Shown here in pieces: positions 1 to 64,000 of a stretch of DNA of 64,000 nt. Positions within the stretch are counted from its first letter, which is position 1; every line of letters starts with the position of its first letter. The translations under genes and the position numbers were made by a program. A model generated the notes under the pieces. It searched no databases and was not told the origin of the DNA. It worked only from the letters and a program-made list of their open reading frames with translations. This DNA is from Lytechinus pictus (Eukaryota), in assembly GCF_037042905.1 (NCBI RefSeq), contig NC_087245.1, positions 36,086,001 through 36,150,000 on the forward strand. Direction: 5' to 3'.

Positions 1-21
1 ATTCAATTCATTTTTTTTCAG

Positions 22-140
22 GAAATAACGAGCTGACAGAAATTCCCGATGACATCTCTCTCCTGTCCGAGCTTCAAGTCCTTGATCTGTCCAATAACCA
101 TATACCGGATCTACCTGTTGAGATTGCAAGTCTAAAGCAG
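22..140 (+). CDS. LRRD1: LRRD1-like, internal LRR exon (gene begins upstream of the window)
   Basis: Acceptor ttttttcag at 20-21 and donor gtaaaa at 141. Translates NNELTEIPDDISLLSELQVLDLSNNHIPDLPVEIASLKQ, which fits the LxxLxLxxN LRR consensus. Ends in phase 0, matching the next exon. Confidence 0.85.
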
Positions 141-380
141 GTAAAAGAAACTCATTAATTTGTGATAATTGCTGTGAAGCCAGAATGCTCAATTGACCTG
201 TAATCACCATGATGGTTCCATGACATTTGCTCTGGCGACAATTGCTCTGCTGTAAATTCCATACACTAAAGGAATGGTCAACTTTAACCGTGGATTCAAC
301 AGTGCACTATACCCTATCCTAAACCTAGGATGAAACCCTATTGCAACCCTAACCCTATATCTTAGACAAAATGAAGCCAG

Positions 381-563
381 GAGTGTGTTTCATAAAGCTG
401 TTTGTAAGTTAAGAGCGACTTTAAGAATGACTGGTGGTCCTTTCTTATGGAAAGTGATTTTCACCTTTAAATGTTCAATGGTGATTATTTAGCGCGTAAG
501 AAAGGTTCACCAGTCTTTCTTAAAGTCGCTCTTAACTTACGAACAGCTTCATGAAACGGCCCC
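381..563. mobile_element. Palindromic PIF/Harbinger-like MITE nested in an older MITE (~212-603)
   Basis: ~55-bp inverted arms (gtttcataaagctg..taagttaagagcgactttaaga). 3-bp TSD CAG at 378-380 and 564-566. Confidence 0.75.
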
Positions 564-969
564 CAGCAGCAATTGTCAGCGGAGCAAATCAGTGTAGTGT
601 CACCCACCATGATATATCTGGCAACTTATATCCCTAGTTTGGAATCTACCATTTAAAGAAACAAATCAGAGCTCATCTTGAGTATGGGATTAGTGGGATT
701 TGTGTGTGTGTGTGTTTTTTTAAGGGGGGCAGCCATTTGCAGAATAAGTAAACATCAGATTTAAAACCAATTGTGTTCCATTGGTAAAACTTTTTGACTT
801 TGACAATTGATTTTATGAGCCTCCCCTCCCCCCCCCCCCCACCTCCTTTCGAGGTATACCACACGGTCAAGCCATCCTTTATCATATAAGATTCTTGTAA
901 TAACCAGTCCACAGTTGTTCTCAAGAAGTACATTGTTGTGACTTTTTGTTTGGTCTTTATTCAATGCAG

Positions 970-1136
970 GTATATGTGCTATCGCTGCAAGGAAACCAGA
1001 TATCTAAGTTCCCACCTGGTGCCTGCCTTCTTAGCCAATGTCAAGAGTTGACATTTGACAGGAACTTACTTAGTAGACTACCCAGTGAGGTCAAGCACAT
1101 GAAATCATTACAGAGTGTTACAATCACCAACAATAG
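970..1136 (+). CDS. LRRD1: LRRD1-like, internal LRR exon
   Basis: tgcag acceptor and gtaata donor. Translates VYVLSLQGNQISKFPPGACLLSQCQELTFDRNLLSRLPSEVKHMKSLQSVTITNN. Phase 0 to phase 2. Confidence 0.85.
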
Positions 1137-2844
1137 GTAATATTGTGTTAATGCTCCTATTATCTAGTTGCCGTACCTATTCAGTGGCACAATATGCAAT
1201 GCGTCTCACAAAAAAGAGGAAACCGGGATTCCCACTTATTTTTAAAAAAAAAGCTCAAGAATTAATAGTCTTTCATTTACATCATCTTAACCCTTTGAAG
1301 CCAATAGGTCGCAATACCGGCCTACCAGTGAACGCGCATATACCCGATAGGCCGCAATACCGACCGGCCTGAAGCCATGTGACTTAAAAAACATGGGTTC
1401 TAAATGTCAGGTGATCTTTTTAAAATAACGTCATCTTTCTAGTACGTGGAGAGATATTTAGTTGATAATTTCAGTCAGGATAGGTATTGATTTCGGAAGG
1501 TTTTAGCTCTTTCAAAACACTCCTCAAATCTTACCTCATTAAGCAGTCCTCTTAATTCCATATCCTGTTCTCTCTCACTTTTTTTCTTTTTTTGTTCTTT
1601 CCAATGCGCTTAGAAACTGTTGTATTAAGCGCTATACAAATGTTAATTATTATTATTATTTTAGCATAAAAAATGGCCAAAATATGCCACTCTACTGCAG
1701 TGGCTCCTGTGGCATGTGCGGTAATACACTGTGTAATGCATGGCGAGGCACATGCTGACTATGGGGAAGCTATTGATAAATCTGACATTAGTCAGAACAG
1801 TGATTTTGAGCCCAAAACAGACACTAAAAATTAAGTTGATATTTCTGTCTGTAGACTAGGTCTGCGAGAAGCTAAACAACTTCAGCCGGCTTGGTCTGGG
1901 TACTAGCGGGGGGGGGGGGGGGGGTCGGGTAAAGATGTCGTTGGGGCTCGAATCATGGGAGTTTGTGAATGTGGCTGATACGTGCAAATAATTCAGGGTA
2001 TTGGGAATGGCCACCCCAAATAATTTAGGGTTCAAAGGGTTAAAATTTGGCTTTTCCTCTTCATTTTGATACCAAATATGACATGGATAGTTTACCCATA
2101 GATAAGCAAGAAGAGAGTTTTCAAATTCAATGTCAAAACCAAGTAGCCACTTTTCTGGAGGGCACGTTTCTTTATATGACAGCATAAAGTGAAAGGAGAA
2201 ATCTGAAAAGGGCACAATAAATCTCCAAGGTAGGAAAGGAGAGGGGCATGCTTACCCATTCAATGTCCGTATATTTTTTTTTCTATTTACGCCCTGAAAT
2301 TTCAATTAGCTTTTTGTTTTATATCAGTCACTTTATTGATGGTTTCATATTTGCTAATTTTACATGTTCAATATTGGCAGATTTAAATTTTGTATATTTT
2401 TTGGAAAAGGGTGCTTTTATGCTTCTTCTGCAAAGGCAGAATTTTGAAATACTCAACTTAGATGCATTTACACCAAGAACTTTAAAATGCTTCGAACTAT
2501 TTTCACTATTTTCAAGGCGAAAGCTGGCATATTTTTTCAAGATTTGATTAGAATTATAGAATGTTCACTTCCATTTAATAAAAAAGAAAAATTCAGGGTA
2601 TCCTAGTTACAGCACAAACAGGCAAACAGTCATTGCATAACTTCTAAAAAGCTTTCTGATCCCCCCACCAAAAATATTTCATGCAGCATCATATCAGTGA
2701 TTTTCATTTTGACAAGCATCAATAGCTCTTGACAGTGATATCACCAAGGTTATACAACCAGTAGGACACCTAATACAACACTCTTCTGAACGTTTAAACG
2801 AAAGTATTAATTCTCTTTGAATTGCTGACTCTCCTCTTTTTTAG

Positions 2845-3560
2845 ACTTGAACAGTTTCCTAAGGAGTTGTGTGAAGTAAGGACGCTTCAATTCTTGAATC
2901 TGAGTCAGAACCGCATCAGTTCCGTACCAGCCTCTGTGCGCCGTCTCCAGAATCTTGAGAAGTTAATCCTCGACCACAACACCTTCCCAGCGATTACTCC
3001 GGAAATGTGCACACTCAAGAACTTGGTATCCCTCAGCATGTCGGACAACCAGATAAAAGAGATCTGTGAGGAGGTCAGTATGTACCAACGGTTAGAGGCC
3101 CTAGACCTTTCCAACAACAAGTTCCCGGTATTTCCTCCGGAGATCTGGACCATCCCACGGCTCAGGATCCTACACTTCATCCAGGAAAAGGGTGTCAAGG
3201 CTTCATTCCTGCAGCCTGCTATCTACAACTGCTCCGAACTCGAGGAGATCTACGTCCAGAACAACTGCCTGACCATGATCCCAAACACCATCAGAGCCCT
3301 ATCCAAGCTCAGGGTATTCTGTGCTTCCGACAACTGCCTCATGGACATCCCGGATGTCTTTTGTGAGCTGAAGAACCTGGAGGTCCTGGAGCTTGAAAGG
3401 AATGAGATCAAGTCTCTGCCAATAAACTTTGAGATGTTGACCAAGCTACGGGTGTTAGGACTTGATGCCAATCCATTGGCACACCCTCCAAGTGAGGTTT
3501 GTGAAGGAGGAGCCATGGACCCAATCACCAGCTTTATCAGGAGAGCAGATGAAAGAGAGG
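2845..3560 (+). CDS. LRRD1: LRRD1-like, large LRR exon (about 9 LRRs) ending RRADERE
   Basis: ORF 2822-3586. ttttag acceptor and gtgagt donor at 3561. Repeated LxxLxLxxNxIxxLP motifs. The RADERE junction resembles vertebrate LRRD1 as recalled. Phase 2 to phase 1. Confidence 0.9.
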
Positions 3561-4549
3561 GTGAGTTTCACAGAGGAGTGTTCTAGTACTATGACATAGG
3601 GATAGATATTGATTTCAGTTCAGTTTCAGTTTGGTTTTCCGCATCTCACAAATCAATATAGCATAACATTCGACAAGAAGGAACAAAACATAAATAATAC
3701 TACTGAGGCTAATCGGACGCATTAATGAATCAACAATGCTACGCAAGGCTTTGAGATCTGACATGAGAGTTGGTAAATCACATAACAAATTATGCGTATT
3801 CTTACATATGCAATCAACAAACTTTAAAGGTCTCCATCGTCTCGTTTTATGAGGGAGGCGTAACAAAAGTAAATCATAAATAACTTCATTCTCACTATGG
3901 AGTCAGTTACCAGCAAATCTCATACTATTACCATGGTGGAGATAGGTGGAAGATATCATGGGTATATTAATTCTCTTTGAATTGTTGACTCTCATTTCTA
4001 AACTTGAGCAGTTTCCTATGGAGTTTTGTGAAGTTAGGACATTTCAATTCTTGGATGTTAACAATCATAACTCAAGTCTAGAAATGAGGGAAGTCGGCAA
4101 TTCAAAAAGAATTATTCCTCATACTCATGAGGATCTTCCAACTATCCAATGTCAGGTTTTGATAATGATAAGATAGTACACTTCAGTAATTCAATAGAAA
4201 TAAGACAATGGCAATGATATTTAAAATTGCAGATTAGAGACAAATATAGGATGATAAGAATATGAAGGGTAAACTATTTCAAAAGCACTGGTTGTAATAA
4301 ATAGTTTCCCTACATGTATGAGTAACTATGAATAAGTATCGTTAATTTATTAAGTAATTTTTTTTTAAAGACTTTTGACTTTGCAATGTTTTATTCTTTC
4401 TCTGGAGACTTTGCTTCACAAGATGGTAACATGAGTAGCAGCAAATTTAAGAGTGTGAATAATCAATCAATTTAAATGTTTATTTTGATTGTTATTAGAA
4501 TTTTTTATCGTTTGATTTAATAATTCCCAATCTCCTATTCTTTCTCCAG

Positions 4550-4845
4550 AGGCCTTGCTTCACAAAATGTTCACGTGCGTAGCGGCAAACCTGAGAGAGC
4601 GGGAGGCGCATGACCTGATGCGCGTCTTTCACTTCCCGAAGGATGTCATGACCCTGATAGAGAAACAGCATCGAGGATCCCCTCCGGATGCCCTGACCAT
4701 GTCCGTCGTCAGACGGTGGCGGGAGGAGAAGGGACGTGCTGCGTCTCCCGATGAGCTGATACGCTATGTCGGGTTGATAGACATGCCAGTGGTGACAAAC
4801 AAACTGAAGACAATGCGTGTGGACTCCCAGGTTCATAGGCTATGA
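4550..4845 (+). CDS. LRRD1: LRRD1-like, terminal exon encoding a death domain
   Basis: tctccag acceptor. Translates EALLHKMFTCVAANL...VVRRWREEKGRAASPDELIRYVGLIDMPVVTNKL...RL*, the death-fold pattern (W..xxG..A...L...L). The LRR + C-terminal death domain architecture matches LRRD1. Confidence 0.85.
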
Positions 4846-6639
4846 GTTCATCGGAGCCGTTACCGGACTGTGTCAAGGTCGTCGTCAATCAGTAAAGAAT
4901 CAAACAGTGTTGCACAAGCCTGAGCAATCGACCATAGCATCAATTTTCGTGATTGAATGCACTAAATGATAATTGCGATTAATCATAGAAACCATTCCCA
5001 TGATCAGTTGTCAGGTCGTGTATTGTGGGACCATGATCTTATGATCGTGGATATTGAGAACATTGGCCTGTTTTGTAAGGATTTGATGATTGATCAAATT
5101 AAATTACAAAGATAGAAAGCCAATGATGTCATGTTCTGTTCCTGAGATTGGTTGAATTGATGACATTTATGGAGAGCAATATGGTCGGATAGGTAGCTTC
5201 TAGGTGATGCATTTCGGCATGGCTTGCTTTCGATAGTTGGGATTGATTTGAATTTATTGCAATTCTTTATGAGGCTTGGTCAGTGCTTCACATTTTATTT
5301 CAAGGCCAAGAGCTCTGAAGGAGGTAATCATTAGGCATATTCACATATCTGCCAGATCAGAAAAATAGCCATCAATTATGAGAACTTTTCCAGGCTACAA
5401 ATTACCTCTTAATAGATTTTACTCATTCAGATTCGCCTGAACAAAATAGTACCCTCAGCATTATCACAAAAGTATTGCATCCCTTTCGCAAACAATGCAT
5501 ATTTTTCTTGTGTAATTTGACTCTCAAAATTCGGAAAAGTGCCTTCTAATGTATGTGTGTTAGATTTTTAAGATGAATAACAATTCCACGTTAAAAAAAA
5601 ATTGGTTGGCGGCGTAGTCACAGCATTTTTAAAGGTGGGGTTAATTTGCACCCCCCCCCCCCCCGGAAACTCAGAAACTAAGATTTAAGCACTACTGGAG
5701 AAACAAATAGCTACATGTATTTTTATCAAACAAAGGTACTGTACATAAGGATTCAATTAAGTCTAGATCTTTAGATAGAAAAATGCATCTTTTTTCTTAC
5801 ATCATTTTGAGAATTTCAAGTGAAAGCTGATGTGCATTCAGACCAGTGTTTCTTTTGCTTTGACCACTGCCAATACAGACAAGGAAGTGAAATACCATTA
5901 CATGACATGATCAAACCCATAATACAATGTACATTTACATTTTAGATGCTTATATTTTCCTTTGATACCAGTATGTATTGATACATGTATGTCGTATCAC
6001 ACTTTTTGTATTGCTGCACCAAAAGATGAATCAAAACACAAATTTGATTTCAAGTGCCTTCTTTATTATTCGACCAAAGTACTATTCACATGACACATAT
6101 GTACTGTTCTTTCAGTTTACAGCTGCTTGATGGCAATCAAATTGCCTGTTTTTGATAAACTTGCTCTAAATGATATGTACATATACATGTAGGTATATTC
6201 ACATTACATTCTATTCACATTATCTCTATATTGTTAATAGCGATGTCTTATTGAGCATACATACCGTCCAGAGATAGTGCAGCATCAGTTCCTTGGGATA
6301 TACACAACTAAATATAAAAAAAACTACAAACATAAATGTAAATGAAGTCAACAACTTAGAGATCTTCAGTTACTACAAGTTTTGCATCATCACCCACTGA
6401 AATTCTAGCTACATCCTGGTGGGGCCTGGTGCCCTCCTGTTGCTGCTCCATTCACCAACAATTTAAGGGGCAAGCCCGGTCAGCTCAGAACTCTGAGCTC
6501 TAGCAGCCCCCATAGGAAGCTACAATGTAGTCAGACCAGTGAGTGATGATAAATAAAGTGCACTTTACATTATACAAAACAAATTCAATTTCTAATAAAT
6601 ATGGACTTAGTTGTCAAAAGCATTTAAGGTTGAACATTT

Positions 6640-6872
6640 ACATTCTATTCACACTATCTATGTATTCAGTACATTATATACATCTTTGAGCCTAAAGAGT
6701 ATCACAGGAGATTATAATATCTCATGTTCACGCTATCTTTGTATTCAGTTCATTTGAGCCTAAAAAGTGTCACAGGAGATTATAATATCTCATGTTCACA
6801 CTATCCATGTATTCAGTTCATTATGTACATCTTTGAGCATAAAGAGTATCACAGGAGGTTATAATATTTCAT
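6640..6872 (+). repeat. Three-copy ~70-80-bp tandem repeat; a separate two-copy 66-bp tandem lies at 7488-7619
   Basis: Repeated ttcacactatc..tgtattcagt..tttgagc.taaa.agt.tcacaggag.ttataatat.tcatg. Second repeat aaacctctgga.ctatacacatgctgcaaaggttaattgtagata. Confidence 0.8.
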
Positions 6873-9800
6873 GTTTTTTAAAGAGGCTTCATTTTTGCTT
6901 GCTTATCCCTGCCATGCTCGTGTAAAGTCATGAACCTGTATTTGAAGTCTAGCCTAATTTAAGTCATTGTCTAAGTACGTGCTAAATTATGGGAAGCCAA
7001 ATACATCATTACTTGTTTTACAGTGTATGTTTCTTATATCTGCATGTATTGTCCTCATGCTGGACAAAGACTTCTAATTATCATTCACAAAAAGTATATT
7101 GAACCTCTACTGTTAAACAAAAAATATGCCACACTTGGCTATCCATAGTTAAATCACAACTATGGATAGCCAAGCATTTAATGTTAAATCCTAGTTCAGG
7201 ACAAGGATTCAGCGAGGCTATATATACTCTTCATGATATATAATATGAGTAAATTGATTATATACCTCATTCTCATCAACACCGACAGTCAATCCAATGT
7301 GAACATTCCACTTTTTCGATTCCATCATGGTTCTGCATTTTTGTGACGATTCCGTCTGTTGTTTTACATCACCCCATTATATTTGTTTCATTTAGATATC
7401 ATGCTGCATTGTTCCAGGGTCAGAGGTTAAGAATATATATAATATCTGTTATATGTTTTATTATTTTGTGGGCCTATTTAGAAACTAAACCTCTGGAACT
7501 ATACACATGCTGCAAAGGTTAATTGTAGATATAATAGTTCTTCTTTCTTTCAAACCTCTGGATCTATACACATGCTGCAAAGGTTAATTGTAGATATAAT
7601 AGTTCTCCTTTCTTTCAAAGTGTTTCAAGTATGTGATTTCAAGCACGTCCATCATAAAAAAAGTGCCTTTGTAACAATGCATTTAGTGTGATAATTTATA
7701 TGAACAATGTAGGCTGGAGAATTAATGTGTATGTTTTCTTTCCTCCTCAATTAAGAGTGATAAATTCATGAATTGATTTTATATAGTTGTGAAGTTTCAC
7801 TTTCAAGGTTAGAATTGTAGAAAACAATAACTAGTGGGTAATATTCTTTCACGGGGGTGGCTTTAATTTGATTAAGCTGCTTATGTAGTTTCACATGACT
7901 ACGTGTAAATGGGATGAAAAATAAGTTGCCAAACGATTAATAAAATGAAATAGATCGTAATAACAATGATAACTGCATAAATATTATACAAATAATGCAC
8001 GTAAGCGCGTGCATGCAGGGCCAAATAATGAACGATGGGCGAGAAGAGCCAATGGATATACCGCACGACCGAGTGCGGTATATCCATATGGCGAGTCGAG
8101 CACAGAGTTCATTATTTAGGTCCTCTTTGCACAAGAATGCGTGCATTGTTTGTTTTATACAACCCCTCTCCTCCCCCATGTTACTGAGTTGCCCCGATTG
8201 CTATATTTGATCTAAATTCTAGATAATTCCAGACCTCGTACTATCCTGCACTCTGACGTCAGAGTACAGGATAGTGCATTTTGGATGCAATAGTGCGATT
8301 TGCTGAATATCATCCGATTTGGACCAATCAGATTACAGAATGTTCTTGGGAGTTGTATAAATGATAATGATAGTAATGTGTGCCTTGAGTGTCATGTTAT
8401 TTTTTTTGGGGGGGGGGTTCAAATGAATAAACTTGAAACTTAAACTTTTTAAATTATCGGCAAATGTGTGTGCTTTATATATATTAAATTATTATTGTTA
8501 TGTGTGAAGGCAACTTTCAGAGAAGATATTAAATTGATTTTTTCACTGGCATCTCCTTAGAATGAGAGAGGTGCAAAGATAATTTAGATTAATAGGGCTT
8601 ATATTTTGGTATTAATTTGATGGATGATTTTAGAAATGACCCAGAGTTCATTTTGGCTTTCCATAATCCTTTTATGAAGAAAGTCATGCATAACCATAGA
8701 AACATCAATATTGAATTTAAGACAATTTTTCGAATTGGCAACATTATTTTTTTATCATTGTAGCATTTACATTTAAAGAGATTAATAAAAAAATGCCATT
8801 TGAAGTTGCCCATTTGCATGGAAAATGTTGATTTTAACATTTCCTTGACATTGCTAATTTTTAATTAGTTAATGCAATGAAGTACAAATGAAAACTGAGC
8901 TCCATAAGTAAGTTTGTCGATTTGATCTTCTTATGTATGATATTCATGAAACCATCAGTGTAAACATTGTCTTTTGGACATACTCCTGGTATTTCAACCA
9001 AACCCTGTAAAAGTGACACTTGACAAATTGAGTATGTTTTTAACAATTGTTGTGCTATAAAGCATTTTTTATTGTGAAGAAATTGGTGTTGTGTAGCTTG
9101 ATTTTTTTTGACAAAGGTTTCCTTAACCTTAGAAATAGTGCAGTATAATAGATTATTACATCTGCTTATGTTTGTAAGAAATGAATGGATCATGTTGATG
9201 TAAAAAGTCTTACCAGTGCATATTTGTGTAAATAACTGTCTATATCAATTTATATATTTGTGTACTTTTGATATGTGTCTGTAAGAAGTAGGCTTGTTTA
9301 TTGCATTGATGCTTTCATTTTAACCAGTTTGTCTGCCTATAGCTGCCAATTTTGTGGATTTTATCCTAATCCTTATGATTATTTGCAAAATAGCGCGCTA
9401 TTTATGAATTACCCCGCTACTTCGCAGGCGCAGACGCGCTCGGGATTATTTATTTTGCAATAATCCCAAGTTGACTTGGGATTGCAATCTCAAGATTAAT
9501 CCTGCAAACTAGCTTGATAATTGCGTCTCCATTACAAATAATCTAGAGATTGTTCAGATCGGGATAATTTGCCGGATCAAAAATAGCGCGCTAATTTGAA
9601 AACTCGGGCTGGTGCAGACGGCCCTATTGTTCCTCTCTGTTAAAGGCGATTTTTATAGTGAATTATAAATATATGTACAATTCCGTCCATTATCATATGA
9701 AATGCTATAATAAAATCATCCTGTGTTTAAATAAATGTTTTACATGTTGCAATGCATGGCCGATTTTTTTTTTTGCTAGGATGTGATTATGTTTTAGGTT

Positions 9801-10545
9801 TGTGGAAAGTGGTTGAAAAATTTTCAGAGATGAATATATTTACTTTGTTAACCAAAGGAGGAAGTTTCAGATGATCTGTGTAAGTTTGTATGGTGGAGTT
9901 TATAACGTGGAGAAGGTTTACGGTTCACCATTAAGAAGGGAAGGAAATACAGGCAGAAAAATTGAAATGGAGAGACGAGAAACGATGAAAAGAGGAAATT
10001 AGAAGTATTCTTTTCTTGAAAGTGAGTGAAGTCCTGAAAAGGACTGCAAACCAGATGAGATGAACTGAATATGGCTTGAGTAGCGATGGTTTGAGTAGTA
10101 TAGCATGATGAAGTGAAGAGAGGTTACTCGAATGGTAATGGCGTAATATCGGACCATTCCATAAAAGAGAATTCAAAGTATCAATGTGGGTTTATACCAT
10201 TACCTCCGGACCGGAGGAAGTCTCATTTCTTGACTTGAATTTATGAAGTAAAGAATAATTATGTTTTTTTTTATGAATGTAATCTGCCGCCTACTCCCTT
10301 CAACACAACTTTACAAAGAATGTCTGGAGAGTTAACAAAATTGCTACTTTATATCGCATTCCAATAACTTTGCATGTTCTAGTGCTTAATATTTTAGTGT
10401 GACGGAATTTAAAAAATGCAATAGAAACGGACAAAACTATATTTTTATATTTTTTGTAGATGTACTTAGTAGGTTTTTTATTTATTTAAAGGTTGTGCAT
10501 CGAATTTATTGTCCAAATAGAATGTCATTTTTTTCCACGAATGGG

Positions 10546-11647
10546 TCATTTCAAATCGGTGTATTCTCTGATTTCTGGAGATTCCTGACTCTGTGTACCA
10601 CCGGCATCCGTGAAGGTTTGGTAACCCTCATCATCAACAACGACATGCTGGAAGAGCTTAGTTTCATCCTGGCTGCTGGGCTTTAGGTATCCGTCTGCTT
10701 TCCCTGTTTCAGAGACACGTGTTATCTCAAGTTCATCACCTAGAATGCAAGGTGGCGGTTTGACCAACGGATTGACGATCATCTCGTACCGCTCTGACGC
10801 AGGTGTTACATCACCAAGTCCTAATTGGGTTCGGGATGTCCCGGAATTACCTCTGCGACGAGGAACCGAAGACGCCGGACACTGACGACTCGGGTTCTGA
10901 GGTAGATGGAAAAGGCTGTGAGACCTTGATCGAGCCGATTGATTGTCGAGCAAGGAGTAATCGGGCGCACCAAAGACATCATCTGATAGCGTTGTGCCCC
11001 GTCCTAGATTATCAAGGTCATCAAGGCTATCAAGGTGACACCATTCTTTATTCGGAGGATGGTCAATGTATCGGAGAGGATCACATGACTTTGATCGGAC
11101 CGACTGAATGGACGAGTCCGGTTGTTGATCAGACGAACCGCGGGGTTTCCGATCACGTGACCGTCTGGAATTTGCCTCTGACAATTCGGATATGCCAGCT
11201 CCATGAACTGAACGATGCAACCTACTCTCCTTCCTCCCACCTTTACCTGTACTGCCATCTACATCCGATGGCAATGGCATTGGACCCCGTTTCTCCATCA
11301 CACAGGATGTTGTCCTGTACAAAGGGTTCGGGATCATAGGGAATGGGTCGGACATCTTTCCAGAAATCTCAGTCGATCTATTGTCCTCCGATCTCTTGCC
11401 ATCTACTGTGGAAATCCCTGAGGTGTCGCCATTTGTCAAGCCCCCCTCTCGGTTATCGATGACATTGTACATATGGACGCCACTCTTCAAGGACTTGTCT
11501 TCTGCAGAAGGCTGACATTGATCACATTCTGACATTGTTCGATGCGATCTGTAGTGACTAGGTGTCCTAGTCAGAGCATGGGTCTCCAATCCGTGAAGAT
11601 GAACGTTGATGGGCGGCGGTGACCAAGACACATTGTAATCTCTGTTC
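10546..11647 (-). CDS. Gene A (orphan single-pass membrane protein), exon 4: long disordered Tyr-motif-rich cytoplasmic tail
   Basis: 375-aa ORF 10546-11673. Acceptor ctttag ends at 11648. Phase 2 joins the TM exon (..VRSR/NRDY..). Ends ..EYTDLK*. Confidence 0.85.
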
Positions 11648-12753
11648 CTAAAGCATAGGTAGAAAATGACCAAAAAAAAACGTAAATGATTCTTACTAAT
11701 CGGCTGCCACTATGATACCAATGTTATTTTTTCACCGCTCCATGAACGCTCCAGCGGTACTGGCGCTGTGACCAGGCCTTAAAGGGAATCGTCGATGGCT
11801 TATATGTAGATAGGCCTGTAGCAACGGTTGCGGACTTTACTAGAGTATGGCCATTTTTGCCAGAAACATTTTATCGTGCGGTCAAACTGTTTCTACCGTA
11901 AAAAGGATATTGCTTCAAGAGAGGGGTTAAAAGGGGTTCAAGATTACCTCAAACTGAGGGGAAAAGTAGGTTAACATTGCACATCTTTCGCACTAGGATT
12001 AGTAGCTCATTTAAAGGTGCCTGTTTTCATTTTCAGAATAGGGTTGCAAAGTTTTATAGGTTCTCCCTGTTCTAAGAGCTGAAAACTTGCCATCTTAAAG
12101 ATGTTCTGTTTCCTGAAAATGCAAAGTACCTGTAAGTGCAAATTTCTCTAAATCTGCTCCCAGTGCATGTGAAATTAGTTTCCACCGTTCATAACAATCG
12201 AAGTTATAATGATAGATAATTATTTTCACTAACATCATAACGGTTAGTTTAACAAACCGAGCTAAAAATTGGAATATGAAAAGATAAAGTAAATTCAGAT
12301 AAACAAAACACTGCATATTTCATCAAAATCAAACGAGGAATAACGCGCTGATGATGTCATATCACCACTTATTCTTTTGTATTTCGTTATATGAAATCAT
12401 AGTTTATTCTAAAAATGTGTTCTTCAAGGATGAAAACAATTGGATCGACTTCTGGTTTATTACGCGTGAATAATAATTGCTGCAACTTATTTTGTTACAG
12501 CGAAGTCATATTGTTATATACGCACATGAAAATATGAAACACTTTTAATTTCATGTAATGATAATACAAGAAAAAGAAAAGTGGGGATATGACGTCATCA
12601 GCCCAGCGAATGAATATTCATAAAATATTGCTAAAGTTCAAAATGCAATAAAGTATCTATTGTCAGATTTTGACGAAAATTTCAGCGTTTTGCTCGGTGA
12701 AGCTTACGCTATTAAAATCATTTTTCTGCCGAGAATACCACTTAAAACCATAC

Positions 12754-12874
12754 CTTGAGCGTACATACTGGAATATCCATATGCAGATTGTAATCATGAT
12801 GGTTATGCCGAATACTGATGACATCACAGATGCTATCGCCAGTACCTCGTAATATGGCATCGATCTTGTAGTCG
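12754..12874 (-). CDS. Gene A exon 3: transmembrane helix
   Basis: ctctttag acceptor and gtatgg donor. Translates STTRSMPYYEVLAIASVMSSVFGITIMITICIWIFQYVRSR: a hydrophobic span followed by a basic stop-transfer. Phase 1 to phase 2. Confidence 0.8.
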
Positions 12875-13323
12875 CTAAAGAGTAAAGACATACAATTCTC
12901 ATTTTATTCACGTATCATCCATCTTGTAAAGAGTCGTGAATATGATGAACTGAGAGAGAAATGAACATTCTGTGAAGAGGAAAGCCATGCCATTCAAAAT
13001 ATTGGATAGTTTTCTTAATATGCTATAGTAACAAATCGGGTTCCGATATTCATTTGGCATCACGGCTGTGGGTTAAATATGAATGGTTTAGTTTCATAAA
13101 TATTTCCCTCAATAATGATTTACTTTCAACCACGGTTTCACTTGAAAAATAAACGCAAATGATTTCAAAAATTTACAAGGAATTTACTCAAAATTGAAAG
13201 TCGCTAAATAAAAAGCAATCATTTTTATACGGTGGTTACATTTTTTAATCGAATACAATCTGAGCAAGGTCAATAGACGGGAAATATTCTCTTTTAAGGA
13301 GTTATTTGACATAATTATTAGAC

Positions 13324-16300
13324 TCCGTGGTTCACGACATGGGAGGCAACGGCAAAAAAAAATGAGTTACTTAGTGTATGCGCGAAGCGCGCTCAATTGC
13401 CAGGTATACTGACCTAATAAAGGCATTTTAAGGACTGTGCCATTAGACGGACATGTATCTCACTGATCAAATAATACGAGTGCGAAGCGCGAGCTGAAAT
13501 TTGTTTTATATTCAGATCTAAAAAGGGACATTATAAGCAAATTTTTGTAATCATGATACGTACCTATCTTGCTAATCAAACAATGGGAGCGCGAAGCGCG
13601 AGCTTACATTTTTTGTATATATTGACCCCAAACGGGCATTTTAAGGAATATTTTTTTAGGAATCCATTGAGAGTATATCATCTCACCAAAGTCTAATGCG
13701 AGTGCCAAGCGCTTGCTGGTTTTGTTAGAATTACATCTAAACATCTGTTTGTATTCATTATCATGATTATTGACTGGGATAAGGATCAAATTGACTGGGA
13801 TAAGGATTTTACTGGCAAAACTTGTGAACAAGCTTGGACCTCATTGTTTCACAATATAAAAGAAGGTGTGGAAAATTATGTACCAGTACGCAAGTGTAAC
13901 ACGGATAAGAGACGAAATATTTATGTATCAAAAGCTATACTTAAGTTGTCTAAGAAGAAGACGCGTTACTGGAAACGATATTCAGATGTGAACAGGACTA
14001 GAGACGAGAGAGAAATCGACTACAGACAGTATAAACGAGTGAGGAACCAATTAAGGAAAGAAACAAGAGCAGCAAGTAACAACTTTGAACTCGACCTAGT
14101 TGAAAACATTGGCCATAATCCCAAAGCTTTTTGGCGTTATGCTAACAGCAAGGTAAAGAGTAAAGGTCGTATTACAAGCCTCATGAAGGGCAATGGACAA
14201 CTTACTGAATCAGATAGTGAAATAGCAAGTGTTCTTAACGATTATTTCTCCGAAGTATTCACTAGAGAGGACATGGACAGTATACCGGATATACAAGTTC
14301 CTTTGCGAAGTGACCTAACCACGCTAAGTGAAGTAAAAGTACAAGAGATAGATGTCAGCAAAAAGTTAAAAAACTTGAATACAAATAGGTCACCAGGACC
14401 AGATGGGTTGCATCCTAAAGTATTAAATGAGCTAGCTGAGTCCATTGCTAAACCATTGACATTAATCTGTAACAAGTCTATGCAGGAAGGTAAACTCCCA
14501 TCGGACTGGAAGCAGGGAACTGTAGTACCAATCCATAAGAAAGGGAGTAGAACCCAAGCCTCAAATTATAGGCCTGTTAGCCTTACGTCCGTTGCAGGAA
14601 AGTTGATGGAGAAAATTCTTCGAGATGTTATAGTTACACACTTGCTAAGAAATGACCTACTCACACAGATTCAGCATGGATTTACCCCAGGAAGGACGTG
14701 TGCCACTCAACTTCTTTATGTTCTTGAGGAATGGTCAAGGTTATTAGATGAAGGTGAAACAATCGATGTCCTATACCTTGATTTTCGGAAGGCATTCGAT
14801 AGCGTTCCCCATCAAAGGCTCTTACTCAAGCTAAAGGCACATGGTATAGAAGGTAAACTCCTGAACTGGATTAGAGCATTTTTGATCGGAAGAGTACAAA
14901 GAGTCTTTGTTAATGGAGAATCATCCGACTGGTCACCTGTTACAAGCGGAATTCCGCAAGGAAGTGTCCTCGGACCAGTCCTCTTCTTGATCTACATAAA
15001 TGACCTCCCATCTGACGTAATAAATAGCAGAGTGGTATTATTTGCTGATGACACGAAACTCTATAGTACTGGAAATACACCTTCACAGACGAGTGGTCTT
15101 CAAGACGACCTGAATAACCTTATTGAGTGGTCTGAGAGATGGCAATTACCCTTCAATGATGACAAATGTAAAGTGTTGCACATCGGCAGGAGAAACCTTG
15201 GAAAAAGCTACCATATGCATGGGAAAGACTTGCAAGTAATGGAAGCCGAAAAGGATCTCGGTGTAATAGTGGACTGTCAGCTGAAATTTCACCAGACATG
15301 TGTCATCAGCAGTTAGCAAAGGATACCAACTCCTCGCCATAATGAAAAGGACATTCACTCAACTCACAAGGACAACTCTGCCTCTGCTCTTCAAAACCCT
15401 AATAAGACCCCACCTTGAATATGGGAGTATCCTCTGGCATAGCAGATTCAAAGAAGATGCAAGGAGGATCGAAAGGGTCCAAAGAAGGGCAACCAAGCTG
15501 GTCAGAGAGCTGAAGAACGTCCCATATCAAGACAGACTCAAAGAATTGAACTTGTACTCCCTGCTGTACAGGAGGAGAAGAGGAGACATGATCTTCGTGC
15601 ACCAGCTAATGCATGGACTTATCAATCTCCCTCTAGATCACTTCTTCACAAAATCAGTAGGCAGATCAACAAGGGGACACTGCCTGAAGCTTCAGAAAGA
15701 GCACTGTAGACTGGACATTCGCAGCAAGTCTTTTAGCAGAAGAGTGATAGATGATTGGAATAGCCTCCCGGAAAGTATAGTCGTCTTGCCAACAACAGAA
15801 TCATTTAAAAGGCATGTAGATAAACATTGGTGGGATCATCGCTTTGATCTACCATGACTCCCACTCCTCAGCATGCGTACAGTAATAAACTCACCAGACT
15901 AAAACCATAGATGGAGTGACCGGGAATTACAGGCCACCGCCTTCTTCCTGTACTAGATGATGATGATGATGATGATTATCATATGCATCTCACGAATCAA
16001 ATGTTGCGAGCGCGAAGCGCAAGCTGAAAATTTAGGAAATTCAGACCTGAAAAGGGGCATTCTATGGCTTGTTTGTAGGAATTCACTAAGACCATACGTA
16101 TTTCAATATCCAAATGAAGCGAAGCGCGAGCTAAACAATTTTTGATATTCAGATCAGAAAAAGGGACATTTTAAGGACTGATTTTAGGAATTCATGAAGA
16201 GCAGACATATCTCACCAATCCACTAATGCGAACGTAAGCACGGACTGGAAATGTTTTATATTCAGACCTTAAAAGGGGGCAATTGCCTTAAGTAGTCATT

Positions 16301-16769
16301 AAAAAGAAGCAAATGTCACTACATAAAAACAACAACACGAAGTGTGCGGAAATATATTTGGTATATGTTGACTTGAAAACGAGATGTTTTAGTACAACAG
16401 GGTTATAATTATATCTCATTAAACACACCATGCGAGCACCAGGAACGATGAACGCATACTAGTAGGCACAGAGCCAATAATGTTTCATAAAGTTATGAAA
16501 AAAATATTTCTTATGTAATATAACATAATATATATAATATAATATTACATAGTATAATATAATATTATAAAGTATAATATAATATTATATAGTATGATAT
16601 AATATTATATAGTACAATACAATATTATATAATATAATATGATATAATATGATATAATATAATATATTAATATATTATAATGTACAATAATTTCTTCTTT
16701 CCCACTACGTTTCTCTTCCTTTCTCCCTCCTTTTCTCCCCCCCCCCCCCCCCCCGTAGTCACACCACTG
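13324..16769. mobile_element. Non-autonomous hAT-like element (same family as 55684-57222), split by the LINE
   Basis: Both halves are collinear with the 55684-57222 copy and join at ..tcatgattat|catatgcatc... Contains GCGAGCGCGAAGCGCGAGC motifs. The right end reads ..caccactg. Confidence 0.8.
13771..15971 (+). mobile_element. 5'-truncated CR1-clade non-LTR retrotransposon (ORF2 reverse transcriptase), antisense in gene A intron 2
   Basis: ORFs 13763-15316 and 15300-15857 carry YRPVSLTS, QHGF, DFRKAFDSV, GIPQGSVLGP, FADD, RPHLEY, ERVQRRATK and WNSLP. Short 3' UTR with an (ATG)n tail. ATGATTAT repeated at 13763-13770 and 15972-15979. Confidence 0.95.
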
Positions 16770-18661
16770 ATTCGGCTTATAATGAAAGGGGAATCGGTCC
16801 ATCGGAATAAATTTGGAGTGATTTTTTTATAGTTTGTTTAACACTTTTTTTGTCTGACACTGTCTCATTTCGGAACACTTCCTTCAAAACATCAGAAACG
16901 GTACTGATTCAAGAACCGTCGTAGGTTCTGCAAGGAACCATTTGGGATATTAAATAATTATTAAAAGTATAGTATAAACATGACAAAGTGCTTGTGCAGG
17001 GGCGACATAATGTTTTTCTTTTTATTGATTTAACAATTGTAGGGGTTATAGAATTATACGTCCAATACATCTAATTTTTATGGGTTTTTTTCTTCTATCT
17101 TCCCTTTATTATCATTTATCCCCTTTTTTCTAATAATTCAAATATCCTCCTCCCCTTGCGCCGTCCGTGTCTACTTGGTAAAACAATTTTGAAGATTCTA
17201 TATTCAGGAGGTCATACTTCCTTTTTCTGAGAGCACTGTTGAATGATCACTCCGGTTTTTTTTGTGGATATGTTATCTCCTTCAGCAATAAATTATCCAA
17301 TTTGTGCTGTACTCTACCCGGATGTAGTAAATGAATAAATATTCATTTCTTGAAGCTATTATTTACATTTGTTATTTATTAGATTAAACTATGGACTATT
17401 TCCGGGGTTTTTTTAATAGCCCTTGGATTGGCTGCACATTGAATGTACGAAATGGGAATTGAATCGGTAAAGAACTTCTTCATATCAAGTCCACAAAAAT
17501 TAAGATAATTGGACACTCATGATAATGAAATAAAAGAACAGAAAAACTTAGTGCGCGGTGCCATCGAATCATGATTTGTACATGTTTTAACTGATGTGTG
17601 AAATAAAAGAAAAATGGTGAATATGACTTTTTATTCTACACCTAGATTTAGGAAAATTTTCTGCGTTACGCTTAAAATATGATTTTTCGTTAAAACTGAC
17701 CTGATGTTGAATTGAATTAAATTTTCTATCGGTAGAACAGTTCAGTTAATCATAACCTCTTACACACTTTACTTTCAACATAATACGCATATGGTCGGCA
17801 ACTGACGAAATGATACGGAAATGCGTGCTATAGAGACTCCATGAACCCCCTCCCCTCATCTTTTTTCATAGCATAATGACCAATTTAGGGGAAGAGGAGG
17901 AATGACCGCCAGTGCAAATAACCGATGAACAAAATGTATAACGTAATAGCAATACTAAACATGTTAAACGTGACCTACTTGTAGTTGTATTTGACGAGGT
18001 GGATGAATATGTTGTGTCTGTGGAGAAAACGAACAGCACACAAAATAAACAGCATTTCAGTATACTAAAATTCTAGGTATGTCCTAATATTAATTGATTA
18101 GGAAATGCATGGTGTAGACTCCATGACCCCCCCCCCCCCCCTCCTCATCTTTTATGTATGGCCTAATGATCAATAGAGGAAGAGGAGGAATGACCACCAG
18201 TGAACCTGGCCCAGTTTGGGAGGGAGGGGGTATACCACGTCAAACGCACTTAATTATGGTTTATGTATTTTCAGATTTTGATTTATGTTGTGTTAATTCA
18301 TCATATTCATTTTCTGTTATTTTTTCAATTTCCCATGTTTATGTTCTGCTATTAATTTAACCTGTTTAAGTTCTTTTATTCCTGGAGAGCATCGTTGTAG
18401 AGCAGATTTTTTAACTGAACCGAATTACCCTCCACTGTTTTTATCGATAATGTTAAATAAAACAAGTTTCAAGTATCAAAATTTATTGATCAATATCCAC
18501 ACACATTGGATCATATTTTACAAATAAACAAACAGACACTTAATGTAGACAATTACAGTGAAACACAGTTACAAATGAAATATATAAATACGAAATACAA
18601 AGATATGTATATATATATTTATATAGAAATATAGTGGGCCCCTTAAGAAACATTAAAAATA

Positions 18662-20300
18662 CTTAGGTCAAATAAAACATAAATGAATAAATAAATAGAT
18701 AAATAAAGAAAGAAATACAGAAAGAAAGAAAATAGCCATACTAAAACATGACCTACTTGTACTTGTTGACGGGGCCATGGATATATCCGTTATAGCTGTG
18801 AAAAAAAAAACGAATAGCACACAAAATAAACAGCATTTCAGTATACTAAAATTCTAGATTTGTCCTTATATCAAGTATTGATAAGGAAATGCATGGTGTA
18901 GACCATACTCGGCAGAGCAAAAAACATGAAAAAAAGGGGAAAGAAAGAAAAAGGAAAAAGGAAAAAGAAGGGAAAAGAAAGGAGAAAAAGAAGAAGAAAA
19001 TTAAGAGGAGGGAGACGAGTGAATGAAAATAAGGTCAGGGGAAGACTTGGAAAATAATATTTCAAAAGTATTTCATATCACTGTATTGAATTTTCGCTCA
19101 CGCTTCGCGCTCTCATTGCACGTTCGATGAGATACAAATCTTCCTCAATAGACTGATATGTAGCTTAAAACATCAAGTTTTGAAGCCAATTTACAAAACA
19201 TATTTCAGCTCGGACATCGAGCTTTCATTATTTTGTTTGATTTACAAATTGATATTTTTTAAGTGTTCTGTAAAATGCCAGTTTTATGGTGTGAAATTCA
19301 ACATTTTCATGCTTGCACTGTGCGCTCTCATTATTTGATTTGCCAAGTAGACCTACCTATTGTCTTTGTGTATTCCATAAGATTCTCAAAATATCCCTTT
19401 CAGGTGTGATTGTCAAAAACAAATGCCTATCAGCTTAGGTCATATAAAACATAAATAAATAAATAAATAGATAAATAAATAAATAGATAAATAAAGAAAT
19501 AAAGAAAGAAAGAAAGAAAATAGCCATATTAAAACATGATCAACTTGTACTTGAAGTTGACGGGGCCATGGATATATCCGTTGTCGCTGTGAAAAAAAAA
19601 CGAACAGCACACAAAATAAACAGCATTTCAGTATACTAAAATTCTAGATTTGTCCTTATATCAAGTATTGATAAGGAAATGCATGGTGTAGACCATACTC
19701 GGCGGATCCAGGGGGCCCGAGTCGCCCGCCCCCCCCCCCCTATTGGCAGAGCAAAAAACATGAAAAAAAAGGGGAAAGAAAGAAAAAGGAAAAAGAAGGG
19801 AAAAGAAAGGAGAAAAAAGAAGAAGAAAATTAAGAGGAGGGAGACGAGTGAATAAAAATAAGGTCAGGGGAAGACTTGGAAAATAATTTTCAAAAAGTAT
19901 TTCATATCACTATATTGAATTTCCGCTCGCTTCACACTCGCATTGCCTGCTCGATGAGATACAAATCTTCCTCAATAGACTAATATGTAGCCCCCCCCCC
20001 CCCCGCTTCCGCGGCCCCTGATATACAAAACATGTTTCAGATCGGACATCGAGCTTTTATTATTTTGTTTGATTTACAAATTTGATTTACAAATTGATTT
20101 TTGTGTTCTGTAAAATGTCCGTTTTATGGTGTGAATATCAACATTTTCATGCTTGCGCTGTGCGCTCGCATTGTTTGATTTCCCAAGTAGGCCTACCTAT
20201 TGTATTTGTGTATTCCATAAGATTCTCAAAATGTCCCTTTTTAGGTGTGATTATCAAAAACAAAGGCCTATCAGCTAGCGCTGCGCGCTCGCATTTTGAT
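18662..20300 (+). repeat. ~770-bp direct tandem duplication (18662-19437 / 19434-~20275) in gene A intron 2
   Basis: Both units begin cttaggtca.ataaaacataaat and are collinear throughout. Confidence 0.85.
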
Positions 20301-20924
20301 TGGTGAGTTATGCATACCTCTATATTAATTCTATAACAAACTACTTCAAATCCCCCTTTCATAACAGTGTGCATTCTTTCAAAAATTTCGGCTCGCGATT
20401 TGCGCTCTCATTAATTGTTAAAAAATATATCAACCCATGAATCCTATTCATGAATACAAGAGTGCTTAAAATATTAAGTTTTCAGGCCTTAACGTTAACA
20501 AACTTCATGTTTTTGCTTATGTTTTCAGATTTTGATTTATGTTGTGTAATTTCATCATATTCATTTTCAGTTATCTTTTCATTTTACCTTGTTTATGTTC
20601 TGGTGGATGAATTCGCTGTGGAGAAAACAGATAGCTCACAAAACAAACAGCATTTCAGTATTAAAATTAATTGCATGTCATTTATTTCACGCCTCCGTTT
20701 GTAACTCTACGATACAATATTTTTTCCCCTTTCTTTCTTTTCCGCTCTCCCCTCGCCCCTACTCTTTCTCTCTCCCCTACCCCCCCCCCCCCTCTCTCCC
20801 CCCCCCCCCTCTTTCTCTCCCTCTCTCCCCCTCTCTCTATGCTTATATAAAAGTCCACTCATCAAATTTTCATTAAAAATGCAAATCAAAAACATTACCA
20901 GAAAATAAGTACTACAGTACTTAC

Positions 20925-20966
20925 ATGGAAGATTGCTTGTGATATCCGTAGTTGAGTTTGTTGTAG
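20925..20966 (-). CDS. Gene A exon 2: 42-bp Ser/Thr-rich ectodomain exon
   Basis: cttctag acceptor and gtaagt donor. Translates TTTNSTTDITSNLP, with an N-S-T sequon. Phase 1 to phase 1. Confidence 0.65.
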
Positions 20967-21329
20967 CTAGAAGTGAAGCCGGTAAATAGAAAAACGAGAG
21001 CCTTGGATTTGAATTTATTTAATTTTTATTAGCGGTAGGTTGGGGGTACATGTGGTAATCTAGATTAACTGTAGTTCCGTTTCACTTTCTTGTCTTTTCG
21101 TTGGATTAAAAAATATGTGTATGGTTGTTACGGAAAAATATTGAGGAAAGAAAAAAAAAAGGTCACTGCTAACAGTCATGCCAATACCTCTCCCCCGTAA
21201 AAACCACTGGAAGTGTTTTCATTAACATTTGTCATTTAACACGCCATCTTGAAATCAATTGGCTGTCATACACAGGTGGGTAGCTGTGCAACACCCGACA
21301 AGTCATTGCATGAAACGCCCCCCCAAAAA

Positions 21330-21670
21330 AAAATAATAATAATGAATTACTAAATATAAAAAAATAATAACAATAATGATTACGATGATAAATAAAAATA
21401 GTAAATAAATAAATAAATGAATATTTAAATAAATAAATTAGTTAATAAATGAATAAATAAATAAATAAATAAATAAATGAATATGTAAATAAATATGAAA
21501 AAATCAAAGAAAATAAAATAATAATAACAATGATATAGTAATAATAATACTGCTATTAATAATAATTATAATGATAATAATGATGATGATAACAATAAAA
21601 ATAATATCAATAATGATAATTTCAATAATAATAATTACAACAATAATGATTATAATAATAATAATTGAAA
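21330..21670. repeat. (AAT)n/(AAAT)n low-complexity tract
   Basis: Visible directly. Similar tracts at 16515-16680 (ATAAT), 30650-30770 (TTGG/TGAC/TTGC) and 41320-41430 (ATT). Confidence 0.9.
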
Positions 21671-22721
21671 AAATGGAAAAAATATAAAATTTATAATTTC
21701 ATTATCGGAAAAAAAAGGGAAAAACCACTGAATGGAATGGAACATCTTGGGCCGTTGGTGTCCAGAAGGAGAGTAGACTAGAGCAGGTAAATGGAAATAC
21801 ATAATAAGGCATTTCTACATTATCTTGAAATGTGACATTATGAAACCTGTTGGTAACAGTTTCACTGCATTGATATATTATTGTTTTCAATATTATCTTT
21901 ATCAGTAACACTACTGAGGAAGATCATCATTTTATTATTCATATTTACGGGACTAATAAATAGTACACAAAATTAAAAAAAAATTGGCTATTATTATTAT
22001 TATCATTATTATTATTATTACATCACCGTTTATGCTTTTGAAAGCGATTCAATTTTTGAAGAATATATAAAAGAAATGATATAAGGGTTTCTTACAAAAT
22101 TGTCAAGTGAAACAACAATGATTCTTCCCTGAACATGTGGAATTAGCATTGTTTAATACTTTATGGTTCATTCAAGTTGGTCCTTATTGTTAAATCTGAG
22201 AAAAGTGAAATATTGTATAATTCAAACAATAAAAAACAAAAGAAAAGGTGAGTGATGGACATCATCGACTGACTCATTTGCATGTCACTGAGTTGTGCAC
22301 ATCACGGTTTTGTGAAAAATAAGCGAAACTTTAAAATGTCATAACTTTCTTATTTTACATCCGATTTTGATGAAATTTTTAGCAATATACTGGTTTGATT
22401 TTTCTCTATTTATTCAAATCAACATTTTCCTGGGGTGGACTTGACCTTTAAATGGTTCGACCGAACACTTAAAATATTAGTTTCAGCTTAATGCATGGTT
22501 GGATATCATCTTGGAAAAGATTGTCACCTCTCCAGCCTTTCACATGTTGATTTAACATTTCATGTTTAAAGTGTTTAATTTACATGACTATTCAGCAAAT
22601 TATATTGGTTAATTTCAAGAGCAACGTATAGTTATAATATGGATTAAAATGCATCGGTTGAACTTCTGATTTGATTTTGTCGCCAAGGTGGAATCCAGTG
22701 TCATGCGGATACTGTACTTAC

Positions 22722-22845
22722 TTTGAGCATTTGCTAGGCAGATTTGAGAAACTCCAATTTGTAGGATGATTCCAAAACAAATTCTTGTAGTCCGCCACCT
22801 GACACACGAGCCTGTCTTGTTAGAGATTTTAGAACTATCCATCAT
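22722..22845 (-). CDS. Gene A exon 1: start codon and putative signal peptide
   Basis: Translates MMDSSKISNKTGSCVRWRTTRICFGIILQIGVSQICLANAQ, then a perfect gtaagt donor in phase 1. A-N-A resembles a cleavage motif. The four exons total 1389 nt, giving 462 aa plus stop. Confidence 0.6.
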
Positions 22846-24924
22846 TAAACTTTTGTATATGTACAACGACATCAAACAGCTTAAGATTATTCTGTCTTCC
22901 TCGTTTATGCTGAAAGTACACACTACGATAAGAAATCACGTACTGCTGAAAATGAAAGTAAAGCGATTATATTCCCATCCTTAAAAATTGTCACGCGAAG
23001 ATTTGAATTATGACTTGATAATCAAAACTGTAGAGCACCGTTTAAAATCGGCTTATAGAAGTCCGTTGATACTTGAATAGTATATTTTTTTTACCGAGGC
23101 GAAAAAAGGGGCGACCGGAATCTTATCGTGTTGCTTTCTTTGTGTAACTTATCTTGGTGTTGTTATCGGGTTTTTTTTTCTTTTTTTTTAGGAATCGGAC
23201 AGATAAAGGGTATATGAAAATACATAAGCAATATAGCATTCACTTCTAGCCTGAAAGCCCCCCCCCCCCCCGCCCCCTCATCCCCCAAATTTGAAAAATG
23301 TCATATGACGCCCCTATGATGCTGTCAAAATGTAACCACTAAGAAGGAAATAAAATTAAAACTTAAGTTCAAAGGCCAATTAAGCGATTCTGAAACTAGA
23401 TATGGCCAAACAAATTATTGTCTCTGAATTGTATTCAAGGATAATTATTTCAAAGGTATGGCCTGTCCAGGCTTATAGGCATTCGACTTGGTAAAATTCC
23501 AATCTACGCAACATGCCCAATCACATCGATTATGATGTAACATAACATTAACAAGAAATGTTTGAAATACCTTGCATTATACATGTATGTCATAACTCCA
23601 TTCCGGCAAGTAGCGTGTTTATAATCAGATGATTATAAAATACCCCATGAATTATAATCTAATCGAAAATCTAAAACTGATACCAATTTACTGTTTTCAG
23701 GGCGGATTCAGGATTTGCCGGGGGCATTATGACAAGCGACAAATAAAATATTTGATCAATATTTGAAGAAAAAAAAGCAAATTGTACACGTTATTTACGC
23801 ATACACCCGGAATTATATGATGTCATTTTTTATGCCTAGTTTGTGTTTTTTCGTATTAATTGCTTGCAAACCATCCACCCCTCACTCCCCCTCTCACCTG
23901 TCTCTCCCCCTCCATCTTTCTCTCTCGCTTTCTACCACACCCCTTTATCTCGTTTACTGTCAATCATCTCTTCGTGCTTCATCCTTTTCCCTTTCACTTT
24001 CATCACCATTATTTAACCATTTCTTTAGTTTTATTCATAAACATGACACGCTATAAACCCGAATGAAGAAACAGACAAATAGAGCTCTTTCTAGCTGTAC
24101 ATTTATTTATTCTGAAAAAAAAGTATTATCATTCTGTGAAAAGTAAATTTTATATAATCCACATCAATCTATTATTGCGATTTTATTTACAAAAAGGTAC
24201 ATTGATATTGATCAAAAATTGATCGCTTTACTATAACAATAATGACACCACTTTGTTTTTCTGATATAATTAATGATGCAACTCATCATGGGTAATCTAG
24301 CACCTCGTTAAAATGAGTTTTGAAAGTCCGTGCGCCAATACAGTCGGAGTGGAGAGAGAGAAAGGGTGGGAGGGAAAATGGAAAGGAAGAGAGAGGGGGT
24401 CAGAGAGAGGGGTGGAAGTAGTTGTATGTTTTGGAAGAGAGGAGAAAGACAGAGAGAGAAGGAGAGAGAAGAATATAGAGAGTGAAAACATTATTAGGAT
24501 GTAAAATATAGCTTCAATATTCAGCAATGCACGAATCTAGAGGTCTACCCGCTATTCATAATGTCGCCTTTCATGTGAGTGTGTGTGTAGGGGGGGGGGG
24601 CAAAAATCGCTATTTAATAATCGAAGAAGATGGCTAGTCAAAAGCATCTCTAATCGGGGTCTTCATTCATAATATAGAAAATCGGGGAATATTCATAAGG
24701 GTCCAGGGTTAATAACCGTCAAATTGGATGCTATTCATAATCAAAATAAGAGTTTATAGCTATATACTCCTATTAAAACAACACTCATGAGATACAATCT
24801 TAGTATTCCTAGCAATTAAGTCTCATACCTCTTATTGGAATACCCCACAGGGAGTGGAGAAAGTGCATACATTGCGTACATCGGATCCTGATCCGATTAC
24901 CGGACTGATGATATTAAGTAGAAT

Positions 24925-25131
24925 CAGTGGCGTACCTAGGATTTTCCACAGGGGGGGCAAATTCGTCCGCAAAAAAAATTGACAAGCAAAAAAAAAGGTC
25001 TTCAACCACAAATAAAGGATTTCGTACCAGAAAATAATTTGACAAGCAAAAAAAAAAAAAAAAAAAAAAAAAAGGTCTTCAAGACTCGTCAGGGGGGGCA
25101 GTCTGCCCCCCCCCCCGTAGGTACGCTAGTG
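24925..25131. mobile_element. hAT-like MITE
   Basis: TIR CAGTGGCGTACCTA / TAGGTACGCTAGTG. 8-bp TSD AGTAGAAT at 24917-24924 and 25132-25139. Confidence 0.85.
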
Positions 25132-25951
25132 AGTAGAATGTAAAGCGCTTAGAAACAGAAATAGTGAGCGCTACTATTTTTTCACTTTAGACAAGCGACA
25201 ATACAGACCTCCTTCCATATTGACTAGCAGCCCCGTTTCGTATTTTGATTTTTTTTTATGATTAGTGACCCTCAAACTTTATACGGAGTAGCTTTCTGGA
25301 AAAAGAGTCAATTTTTCATGATTTTGGATCAATTACAAATGATTTATGATCTTCATGGTGAATTATGAATAGTTATCCCTATCTCATAAGACGAATAGCT
25401 AATCCTATAATAATCCACGGGTACTGAAAGGTCTCTCAATCCCTTCCTGTTGAGATAAGTAGGGATGCTTCGGGTATGCCCTATCATTATATACTTTACA
25501 CTATACATGTATGATTATATAGGCCATTGTGAATTCAATTTACATATCGGTATAAGAAATGAAATTACCAATATACTCATCAACAATAAAAACGACAATG
25601 CAACAATAAAATTCAGTTAATAAGCCCCGATGAACAATTTTCATTATGATTAATGGTTCTTATGACTAGCGTGGTAGACGCTGGATATGCATCAGGCAAA
25701 TCTCTGGGCCTTTGGCTCTTAAACTATTATAGGTGAATAAGTTTAATAGAGGAGTCCCTTAACACATTTCCTGGACTGTAGGCTAATGTTTCTTCTTTAA
25801 ATTTCATCTTCAGGTCCGTCCGCATAAAGATTTAATATAATCTCTTTCTCATCTTAAAGTTTTTCTGATCATCCAATTCAAAGTATTTTTATCCCCTATA
25901 CGCACGCTTTTTAGTTCGGTGTAAAACTCTAGTGATTAACTCGTTGTCTAT

Positions 25952-26342
25952 TCAGTCAGTCTGATAATCAATTTTCTTCTTAATTTTAGTGGAGTAAAAA
26001 ACCTTTCCCGGAACGCCGGCAGGACGTGGATTTATCACTGGCGACATGACGTGGTCATCTTTATTTGCTGAACAATATCCGTAACCGGAGTTTGAGTAAC
26101 CGTTCGGCATGCACTTGTTGAAGTTCTCATTTCGTCCATCTGTTTTGACTTTGCCGCCGCCAGCAGCATGAACAGCGTTGTTTGTGCAGCTCTCCCGTTC
26201 TGATCGAGGCGCCATGCTAGCATACACCGGTCGCACACCCGGTTTGGCTTGTACCGCGTGGTCAGAGCCGAAAGGCGAGTCCTTTGAAGCCGACATCGGT
26301 ACTGGTGGAGGCGGTGGTGGTGGTGCCTTTTGGTTCATCTTT
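25952..26342 (-). CDS. Gene B (SMB-SRCR-WSC-CCP receptor), last exon: cytoplasmic tail with poly-Pro and Tyr motifs
   Basis: cttttcgtctag acceptor in phase 2. Translates RKMNQKAPPPPPPPVPM...VYASM...GYSNSGYGY...IDYQTD*. Confidence 0.8.
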
Positions 26343-26625
26343 CTAGACGAAAAGCGCAAACAGTAATAAGGCGTTTCAAAATATGGACAAAATATTATTG
26401 CAAGGATATCAGTGCACAAATTTACTGCACGACTGGATTATGTTCAAGTCAGCTGCATATAGTGATATATCATTTTGGTCACCACTACGGTGCGTCATTA
26501 AGTCAGACTGATTAATTTGAAACACCTTCCCGATCAGATTCGAAATTTGAGCGTTATGCTTGGTATTTCATTTCTTCATTTTTTTTATTACTTCGAGATG
26601 GATTTGAGTTTTGACTTTGGATTAC

Positions 26626-26719
26626 CTTCTCATCCTCCAGATGGTGAAAAGGATGAGTAAGATGAGAATGATGAGAAATGATACCACAAGGCCGATGATT
26701 ATGTTCCTGACGCTTCCTT
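26626..26719 (-). CDS. Gene B transmembrane exon
   Basis: tttttttcag acceptor and gtaatc donor. Translates KGSVRNIIIGLVVSFLIILILLILFTIWRMRR. Not in the supplied ORF track in this frame. Confidence 0.85.
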
Positions 26720-27343
26720 CTGAAAAAAAACAACAACCAGAAAACAGAAATGATATATTCTATCTCTTATTCTTATTTCATAAAGGACTTTGCCATTATG
26801 GCAACTACCATGGCAACAGGGCTCAGCGGCCAATCAGAATCAAGGTTGCCATGGTAGGTGCCATACTGGCAAAGTTACAACAGTTGCAAGTCCTTTATGA
26901 AACGGGCCCCAGATCTAAATCGATTCTCAGTCTATTAAAAATGTCACAACACTAGAAACGAAAATTCTATTATTCTAAAGCGGAGAAGCTATTTTAACAT
27001 ACAGTATAGGGAGATTATTTTCGTAGAGACTTTCAACCATGGAGCCTCCATGCCCGCCACCATGGAAAGCTTGATTGTGATTGTCTTGCCGAGTCCAGGG
27101 GAGCGTCTCATCAACATGTTTGTCCGACAAGTTGTCAGATCTGACAACTTTCCTTGATTCTGATTATCTGTGAGGCATTGTTACTATGGTAACTGTCGGA
27201 TAAAACGGGACTTGTCGGATAAAACGTGATGAAACGTCCGACTAGTCCTTTCCTGAAACACGTATACTTCCCTGCTTCCATGGTAGTTGCCATAATGCCA
27301 AAGTTATCACAGTTCTAAATCATGAACTTCTTCCACTGAATTA

Positions 27344-27682
27344 GTGGAAGAGCCATGGTGTAGTGGTTCTGACTCTCGCCCTGTAAACAGAGGGTGGTGT
27401 GTTCGAATCCCACCGCGGTCTATAGCGTCCTTTAGTAAGGTGTTAATCCACACTTTGCCACTCTCGACCCAGGTGCTATTAATGGGTACCCGGTAGGATG
27501 CGAAAGATATTGTATGTTTGAATTTGCCAGCGCCATAATGAGGCTGCGATGAATGCAAGGAATGCTCCCCAGGGAGTGGAATCGTGCACTTTTCGTGCGG
27601 GATTGAAATGATTCCTATGACCGGGGTAATAAAGCGCTTTGAGCCATTCTGGGAAAAGCGCTGTATAAAAATTTGCTATTAT
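27344..27682 (+). mobile_element. Full-length tRNA-derived SINE
   Basis: A box TGGTGTAGTGG, B box GTTCGAATC, central CTCGACCCAGGTG..AATGGGTACC, and a LINE-like 3' end AAGCGCTTTGAG..GAAAAGCGCTGTATAAA. Confidence 0.85.
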
Positions 27683-28013
27683 AAACTCTGTATGAAACGA
27701 TCTTATATGCTGCAAAAGTTGTTACCGAGTTGTTCAAGTAATCGTTTTGTTTGCTGGCTCCACTGCCGAACTGATGTTCAAGCACGCTAGATCTCGATAA
27801 GAATAGCTTTTGGCTATTTGGCAACTAAGTCGGACGTCAATCCACTCAATCGGGCTCGATTCGATCACTCACATCAGTAAAGACTGTCCCAATTTCCAAA
27901 TTTCAAATATTAGTAACAGTTCCAACTTCAATTCCAATTTCAATCTTAATTCTAATGTCAATTTAATCACCTTGACACAAAACGTTCGAAATCCTATGCA
28001 CGGGTATATTCGT

Positions 28014-28095
28014 ATGTATTATAATATGTCAGTGTTTGACTTTTTGTAAATGTGCACATTTACAAAAAGTCAAACACTGACATATTATAATACAT
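28014..28095. repeat. Perfect 82-bp palindrome without spacer
   Basis: The 41-bp arm ATGTATTATAATATGTCAGTGTTTGACTTTTTGTAAATGTG is followed directly by its exact reverse complement. Confidence 0.95.
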
Positions 28096-28519
28096 CATGA
28101 TCATGTTCTATGTTATGTTTTGTATGTTTCAATACCATGTAAAAATGCAAATTTCCATTTATTTATTCATTTATTTATTTGGACAATAAATACTACCTTA
28201 TGAACCTTGTGATCCAATCACCATTCTGAGTCGGTACGACAGGACCGGAAGTACATTCATCGGTTTTGAACAAAATTGACGAGCGCATAAAACAACAAAC
28301 AACCAAAATCAAAGCTTAGAATCTCGTCAGTCACAGTTTTAAATGAAGCTTCTTTAACATCGTATTTTTTTCTTTTTATTGATTAAATACAATCGATTGC
28401 TGAGGTTGCATTCATTATCGGTTTTTGACCGCGAATAAAAACAAAAGCCACAAAAATAAAATCTGAGTACAGTCATTACTTCACTTCTCTGTATTTTTCT
28501 AATATAAATTTCTACTTAC

Positions 28520-28561
28520 TTCCTTTTGAAGGCCCAGGCATCTGAATCGATGTCCCATTTC
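28520..28561 (-). CDS. Gene B 42-bp stalk exon
   Basis: ttctcccctcaag acceptor and gtaagt donor. Translates GNGTSIQMPGPSKG, with an N-G-T sequon. Phase 1 to phase 1. Confidence 0.65.
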
Positions 28562-29655
28562 CTTGAGGGGAGAATATAGAGAGTTTAGTTATTGATATCA
28601 GGGAGCAAATATACATTTAATCAATTAAACATATTTCGACAGGATGATAAATTAATCAGCACGCAGGCTGTTTCACACGATGGAGTATATATAGGACTGT
28701 GAAATAGTAATGATTAAATACAACACAGCAAAAGTGAGGATAGTAAATACTAAAAATGAAAACATCAGGAAGAAAACAAAATAAAAATTAACAAATAATA
28801 AGATTTAGCTTAGTGTGGGATTAAGATGTGGAATAAAAAGGAAGAGATTTTATACATCGATGGGAGATCAAGTTATAACAGGAATAGGCTTCAATTTTAC
28901 AAATTATATCGAGTTTAATACATGGATGCGTCTATTGCTGTTTACATAGCGCTGATTTTCTTGATCACTGTGTGTGTCATGTGAATGAATGATGTTTTAA
29001 AAGAAATCCACGTGAAATTAAAGTGGTGTTTATAATTTCTCTTCAAATAATTCGACTGATCAGACTCAAATTCTGTACTTTCCCAATCAAGAGCCATAAA
29101 TCTTTAAATTATGACTGGTTTTTTTTTCTATTCAAAACTTCGGCCGCTTCACCTATACTCATTAGTACATGTTTTTCATGACTTCACAATCCTACCGGTG
29201 ACACGAAATTTGCTATGGTCTTAATATCTCAGAGGGCATATAGGGTTAGAGTTAGGACTGTAAAAGAGGTGTTGGTTCAGAAGGATGTCAAGATAAGTGT
29301 TTTATTTAGTTTTGGAGATTAGATTTAAAGTTCTGCAGATTTTCCGTCGGAACAATAATCGCCGGAGCAAATGTCATGAAGGCTGCGCCCCCCCCCCCTC
29401 CCCCGGCCCCGTTGGAAAATAAAATGTATACATTTTACAGTTTAACATTTATAGGTGTGGGCCATTTAAAGAAAGAAACTGAACAAATATAAACGGATTT
29501 TCAAATGCACGATGCAGATTTGATTAAATCAAAATGATTTTTACACTGCATATGTGTGTGTTTATGTATGTCTCCAACTCTATATCTACTTAGGACCCCT
29601 ATGTAGATTTTAAAATAAATCACTGCTTGTTAGATACAAAGCGTGCATTGTTCAC

Positions 29656-29862
29656 CTATGCAAACAGGTGCGATGCCGTCCCAGGCGAGGTTTTTTATTG
29701 GTCGTTGGGTATGGCCACGTGGTATGCATTGGATTGTCGTATTACCGCCGAGTTTATAACCGGGGTTGCAGCGAAATGTGACCCTTGCTCCGAACCGGAA
29801 GTAACTATCCAGTCGTTGGCCGTTAGCCGGATCTCCAGGATGCCGACAAAATCCGGTATTAG
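29656..29862 (-). CDS. Gene B Sushi/CCP domain exon
   Basis: Translates CRHPGDPANG...FRFGARVTFRCNPGYKLGGNTTIQC...WDGIAPVC, with the four Cys and the Trp of a CCP module. ttcttcag acceptor and gtgaac donor, phase 1-1. Confidence 0.9.
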
Positions 29863-30160
29863 CTGAAGAAAACATAAAAATAAAAGTGGGAAAATGAATT
29901 TCATAGCCGCATGGTGTCTGTTACGACTTTTATGCATACAAATTGAATTAAAAAACATTTTAATGACATTAATAATAATGATAATAACATAAGTATGATA
30001 ATAATAGTTGTATAATAACAGCAATGATGAGGATGACAATGGTGATAAGAACAATGAATGAGGCCCTGATTCTGCGCGGCTTTTAGACTGAAGTTTAAAA
30101 ATTTAAAGATTTTGCATCCCCCTCCTCCTCTTCGAATAAAAGTAAAGTGACGTCACTTAC

Positions 30161-30439
30161 TCTTATAGACCATCAATCTTCCCTCGGTGTAACCGCCACA
30201 GACCTGCCTTGAGTCGCCGGGACACGGCATACGACATCTGAAGTCGTGGTAGTAGTCACTGTCGATGGGTATACCCAGTCCACACGTACAGTCGCGTCCT
30301 CGTACGGCTGCCAGTTCGTACTTGCCCCGACTGCAGTGCTGTATACAGAGGTCGCCGGTCATTCGGTTATCGAATAGATGGTTGTCCCGGAGAAGAAGGG
30401 AATTCGAAGACCGGCCGAAGCAGCCCTGGTAACCGGGCT
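30161..30439 (-). CDS. Gene B WSC domain exon
   Basis: Translates YQGCF...MTGDLCIQHC...YELAAVRGRDCTCG...CRMPCPGDSRQVCGG...LMVY, the WSC consensus. ctgcag acceptor and gtaagt donor, phase 1-1. Confidence 0.9.
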
Positions 30440-33329
30440 CTGCAGAAAAATGAAATGGAGTGATTTCTTTAATGTTTTTCTATTTTATCATCATCATCAT
30501 AATAAGGATCCGTTCATTTTTGTCAATTTCATGCGGACTAGTTTTTATTACTTGCCCAAGAATTAGAACAATCACCCCCAGACTTTGAAACGCGAATGCC
30601 ACATGACAAAAAGGAAACGGTATTACACGCGAGCTTTAAGGCTATAAGATCGGTTGGTTGATCAATATTGGTTGGTTGATCGATTGGTTGGTTGGTTGGT
30701 TGACTGACTGACTGACTGGTTAGTTGGTTGGTTGGTTGGTTGATTATTGATTGCTTGCTTGCTTGCTTGATTAATTATACATAGAGAGATCAAATGGCCG
30801 TTATTTTTTTCGATCGAAATTAGCCCCTGTACGTTTTTTTTTATTTAATGCATCTATCTATAACTCTATAGAATCCCTGTTGTTCAATTTGGGAAAAAAT
30901 GAATTCATCTCTTGGCTATCTTGGCCCTTCACCCTTTCAAAATCACGCCTTCCCTGCGTATTTCTATTCATTCTTTCATCCTTCATGCGTGTCTGTCACT
31001 CTGCCAAAGTTTTCTCCAGTCACAACTGATGTTGAGTGATGTTCCTCATATTAGGAGACATGCGACATCCTATGTCCCGTGTTGCCCGACATATCAGCCG
31101 GCTCTTATTGTCGCACAGTATCAATTGCGTCTGGGGACACCCAAGACAATAGTGTCTTAGTCAGAGTTTCTCGTATTATGTCAGTGATTACTCCACTTCC
31201 ACATGACAACACTACTTCGCGTCACATAAATGCCAGACCAAAGATAGCATCGTCTTGATGTCAAATATTAGATTCGTAAAACCGTACACAATGTAGAACA
31301 TATCGAGATAATGGAAAGAATAGATCGAGAACAATGCATATTAAAGGAGAATGAAACCCTTGAAACCAGCTGAATCCATATCAAAGAGAAAAATCAAAGA
31401 AACAAATTGTTGAAAGTTTGAGGAAGATTAAATGAATAATAAGAAAGTTATGAGCATTTGAATATTGAGATCACTAATGCCATGTAGATCCTTCCAATTG
31501 GCAATGCGACCAAGATCTGTGATGTCACACACGTACAACTCCCTCATTACTTTAGTACTTATTTCACTTATATTCTCACTTTTATAGAGTCTATCACAAG
31601 GTGAGGTGTTCTCTTTATGAGAGGACAAGTACAGAGGTTTCACAACATTATATCATTGATGAATCGTTTGTCATATGATTAGAATGAGCAAAAAGAGATG
31701 TTTTGGGGTATATTTTCAGCGTCCAAAAGGGGAGAGTTGTTCATCTGTGACATCATAGATCTTGGTCCACTTGGTCAAGTCCACTCCCAACAAGAAGCTG
31801 GTTTCAGTATATGGACAAAATGAAAACAAGCATAACACTCACAGTTTCTTCAAAATCGGAGGAATACTGAATGAAGGAAGCTATACAGTGCGTCCCAAAA
31901 AAAAAGGGAGACCGGGATTCCCACATATTTTTCTTCAAAGGCAAATTATTTATATCCAACCCAACAGTTCTTTACTAGGTTACTTCATGGATCAATCGAA
32001 TTCTCAATAAACACTAACTTTTTGGTTGTTGTCTTTGTATAGACAATAAAGTATGGTCATCATCAACACCAAAACAAACACTATTCCTCTACATTTTGAT
32101 ACCTCATAATGTGACCAACACTTCACGAACTAATGAGCAAGACGAGTTTGAAATTGTAATATGAATATCAGGTTGCGCCGAAAATTGGACAAGGTAAGTT
32201 CGTGATACCGACCACCGTGCTTATTCGACGATTGGCTCATCAGCATTTCTTTTGTATTCTTTAAAGTTTCTCTCACTGATCCCTGAAATGAGAGTGGTTC
32301 AGATTAATACGTGAGTTTCTGCCCAAATGATTTCCGATAAGCCTCAATATTTATTGTTTGTAATCTGCCATGTGTGAGCGATTTGGGTTTCAAATAAGGG
32401 ATGAGATTCCACTCTTATACAAGTTTATACAACTTGTTGTTAGAGTGGCGGGCTTAAACAATGTGCTATTTTTTGTTTACTGTGCTGATGAGTTTATTAC
32501 TGTTTCGTGAATTAAGAAAAAAATTCCAATGGCTATAAATTTCTAATTTTACATCCGAATTTTAAGAAATGATATGCGTTATTCCTGTTTTATTTTCTTT
32601 CTACGGTGCGTATCAATAAAAAGTGTACAGCTAGTTTGAAGGGGGGGGGGGAACAGGAAATTTAAAAATATACAATACCGGATCACTGTTTTTGGTCTCA
32701 TCTATCAGATGAAAGTATACTTTTTGACAGACGTTTACGCCTGAGTGAGCGCTGTCCATTTCGGTAAAATTCGCAGAAATCGGTTTGCGCAAAAATGCTG
32801 ATTTTTACGCTGCGTAAAAGAACAAAGGCGAAAAAAGAGCTGATCATGCTGTACATTTTTCATATTTTTATAATGAAATTAAAATGATTTATTGGAATTT
32901 GTTTATTACAACTTTGCTACCTAAGTGACAGTAGGTAAACATAATATTTAGGTTGTATGTGCCAGCTAGATATGAGGACACAAGATGAAACAAATCGGTG
33001 TAAACAAAAACAAATTTCAGTCAGATAACTCCAGCATTTTTCTATATCAAGTTTGTCATAAAAGGGGTTTATATTTCATGCTTGTTTTTCCAAACTTTTC
33101 CCGGGCATGAAGGAATAACAAAAGATTTTTTTTCATATTTTCTTTTTTTTTCAACATCAACTTGCATAAACGTCGTGATTAAAATAAAGTAGACTAAGCT
33201 TAAACAGGACTGTACAAATGCATGCTGTAGGTGGGACAGGGTTAAGTAAAATGTTGCCAATGAGAGAAAAAAAAGTATTGAAATCAGTGTGGATTTATGT
33301 ATATACATGTAGTCGACAGAGGAACTCAC

Positions 33330-33413
33330 TTTGGCAAATGATTCCAGCTCCTCCGCCTGATGGACAAAAACCCCGAGTTTCGACAAAAGAACAATCTGTT
33401 ATTTTGGCCTCAT
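33330..33413 (-). CDS. Gene B SRCR domain, second exon
   Basis: Translates DEAKITDCSFVETRGFCPSGGGAGIICQ, the E..L..C...C....AGV.C end of an SRCR domain. atttcag acceptor and gtgagt donor, phase 1-1. Confidence 0.85.
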
Positions 33414-33661
33414 CTGAAATATGATAAGAAATATAAAATTTAAAAACGTTAGTATGACAAATATGAGAGGAAATTTCATCGATACTATCTGACCGTGACA
33501 AACGCGGAAACACGATAGTTGAGCCTATGCCAAATGGATTATGACATAAAGAAATTGGTCAAGGTGAAATTTGTTCTAAAATTTGACGTAACGGAATTCT
33601 AGACTATTTAAAACACCTTTCGAGTTTACGTATATCTCAGATCGTTAAAGAGTTGGTTATA

Positions 33662-34644
33662 CAGTGCGTATCAAAAAAAGTTTACACTTTGAAAAAGGTG
33701 TGGGAATTAAAAAATATAGAACGTGTGGATAATATTTGCACATACAATCTTGGGTTTGGGTCTCATCTATCCAATGAAAGTAAAAGTTTTGACAGAATGT
33801 TACACTTGAGTGAGCACTGTCCATTTCTGTAAAGCTCGCAGAAATCTGTTTGCGCAGAAATGATCGTTTTCACGCTGTGTTAAAGGGAAAGGGCGAAATC
33901 AAACTTACTCTGCGAAATATTTCTCTTACATTTCCCTTGCATTTTTAGTCAACTGAAATAAAACGGATTCATTCAAGCAATTTGTAACACTTTTGCCACC
34001 CAAATTGAAATTTCAACACTTAGTAAGCACAACCTTTACTACCCTTTTTGTGCCAGCTGGATCTGAGGACATTACTGAATCTGAACAAAAGTTTATATCA
34101 GAAATCTTCAGCACTTTTTCACTAAGTTTTTATCATTTAAAGTGGGTTTACATTTCATTTTTCATTTGATACTTGTTTCTCCACACTTTTTCCAAGCTTG
34201 ACAATGATTAACAAAATGAAAATCAAGCCTAAGCCATGTAAATCAAAGCTCAGTGTAAAGCAAATATCGTCACGATGGCCTCGGTGTGTGGGGGAGTGGG
34301 GTGGTGCGCAATGCACTCTTCGAAGTGTTTTTGGGCATGGAAACAAGTTTAAAAAGGGTAAATATATCTTCAAATCAATTTTACTAGCTAAATTCCACGT
34401 GTTCTTCATGATTAAGGTCTACTTTTATTCGCATAACTATTTCAAAGTTCTGCGCAAATCATTTTTCACTAACTTTTCAAAAGTTAGTGGTGCTCACTCA
34501 AGCGGAAATATTTTTCGACAGTTACATCGTCATTTACTTAAATGGATCTGTACCAATGTGTAAATGTGGAAAAATCTTCAGGATATTACATATGTATAAT
34601 TTTACAGGATTTTTTCTAAATGTAAACTTTTTTGATACGCACTG
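33662..34644. mobile_element. Tc1/mariner-like non-autonomous element
   Basis: TIR CAGTGCGTATCAAAAAAAGTTTACA and TA TSD. A decayed partial copy lies at about 32603-33230. Confidence 0.85.
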
Positions 34645-35289
34645 TAGTAAGATATAAAGACGATAAATGATAATTGTAGTAATGGCTATAGAATTTATTT
34701 CTTTAATAATTCTTTACAGGTTGATTTTAATATAACCATACATCCAATTGTATTCATTGAAAATGGATTTTGCATTCTTAATTTCCAATTTTCGATTCAA
34801 CATTGATTTCTAAAGGTATAAGCATTAATGCATCCCTAAAAAGTTATGATACAATGGAGGTAGCAACTCAGTAAGCAAAGTTTGTAACAAGAATATACCG
34901 TGACATAATGACAATAAAGAAATAAAATTAAAAAGGGACTGGAAAGAAAAAAATGCAGTACATAACAGAGAAAAAACAAAAACGAAAAACAAAACAAAAA
35001 ACATGGCAACTTCATACACATTATATCAAATGGAAGAGTTAATTAATCATAAAACCAATCATCCAATAATAAAATTAACCAAATAACTTGACCTCGGGAC
35101 CATAAGTTTTGTCTTAAAGCCCTTTTAAAGATGGTGCATTTCTGATGTCATTAGATATTTTGTATAAAACGAATATTATGTTAAGAAGAACACGTTCTGT
35201 GTCTTGGCGAATGTATTAACGAAGAGGAGTGTATTATTGTATTAATGTAAATTCTGATTTGTATCAAACAACTCAATGAAATGGACAGG

Positions 35290-35500
35290 CACAAAAAAGG
35301 TAATTTAATAGATATAATACCAATATTCTTTGATATTTTCTTCTTTATATTTTGTATGTGAAATTTCCAAGTTAATTTTGAATCAATGATTACACCAATA
35401 AATCTTGTTTCAACTTCAGGAATCTCAATACCATTCAATTCTAATCTAAAAGACTCGGTGATTACTGAAAATAATGAAGTTACGTTTACGGGGTTTGACA
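35290..35500 (-). mobile_element. Old LINE (L2/CR1 group) ORF2 fragment
   Basis: Translates LNGIEIPEVETRFIGVIIDSKLTWKFHIQNIKKKISKNIGII, matching the LGVxxDxxLxWxxHI motif that follows the RT core. Confidence 0.65.
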
Positions 35501-36992
35501 GCCTATTTTGTCTGGAACACCTTGATATCAACTTGGTTAAAATAAAATTCAACCAAAATCAGAGTTATGTCGTTTAAACTCTGGGTTTTGTGACGTCGCA
35601 TATATACGAGCAGCTGCCCCATACTAAATGGAAATGTAAAGTAAATTCCCCTAATCCCCCTTTTAATGGGTAATGATGAATGAAAATATTATTATCATTG
35701 ATACATGCATAGAATAGTAGGTCTGTATATAGTACCGATAACTTTATTTATAATTTGCAAAGAAGATAGCAATGAAATCACATCATGGCCCGGGGGTGCA
35801 CGTAATGCGTCAAAAAAATAAAAATGAACAAAACGGTAATTCTGTTATGGATTTTCGTCGAACCCCACCAATACTTTCATTAAGATTGTCTGATTTTTTT
35901 GTAAATCAACTTTGACATCAGGCTGAACTTCATTGCACACAACGATCGCTAGCAATCCATGTTTTTGTTATTTTGTCTTAATTCTAAAACTATCTTAAGT
36001 AAATGTAAAAACTTTAATTTGCCATTTACTTGACGAGATGGCGAGATATCGAGTGAGATACGGTATCTTGCCAAGTCGACTATTACTAAAAAGCTTTATG
36101 TCGTTATTGCGAGATACATTATTGTATACTACGAGGTACTACGTATCTTGTTATGACGAAAGATATTTCGCCATGTCGACATGGCGAGGCAAAATATTTC
36201 GCGATTTCATCAAGTATACAATGACACTTTTCATGCTTTTAAACTTTTAAATTTACCTGTATAAGCAAAATGTTTAACCAGCCATATTTCAAAGATGGAT
36301 CAGTGTTTTCCATGAAACCTTACCAAGAATAAGGAATCAATATGACTTGTGTACAATTTATAAACATAAAAACACTCAACTTTGAATAATATTTCACCAG
36401 CTTTATTTTGTCAAAGGGGTGTAGTTCACAGGCTTTGGCAATTGGCGCTGGCTGATTTAAGCTTTCCGGAGACAGACGGTATCCATAAATAATTATAGGC
36501 GGCAGTATTATTATGAATGTTTTGTACAATCCGATTTGATTTACTTTGAATTCATGCTTTCTAAACCATATTCATATTTTCCCTGTTACAAATCATACAT
36601 CACAATCATATGAATTTCAAAACATACATTTGCATGCTTAAAATATCAAGCAATTTAGTGAAGTATATACAAAGATTAGGGGAAAAACAATTGTATTGAA
36701 AAAAAAACAGTAGGACTTGAATTGAAAAGAAAAATTTGCTGGTTAAAAATGGTGGTGACTTGTTTTTTTTTATCTGATTGCTTTGAAAGCATGAATTCTT
36801 GTAAGTAAGCAACCAGAGAACCGACGGCTTTCTCTCCGAGGGACCTGGTAATGAGGATTAATGCCTTACCAAAGAGCATATAGCGCACCGGGTGGGAATC
36901 CGGGTCACTGGAATCCGAAACCCCCGCTCTTACCGACTCAGTGAGCTATCGCGCCTAGCTAAGTGAAATGACAATGATTTGGCGTGATTTAC

Positions 36993-37214
36993 CTCCATTA
37001 CACAGAAACTTAGAGGCTATTAAAGGAAGATTCCCTGTTCCAAAAACCTCTCCCATAGTTCTGAGCGATGCACCGGGGTAACCCAATTGATTGCAGGCAA
37101 CGGTCGCATCCATGATCGACCATCCCTCGTCGCAGATCGACCCGATGCTTGTCGATCCCAACACAAGTTCCACTCGGCCTTCATTCGGCGAATTTCCGTT
37201 CACTAGTCTAATTT
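36993..37214 (-). CDS. Gene B SRCR domain, first exon (group A, six Cys split over two exons)
   Basis: Translates EIRLVNGNSPNEGRVEL...GSICDEGWSIMDATVACNQLGY...FGTGNLP...FLCNG. tttacag acceptor and gtaaat donor, phase 1-1. Confidence 0.92.
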
Positions 37215-38422
37215 CTGTAAAAAAAAGAATAATAATAAAACTACCAAAGAGTGGGGGAGGAATTGAGAGGGGGTTCAAAAACAGAAAGGCATGTAGAGAG
37301 AGATAAAGAAAGGGTAGGTAGCGAGGGCGTGACAGAGAGGGGGAGAGGGGAGGATAGAAAGTGAGAGGGGGGAGATGAGGGCATCGATTAAAAGCAATTA
37401 TTGAAATACAATACAATACATGTTAGATTATACCCTGGTTAACCTACAATTCACATTTTAAAAACTTCCTACTACAATTTTTAGAAGGAATCTACAAATG
37501 CCTATTCATCTGCTAGTAAGTCCATGGCGCATCTGTGACATGAATTAAGAAAGAAGAAAGATGATCATAAGAAATAAGTGATTAGTCGTTCAATACAATA
37601 TTACCCCTTTAATTCAATTTGGAAAATATACTGCATTGACCCCCCCCCCCCCCTCCTTATCGTCGCCCCTGTACAGACCCAGTGGCGTAATGAGCCAAAA
37701 CCTTCGAAGGGCATATCGGTAAACTTTATAAAAGAGTTGCGATCAAGCGAGCAAAACTTTCAACATTTCTATAACAAAAATCAAATTTTGTGATAGATTT
37801 TGACATAATATTCAGGAAGTAATACTAGTATCATAGTTCATCCTTCTCTCTTTCCTTTTCTCTTTTTTTCTTGGTAGTGATTTTTTTTTTGGGGGGGCAA
37901 GAGAACCCCAAGCCCCCCCCCCCCCTTACCCAATCTGTACGCCAATCGGGCCTAACTACAACTGGCAGGCCAAAGATATTCATTCGAGCCAACCCATTCT
38001 CGATTATTTAATTTGATATTGCTGATTGACAAAAATGAATGAATATGATTGACAATCTAACACTGATTCTAGGGAGGGTACCTACTGAACTTCCTTTTTC
38101 AAAGTTGGAAAGATATATCACTCCTTTGGAACTATTTTTTACTGGCGGGAGAATTAGGGTCATTTTACTCTCTCAAATGATGAATTTGATCCTGTCAGGT
38201 GTGGTCTTCATAAATGCTGATTTATTTTTAAAATAAGCCGGTCGAGGTACCCTTTTCTGGTCAGATGTGGAATGTCAGACATATATCCTGTCCACTGGTA
38301 GTAAACATTCAACCCTCGAATTTCCTCCTTACTTTTCATGATTTTTTTAAAAGTGCCACTCTAACACACGAGTCTATGGGAAATGAATTAGGCCTGAGAA
38401 ACCAGCAGGGGTTTGAACTCAC

Positions 38423-38536
38423 CGAGGCATGTTGACCAAAAATCAGAACAGCAATTCTCATTGACGATGCACTGATTATCACACTGACATGGTGCGAAGT
38501 TGACGTAGAGGTCGCATCTTCCTCTGCAAGTCTGAG
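38423..38536 (-). CDS. Gene B somatomedin-B (SMB) domain exon
   Basis: Translates QTCRGRC...PCQCDNQCIVNENCCSDFWSTC, the 8-Cys SMB pattern CxCDxxC.....CCxDF...C. taatag acceptor and gtgagt donor, phase 1-1. Confidence 0.9.
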
Positions 38537-38837
38537 CTATTAAGAGAGAGAGAGAAAACAAAATTGTTTTCACATTAAACATAATTTGAAAATACAAAAA
38601 TGGATCCATAGATTTTATTGAAGTAAACAGAAAGCTTTGAAATCGCTAAAGGAATGGGGGTGAGGAGGTTGAATCGATCCCCTTTGCGAATCATTAATAA
38701 TGGTTGTTATGATTGTGACAAATTCATCTAAGAAATTCTTTAGAAATGAGTTGGAATGGCCCAGGGTCGAGATCACACGTCGTTGAGGAGGATTTCAAAA
38801 TGACACTACATACACCCTCGTCTATTATACAGTCCTG

Positions 38838-38978
38838 GGAGCGTTTCCTAAAAGGACTTGTCGGACGTTTTATCCAACAGTTACCATAGTAACAGTGCTT
38901 CTCAGCCAATCAAAATCACGGATAGTTGTCAGATCCGACAACTTAACGGACAAAAATGTTGATGAAACGCCCCTCCCC
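38838..38978. mobile_element. Harbinger-like MITE (relatives at ~27098-27262, ~26770-26912, ~21205-21322)
   Basis: GGAGCGTTTC...GAAACGCCCC termini flanked by CTG. Internal gttgtcagatc.gacaact is shared with the 27098 copy in the opposite orientation. Confidence 0.65.
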
Positions 38979-39960
38979 CTGGAGTGTGTGAACATTGAAC
39001 TGGATGACTTCTAAAATAAAAATGGTTCATTGGCAGTTAATCGGCTCAGAGGATGCCGGCTAATAATATATTTTGACGTAGAAGTCATATCATCAGCTCA
39101 TGAGCGAAAATCTGTCCCCGGAGTTAAAGGGACCAGGGGTTGGAAACTTTGCCAAGCAACAACAAAAAAAGTTTATTACCTAAATTGTAAGGTCAATTTA
39201 ACTAACATAAAAATTGACAAGCAAAACAAAAAAAGAAAAAAAAGGTTTACACCAAAAGTGTAATGTCATTAGGAAAAAATACATGTACCATTTCGATTGT
39301 GAATGATGTATTTTTCTCCATCATAAAAGACCAAAAATAGTAGGGGGACATTTGATATTGTGTCCCCAAACTATTTTGGGTAGGGAGGACGCGTCCTCCT
39401 GTCCCCCCTGTGATTTCAGCCCATGCATCAGCTTGCTGTTATATATTCATGTCTGTATGCATATGTATAACTGTTACACACAAAAAAAACAAATCTTTAA
39501 AACAAAATTTTTTATCTGATTTTGATAAAAAAAACTTCAAATTTTGTGCTTGTTGAATTTTAGGCATTTTATTCAAATTGTTTCAAGGCTGGGGTATTAT
39601 AATAATTTTAATCCCCGAAACTGGTTCGTAAGACGGATTCTTTAAGTCTGAGATAAGACGATAATTATCATTGGCACCATTATTTTGACATCAAGCACAT
39701 CTGCCATACTTCTCACACTAAAAAAAGTTGTTTTCTTTTCGTGTTTTATCCTACGGGTGGTATATGAAGGTTCGATTCAATCGGGGGGGGGGGGTATGTA
39801 GAAGTTTTATTTATCATGGTCATGGTCACTTTCTATTAATCAATTCAATTCATGATACGCACCATATATCATAAATTCGACCAAAATATTGATTTTTTTT
39901 TCACGGGCATGCACATTAAGCCTTTGATTTAAAGGAAGATCGATTGAGCATATTTATATA

Positions 39961-40187
39961 CACTCTAAAAATTATTGGGTAAAACTGCTCCATGAGGGTG
40001 ATTTTGTGTTCAACCATTTTTATATCCAGTGTGATGAAATTTTGCCAATTCTAGAGTAATCGCTGCTTATTTTTTAACCTTACTGGACAATACGCTTGCC
40101 GCATTGGGTAAAATACTGCCCCAAAACTGGTTGGACATATAATTACCCTCGTGTTGGTTAAAATGTTACCCAATATTTTTTACAGCG
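39961..40187. mobile_element. CACT-terminus MITE
   Basis: CACTCTAAAAATTATTGGGTAA / TTACCCAATATTTTTTACAGCG inverted ends with TA flanks. Confidence 0.6.
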
Positions 40188-41116
40188 TAGTGGCTTGATC
40201 AAAATATCCGATCCCTAATACATAATTTCGTTAAATTATTGAAAAAAATAATCCCAAATAATCCGGAGATAGGACTTAAATTCTGGGACATCTTGTCTCA
40301 GGAAAACCCACCTTGTTGTCCCCACATTTAGTGTAGTTAACACGGAGTGAATTATTCATTTGTAGTAGGACAATTACATCATATTTTATCATTTTTTTTT
40401 AGCATTTTACGTTTTATAGAAAGCTCTTAAATATTTACATGACGCTGTCCAATACGTTATGTCAATGTGGTTCTTGACCTCATAGGTTCACAATTAATTG
40501 GGCGTGGCTATGAAAGGGACTCACTCAATATTGTGTTTATCAGCAAGCATTGAACACATAGTCTTGAAAATAATTTACGAACAATAATCCTATTATTGAA
40601 TGATTCTAATCCTTTGTTTTTATTTTTCATTAATTCAATTGCATTCAATTTATAATTCATCTATTCATTCATTCATTCACTCATTTTTTCATTTATTTAT
40701 TTTGCATTTATTTATTCTTTTTTATTTATTAATTTATTGGGGGAAGGGGGGTATCATCATTGAGGGGTATATCATGAAATTCACACCCTAAGCCTTTACT
40801 CTGCCGTCATTTCGTCACTGGTTTGGTGGCATTGTTTAGATCTAATCTTAATCATTCTTATCGCGAAAACAAGAGTGTTTAATAATACAAGAATATAAAT
40901 AATTCGTATTTACCTCAAAGTGGGCAAATTTCCTTACATTTAAAACGCCTTTATTGATTTAATACACATTTCAAAACGACTATTTTTATAATAACATGTG
41001 ACGTAGGACTACCTGAAACGGTGGTGACTGATATCTTGTTTTATAATACTTTAATCCAGGATTAATTCCGAATTAGTCTTTATAAGGAACAGCTAAACAT
41101 ACAAACAGATTATGGA

Positions 41117-41205
41117 TATATAAGGAGGTATCTGCACAATTTCAGATATTCCTACAGGCGTGCGTCCTCCGAAGATCTGCATCATCGTGTCCCCATATAC
41201 CACAG
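41117..41205 (+). promoter_or_regulatory. Probable amylase core promoter (TATA box) and non-coding exon 1 (~41143-41205)
   Basis: TATATAAGG at 41117, an Inr-like TCAGAT about 25 nt downstream, and a strong donor cag|gtgaga at 41206. The ATG exon starts at an acceptor only 6 nt before its ATG, so an upstream exon is implied. Confidence 0.55.
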
Positions 41206-41316
41206 GTGAGAAAATAACCGTTTCAAAGCATACTTAAGAAAATTAGGCACATACTTTGATCGTGGGTGCCGTAAGGCCTTGTTTCTCTGATTATATTTGG
41301 TCAATTTATTGTTAAG

Positions 41317-41347
<31 letters not shown>

Positions 41348-42361
41348 CATTATTATTATCATTATCATTATTATCATTATTATTATTATTATTAATACTA
41401 TCATCATTATTATTATCATCATTATTATTTAGCTTTCGTTGTCAATGTAAAAGAAAAACCAAAAGGAAAAAAGGGAAACTGTGGTGTTGAGATGAACACC
41501 ACTGAGAGGACCACACCCTGAAGTGTTAAAAATACACCGCGATCTTTGAACATAACACCTAATAGAGACCAAAGAACAAGCATAATGCGTTAAGATAACA
41601 CCCATGAGTGTTAATCTGACACCTTGAATTTTACATTGATGGGAAAAGCTTGGTTTGCAGCAGGGGTAGATTTAGCATGGTCCATTAATAGGGGGAGGTT
41701 GGGCAGGGGGGGGGGGTGGAGAATCCACACCTTTTCCAGGCTGGCTTCTCAAAAAGCTAAAAGCTAGGAGACTTCGGGGTAGGGAGATAGTCCTTATAAG
41801 ACGGAAACGAAGCAATATTTATCTTTATTTTTACAAACAAAATTAGATATGTTAAAAGGTCTTTAAGTAAAAAAGCGAGCGCAGAGTACAAACTGAGATA
41901 AACTACGCACTTTTTGTAGTCATAAGCAAGATGCGTGATACCAGCGCAAAGAGTTGACCCTTTGTCATTTTGTGATATACTGTCATAAAACAGATAGGAC
42001 AGCTACAGGAATTAATGAGCTGGATACGTTTTCATTAAGCAAAATTATTCGAATGCAAAGCACGAACTTATTTTTTTATATTTTGACCTGAAAACAGTAC
42101 ATTTTTAGCATTTTTAAAAACCTTTTTTTTTTGCGTGTCAAATTTTTCCACGGGAAAATGTGCCCCCTTTTGGAAAATCCTGGATCTGCCCCTGGTCGTA
42201 AGGATGGTATCTCTGTGCCCCCCTGATCCGTCTATGGTTTGTAAACACTGGTAGTGTATATAGTTTTAACTCCTGTTTTTTCAGTAATTTTTTTACTTTG
42301 TAAAATACAGATATTTTGTTCCAACTTTGAATCCTGTGCCATATACTTTCCTTTTCTGTAG

Positions 42362-42559
<198 letters not shown>

Positions 42560-43942
42560 TAAAAGGGACCATTATGTAATTATGATGATAGCACGTTAAG
42601 CTATGATGACACCGAAGTAAAATAGGAAGATCAATATTCACTTTGTTAAAGTTTGATATTTGGCTCTCGAAGGAGCTACTAAGCCATTTTTAACTACGTG
42701 AAAGTCCCACAATGTACCTTGCTGTACCCTTTACTGTTTTGATGTGTTCTCAATAACATTGATATCAAATAACTATAACGGTGTTGGTATTAATTCAATG
42801 GTTTACGTAATGACCTTGTTTTCCATGACAGGCATATTTCCATGGGCGCCCCCCCCCCCTGCGTACGGCTATAATCTTAAAACAAAGAAGAAAAATGAAT
42901 TATCTACCCCCACTCACATGACTCATGAAACTTAAAGCACGTAGGATTATTTTTACAATTTTTTTCGTTCATTATGCACCTGCAGATGGAAGCAGAACGG
43001 CACTAAATATCGGGCGATCATCGGGCACGAAAAAAAAATATTTTTCAGAACAACTTATCTGATATGAAAGGACAGAAGGCAAAGGCGCACTCGTTAACAC
43101 ATAAAACAGGTCCTTCTCATGTGAAAGGGGCACAATAAACGTTCGTGGGGGCACTTTTCTTAGGTAAAATGGGGCACTGATTCGAAAAAGGGCAGTTACA
43201 AGAAAGCAAGGGAGCACTTGCTCAGATCGACATGAAATGGGTCCTTCACAGGTAAAAGTGGCACAGAACACGTTCGTGAGGAGGGGAGGGGGAATTTTTT
43301 GGTAAAATTTGGCACTGATACGAGATATGGCACTTGCTAACACCTTAAACGGGTCCTCTTCCAATGAGAGGAGCACAGTACACGTTCGTGAGGGGGCATT
43401 TTTATTGCGTGAAAAGGGCACCTTTTCAGTGCTTCAAAAAGCGGGGGGCACTGTGCCTACTGCCCCCCCCCCCCCTCTGATCGCTGCCCCTGCGATATTT
43501 CAATATTCGTTATGAAAACCACCGACAGCTACTCGTGTTAAAACGGATACACAAACAGTTTTGATGATTTATCTTGATTTGGTTTACCCCATACTTCTTT
43601 GATTAGAGGTGTTAAAAGATTAACCTTCGACTTATAAATTCAAAGACGACATAATCGAAAACTACAGCGGGAAAACGACCTGTTGCGCATGTTCATCGAA
43701 CATCTCCATTATTCAGATGGGATTTTGCCACTTATTGAATGTTTGGATCTTGCGTTTCAACACACACAGACACTCGTATACAAACCAGAAAAAATAATTG
43801 ACATTTTTATTTAAAAAATATTTATCAAAAAAATTTTTGAAAAGAAAATTCAAGATTGAACACAATCATGGGAGCTAGGGCTGGTGAATATGCCGAAACA
43901 AATAAACATTTAAAATTTTGACTATTTTTGGTTGTTCGATAG

Positions 43943-44154
43943 ATTCTTGGGGCCTTATGGATTCGGAGGGGTGCAGATCTCACCCGCTAATCATCATATC
44001 GATGGTAGTCAGTGGTGGACACGATACCAACCGGTGTCCTATTACCTCAACAGCCGGAGCGGTTCCGACTCCGAGTTCCGGTCTATGGTTAATCGATGTA
44101 ACGCCGTGGGTGTCAATATCTACGCCGATGTCGTCATTAACCACATGGCAGCCT
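43943..44154 (+). CDS. AMY: Alpha-amylase coding exon 2
   Basis: Translates [14 protein letters not shown]...[10 protein letters not shown]...DVVINHM (conserved region I). atag acceptor and gtaagt donor. Confidence 0.95.
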
Positions 44155-44457
44155 GTAAGTCAATCTATGGGCTCGATGGATTTGAAACGGTTATCTTGTT
44201 TTCTTAATTAGTCTAGCCCCAACTTTAGAAAATATTTTGGCGGGACTTGGCTATCAAGTTCGATGTTAAAAACGATCGGTGAAAAGATCTAGCCACGTAG
44301 GGCACATACTCGGAAAATCATGGTATCGTTATCTACATAATTGAAACTGTACACATTTTTATCCTTTAGAAGATTAACCTTTCCTAATATACATGTTGAT
44401 GCCACTGTCAACAGAAAGGGACTTCAGAATAATAACAATTCATATTTTTAATTGCAG

Positions 44458-44628
44458 GGAATTATGATTTTCCTGACGTACCATTCGGTTCGACTGATTT
44501 CAATGTCCCTAATGGCAAATGTAACACTCAGAATGGTGAGATCAACAACTACGGCGATGCAGACCAGGTGAGAAACTGTAACCTTGTGGGACTCAACGAT
44601 CTATGGACTGGCAAGGAATACGTAAGAG
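44458..44628 (+). CDS. AMY: Alpha-amylase coding exon 3 (domain B)
   Basis: Translates [16 protein letters not shown]...[21 protein letters not shown]...EYVR. ttgcag acceptor and gtaaga donor, phase 1-1. Not in the ORF track. Confidence 0.92.
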
Positions 44629-44981
44629 GTAAGAATGGCCGTAATATATACATTTAAATATCAGATTCAGTAATAAGCGATAGGCAACAGAAAAATTGGT
44701 ATGAATGTCCGATTAAAAAGGTATATCCATCATGGTCGTACAGTATTATTGTCACAGAAAAAAAGCACTTTCCCGTCATTTTTTTCCTCAGGCGGCATCC
44801 CTTGCTAGACTACCCCCCCCCCCCCCACCCACCTTGTTTTGAACTAGAAAATCAGCCCTCGTAGTGCAGTCACTATGCAAGCACTGTAAGTGCTAAATTA
44901 GCACTTCATTTTTTACAGTGTAATATAGTCATGATTTCAGCTGAATTGGGCAGCCCACGCAACGTTTCGAGAAGTACAAAC

Positions 44982-45531
44982 CCCGGGGGGGGGGGGCACT
45001 CGACCAAAAAAGTGGTAGGGGTGTGCCGCGGGCGAGGCAAAAAACGGGGGCCTTGGAGCGGGCTTATTGTAAAAAGGAGGGTCCTCGGAACGGGCTTCGG
45101 AACTACAAATGTTTGTGAAAACGGGGGTCCTCGGAACGGATCTCCGTATCTCTGTGAGTGCGTATGCATCCCTATGGAACGGGCAATCGTGCATGACGCA
45201 GCTAGCGCGGCCTCCGCCGGGTGCGCTTTCGCTTAGGCGATGGTCGAAAAGCGCTCTACGGCCGCTTTTCACCAAATTGCAGCTCCTTGTAGCAAATCAA
45301 TGCGACCGGAACGGCGTAACGAAAAATATGCGAAGCTTTGGAACGGATTTCTTTCTTCTTTTTTCTCGATAAGAAGGAAATGCTATGCCTTGGAGCGGCT
45401 TTCTTTGTTCTTTTTCTCAAAAAGACAAAAATGCTATGCCTTGGAACGGAAATTTGAGTGTAAAAATGGGGGTACCCTCCGCGGCACATACCCACTATGC
45501 ATTATATACTGAGTGCCCCCCCCCCCCCGGG
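44982..45531. mobile_element. GC-rich non-autonomous DNA transposon with CCCGGG(G)nCACTC termini, in the last amylase intron
   Basis: Inverted termini and a perfect 8-bp TSD GTACAAAC at 44974-44981 and 45532-45539. Confidence 0.85.
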
Positions 45532-46042
45532 GTACAAACTAATCAGATTCGAAGCAGTGCAAATGACAGTCTTCACAAAAGTGAAATGTTAACTATTTCC
45601 GACTGAAACAGATTATTCAAATACACGTCGAGTATTAAGTGGTTAAGCTCAATTCAGCTCAAAGTACAATAAAATATACAGAGCGCCAGCCCTCCAATAG
45701 TAAACCAAACTGGTTTCAAAATTGACACAAGTGAAAAAAAAGTGGCTAGCTGGTGTGACCCCTCCCCTTGAAGCTGATCAATGTAGGTGCACCTACCCCC
45801 CCCCCCCCCCATCGCAAACGAGCGTGTACGTATTTTTTTACAAATGAAATGATACGGGCTCTATTTCAATGGTATTATTTTCATGATTTAGGCAAAATGA
45901 ACATGACAAATAGCACTTGAGACTTTTGAAAAGTAGCAATACTCATGGCATTGAGATTATACCGGGGAAATTTGATATTTTACGGAAGGTTTGGTTTTAT
46001 AAAAATGCCAATAAACATTCTCTGGTTTGTCATTTTGTACAG

Positions 46043-47559
46043 GAAAACTTGCTGCTTTTCTGAACGACTTGGTTGGTGCCGGGGTCGCTGGATTTAGGGT
46101 AGATGCAGCGAAGCACATGTGGCCTGGGGACCTTGAGAATATATTTGGCCGTGTCAATGGGAATCCATACGTCTACCTAGAGGTAATCGATCAAGGGGGC
46201 GAGCCAATTACAGCTAGCCAATACACCAATATTGGTGACGTCACAGAATTCAAACATTGTGCCCACATCTCCAACCTTGGCCGGTGTCAAAACCCTCTTA
46301 CCTACTACAGTAACTTTGGACAAGACTGGGGCATGTTGAGCTCAGACTCGGCTTTGGTGTTTGTAGACAATCATGATAACCAGCGTAGCCATGGGGGTGG
46401 TGGGGATGTTGTGACCTTCAAGGAATCTGTGAGTTACAAACGAGCTGTAGCGTTCATGCTGGCCTGGAACTACGGAACAAAGAGGATTATGAGCAGTTAC
46501 AGCTTCAGTGATACTGAGCAAGGCCCACCAGGAAGTGGCCCTACCATCAACGGTCAGGGTACTTGTGACGGTGGATGGATGTGCGAACACCGCTGGCGTC
46601 AGATCCGCAACATGGTTGGTTTCAGCAAGCAGGCTGGATGGGAACCTGTTCAAAACTGGTGGTCGAATGGTAACAACCAGATTTCATTTTCCAGAGGCAA
46701 CAAGGCTTTCTTCGCAATGACATGCGAAAGTCAGATATCGCGGGAATTCACCACCGGACTCCCTGATGGGAACTACTGTGATGTCATCAGTGGTGATCCA
46801 ACCGGAAGTGGGTGCACGGGAACGGCAGTTACGGTGAGCGGTGGAAAAGCCTACATCACTGTACCATCAGGAGAAGACTCGATGATAGCTATTCATGTAG
46901 GTGCTATGTCGGGTGGTAACGGAGGTGGTGGTTACCCAAGTAACCCAACCTCATCTCCTCCTGGGAACAACCCTACCTCTCCCCCAGGTACCTCCCGGAC
47001 AGTCATCTTCATCCGCAAGACTACCTCCACTGGTCAGGATATGTTCGTACAGGGTGGAATCAGTCACGAAAAACGTTCCGGTTGCACCAGCGATGCCGAT
47101 ACCAGTAACTGCGCAATCCCTATCACACATCGAACCGGAGGATCTGATATGACTCTCAATTACCAAAGACAAGGTGATGACTATCTTGATTGGTATGGTA
47201 GTGAGAGCGACCAGACTTTCCAAGCCAACGGCTCACCATTGGTGTGGACCACCAATAATATGGGTCATGGCGCCAACGTGGATACCGAAGGATATGGCTA
47301 CTTTGACCTTAACCAATGGGGTGACCACTACTGGATGCTTGATGTCGATATGGACTGTAGTAAGACGGAGAATGGATGGTTTGAGTTGAAAGGTTTCGTT
47401 AAAGGGGGACAGGGATGGGAAAGCGATATTTCCCAGAAAGTTTGCAGTGGGTCTGCGGGAGGAACAAGACCATACAGCTCAAACAATCACTTTGCTCGTT
47501 GTGGATATGTCAACAAGTTTGACTTCGAAAGCAATAGTTGTGAAATCAACAACTTTTAA
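46043..47559 (+). CDS. AMY: Alpha-amylase last exon: catalytic residues, domain C, Gly/Pro linker and extra C-terminal domain
   Basis: GFRVDAAKH, YLEVID and FVDNHDNQR carry the D/E/D catalytic triad. RIMSSY carries the chloride-site Arg. CEHRW is present. The full CDS is 2037 nt (678 aa). Confidence 0.97.
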
Positions 47560-47662
47560 GAAGATATTACAAACTATATGAACAAATTGAGAAACTAAAC
47601 TAAAATGCGGAGCTTCATATTTGCTCCATGTATGATTCACCACTACAAGTGGAATGCACTGT

Positions 47663-47668
47663 AATAAA
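47663..47668 (+). terminator. Probable amylase polyadenylation signal
   Basis: AATAAA about 100 nt after the stop codon, followed by T/GT-rich sequence. Confidence 0.55.
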
Positions 47669-47814
47669 TTATTTTTTGTTTGTTTCAAATTAAGACTTTT
47701 CAATGTCGTTATATTTTGTTACGTAGTCATATAGTACTCTTTATATATCTCTTTGTTCATTTCTTTCTGTCTGTCTCTATCTCTCTCTCTCTCTACCTGT
47801 CTTCCTACTCCTAG

Positions 47815-47865
47815 ATGATTACGACAATGATTATAATGTTGATAATGATGACGAAGATGATGATG

Positions 47866-47900
<35 letters not shown>

Positions 47901-48070
47901 AATGATGATGATGATGATGATGATAAAAATGATGATGATGATGATAATGATGATGATGATGATGATGATGAAGATGACGATAATGTTGACGACGATAATG
48001 GTGACGGTGATAATGATGGCGATGATGATAACGATAATGATGATGATTAAGATGATGATGATGATGATGT
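47815..48070. repeat. (GAT)n microsatellite
   Basis: About 85 imperfect GAT units. It produces the spurious poly-M, poly-H and poly-I ORFs. Confidence 0.95.
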
Positions 48071-48976
48071 GAAAATAGCCGTACACTCGAACTCACTTGG
48101 CGTACTTTTTCGATGATCAAATACTACATGGGCTAAAACCATCTAATCTACAATTTGATTTGGTCTTATTGCCGTTTGGTCTTCACTACACTTGGCTTAA
48201 TATATAGATGAAACTACCTAAAAATATCAGCCCGCGCTACGCCCTCGCATTTATTGTTTAGTAAGATACGCATCCTGTTCACCATTTCAGAAAATGCATT
48301 CCGTTTTAGCTCCAATTAACTTCCAAAGATTTTCAGCTTCCGCTCCCGCTCGCATTTTCTATTCATATTCCTAGTTCCCACCTTACGATTCACGCCAAAA
48401 TTGAAATCGTGATATAAATCGTGGAGTCATCGTGTCAGATCGTATCAGATCTCGAGGTCAGTCGTGGCAATTGTTTTGAGTGTAGAATAATTTTGGACGG
48501 CTAAAAAAAAAAAATCTTTCGCGATCAGCTATACTAAAGGCCAGTCGGAACGGATGGTAAGACATTGGGAACGAGGTAGATAATATTCTCAAATATACTT
48601 TTACATGTTACATGCTTAAAACAACCCCTTTCGGGTCAGCAAAATTTCAGCTCGAAATTAGCGCTCCAAACTGTTCAGTGCACGCATATTGCCCGCATTC
48701 ATAAGGTACCTTGTTTCTAAAAATAATGAAATAAACTGTACTTAAACTTCAGTCTTTAGAACATACCCTCTAAAATACCTTTAGCTCTTTATCGGGGAAA
48801 GTGTGAATGAAATTAGTTTTTCCATCCCCGTCACTCCAAATGGGGAAAAAAACTTGATTCTCCCTTGTTGAGTGTCCAGAATAGCATCACAATAAAACGA
48901 GGGTATAACACTTTAAATCATTCAAGATCATAAGATATTTAAAAATCACCTCAAAAGTAGGATTATCTTTCTACTA

Positions 48977-49261
48977 CCCTACTGGAATGAACACAGTTCC
49001 CCCACAGTGCCTTCAACGGTGTGTTCACAGTGTGGAATACAATGTGAATTCACCTTCCTACTGAGCATTGCAACACATAGACGACCAAGTGAACACACTG
49101 TAAGCATGCAATCACACTGTCGAGGACTGTCCACAGTGTGAAAATACCTTCACACAGTTGAATTTCAGCATTGTAACAGTGTGAATGATATTTTCACATA
49201 GTCCAATATGCGTGAACACACTGTGATCACACTGTGCGACATTGTGTTCTTTCGAACAGGG
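48977..49261. mobile_element. MITE with CCCT termini and internal CACAGTGTG/CACACTGTG repeats
   Basis: TA|CCCTACTGGAATGAACACA ... TGTGTTCTTTCGAACAGGG|TA. Confidence 0.6.
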
Positions 49262-50145
49262 TAGCTGGCTCTACTTCCACTCCACCCCCCCCCCCCTCCC
49301 ATCTCTCTCATCACCTCTCCCTTCCACTTCTCCAGCTCTGTCTATCACTCTCCTAATGTTGCAGAACTAATAATATAAATACAGACAAGAATCATGATAT
49401 AAGCGGAAGGGCAGGGCAGTCTTCGGATACTACCCCCATCAGGTTAACTCCCGCTTCCGTCATCTTTCTAAAGGGCAACAGAGTCCTAAAGGCTACGACC
49501 AAGCCTGGGATGATGGATGTCTTAAAGGGGGAGGGGGTTGTCCTGCACGTATATACCCTCTGCCTTTAAATCACTAGTCTTCATTCTTAATAATAATAAT
49601 GATAGCTGTATAAACTTTTTGCCAGAGAAAACAAAGCACATCTATTATTACTACACCTTTAACTCACACCGTTTATAATAATGAATAATGATAATATTCT
49701 GTTCTCTTATAGTGCTTAACACATGGCTACGCATGTCCCTAAAGAGTGTACCAAAGTTTATAAGCAAATTGTTTTTCATGCAATTTTTATGAGATTTCTC
49801 AGCATAATGCTTACTTCATTTTTCTCTCTCTCTCTCTCTCTCTACTTATTCAAAGTATTTGAGGCGGGTGAACTTTACTATTCCCGAAAACAACGAACAT
49901 CCGTGTTTTAGGTCCGTGCATGGTATTATAAATTACGACAAAGTTCTTTTCTCATCTGTTGCCAAATTTGGTGAAATTTGGGAAGACTTTCTAAAAAGAA
50001 TGTTGCATGCAGTTATTATACCATATCCAATATAATTTCTATCGATTCGTTTTGTCAGAAGATGGCTTTACCAACGATGTAAACAAAAAGGTAAATTTTA
50101 AGGCATAGCACTTATAATCGAACAGTTCCGCTTTATCCATACCCG

Positions 50146-50387
50146 CACTGCTAAAACTATGGTGTTGATTTAACACCAGCCCGGAATCTATGTATGTCCA
50201 CACCAGAGAAGTGTTAAACAACACCAGTTTCGTTTTGGTCTAACACCAGATAGGTGTTTATACAACACCAATTAGTATTAAAACAGCATCGGTTTGATTC
50301 CAAACTGGTGTTGTTTCAATACTTCTCTGGTGTGGACATATATAGATTCCGGGCTGGTGTTAAATCGACACCGGAGTTTTTGCAGTG
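50146..50387. mobile_element. CACTA/EnSpm-like palindromic MITE (further copies 54057-54300 and 57664-58172)
   Basis: CACTG...CAGTG termini, long inverted arms rich in AACACCAG, and a 2-bp TSD CG. Confidence 0.8.
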
Positions 50388-52243
50388 CGGTATTAGGGGG
50401 CAAGAGATGATAGGAATCCATGTGTGACCATACACATTGGTCACGTTGTTGGTCATCGTCTGAACTGAAATCTAAATAAAGTATTGACCTTCTTACGAGG
50501 ATGTTCGCTATCATCTTTTACAGATTCTTTTTCCCGAAATGTAGGTTCTCTGCCAAGTTTGAGAGGATTGACGGTCTTTGCTTAATCTAGATCATTCATA
50601 ATCATCATATTTTAAAGTTCATTGATAGGTCATCCTCGCATAAAAAGTAATGACTTTAATAAAATAAGTTTTGCTCATTCATTTCATCAATTTATTTTTT
50701 GGATCGACTTAGACATCGTGGTTGGCTTGGTTGACATAGCACTGGCTGACCCATGATGCTGCAGTCACATTTCCCCTACGGCGGCGCACGTTGAGTCGAA
50801 AATAGCAGGGGTTTTTCCATTCTTATTCAAACCACCTTTATAGTATGGAAAATGTGACTGCGCCATTACTCAGACCACACTTTTTTTAAAGTACCACTGC
50901 CCCATAATAGGGGCGGCGTCAGGTTATTATGATGGGGGCGGGGTGATGTACTTTTACCAGACCTAGACCTTTCTAAAACTTCTTTTTATTATCTATCTTT
51001 TTTATTCTTATTTTCTTTTTTCTTCACTACGTGATTCATTTATCAATTTAAAAGGAATGCAGTTATATGCAATAAAATGTGGCGTGGGGATTACAATAAC
51101 GTCCATGGCTTGCTGAATACAAAATATACAACATAGTATAATTAAGTGAATCAAGAAATTAAACCAACAATCAAATCTACAATTGGACAATTACTAACAA
51201 ACTACTAACACAAACGGACAGAAACAAACAAAATAATGTCTTGTATAATCAACATTCAAGTAAGAGATTTTCAATATTCAGATTTAAAGGCAAATTTTGA
51301 ATCGAAATAATTTCATTTATTAAGGAGTGAAATTAATTTTTTTCCACTCAGAAAATGCATGGATATCGAAACTACACGAATGGCTATTCTTCATACCACA
51401 AAGAAACAGAAGTCATATAGAAATTTAAGTTAGGCCTAAATCAACTCTGAAAACAGAATATATATCATGTACAATAATGATGTATAATATAGTCAATACA
51501 TATGGTAAACCAAACAAAAAACAATAAATAAATGAACTGTCAAATTCTGCCCTAATTAATAAGGGAAGATTTGACTCAATTAATTAGAAGTATTCTGCTT
51601 CTATAAGGTTTCGTCTACATGTCCATTTCATGTACTTCATTCATGTAACATATTATTTGAGAATGGTTTTATCATAATCTATATTTCATGTTTTGTCCTA
51701 TGTATGTATGGGTGTGTGTGGGTATGCGTGTATGTATGTATGTATATACAGTACGTATGTGTGGGTGTATGTATGCGTGTATCGCGTAATAATGTTGATA
51801 AATCAAAGCTTTGTGATTTCATGGATTTGTGGGGGAAAAGCTCAAATAAAATGAATTAACCAAATATTTTTTTTCTTTTCCGTATTATATTCGATTGTGT
51901 CAAGGGTTTAATAACGGACTAGTGACGTGTTCGGACGATGACACATATAGGCCTAACTAATAAACAATGACGTAAACGAGGATTAGTTTCAGAATTACGG
52001 GTCAATCTAACCTTATCAAGAAGCGCGTTGTATTGCTCAAATAATGATCATAACATGAAAAACATTAAAAATAGAAAATATAAAGGCCTATAGTTAAAAT
52101 ATATTTAAACAAAATTAATCTAAAGATGAGATTACCAAACCGACAAATGAATTTCATATTGATCATTTCAATAAATTCGAAAAGATTTGATATAACTCCA
52201 TACTTTTCAATTGATATCACAATCATGTAGGCGTAGGGATATG

Positions 52244-52560
52244 GGCCCGTATTCTGAAGTCGGGTTTAACTTAAACTCAGGTTTAAAGTTGTGGTTTAAG
52301 TATGGATAGCCAATTGGTACATAAATCACTAACTGTAGAGATATCACATTTCAGCTCATTTGGCTCTCAAATCATTCATTATTGTATAGGAAGTATAAAT
52401 ACATGTAGATGATTGTCTTCACTATCAGTGAATCAGGAAAGAGCACAGTAAATATAAGTAGCATACAACTTTATAAAAATGTTGACACTTTTGGCTTCCC
52501 ATAATTTTAGCTAAGAGTTAGACCATGGTCTCAGTTAAACCTGACTTCAGAATACGGGCC
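52244..52560. mobile_element. PIF/Harbinger-like MITE
   Basis: TIR GGCCCGTATTCTGAAGTC.GGTTTAACT and 3-bp TSD ATG. A decayed relative lies at about 6930-7200. Confidence 0.8.
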
Positions 52561-54056
52561 ATGGAGGCCATGCACCCTCCCCCAATAAAAAAGGAGTTTC
52601 ACGACCAATATAAAAGGGAGAAAAAGAAGGAAAACAAAAGGAAAGATATATAAGACAATTTTAAGCCGGGGTAATAATAGCAGCGCTTTGTATCCTTAGA
52701 CAAGAAGCGCTTTATAATTCCAGCTATTATTTTTTTTTTCGGAATAGGCCAATTATGTCAAAATTTATCACAAAATTAAATTTTTCTCAAAAAGTTGAGA
52801 ATTTGTGCCCGCTTGCTCCACTTGCTTGCTGCTTTTTATGCATTTAACCTCATACGACATGTCTCTTGCCACTCTAATTTTTTTTTTTGCTTAGCACGCT
52901 ACTGATTAGATTTGATTTTCTTAATCGTTAATTCTTAAACTAATCCGTTTGAAACTTCACGAGGTGTGTTTGTTTTACTCTTTCTCTAATATCAATATCG
53001 GAAGTTCAGGTTAATTAGGTTTTTTTTTCTGCTTTCAATATAATTCCACATAAAACAATTATTTTCGAATGAAGTTGATGGATTAAAAGAAAAGTTCATA
53101 AAAAATGAAGAGTTCAAATTTTGTGTGTGCAAATATCAACGTATGTATATCAGGATGTTGATTTAACTCTACAAACAATATGATATGTGGCTATTTTTTA
53201 GGTCAGAGGTATAATTTCCTGTCAGATCAGGAATTTATATAGATGTTGAGCCCATTCGTTATTAGACTTAAGAAGACAAACTGAATACCAAACTATAAAG
53301 ACCAAGTAAATATTATTTCTCATTGTGATGCAAGGTTATAACAGCTCCTCCATTTCTTTCAATGGACTGACATGTCTTCTTCTTCTTCTTCTTGTTTTTT
53401 TACTTGCTTACTTAACACTAATCAAACTGAAAATTAGGTACTCAGGAGGAATAAATTAAAGATGCTAATTAGATCTTAACCTATATTCTTAGTGAGCAAT
53501 AATATCGTACCTTAGGAGGCGGAGAGGTCATTTTCATGACGTCATTTAGTTGTTGTCTTTCGACGGGAAGGGGCCTCTGTAGATGGCGGTGAACTTTTTA
53601 AAAAAGTCTTTGGTATGACTCGGCCAGGGATCGAACCCTCAACCTTACATTCATGAGGCGGTCGCTCTACCACAAAGCCTCCATGATGTCTGGTTAATAA
53701 TAACTTCCTTAGGCCCCTAAATAGGAATTACATCGGACATGATTTTTTTTTTCTCTCTCTCTCTCTCTCTTCATAGTAATGCGAAAGAAATAAAGGTGTT
53801 ATATTCCAGGTTAAATTGTCCATGTACGTTTCCATTTATGCTCAATATTATACTGTTTTTGTTTTGTTTTACGAAGTAAGACTGCCCTTCTGTAAAATTG
53901 TACTTGATTTGTATTACTTTATATTACTTTGTATTATGTTTTGAATGGAAATGGAATAAAGAATTGAATTGAATTGAAGATTAAGTAGTGTGTGGATTAT
54001 TTGTATATTCATGTGTTACTGCAGGATGATCAGTCTATTGTTATTGTTTGTTGACA

Positions 54057-54300
54057 CACTGCAAAAACTCCGGTGTTGATTTTAACACCAGCCCGGAATC
54101 TATATATGTCCACACCAGAGAAGTATTGAAACCACACCAGTTTGGAATCGAACCGATGCTGCTTTGATACTAATTGGTGTTGTATAAACACCTATCTGGT
54201 GTTAGACCAAAACGAAACTGGTGCTGTTTAACACTTCTCTGGTGTGGACATATATATAGATTCCGGGCTGGTGTTAAATCAACACCAGAGTTTTTGCAGT
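54057..54300. mobile_element. CACTA/EnSpm-like MITE copy
   Basis: Near-identical to 50146-50387 in the opposite orientation. Confidence 0.8.
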
Positions 54301-55177
54301 TTAAGAGTGGATGTGGGGTGGGGTTGTTAGAGCGATGATTAATAATTGTGGGTGACAGTGTGTTGGGTGGATGCGTAGTGTTTGCTTCTCTTTTATGGGT
54401 GACGAATTTTGCAACAGGTTTCAGGTACCTCAATTTTTTTTTAACTTGTAAATAATAATTTTTAACAAATTTCGTAAATATTGATTAGCCAGTGTCATTC
54501 TCCTTTTGTTTAGTTTATCATATGCATCTGGTCATATTCTTTTATCAGTTTTGACTTCTGATGTAATCTCTTATAACCTTTTCAGGACCTTGTAAAACCA
54601 TGTTTTTATATATACTGATCTTGTGTTTTCCTGAAGGTTTCAATCGACAGTTTGTGGACTCTATAGCTCGCATGTGGCGTCTCTAAAATAAAACTTAAAC
54701 CAGTGGATATGAGCCAACAATTTTTGTACAAAAAAATTGAAGGATTTTGACATAATAAAAAAAGATAAATGTCACTCTTCCCCGTTCTTTTTCTTTCCCT
54801 TTCTCCTTTTATTTTCCTCGGCCGTGAGCCCCCCCCCCCCTTCGGTACGCCAGTGACTTAGATATGTTATTCGTTGATATATTTCTCTTATTTTTTATCA
54901 TTTTAAGATAATTTGACTTTATGGTGGTGTTCCCCTTTAAATTTGATGGTTAAATATCAGCTGTTGGCTTTGTGACAGATCGATAATCTCACGTCCAATC
55001 ATTCACTAAGAATCACCGATAGTAGGTGATGAGTCACAATTGTCAGAAAAATAAAATGCATTTCTGCTAGCTGTCAGAGGAAAATGTCCACGTTGGGTTA
55101 AATTTCACTTGTTTCAGTGAAAAAAGTATGCGATTGCCGTCTAGAAACAACAGTATGTATGTTAAGCAATTATTGTC

Positions 55178-55480
55178 ATTATTATTATTATCATTATTAT
55201 TATTATTAATTATTATCATAGCATAGGATTTGTATAGCGCAGGTATCTACCATGTTAGGCGCTCCTATGTGTACCCTGGCTAAGTTAGTCTACCGAGCCC
55301 GGTGCTCACAGCTTTTCGAGGAATTACTTTCTACTGGTACCCATTTACCTCACCTGGGTTGAGTGCAGCTCAATGTTGGTAATTTGTTTGCTGAAGGAAA
55401 ACACGCCATGGCTGGAATCGAACCCTCGTCCCTTAGATTGAAAGACGAGAGTCTTAACCACTAGACCACAGCGCCCTCAC
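55178..55480 (-). mobile_element. tRNA-derived SINE
   Basis: On the - strand: TGGTCTAGTGG A box, GGTTCGATTCC B box, CAACCCAGGTG..AAATGGGTACC core and an (AAT)n tail. Shorter SINE heads at about 36800-36958 and 53560-53685 (-). Confidence 0.8.
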
Positions 55481-55683
55481 GAATGCGAGTATATGCAATT
55501 GGAACTGACAGCAGAGGTGTCAAATCATCACATAGTTTTACACTAACACGGTGTTAAAACACCACAAGTTGCATTGTCAAATTAACACCGAAGCCTTGGG
55601 CAGGTCATTCCTTTTCGACACCTGTTAGTGTGTTTCTATATTGGAGATGGGCGGTGTTAAATTCAATTACCCATGCTCCTAAT

Positions 55684-57222
55684 CAGTGGCGTACCGTGGG
55701 TCACGGCATTGGGGGGGCACCAGCAAAAATTTTGAGTCGCTCAGTGAGCGCTCAAAGCGCGCTCAATTACCAGGTATAGGCCTATTGACCTTATATAGAG
55801 ACATTTTAAGGACTGTGCCATTAAACAGATAAGTAATGTATCTCACTGATCAAATGATGCGAGCGCGAAGCGCGAGCTGAAAATTTTTGAAATTCATACC
55901 CAAAAAGGGTCAAAATAAGCTATTAAATAAAAATAGAAAAAATACGCATCTGTCTCGCTAAACAAACAATGCGAGCGCGAAGCGCGAGCTGAAATTTTTG
56001 TATTTATTGACCCCAAACAGACACAGTTTAAGGACTATTTTTTAGAAATCAAATAAGAGAATACATATCTCACCATACTCATCTAATTTGAGTGCCAAGC
56101 GCTTGCTGATTTTGTTAGAAAACATGAAACCCCTTTTGTAGTCATTGTAAACATGATTAAAATACGCATCTCACTAATCAAATATTGCGAGCGCGAAGCG
56201 CGAGCTAAAAATTTAGGAAATTCAGACCTGAAGAGAAGCATTCTAAGGCTTGTTTGTAGGAATTTACGAAGACCATACGTACTTCACGTACAAAATGATG
56301 CGAGCGCGAAGCGCGAGCTGAAAATTTTGTATATATTGACCCCAAACAGGGACATTTTAAGGACTATTTCTTTTTTTTTAATCCATTAAGAGTATACATA
56401 TCTCACCATAGTCATCCAATGCGAGTGCCAAGCGATTGCTGATTTTGTTAGAATCACATTCAAACACACGAAGAGCTTTTTGTAGTCATAGTAATCATGA
56501 TTATCATACGCATCTCAGTAGCGCAAAGTGCGAGCTGAAAATATAGGAAATTCAGATCTGAAGAGGGGCATTCTAAGGCTTGTTTGTAGGAATCTACTAT
56601 GACCATACGTATTTCACTAAACAAATGATGCGAGCGCGAAGCGCGAGCTGAAAATTTTTTATATTTACAATAGAAAAAGAGACATTTTAAGGACCGATTT
56701 CAGGAATTCATGAAGAGCAGACAAATCTCATCAATCCACTAATTCGAACGTAAGCACGAACACGAACAAGGATGTTTTTATATACAGACCTTAAAATGGG
56801 GCTATCACTTTAAGTAGTCATGAAAAGAAGCATATGTCACTACATAAAACAATAATAACTCGAAGTGCGATGATATATATTTGGTGCATATTGACTTAAA
56901 AACAGGACGTTTTGGTACAACATGATTGTACATGTATATCTCGTTAAACAGACAATGCTAGTACCAGGAATAATGAACAAATGGGCCCTGAGCACATTAT
57001 GTTTCATAAAGTTATGAAAAAAAAAATTATTATGTAATATAACACAACATATAATATAATATAACATTATAATGTACAATAAATTCTTCTTTCCCACTAC
57101 GTTTCTTTCTTTTCCCTCTTTTTCTCCCTTTTCTCCCGTTTTTTTTTTTTTTTTTTTTTTTTTTTGCCAGCCGATTGGGGGGGCACGTGCCCCCCCCCAT
57201 GCCCCCCGTAGTTACGCCACTG
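55684..57222. mobile_element. Complete non-autonomous hAT-like DNA transposon (~1.5 kb)
   Basis: Terminal inverted repeats (TIRs) CAGTGGCGTA...TACGCCACTG. Perfect 8-bp TSD CTCCTAAT at 55676-55683 and 57223-57230. Internal tandem subrepeats. Confidence 0.9.
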
Positions 57223-58882
57223 CTCCTAATGATGCATAGTGAATGAAATTAGATTAACAATTATGACTTGCGAACGTCAGTGGTAAAGTTTTATAGGATG
57301 AGTCCTTAAATATACATACATGTACATGTATATCTGTAAAATTAGACAAAACCCTTCAAAACGAGAAATATGGAAAGAGAGCAAGAGATAAAAAAATGAG
57401 AGGGGGGCAAAGAATGGGGTGGGATATGAGAGTGACCGAGGAGGGGGGAGGAGAGATGAGGGAAGGAGAAAGAATTCGGTATAGGAGGAGGAATGGTGTG
57501 GGTGAGAAGAAAGGGGAAGTGGGAGAAAGGTAAAGAGTACTAGAAGGAAAAGAGTCAGAAAGACAGATGGTAAAGATGAAATGAATAACGGGAGCAGTAA
57601 CGTATCTGGCAAATCTCGTCGTCGAGGACTAAATGTTCTGAGGAGTAAACAAATATAATCATGCACTGCTGGTGTTGATTTAACACCAGCCAGGAATCTA
57701 TATATGTCCACACTAGAAACAACATCAGTTTGGAATCAAACCGATGCCGTTTTAAAACTAATCGGTGACCAAAACGAAACTGATGCTCTTTAACACTTCT
57801 CTAGTGTGGACATATATAGATTCCGGGCTGGTGTTAAATCAACACCAGAGTTTTTGCAAATTAAGAGTGGGTGTGGGGTGGGGTTGTTAGAGTGATGATT
57901 AATAATTGTGGGTGACAGTGTATTGGGTGGATGCGTAGCGTTTGCTCCTCTAATTGGTGACGAATTTTGCAAGTGGTTTCAGGTTCCTCACCTTTTTTTT
58001 TAAATAAAACTTGCAAATAATAATAATAATGCTGTTTTGATACTAATTGGTGTTGTATAAACACCTATCTGGTGTTAGACTAATACCAAACCGGTGTTGT
58101 TTAACACTTCTCTGGTGTGGACATATATATATTCCGGGCTGGTGTTGAATCAACACCGGAGTTTTTGCAGTGTAATAAAAGAAAAGAAGTCATCAGAATT
58201 ATGCCAGGGGAGAACTCTGCCACTATCCTGCAAGCACAGAATAAAATGTGACACTTTAACAATGTATACCATGTGAAGACTAGCCTCCAAATTCTCTGCC
58301 TGTGTCAGACAAACCACAAGTACACGTGTGAATGTAGTCTAATTACTTCAGACTCTTCTTATAATGCACTGTGCGAAAACAAAAGGTATTTGCCTGGAGA
58401 CTACATGCCCCATGCATGCCCCCTTTAAGGTAAGTTGAAGGAAAAGAAAGAAGAAAGATCTGAAGAAAAAAAAGACAAGGTGGGGAAAGTAAAAAGAACA
58501 AGAGATAAAAATATGAACAGGACACCCTCTCACAAAAAAACATATATTTATTCTGCGCTGACGCACATGCACTCTCAATAAAGAGTTAAGATGATTCATA
58601 TCAATACAGATGATTAAGTGAACATTTGTCATGGTTTCCCGATAAATGTTTGATACGAACAGGTCGATCTAGCTGGGGATACCAGGGCCGAGCACCCCTC
58701 TATTATTCTTATAATCATCACTTACACGTAACAAGACAGATGCTCTTACGACAATTGCCCCTCCGTCAATATCTTCTCTGAAGATAATAAGATGAGGGTT
58801 CGAAATTTCATAAGATGTTTAGTTCAGAATCATAATTTTTATGAGAATTAAAATTAAGGTTTAGGGAATTCAAAGTTTGGAG

Positions 58883-59855
58883 CAGGGGCGGCGGAACGTA
58901 TTTTCGTTGGGGGGAGGGCAAAGCAAAAAAGGGCACTTAGACCTATATGTCAACATTGGCATTTCGTTGCAAACGGATATTTTCACCACGAGATTACCAT
59001 CTGCGTAAATTAGTCGTGTGTTTTGTAGTAAAAAAGTTGAGCAAATCATTTACGTTTAATTTTTTTTCACGAGCGAGGGTAGCGAGCGGTTTTGAAAATT
59101 CTCAAATCTGAAGTTGTAAAACTCGCTTAACGGTCAATGACGCTAATTACTGTTAAAAGGGCATCCTCGCGAGATGTTGCAAGCACGAATCACGAGCTCA
59201 AACTTTTGGACATTTCATTTAATAAGCCATGAAAACGTTGTGTATCTAACTAAAGAATAGACATGAGCACGAAGCGCGAGCTGAAAATTATATTATACTC
59301 ACCAGATAAGTGAACTGATAAGGGCTGTATGAGTGATGAATAAGATAAATATCTCACCAATTCAATGCGCGAAGCGCGAGCTGAAAATTTGTGATATTCC
59401 GACCTGAAAACTGGACATTCTAAGCACTTTTTGTAACCAAGGACAAAATGAGTACCTTTTTATTACTATACAATAATTAATGCGAGCGCGAAGCGCTAGC
59501 CAAATTTTTTTATGATTTTCTAACTTAAAATGTATCATGTTTTATTTCAAAAAGGGTATTTTGTTTTGAAAAAGGGCACATTTCATTTTGAAAAAAAAAG
59601 AAGACGTTTTTTTCCTATGGGGATTTTTTAACCAAGGACAAAATGAGTACCTTCTTTTTATTACTATACAATAATTAATGCGAGCGCGAAGCGCTAGCCA
59701 AAATTTTTCATGATTTTCTAACCTAAAATGTATCATGTTTTATTTCAAAAAGGGTATTTTGTTTGGAAAAAGGGCACATTTCATTTTGAAAAAAAAAGAA
59801 GACATTTTTTTCCTATGGGGATTTTTTATGCCCCCCCCCAGCTACGCCGCCCCTG
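58883..59855. mobile_element. hAT-like non-autonomous element with an internal ~195-bp tandem duplication (59434-59828)
   Basis: TIR CAGGGGCGGCG / CGCCGCCCCTG. TSD GTTTGGAG / GTTTGAAG matches at 7 of 8 bases. Confidence 0.8.
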
Positions 59856-60566
59856 GTTTGAAGCTCTGATTTATGTTTGGCTAAATATATGTACTTCCAG
59901 TATAGGAGCAATGCCGCTAACATGGCTAATGCCGCATGAGCAACTGTCATGAAGTCCCCTTGAACTAGCGTTATAACTTATATCAAAATATAGACAGATA
60001 TAAACATGATAAATACAAATGCCATCTGCGCCCATTCCATTTCCGAAATCCAGGATCTGCTACTCTGTGTATCCTTATTTTTGTTTTGTTATGAACTTAA
60101 AAAGTGCACTGAACCACCATCTACGGCACATGCGATATAATATTGATGATTTTAAAAGTCTTATACGAAATTAATTTTGTCACTGTACATCACAACAACC
60201 AAGGGTTGCGGTACAGCTTGATTGTTAAAGGGGGTGAACTGTGTGTGGTCTCTCTTTGATTGTGTGTTATAATAATACATAGTCTTAAAATATACGTTTT
60301 CAGATAATCTACTAATACTACGGTGAATTAATTGACCTATAATTGTATTTGTATAGAGAAACTAAAATGTTTTGAGAGGAAAAGTAATTGTTTTGCTACT
60401 TGGTAACATAATTATTGTGGTATAAATGTATTGAGTAGTTAATTAGTATGTTATCATTCAAGTGAGTCTATATTACTATATTACATTAGCATTATGGGTC
60501 AGGAAACTGGCCAGGTATGAGTAATTGAGGACTCGAGATGGCGCTTTTGGTTCGTATCTGCTTTAA

Positions 60567-61138
60567 AGGTCAAGCCCACCCCCCAAAAAATTGATTTGAA
60601 TACAAAGAGAAAATTCCAACGAGCATAACACCGGAAATTTAGTCAAAATCGGATGTAAAATGTGCAAGTTATGACACTTTAAAGTTTCGCTTAATATAGA
60701 TAACAGTTGTATGCACACCATGATGAGACTCATGACGTCACCCACTCACTATTTCTGCTGTATATTGTTATATGGAATATGAAATATTCTGATATTCTCC
60801 TCATTGTTGGCGAAACAACGAATAATTCCTCCCTGAATATGTGGAATTGGCATTGTTTAATACTATGTGGTTCAGTTAAGTTAGTCCAGCAAAAAATAAA
60901 TATTGTAAAACAATATAGAAAAAAGGAATAGTGAGTCAGGGACATCATCGACTATCTCATTAATTTGTCATGTCACTGAGTTGCGCATATCACTGTTTTT
61001 TGAAAGATAAGCGAAAGTTATAAATGCCATAACTTTCTCATTTTTCATCCCCCCCAAAAAATGAAATTTTCAGCGTTATGCTGGTTTGATTTTTCTCTAT
61101 TTATTCAAATGAACATTTTTCTGGGGTGGACTTGACCT
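60567..61138. mobile_element. Kolobok-like non-autonomous element (TTAA TSD, AGG termini)
   Basis: TTAA|AGGTCAAG.CCACCCC ... GGGGTGGACTTGACCT|TTAA. Partial copies at about 22060-22448 and 12240-12730. Confidence 0.8.
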
Positions 61139-61831
61139 TTAAAGCCAAATAATATGACTTTCTGATGAAGGGGGTAGGGGGTGTAGAGGGGGAGAGAGAG
61201 AGCAACAGGAACTATAAATATTACATCAATTGAAACTATTTTTACTGCTTATCTGTGAAGGAAGCTCACAGTTTCCGTTAAACTTGCCATGTACATACAT
61301 ATATAAACGCGATGCATATAACCATTTCAGTTGTATCAACTTACTGTTCAACCTTTACTAAACAAGGTAGCAAGATTTGGCACGGCCCCAATACAAATCA
61401 GATTCTGTGTCTGTTTGGTGGTTTTTTTACCATGTGAAAATAAAATTTGTCTATCATCTATATTTCTAAAGAAAAAAAAATTATATTCTACGGCTATAGC
61501 AAATGATACAAAACTATTTAGAAGTAGCGAAAAAAAAATATAGTAGGAAAAAAGATACAAGTAATGAAACAGGAAGAGAAACGGAAAATAACATAAATAG
61601 AGGGGTATTATAATAGATCATATCGCTATATATAAAACAATTATCCACTTGAGAAAATAAGCCCCCTTCCACCATAAATTCCGTGGTGCCGTCCACTGCC
61701 GTTTTCATACACTCGCACTCCCCTCATGTGACATGTCACCCCTTAGATTCATCAATCAATCGTCATCAGTTGACGAGTTTTCATGATTATAACTTTGGAT
61801 AACTTACGTCAGCTAGAACATTTAAACTTAC

Positions 61832-61892
61832 CCTGCACAGAAGAGTGTATCCATAACAGCGACAAGACAAGGGATGAATAAACCATCATCAT
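61832..61892 (-). CDS. Gene B probable first coding exon: signal peptide
   Basis: Translates MMMVYSSLVLSLLWIHSSVQ followed by G|gtaagt (phase 1). Splicing to 38536 gives SSVQA/QTCRGRC, a plausible cleavage site. The nine exons total 1494 nt, giving 497 aa plus stop. Confidence 0.65.
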
Positions 61893-64000
61893 GTTAGCAC
61901 AAATTGATGTTGAGATCGGCACTCAACCGCTTTAACTATTCGCACACTCCTGTGTCGGTACAAGCTCGACATATCAACTTGGAATGAAACAGTTTCATTT
62001 CGTGCAGGTGCATATGCCCGGCAAACTTATTTGACAGCCCGCGTTGAGTCATGTTTAAACCGCCGCACAGAGGTATGTTGTTTTTCATCTGCAAAGGTTT
62101 CGAGCTAAACACGGTTATATCCGATACCCTTGATTGTATCGTAGACGAAATATCCGTTGTGAATGATCCGGTTGACATGGATTCGCCTGCAGTGGGGGGG
62201 GGGGGGGGGCGGGGCGTGGTTAAAAGGCATGTCGCTTAGATCTGTCAAGAGGGTGTGTAAGTCAATAAAATTGACTTATGATGTGGCTTTACTAGAAACG
62301 TATAAATCCAAGCGCATATTGACCACAGGGGCGTAACAGGGGTCGGTGGCCGGAGGGGGGGGGGGCAAGAGCCAAAAATTTCCCGGTCATATCATAGTAT
62401 GAACAGGATTTTTTTTTATGATTGTGCCCCGAGCATTAGGGCGAAGCTCAATGCGTGATAAGTACCCCCCCCCCCAAAAAAAAAAGGAGGGGCACAGCAT
62501 GGCGCGCGCGCAAAAATTTACTCAATAAAGCCCCGAGCGAGCGTAGCGAGCGAGAAAAGAAATTGCTTTCTCATGAGAATCTAACTTTGTGATTGATTTT
62601 GACATGGATTCAGAAAATAACATAATATCTTACATCTTTCTTTCCTTTCATTTTCTTTCATCTTTTATTTTTTGTTCTTGGTTGTAGAACTTTTACGGTA
62701 GGCAGTGCCATGCGGCAGGCGCGGATCCAAGATCTTGTAGGGAGGGGACCCAAATTTGACTTGTGTACTTTTCCAAAAATGATGCCCCTCCCTCTCTGCC
62801 AAACAAACATAAGAGCCTTCAAATGCATGTTGAATTATCTTACTTTATAATCACATGAAAAAAGGCAATTGAAGACCATTTTTCTTTTAATGTACTCATG
62901 AAGAAAAAAAATCCATTAATATAATCACTTTTTTAAATAATAAATGCGAGCGCCAAGCGCGAGCGATTTTCTGTTTTAAGCCTTTTGGGTTTCAATTTTG
63001 TTTAATCTCTCATCAGAGGAGGCCCTAATAGAATTGTGTAAACAGGAGCTGTATACTAGCCGTTTTAGAGTATAGCATTCAATTATTGATAACCTCTTGG
63101 GAATAATGCAATTTCGAAGGCAATCGACTAATTATAACAATCTCCTCATCAGTGGTGTAGCTGGGATTTGTTCAGAAGGGGCGCATGGGGGAGGGGGCTT
63201 GTGAACTTTTTGTAGGTGTAGGGGGCACCATGATAAGAAAGAAATTGGTGTGGGGTACAGACCGGAGTTAAAGAAAATCTGAGATCTATTCTAAAAAAAT
63301 GCAATGGGGTATTTCACAAGGCCTCAGTAAATAATGCGAACGCGAAGCGCGATCTGATTTTTTTCTTATTGTTCATGTATTTATCTTGAAAGCTTAAGTA
63401 ATTGTTGTGATGAACACGATGCATATCTACTTTTTGAAGAAAAAAGTGAGTGCGAGCCTGAAGCGCGAGCTGATTTTTTTTTATTTTTTTTAATTTCCAC
63501 AATAACAGCAAGTACATGTTTTACATCTCAACGTAATTATGGAAAAAATTCAATTCAAATTACATTGGAATAAAACAATACAATACGTTCGTGAAAGCAG
63601 TCAAATAATTGATAATGATCAGACAACAAAAACACCGATTAATTTTTAAGTTTGAGTTTGCGTTTAAAAGTAAACAAACTTGGTGAGTTCTTTATATATA
63701 GACTCATCCAGAGAATTTAATAAATCAAGACCAGTGTGAATAATAGTTTTCTGTTTAAATAATGTTCTCAACAAAGGAAGGTGAAGTTATGATAATTGTA
63801 TTGTGGGATAGCTATGGAAACGATCATTTTTGGTAAATAATAAACTTAGAAGGGTTGGCAATTCACCGCGATTTAATTAGTACATAAAACAGCCAAGACG
63901 AAGGTGATATAAGTAATTCATTTTCACAATTTTATTAAAATAAAAAAGTTCATCTGTGTGAGCCAGTGGCGTAATTACGGGGGGGGGGGCAAGATTATAC

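What the first reader, a model, noticed from the sequence alone, without database searches (positions are those of the whole stretch)
10546..22845. Orphan candidate transmembrane adaptor: ~25-aa ectodomain and ~365-aa tail packed with tyrosine motifs
Seen: four exons join in frame to 462 aa (signal peptide, short S/T stalk, one TM helix, long low-complexity tail with no domain I recognise). The tail has IPNPLY, YNVI, DYSLL, YEMI, DGYLKP, DDEGYQTF and a terminal EYTDL. Established: IPNPLY fits the hydrophobic-x-NPxY PTB-binding consensus, and YxxP is a Crk/Abl/Nck-type SH2 ligand. DDEGYQTF resembles the hemITAM DEDGYxxL of Dectin-1/CLEC-2. This layout defines vertebrate transmembrane adaptor proteins (LAT, PAG, SIT, TRIM). 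Inference: an invertebrate deuterostome signalling scaffold, analogous rather than necessarily homologous. No canonical ITIM or ITAM is present.
Basis: partly seen in the sequence, partly recalled or inferred. Interest (0 to 1): 0.72.

Follow-up and report, generated by a model that had tools for sequence, protein, structure and literature searches.

The report
Sea-urchin mucin-stalk membrane scaffold gene
This single-copy, unstudied sea-urchin gene encodes a predicted one-pass membrane protein with a short, likely sugar-coated outer stalk and a long, predicted-unstructured inner tail whose tyrosine and serine motifs are kept in a second urchin genus, so it likely serves as a docking scaffold for signalling proteins, a known kind of design.

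Summary
The gene is real, on the minus strand, and all seven named motifs are present. The six-exon chain equals RefSeq Lytechinus pictus LOC135154677 (497 aa, 'uncharacterized'). The ectodomain is therefore a ~50-aa mucin-like stalk (29 of 50 Ser/Thr, three N-glycan sequons), not ~25 aa. The tail is not tyrosine-rich (10 of 369). Against the Strongylocentrotus orthologue (59% identity) 8 of 10 tyrosines, the NPxY and all five YxxΦ motifs are kept; the YxxP is lost. No homologue outside two urchin genera, no paralogue, no domain and no folded tail were found. It most likely works like a vertebrate transmembrane adaptor (0.5), but it fails the 'few-residue ectodomain' criterion and has no CxxC or YxN. 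Use of the motifs as sorting signals is a serious rival. An unrelated gene of the same layout lies 4.4 Mb away, so the layout is not unique. No function was tested.

The parts
22722..22872 (-). Coding exon 1: long basic N-region, moderately hydrophobic segment ending in an A-x-A site (predicted signal peptide).
   Evidence: no signal-peptide predictor was available
20925..20966 (-). Stalk micro-exon A, 42 nt, phase 1-1, Ser/Thr-rich, one N-glycan sequon
19545..19586 (-). Duplicate of micro-exon B, 42 nt, open frame and good acceptor but weak donor (GTTGAT); not in the RefSeq model; likely skipped or optional
   Evidence: its use in RNA was not tested
18757..18795 (-).
   Evidence: depth in run X8 corresponds to 39.1 letters (inferred)
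17979..18017 (-).
   Evidence: depth in run X1 corresponds to 40.9 letters (inferred)
12754..12874 (-). Transmembrane exon, 121 nt; one Cys inside the helix (kept in both named orthologues), no CxxC, basic residues just inside
10546..11647 (-). Last exon: the whole disordered cytoplasmic tail and the stop codon; poly(A)-signal-like hexamers follow at 10510 and 10486
11305..11334 (-). IPNPLY directly followed by RTTS: NPxY plus a basophilic serine site, invariant in 6 of 6 aligned rows
10555..11469 (-). Five YxxΦ motifs (Y191, Y361, Y418, Y473, Y493 of P0003), all still YxxΦ in P0004 and P0002
10915..11568 (-). Six R-[S/T]-x-S sites (residues 158, 167, 242, 315, 370, 372), kept 6 of 6 in P0004; none has the +2 Pro of a mode-1 14-3-3 site
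10678..10695 (-). DGYLKP (YxxP): not conserved in any of the 5 other aligned rows

Best explanation
This is a single-copy, six-exon sea-urchin gene (RefSeq LOC135154677) for a 497-aa predicted type I membrane protein with a ~50-aa, likely glycosylated Ser/Thr stalk, one membrane helix and a ~369-aa predicted-disordered tail, and it likely works as a non-catalytic membrane scaffold. Shown: exon structure, composition, motif positions and their conservation in a second genus. Inferred: the stalk is a spacer and surface-delivery signal, not a ligand-binding domain. Src/Syk-type kinases switched on by other receptors would phosphorylate some of the conserved tyrosines, which would then recruit PTB proteins (NPxY) and SH2 proteins (YxxΦ). 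Basophilic Ser kinases would phosphorylate the R-[S/T]-x-S sites and so tune or oppose that recruitment, possibly through 14-3-3. Some of the same tyrosine motifs would act as endocytic signals when unphosphorylated.
For: Exon chain identical to RefSeq P0003. Orthologue models in L. variegatus (91%) and S. purpuratus (58-59%) join the same helix exon to the tail exon. Two run contigs stop aligning at the last exon's acceptor and continue with 278 and 289 other letters, while unique intron bins are almost empty. No catalytic or folded domain: Pfam none above cut-off, PDB 0 hits at E 10, pLDDT under 50 across the tail. 8 of 10 Tyr, NPxY and 5 of 5 YxxΦ kept; identity 66 of 99 near tyrosines against 133 of 260 elsewhere, and 12 of 368 circular shifts do as well. 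R-[S/T]-x-S kept 6 of 6, against R 14 of 26 and S 24 of 43 elsewhere. Language-model neighbours of the helix-plus-tail part include SCIMP, LIME1/PAG clusters and poxvirus A36R (a lead only). Sea-star eggs express Src-family kinases, Syk, Csk, Grb2, PLCγ and Cbl (PMC11593052, section 4.3).
Against: Tyrosine content is ordinary (2.7%), with no YxN, YxxM, ITAM, ITIM or CxxC, and only 2 of 10 Tyr have two or more acidic residues just upstream. 8 of 10 kept is not far above the 59% background. The YxxP is lost. YxxΦ and NPxY are also sorting signals (PMC4510537 passages, for YxxΦ; NPxY recalled). The R-[S/T]-x-S excess does not survive a pattern-search control (42 of 400 shuffles give a pattern as strong as the tail's best) and none has the +2 Pro. 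Conservation rests on two lineages only. The Atlas hits are under the tool's own bar (157 shared features; 3 of 10 share a family). No phosphorylation, binding or tissue data.
Confidence: 0.5

Rival explanations
1. A trafficking sialomucin in the manner of CD164/endolyn: the NPxY and YxxΦ motifs are used unphosphorylated by clathrin adaptors to cycle the protein between the surface and endosomes, and signalling is secondary.
For: Mucin-like stalk; the only Pfam match is a weak one to MGC-24/CD164 over stalk and helix (E 0.013, 16.3 bits against a cut-off of 28.5). The last YxxΦ sits at the C-terminus. YxxΦ drives AP2 endocytosis of CD164 (PMC4510537 passages). Few acidic residues precede most tyrosines. 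The best named Atlas hit for the whole protein was a viral envelope glycoprotein cluster, UL132 (0.87, lead only).
Against: CD164 has a short tail with one motif and a Cys-rich domain; here the tail is 369 aa with many conserved blocks, including serine sites that sorting would not need. The Pfam match is under the cut-off and explained by Ser/Thr composition.
Confidence: 0.25
2. A small adhesion or cortex-linking mucin (CD43-, EVI2B- or syndecan-like in design) whose main outputs are Ser-phosphorylation and FERM/14-3-3 links to the cytoskeleton, with the glycans acting as ligand.
For: Stalk built of duplicating micro-exons. Six conserved basophilic serine sites. NPLY followed by a Ser/Thr run recalls integrin beta tails (recalled). 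EVI2B, opalin, TMEM119, TMEM154 and syndecan clusters appear among weak Atlas hits (0.81-0.86).
Against: The stalk is only about 50 aa. No PDZ-type C-terminus. No sequence homology to any of these. All these Atlas scores are under 0.9.
Confidence: 0.13
3. The stalk, helix and tail exons are an alternative 3' end of the upstream SRCR-WSC-Sushi receptor gene (38536-25955), or take further folded ectodomain exons, so that the protein is a conventional receptor.
For: Same strand, about 3 kb between the genes, and the upstream Sushi and stalk exons end in phase 1 like this gene's stalk exons. The first two exons could not be checked against reads.
Against: RefSeq gives the gene its own first exon. 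The upstream gene has its own helix and tail exons. No protein of 642-2000 aa matched among 2893 candidates (weak by the tool's own warning). The intron scan gave 9 candidate exon readings, none with a recognisable domain (limited to 24-200 nt, in-phase exons).
Confidence: 0.05
4. A dedicated immune activating adaptor of coelomocytes that recruits Syk through a hemITAM-like DDEGYxxF/I site.
For: DDEGY in 5 of 6 aligned rows. An acidic triplet plus Gly before the Tyr marks activating hemITAMs (PMC12669754 passages). A scavenger-type receptor gene lies next door.
Against: +3 is Phe in Lytechinus; P0004 reads DEKGY; no lectin domain or dimer-forming ectodomain Cys; no expression data by tissue; neighbourhood says little in animals.
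Confidence: 0.07

Closest known systems
RefSeq LOC135154677 (L. pictus, XP_063957626.1); orthologues LOC121417836 (L. variegatus) and LOC100892329 (S. purpuratus), all 'uncharacterized protein'
   Same: P0003 is letter for letter the six-exon product of this window.
   Different: No function or name is attached; the two orthologue models lack the signal segment and stalk.
Vertebrate transmembrane adaptor proteins (LAT, NTAL, LAX, PAG; also LIME, SCIMP, SIT, TRIM)
   Same: One helix and a long non-catalytic tail with about ten tyrosines (PAG, NTAL and LAX have 10; PMC3342071 passages).
   Different: Ectodomain about 50 aa and likely glycosylated, against 4 aa (LAT) and 16 aa (PAG); predicted signal peptide; no CxxC; no YxN or YxxM; has an NPxY and six basophilic Ser sites; no sequence homology.
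Sialomucins and small mucin-stalk proteins (CD164/endolyn; EVI2B, TMEM154, opalin, CD43 by recall)
   Same: Ser/Thr-rich stalk with N-glycan sequons, one helix, a C-terminal YxxΦ.
   Different: Much shorter stalk, no Cys-rich domain, much longer motif-rich tail; Pfam MGC-24 match is under the cut-off.
Orthopoxvirus A36R (PF05950)
   Same: Best language-model neighbour of the helix-plus-tail part (0.92); recalled as a one-helix protein whose disordered tail docks SH2 adaptors.
   Different: Under the tool's bar for shared family; no alignment-based homology; read as a likeness of design.
Tyr/Ser bidentate motif of the GM-CSF/IL-3 receptor beta chain (Tyr577 / Ser585)
   Same: A PTB-type tyrosine closely followed by a basophilic serine (here NPLY-RTTS). 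Tyr577 recruits Shc and Ser585 signals separately (PMC3601961 passages).
   Different: No +2 Pro after the serine here, and no cytokine-binding ectodomain. The primary paper was seen only as a reference title and could not be read; its consensus is recalled.
Second urchin gene at G000:C1:31.65-31.66 Mb (earlier finding e1-8148767)
   Same: Short Thr-rich stalk, one helix, long tyrosine-bearing tail, same contig.
   Different: No homology (best blastp E 3.0). Its tail exon is more LAT-like: 15 Tyr in 375 aa, 3 YxN, 4 acidic-context Tyr.

Membership tests
Transmembrane adaptor proteins (TRAPs) | Extracellular part of only a few amino acids (PMC3342071) | tested here: not met
   About 50 aa, 29 Ser/Thr, three sequons; LAT 4 aa, PAG 16 aa
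Transmembrane adaptor proteins (TRAPs) | Single transmembrane helix | tested here: met
   Hydropathy peak 2.14 and helix 98-132 with the best pLDDT; the N-terminal hydrophobic segment is read as a signal peptide without a dedicated predictor
Transmembrane adaptor proteins (TRAPs) | Tail without enzymatic or folded domain | tested here: met
Transmembrane adaptor proteins (TRAPs) | Several conserved tyrosine-based motifs | tested here: met
   NPxY and 5 of 5 YxxΦ kept in the second genus
Transmembrane adaptor proteins (TRAPs) | Tyrosines phosphorylated by Src/Syk kinases and bound by SH2 proteins | not testable with these tools
   needs phosphoproteomics and pull-downs
Palmitoylated TRAPs (LAT, NTAL, PAG) | Juxtamembrane CxxC | tested here: not met
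   One Cys inside the helix, none in the first tail residues
LAT/NTAL/LAX type | Grb2-binding YxN motifs | tested here: not met
   0 in 4 of 4 proteins scanned
hemITAM receptors (Dectin-1, CLEC-2) | Acidic triplet, Gly, YxxL | tested here: inconclusive
   DDEGY in 5 of 6 rows; +3 is F (Lytechinus) or I (others); P0004 DEKGY
hemITAM receptors (Dectin-1, CLEC-2) | C-type lectin ectodomain | tested here: not met
   No Pfam domain above cut-off
CD164/endolyn (MGC-24) | Two mucin domains around a Cys-rich domain, short tail | tested here: not met
   No ectodomain Cys, 369-aa tail; Pfam 16.3 bits against 28.5
Mode-1 14-3-3 ligands | RSXpSXP (PMC4068353 passage) | tested here: not met
   R-[S/T]-x-S core six times, +2 Pro in none of 4 proteins scanned

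The most novel reading that the evidence does not exclude
An independently evolved invertebrate counterpart of vertebrate transmembrane adaptors that integrates two kinase classes on one tail: an invariant NPLY-RTTS unit acting as a pTyr/pSer switch, plus a hemITAM-like Syk site. It could be one of the missing membrane docking proteins for the Src/PLCγ or Syk pathways of echinoderm eggs or coelomocytes.
Probability: 0.15. Interest if true: 0.62.

Novelty: new member of a known kind. Interest (0 to 1): 0.34.

Why it matters
Echinoderm eggs use SH2-dependent Src-family and PLCγ signalling, and the full set of molecules is not known (PMC11593052 abstract). Receptor-independent membrane scaffolds are best known from vertebrate immune cells. 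A scaffold of this design in urchins, unrelated in sequence and present at least twice on one contig, would show that the design arises repeatedly, and it gives a short list of conserved sites to mutate. As it stands the gene is an annotated, lineage-restricted protein whose function rests on short motifs, so the importance is moderate.

Tried and rejected
Homologue searches: the tail alone (2 hits among 1772 candidates), the full-length profile (the same 2 among 7994 scored) and longer forms (0 of 2893; weak). HMMER over 1.84 billion representatives gave 2 hits: the orthologue cluster and P0009 (E 3e-6), rejected as a cadherin-repeat protein whose five weak repeats add up (Pfam; hhalign probability 1.6%). 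Paralogues in the own genome: self only at E 0.001 or better with the tail, the orthologue, the first third of the tail and the helix exon DNA; two matches at E 4.6 and 9.2 were not pursued. PDB sequence search 0. No fold search was run because the model is unreliable (pTM 0.17); Atlas structure hits all have TM by query of 0.24 or less. No complex prediction was run: no partner is known. Sequencing runs: no RNA holder listed on record; the four runs laid are contigs, so they give no level, strand or tissue. The exon 5-6 joint itself is not among the joints shown (161 rows hidden behind repeats). Exons 1-2 and the duplicate micro-exon were not checked against reads. YxxP as a functional site: rejected, not conserved. 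'Only the tyrosines are conserved': rejected. Literature: the three locus ids and one accession gave 0 papers; 'sea urchin' with 'transmembrane adaptor' gave 2 unrelated listings; 'sea urchin, coelomocytes, ITAM, Syk' gave 1 review listing; the UL132 motif search gave 0. These searches cover main texts of the held library only; supplementary tables of urchin proteomics papers were not seen and could list this gene under an older id. No dN/dS was computed because no orthologue DNA was held. P0005 and P0006 were left out of the alignments as near-duplicates (4 of 6 members of that cluster used).
Full report
Observation. The four exons 22845-22722, 20966-20925, 12874-12754 and 11647-10546 have canonical splice sites and join to a 462-aa frame.

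The gene has six coding exons. The tail exon found an L. variegatus RefSeq protein (91%) and an unnamed protein P0002 (57%). Their clusters hold an L. pictus model, P0003 (LOC135154677, 497 aa), and an S. purpuratus model, P0004 (LOC100892329). Mapping P0003 back showed two extra 39-nt exons inside the 8-kb intron. The chain 22872-22722, 20966-20925, 18795-18757, 18017-17979, 12874-12754, 11647-10546 translates to exactly P0003. The ectodomain after the predicted signal peptide is 50 aa, with 29 Ser/Thr, three N-glycan sequons and no Cys. A third copy of a micro-exon (19586-19545, weak donor) sits in an ~830-nt tandem duplication at 84% identity, so the stalk appears to grow by exon duplication (inference).

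Expression evidence is indirect. No run is on record as RNA. Of four runs laid on 9000-18900, a 1591-nt contig of X1 aligns from 10321 to 11649 and goes on for 278 unaligned letters. Exon 5 and the intron share just two letters at that point, so a spliced product should stop aligning at 11649. A 1671-nt contig of X8 aligns from 11646 down to 10265, with 289 letters left at its 5' side. Unique intron bins are almost empty (17606-17936: 0 in 4 of 4 runs). Depth in the micro-exon bins equals 40.9 letters (X1) and 39.1 letters (X8) of those contigs, which fits 39-nt exons; this is arithmetic, not a listed joint. X5 and X7 hold only short pieces of the last exon. Exons 1-2 were not checked against reads.

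No domain and no distant relatives. Pfam gives only a sub-threshold sialomucin match over stalk and helix; PDB gives none. AlphaFold finds one fairly confident helix and pLDDT under 50 over nearly the whole tail (six rows only), and FoldIndex agrees. Profile searches found only the orthologue clusters; the one other hit is a cadherin-repeat artefact. No longer fused form was found (weak). The gene is single-copy in its genome. Detectable relatives are thus confined to two urchin lineages; a fast-evolving disordered tail could hide older ones.

What is conserved. The tail is 59% identical to P0004, in blocks of 11-14 matches in 15 separated by poorly kept linkers. Tyr makes up 10 of 369 residues, which is not 'packed'. 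Eight of the ten are kept; the first and the YxxP one are not. NPxY and all five YxxΦ motifs survive, with conservative changes at +3. Flanks of tyrosines are better kept than the rest (66 of 99 against 133 of 260; 12 of 368 circular shifts do as well), a modest signal. Against this, a control over many patterns shows that 42 of 400 shuffles yield a pattern as strong as the tail's best one, so the excess alone proves little, and none of the sites has the +2 Pro of mode-1 14-3-3 sites (consensus from PMC4068353, one passage). One of these sites follows the NPxY directly (NPLY-RTTS, invariant in 6 of 6 rows). The six rows stand for only two independent lineages.

Mechanism. The best reading (0.5) is a non-catalytic membrane scaffold. 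A short glycosylated stalk would act as spacer. Kinases activated by other receptors would write pTyr and pSer marks on the tail, and PTB, SH2 and perhaps 14-3-3 proteins would read them. The motif-to-partner assignments are recalled textbook consensus, not tested here. Suitable kinases and adaptors are expressed in sea-star eggs (PMC11593052, abstract and section 4.3). The main rival (0.25) is that NPxY and YxxΦ are sorting signals on a cycling sialomucin, as YxxΦ is for CD164 (PMC4510537 passages); the scarcity of acidic residues before most tyrosines (2 of 10) favours it. Weaker rivals are an adhesion or cortex-linking mucin (0.13), a hemITAM-type immune adaptor (0.07; PMC12669754 passages) and read-through from the upstream SRCR-WSC-Sushi gene (0.05).

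Comparison with known kinds. TRAPs are defined by an ectodomain of a few residues, one helix and a non-catalytic tail with tyrosine motifs, with or without a juxtamembrane CxxC (PMC3342071 passages). This protein meets the helix, tail and motif criteria, fails the few-residue ectodomain, and lacks CxxC and YxN. It may work like a TRAP but is not filed as one. It belongs to the broad known kind of one-pass, mucin-stalk proteins with disordered motif-bearing tails. Language-model neighbours point the same way (A36R 0.92; UL135, SCIMP, opalin, LIME1/PAG 0.84-0.86; UL132, EVI2B, TMEM119, TMEM154), all under the tool's bar for naming a family.

Not unique in its genome. An earlier finding of this scan (e1-8148767) describes a gene of the same layout 4.4 Mb away. 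I fetched that region and saw a Thr-rich stalk with helix and a tyrosine-rich tail exon. It is not homologous (best E 3.0) and is more LAT-like: 15 Tyr in 375 aa and 3 YxN. This lowers the surprise of the present finding.

Verdict. No paper in the held library names the loci (main texts only). New member of a known kind; interest 0.34.

Noticed in passing
window 38536-25955, minus strand: Separate receptor gene just upstream: a Cys-rich exon that looks like somatomedin B (by eye, not scanned), then SRCR, WSC and Sushi domains (Pfam), a short stalk, a helix and a 127-aa Pro-rich tail with 6 Tyr. No homology to this gene's tail.
   Followed up: partly
window 18670-19435 and 19457-20276: About 830-nt tandem duplication (84% identity) that copies a stalk micro-exon; related acceptor-bearing repeats lie near 17966-18119 and 20602-20668.
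   Followed up: partly
window 13697-15854, plus strand: LINE-type retrotransposon with a reverse transcriptase (RVT_1) in two frames, lying antisense in the intron between micro-exon C and the helix exon.
   Followed up: partly
window 43900-47556, plus strand: Alpha-amylase gene whose last exon carries, after the amylase C domain and a Gly/Pro/Ser linker, about 190 further residues with several Cys and Trp and no Pfam match at E 0.01.
   Followed up: no
window 2798-3583 and 4516-4842, plus strand: Leucine-rich-repeat exon followed by a 109-aa frame that looks like a death-fold domain by eye but had no Pfam match at E 0.01.
   Followed up: partly
L003-L004, G000:C1:31649395-31660033: Unrelated gene of the same layout with a Cys-rich juxtamembrane run and a more acidic, tyrosine-rich tail (earlier finding e1-8148767).
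   Followed up: partly
L005, G000:C1:31665000-31668800: Long tandem repeat array with open frames of several hundred codons in all three plus frames; probably a minisatellite.
   Followed up: no

Follow-up and report, generated by a model that had tools for sequence, protein, structure and literature searches.

An alpha-amylase gene very probably nested antisense in the first intron of an SRCR/WSC receptor gene of the sea urchin Lytechinus pictus

Nested genes and the closest relatives of the L. pictus pair

According to the accessible text of PMC13343718, nested genes represent about 10% of Drosophila genes and 5% of mammalian genes and often arose through relocation. The animal nested intronic genes of Assis et al. 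2008, as described in that text, share with the locus proposed here the location within a single intron, the relocation and the young age of the pair; the L. pictus locus is structurally the same, the species and the gene pair being new. The same text cites the nested alpha-amylase of Drosophila ananassae (Da Lage et al. 2003, J Mol Evol 57:355) as a case of transcriptional interference. This is likewise a nested alpha-amylase, but in an insect and from an independent event. For sea urchins, three introns have been described in an amylase gene of S. purpuratus, along with an extra C-terminal domain found in some animals (available part of PMC3096672); this passing mention was all that a search for the origin of the domain yielded. 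In the literature searched, where subscription journals are thinly covered, no report was found on the L. pictus pair, on this receptor architecture in urchins or on the name Krn1.

Both members of the pair have a close relative in S. purpuratus. SpAmy3 (SPU_014671; XP_787209/XP_030851439) is 83.2% identical to the nested amylase, falls in the same echinoid clade and carries the extra C-terminal domain, but unlike the nested L. pictus gene it lies on a scaffold different from that of the receptor. The receptor XP_003725934 is 78% identical to the L. pictus host, with the same domain order and a signal peptide, and none of the close amylase matches is annotated on the same scaffold. Vertebrate Kremen1/2, whose ectodomain is Kringle-WSC-CUB, are also type I membrane proteins with a WSC domain; the host, however, has neither kringle nor CUB and instead carries SMB, SRCR and Sushi domains (Pfam), so that its architecture is not that of Kremen. 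The L. pictus locus belongs to a known kind of nested gene rather than to a new system and is most likely a neutral pair, of modest significance. It offers a natural comparison between the nested arrangement of L. pictus and the unlinked one of S. purpuratus, for the effect of a strong exocrine gene on its host.

The receptor gene and the amylase gene in its first intron

The window is the whole stretch of 64,000 nt of L. pictus DNA that was analysed. On its minus strand, nine exons from 61892 to 25952 with canonical splice sites join into one open frame of 497 aa, with the architecture SP-SMB-SRCR-WSC-Sushi-TM of a predicted type I membrane receptor:

61832 to 61892, minus strand: host coding exon 1, signal peptide, 20 codons, phase-1 donor (tblastn and candidate-exon ranking)
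38537 to 61831, minus strand: host intron 1, 23,295 nt, GT-AG, phase 1 (junction deduced from orthology)
38423 to 38536, minus strand: host exon 2, somatomedin B (SMB) domain (Pfam PF01033, E 1.2e-8)
36993 to 37214, minus strand: host exon 3, first part of SRCR (Pfam PF00530; exact in a spliced contig of run X13)
33330 to 33413, minus strand: host exon 4, second part of SRCR (joined frame and tblastn)
30161 to 30439, minus strand: host exon 5, WSC domain (Pfam PF01822, E 1.4e-17)
29656 to 29862, minus strand: host exon 6, Sushi/CCP domain (Pfam PF00084)
28520 to 28561, minus strand: host exon 7, stalk (joined frame and tblastn)
26626 to 26719, minus strand: host exon 8, transmembrane helix (joined frame and tblastn)
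25952 to 26342, minus strand: host exon 9, cytoplasmic tail (Pro-rich) with the stop codon (joined frame and tblastn)

When single exons were scanned, SMB, SRCR, WSC and Sushi were all recovered above the Pfam cut-off, while the tail of exon 9 matched no Pfam family. The host is transcribed, as a 683-nt contig of run X13 contains the exon 37214-36993 exactly; the remaining 415 and 46 letters of this contig match the sizes of the neighbouring host exons, by arithmetic only.

The question of where the host begins was central. The sequence-only reading had noted that the SMB exon (38536-38423) opens at a phase-1 AG acceptor and has no start codon, which was confirmed, and had proposed as its upstream partner the signal-peptide exon 61892-61832, of 61 nt and ending at a phase-1 GT donor. 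Within 38537-64000 and 30 kb beyond the window, 1217 candidate exons running from an ATG to a phase-1 GT (710 donors) were scored against the N-terminus of the S. purpuratus receptor. The proposed exon ranked best, with a score of 72 for the 61832 donor against 18 for the best of the 1214 candidates using other donors (mean -13, sd 12.8). In line with this ranking, a tblastn search with residues 2-21 of the S. purpuratus protein P0002 (XP_003725934) matched 61892-61833 at 65% identity (E 0.002), 13 of 20 residues being identical to the N-terminus of this ortholog. The exon has an intact frame, a hydrophobic core and a 6/7 donor, and the 221-nt stretch containing it has a single match in the genome, i.e., it is single-copy. 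Besides, in XP_003725934 and in the intron-free Logan protein P0011, which have the same N-terminus, the signal peptide is followed directly by the SMB domain. The assignment of 61892-61832 as the first exon of the host is thus well supported by orthology, and from it we infer the junction of 61832 to 38536. The read data covered 36900-56899, an interval shorter than the reach to 61832, in 4 of the 19 listed runs, and none of the rows listed fell at 38536.

Intron 1 contains many interspersed repeats, visible as repeat pile-ups in the read data, together with an amylase gene on the opposite strand:

41117 to 41205, plus strand: amylase TATA box (41117-41123), then a probable non-coding exon 1 with its donor after 41205 (sequence)
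42368 to 42504, plus strand: amylase coding exon 1, signal peptide, ATG at 42368 (spliced contigs of X1 and X13)
43943 to 44154, plus strand: amylase coding exon 2 (gene model and spliced contigs)
44458 to 44628, plus strand: amylase coding exon 3 (gene model and spliced contigs)
46043 to 47690, plus strand: amylase last exon, with catalytic residues, C domain, extra C-terminal domain and stop at 47559

The coding sequence (42368-47559) forms an intact frame of 678 aa identical to the L. pictus RefSeq protein P0015 (XP_054773707.2). Contigs of runs X1 and X13 have all three GT-AG introns removed and stop at 47689-47690, some 21 nt past the AATAAA at 47663-47668; the splice of the non-coding exon 1 was absent among the read-data rows listed. 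In the raw RNA runs X17 and X19, of which about 6% of reads were sampled, depth was 0 on the last exon. The Pfam families PF00128 and PF02806 were found above cut-off, and D194, E220 and D285, which we take to be the catalytic residues by the consensus for these motifs, are present in conserved regions II-IV. With its Asp/Glu/Asp triad, domain C and signal peptide, the predicted protein fits an animal-type GH13 alpha-amylase. All coordinates proposed for the unit hold: from the TATA box at 41117 to the AATAAA at 47668, it lies whole between host exons 61892-61832 and 38536-38423, and its coding sequence falls within the single intron 38537-61831. Given the orthology-based first exon, we are highly confident that the amylase is nested antisense in host intron 1, and the pair is probably a real, hitherto unannotated nested pair.

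Origin of the nesting and use of the two genes

Conservation of the nesting among echinoderms, raised by the sequence-only reading, was examined by comparing the contigs, told apart by their size, of annotated RefSeq proteins. In S. purpuratus, the receptor is on a contig of 39,667,378 nt and both close amylases on one of 39,838,600 nt; in D. setosum, the two genes are on contigs of 30,926,319 and 37,683,275 nt, respectively; in D. antillarum, the receptor is on contigs of 476,944 and 14,326,224 nt and the amylase on contigs of 788,141 and 1,288,392 nt. By this measure, which an unannotated nested copy would escape, receptor and amylase were apart in all three other species in which both are annotated, while no L. 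variegatus ortholog of either appeared among the protein matches found. Hence, the nesting looks derived and lineage-specific rather than an old, conserved arrangement.

Four matches to the C-terminal part of the amylase were found in the genome, the closest paralog being on another chromosome, C11. The four coding exons recur in this paralog, which has a similar TATA box and short leader exon (by eye), and a GPCR and PLAA as neighbours within 60 kb. Because of the common exon layout and the similar TATA and leader, the move is read as DNA-based, with the promoter carried along. Indeed, a retrogene was ruled out by the three spliced coding introns, laid out as in the C11 paralog. Transposon capture was also rejected: the flanks share only nine matches of 16-29 nt, mostly microsatellite or T-run, though an old event could have erased its ends. 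The two copies have diverged at 90 of the 181 four-fold sites, and non-coding similarity between their loci is absent beyond interspersed repeats. In the search for a donor site, the PLAA neighbour of the C11 paralog gave no match above 50% identity, and Hsp70 and Forkhead searches led to a FoxD on C11 whose cluster had only Lytechinus members. An earlier quick tree of 33 rows was cut down to one of 10, in which the two L. pictus and the two S. purpuratus amylases grouped together in a clade (98/96) opposite one lineage from Diadema; its inner order gave p-AU values of 0.185 with the two L. pictus copies together and 0.121 with the nested copy joined to SpAmy3. With these p-AU values, and with no L. 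variegatus ortholog among the matches, the insertion can be dated only loosely. That the amylase was inserted is the most economical interpretation, because it is bounded by host exons at either end and the two genes are separate in the outgroups.

As regards expression, the comparison relates to S. purpuratus, where the genes are unnested, and is weak for L. pictus. The S. purpuratus protein closest to the nested amylase is P0136/P0016 (83.2%, the next being at 80.5%), and the published SpAmy3 primers (3/3) translate to peptides in it. In the available text of PMC4880809, SpAmy3 is a marker of larval exocrine cells, expressed in those of the upper stomach and lowered by Ptf1a knock-down. In the accessible part of PMC9437490, Sp-Amy_3 stands at the top scaled value in a table taken as the exocrine transcript list; two WSC rows in that table are other genes than the probable receptor ortholog. 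XP_003725934 is probably Sp-Krn1 (SPU_014614), a match made by product name and Pfam list rather than by sequence, and in the marker table of the same source Sp-Krn1 appears for immune cells only (5.3% vs 0.2%, adjusted p 0.28). A PTF1-like E-box plus TC-box was absent from both amylase loci, a weak test made with one pattern.

Coincidence of insertion, one of the options named in the sequence-only reading, fits this evidence best: we consider a neutral, lineage-specific relocation of the amylase into the host intron, leaving two independent genes that share DNA, to be the likely explanation. The host would be an echinoid type I membrane receptor transcribed on the minus strand from near 61.9 kb. 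An amylase duplication in camarodont urchins may have been followed by the relocation, as DNA, of one intron-bearing copy. In the lineage that gave rise to L. pictus, this copy would have landed in the first host intron complete with TATA promoter, leader exon and poly(A) signal. Since the amylase runs antisense, the splice and poly(A) signals it carries would be invisible to the host transcript, from which it would be removed by splicing. The nested gene itself would encode a putative secreted enzyme like SpAmy3, made by gut exocrine cells to digest starch; with the host mainly used in other cells, interference would be small and the insertion tolerated. Besides the host junction, we infer which way and when the gene moved, the cell-type expression in L. 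pictus and the neutrality.

Annotated host starts within the intron and competing readings

Two annotated host starts bear on the alternatives:

40312 to 40327, minus strand: first exon of the current RefSeq host model P0001, five codons, without signal peptide (RefSeq model)
41107 to 41185, minus strand: first exon of the older RefSeq host model P0005, antisense over the amylase promoter (RefSeq model)

It is unlikely, in our view, that the nesting has a regulatory effect, with the amylase promoter repressing or reshaping the host in exocrine cells or driving, from the 40.3-41.2 kb region, a short antisense host isoform that lacks a signal peptide. Such a bidirectional relocated promoter, which would have given the host a new short isoform of this kind starting at about 40.3 kb or would silence the receptor in exocrine cells, is equally doubtful. 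The 40327-40312 exon does have a good donor (6/7) and stands head to head with the amylase TATA box at 0.8 kb, the bin 40235-40901 reaches a depth of 5.55 in X13, and divergence of expression is more frequent among young than among old nested genes (accessible text of PMC13343718). However, depth in this bin was 0 in X1 and X17 and 0.06 in X19, and the joint 40312-38536 was not among the 15 joints listed, beside which there were 124 more. Moreover, both RefSeq models start inside the intron, differ from each other and lack a signal-peptide-like hydrophobic core, and the donor of 41185-41107 is weak (2/7). The Diadema receptor models, on contigs with no amylase, likewise have N-termini without signal peptide. 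Because the models disagree, lack the signal peptide and share this fault with those of Diadema, the first exons at 40327 and 41185 are probably ab initio annotation patches. Host starts between 38537 and 41100, which the sequence-only reading had set against nesting, are thus nominally annotated, but look artefactual. If the regulatory effect were real, it would represent a lineage-specific rewiring, comparable with the unlinked genes of S. purpuratus.

Very improbable is the absence of nesting, whereby the host would start downstream of the amylase, the 61.9-kb exon being an orphaned relic, or the amylase would be misassembled. The RefSeq starts and the lack of a direct junction read are consistent with it, but the exon is single-copy and keeps its frame, hydrophobic core, donor and similarity to the ortholog. 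Upstream of it, the neighbouring minus-strand gene terminates with a cytoplasmic-tail ORF some 3.6 kb away, and a signal peptide is required by a type I receptor whose ectodomain is intact. Furthermore, P0005 represents a different allele, and amylase-promoter DNA is also present just upstream of its SMB exon.

Alpha-amylases act on alpha-1,4 glucans, and since the known ligands of WSC domains are beta-1,3-glucan or protein rather than starch, the glucan link proposed between receptor and enzyme has little support. Despite the physical nesting and the ability of WSC domains to bind carbohydrate (ligands in the available text of PMC9024836: beta-1,3-glucan for a fungal lectin, Dkk/LRP6 for Kremen), a selected unit in which a receptor that senses glucan and an enzyme that degrades it share gut enhancers, as had been suggested, is the least credible reading, the genes being apart in S. 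purpuratus, D. setosum and D. antillarum and Sp-Krn1, only a weak and non-significant immune-cell marker, lying outside the exocrine table.

The exon assignment corrects the public gene model of LOC129266459, whose RefSeq proteins are missing the signal-peptide exon that lies 23 kb upstream. Cloning or editing this gene in the laboratory urchin by the RefSeq model would miss that exon, and edits made in the amylase would land in an intron of the receptor.

Amylase C-terminal domain and repeats near amylase loci

46950-47556, + strand: amylase C-terminal domain of ~190 aa, preceded by a Gly/Pro linker

No match to this C-terminal domain was returned by the Pfam search, and the whole last exon of the amylase gene was matched at 43-48% by amylases from invertebrates and marine bacteria (Pseudoalteromonas, Alteromonas and Colwellia). 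This is a known case of domain sharing. Upstream of the closest L. pictus paralog, on C11, a 31-nt match to window 41526-41556 was found in three copies at ~1.45-kb spacing (L010:2000-8000), suggesting that it is part of a tandem repeat unit.

Diadema receptor models and the upstream neighbour of the host gene

As in the L. pictus RefSeq models of the host gene, the signal peptide is absent from the Diadema RefSeq receptor models P0003, P0013 and P0014. Hence, their first exon was probably overlooked by annotation, too. Besides, a second gene, with a probable signal peptide, SMB domain and Tyr-rich tail, lies in tandem with the host, on its upstream side, just outside the window.

L015:1545-1979, L016:146-475 and ~L016:6983-7052, - strand: probable signal-peptide/SMB/Tyr-rich-tail gene, in tandem

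Other loci and possible assembly redundancy

904-4842, + strand: leucine-rich-repeat exons (Pfam LRR_8), then a death-domain-like ORF
10549-22900, - strand: probable mucin-like membrane gene
13697-15854, + strand: LINE-type reverse transcriptase in two frames, within the span of the mucin-like gene

The Pfam search gave no match for either the death-domain-like ORF (4516-4842, + strand) or the 387-aa ORF of the mucin-like gene. The latter gene displays repeated Ser/Thr-rich micro-exons (near 20987, 20616, 19586, 18795 and 18020) and a hydrophobic exon near 12700-12900. In the L. pictus assembly (G000), Forkhead genes occur as identical pairs, one copy on a chromosome and the other on a small contig (C2 and C25; C3 and C224), which suggests that haplotigs are kept.
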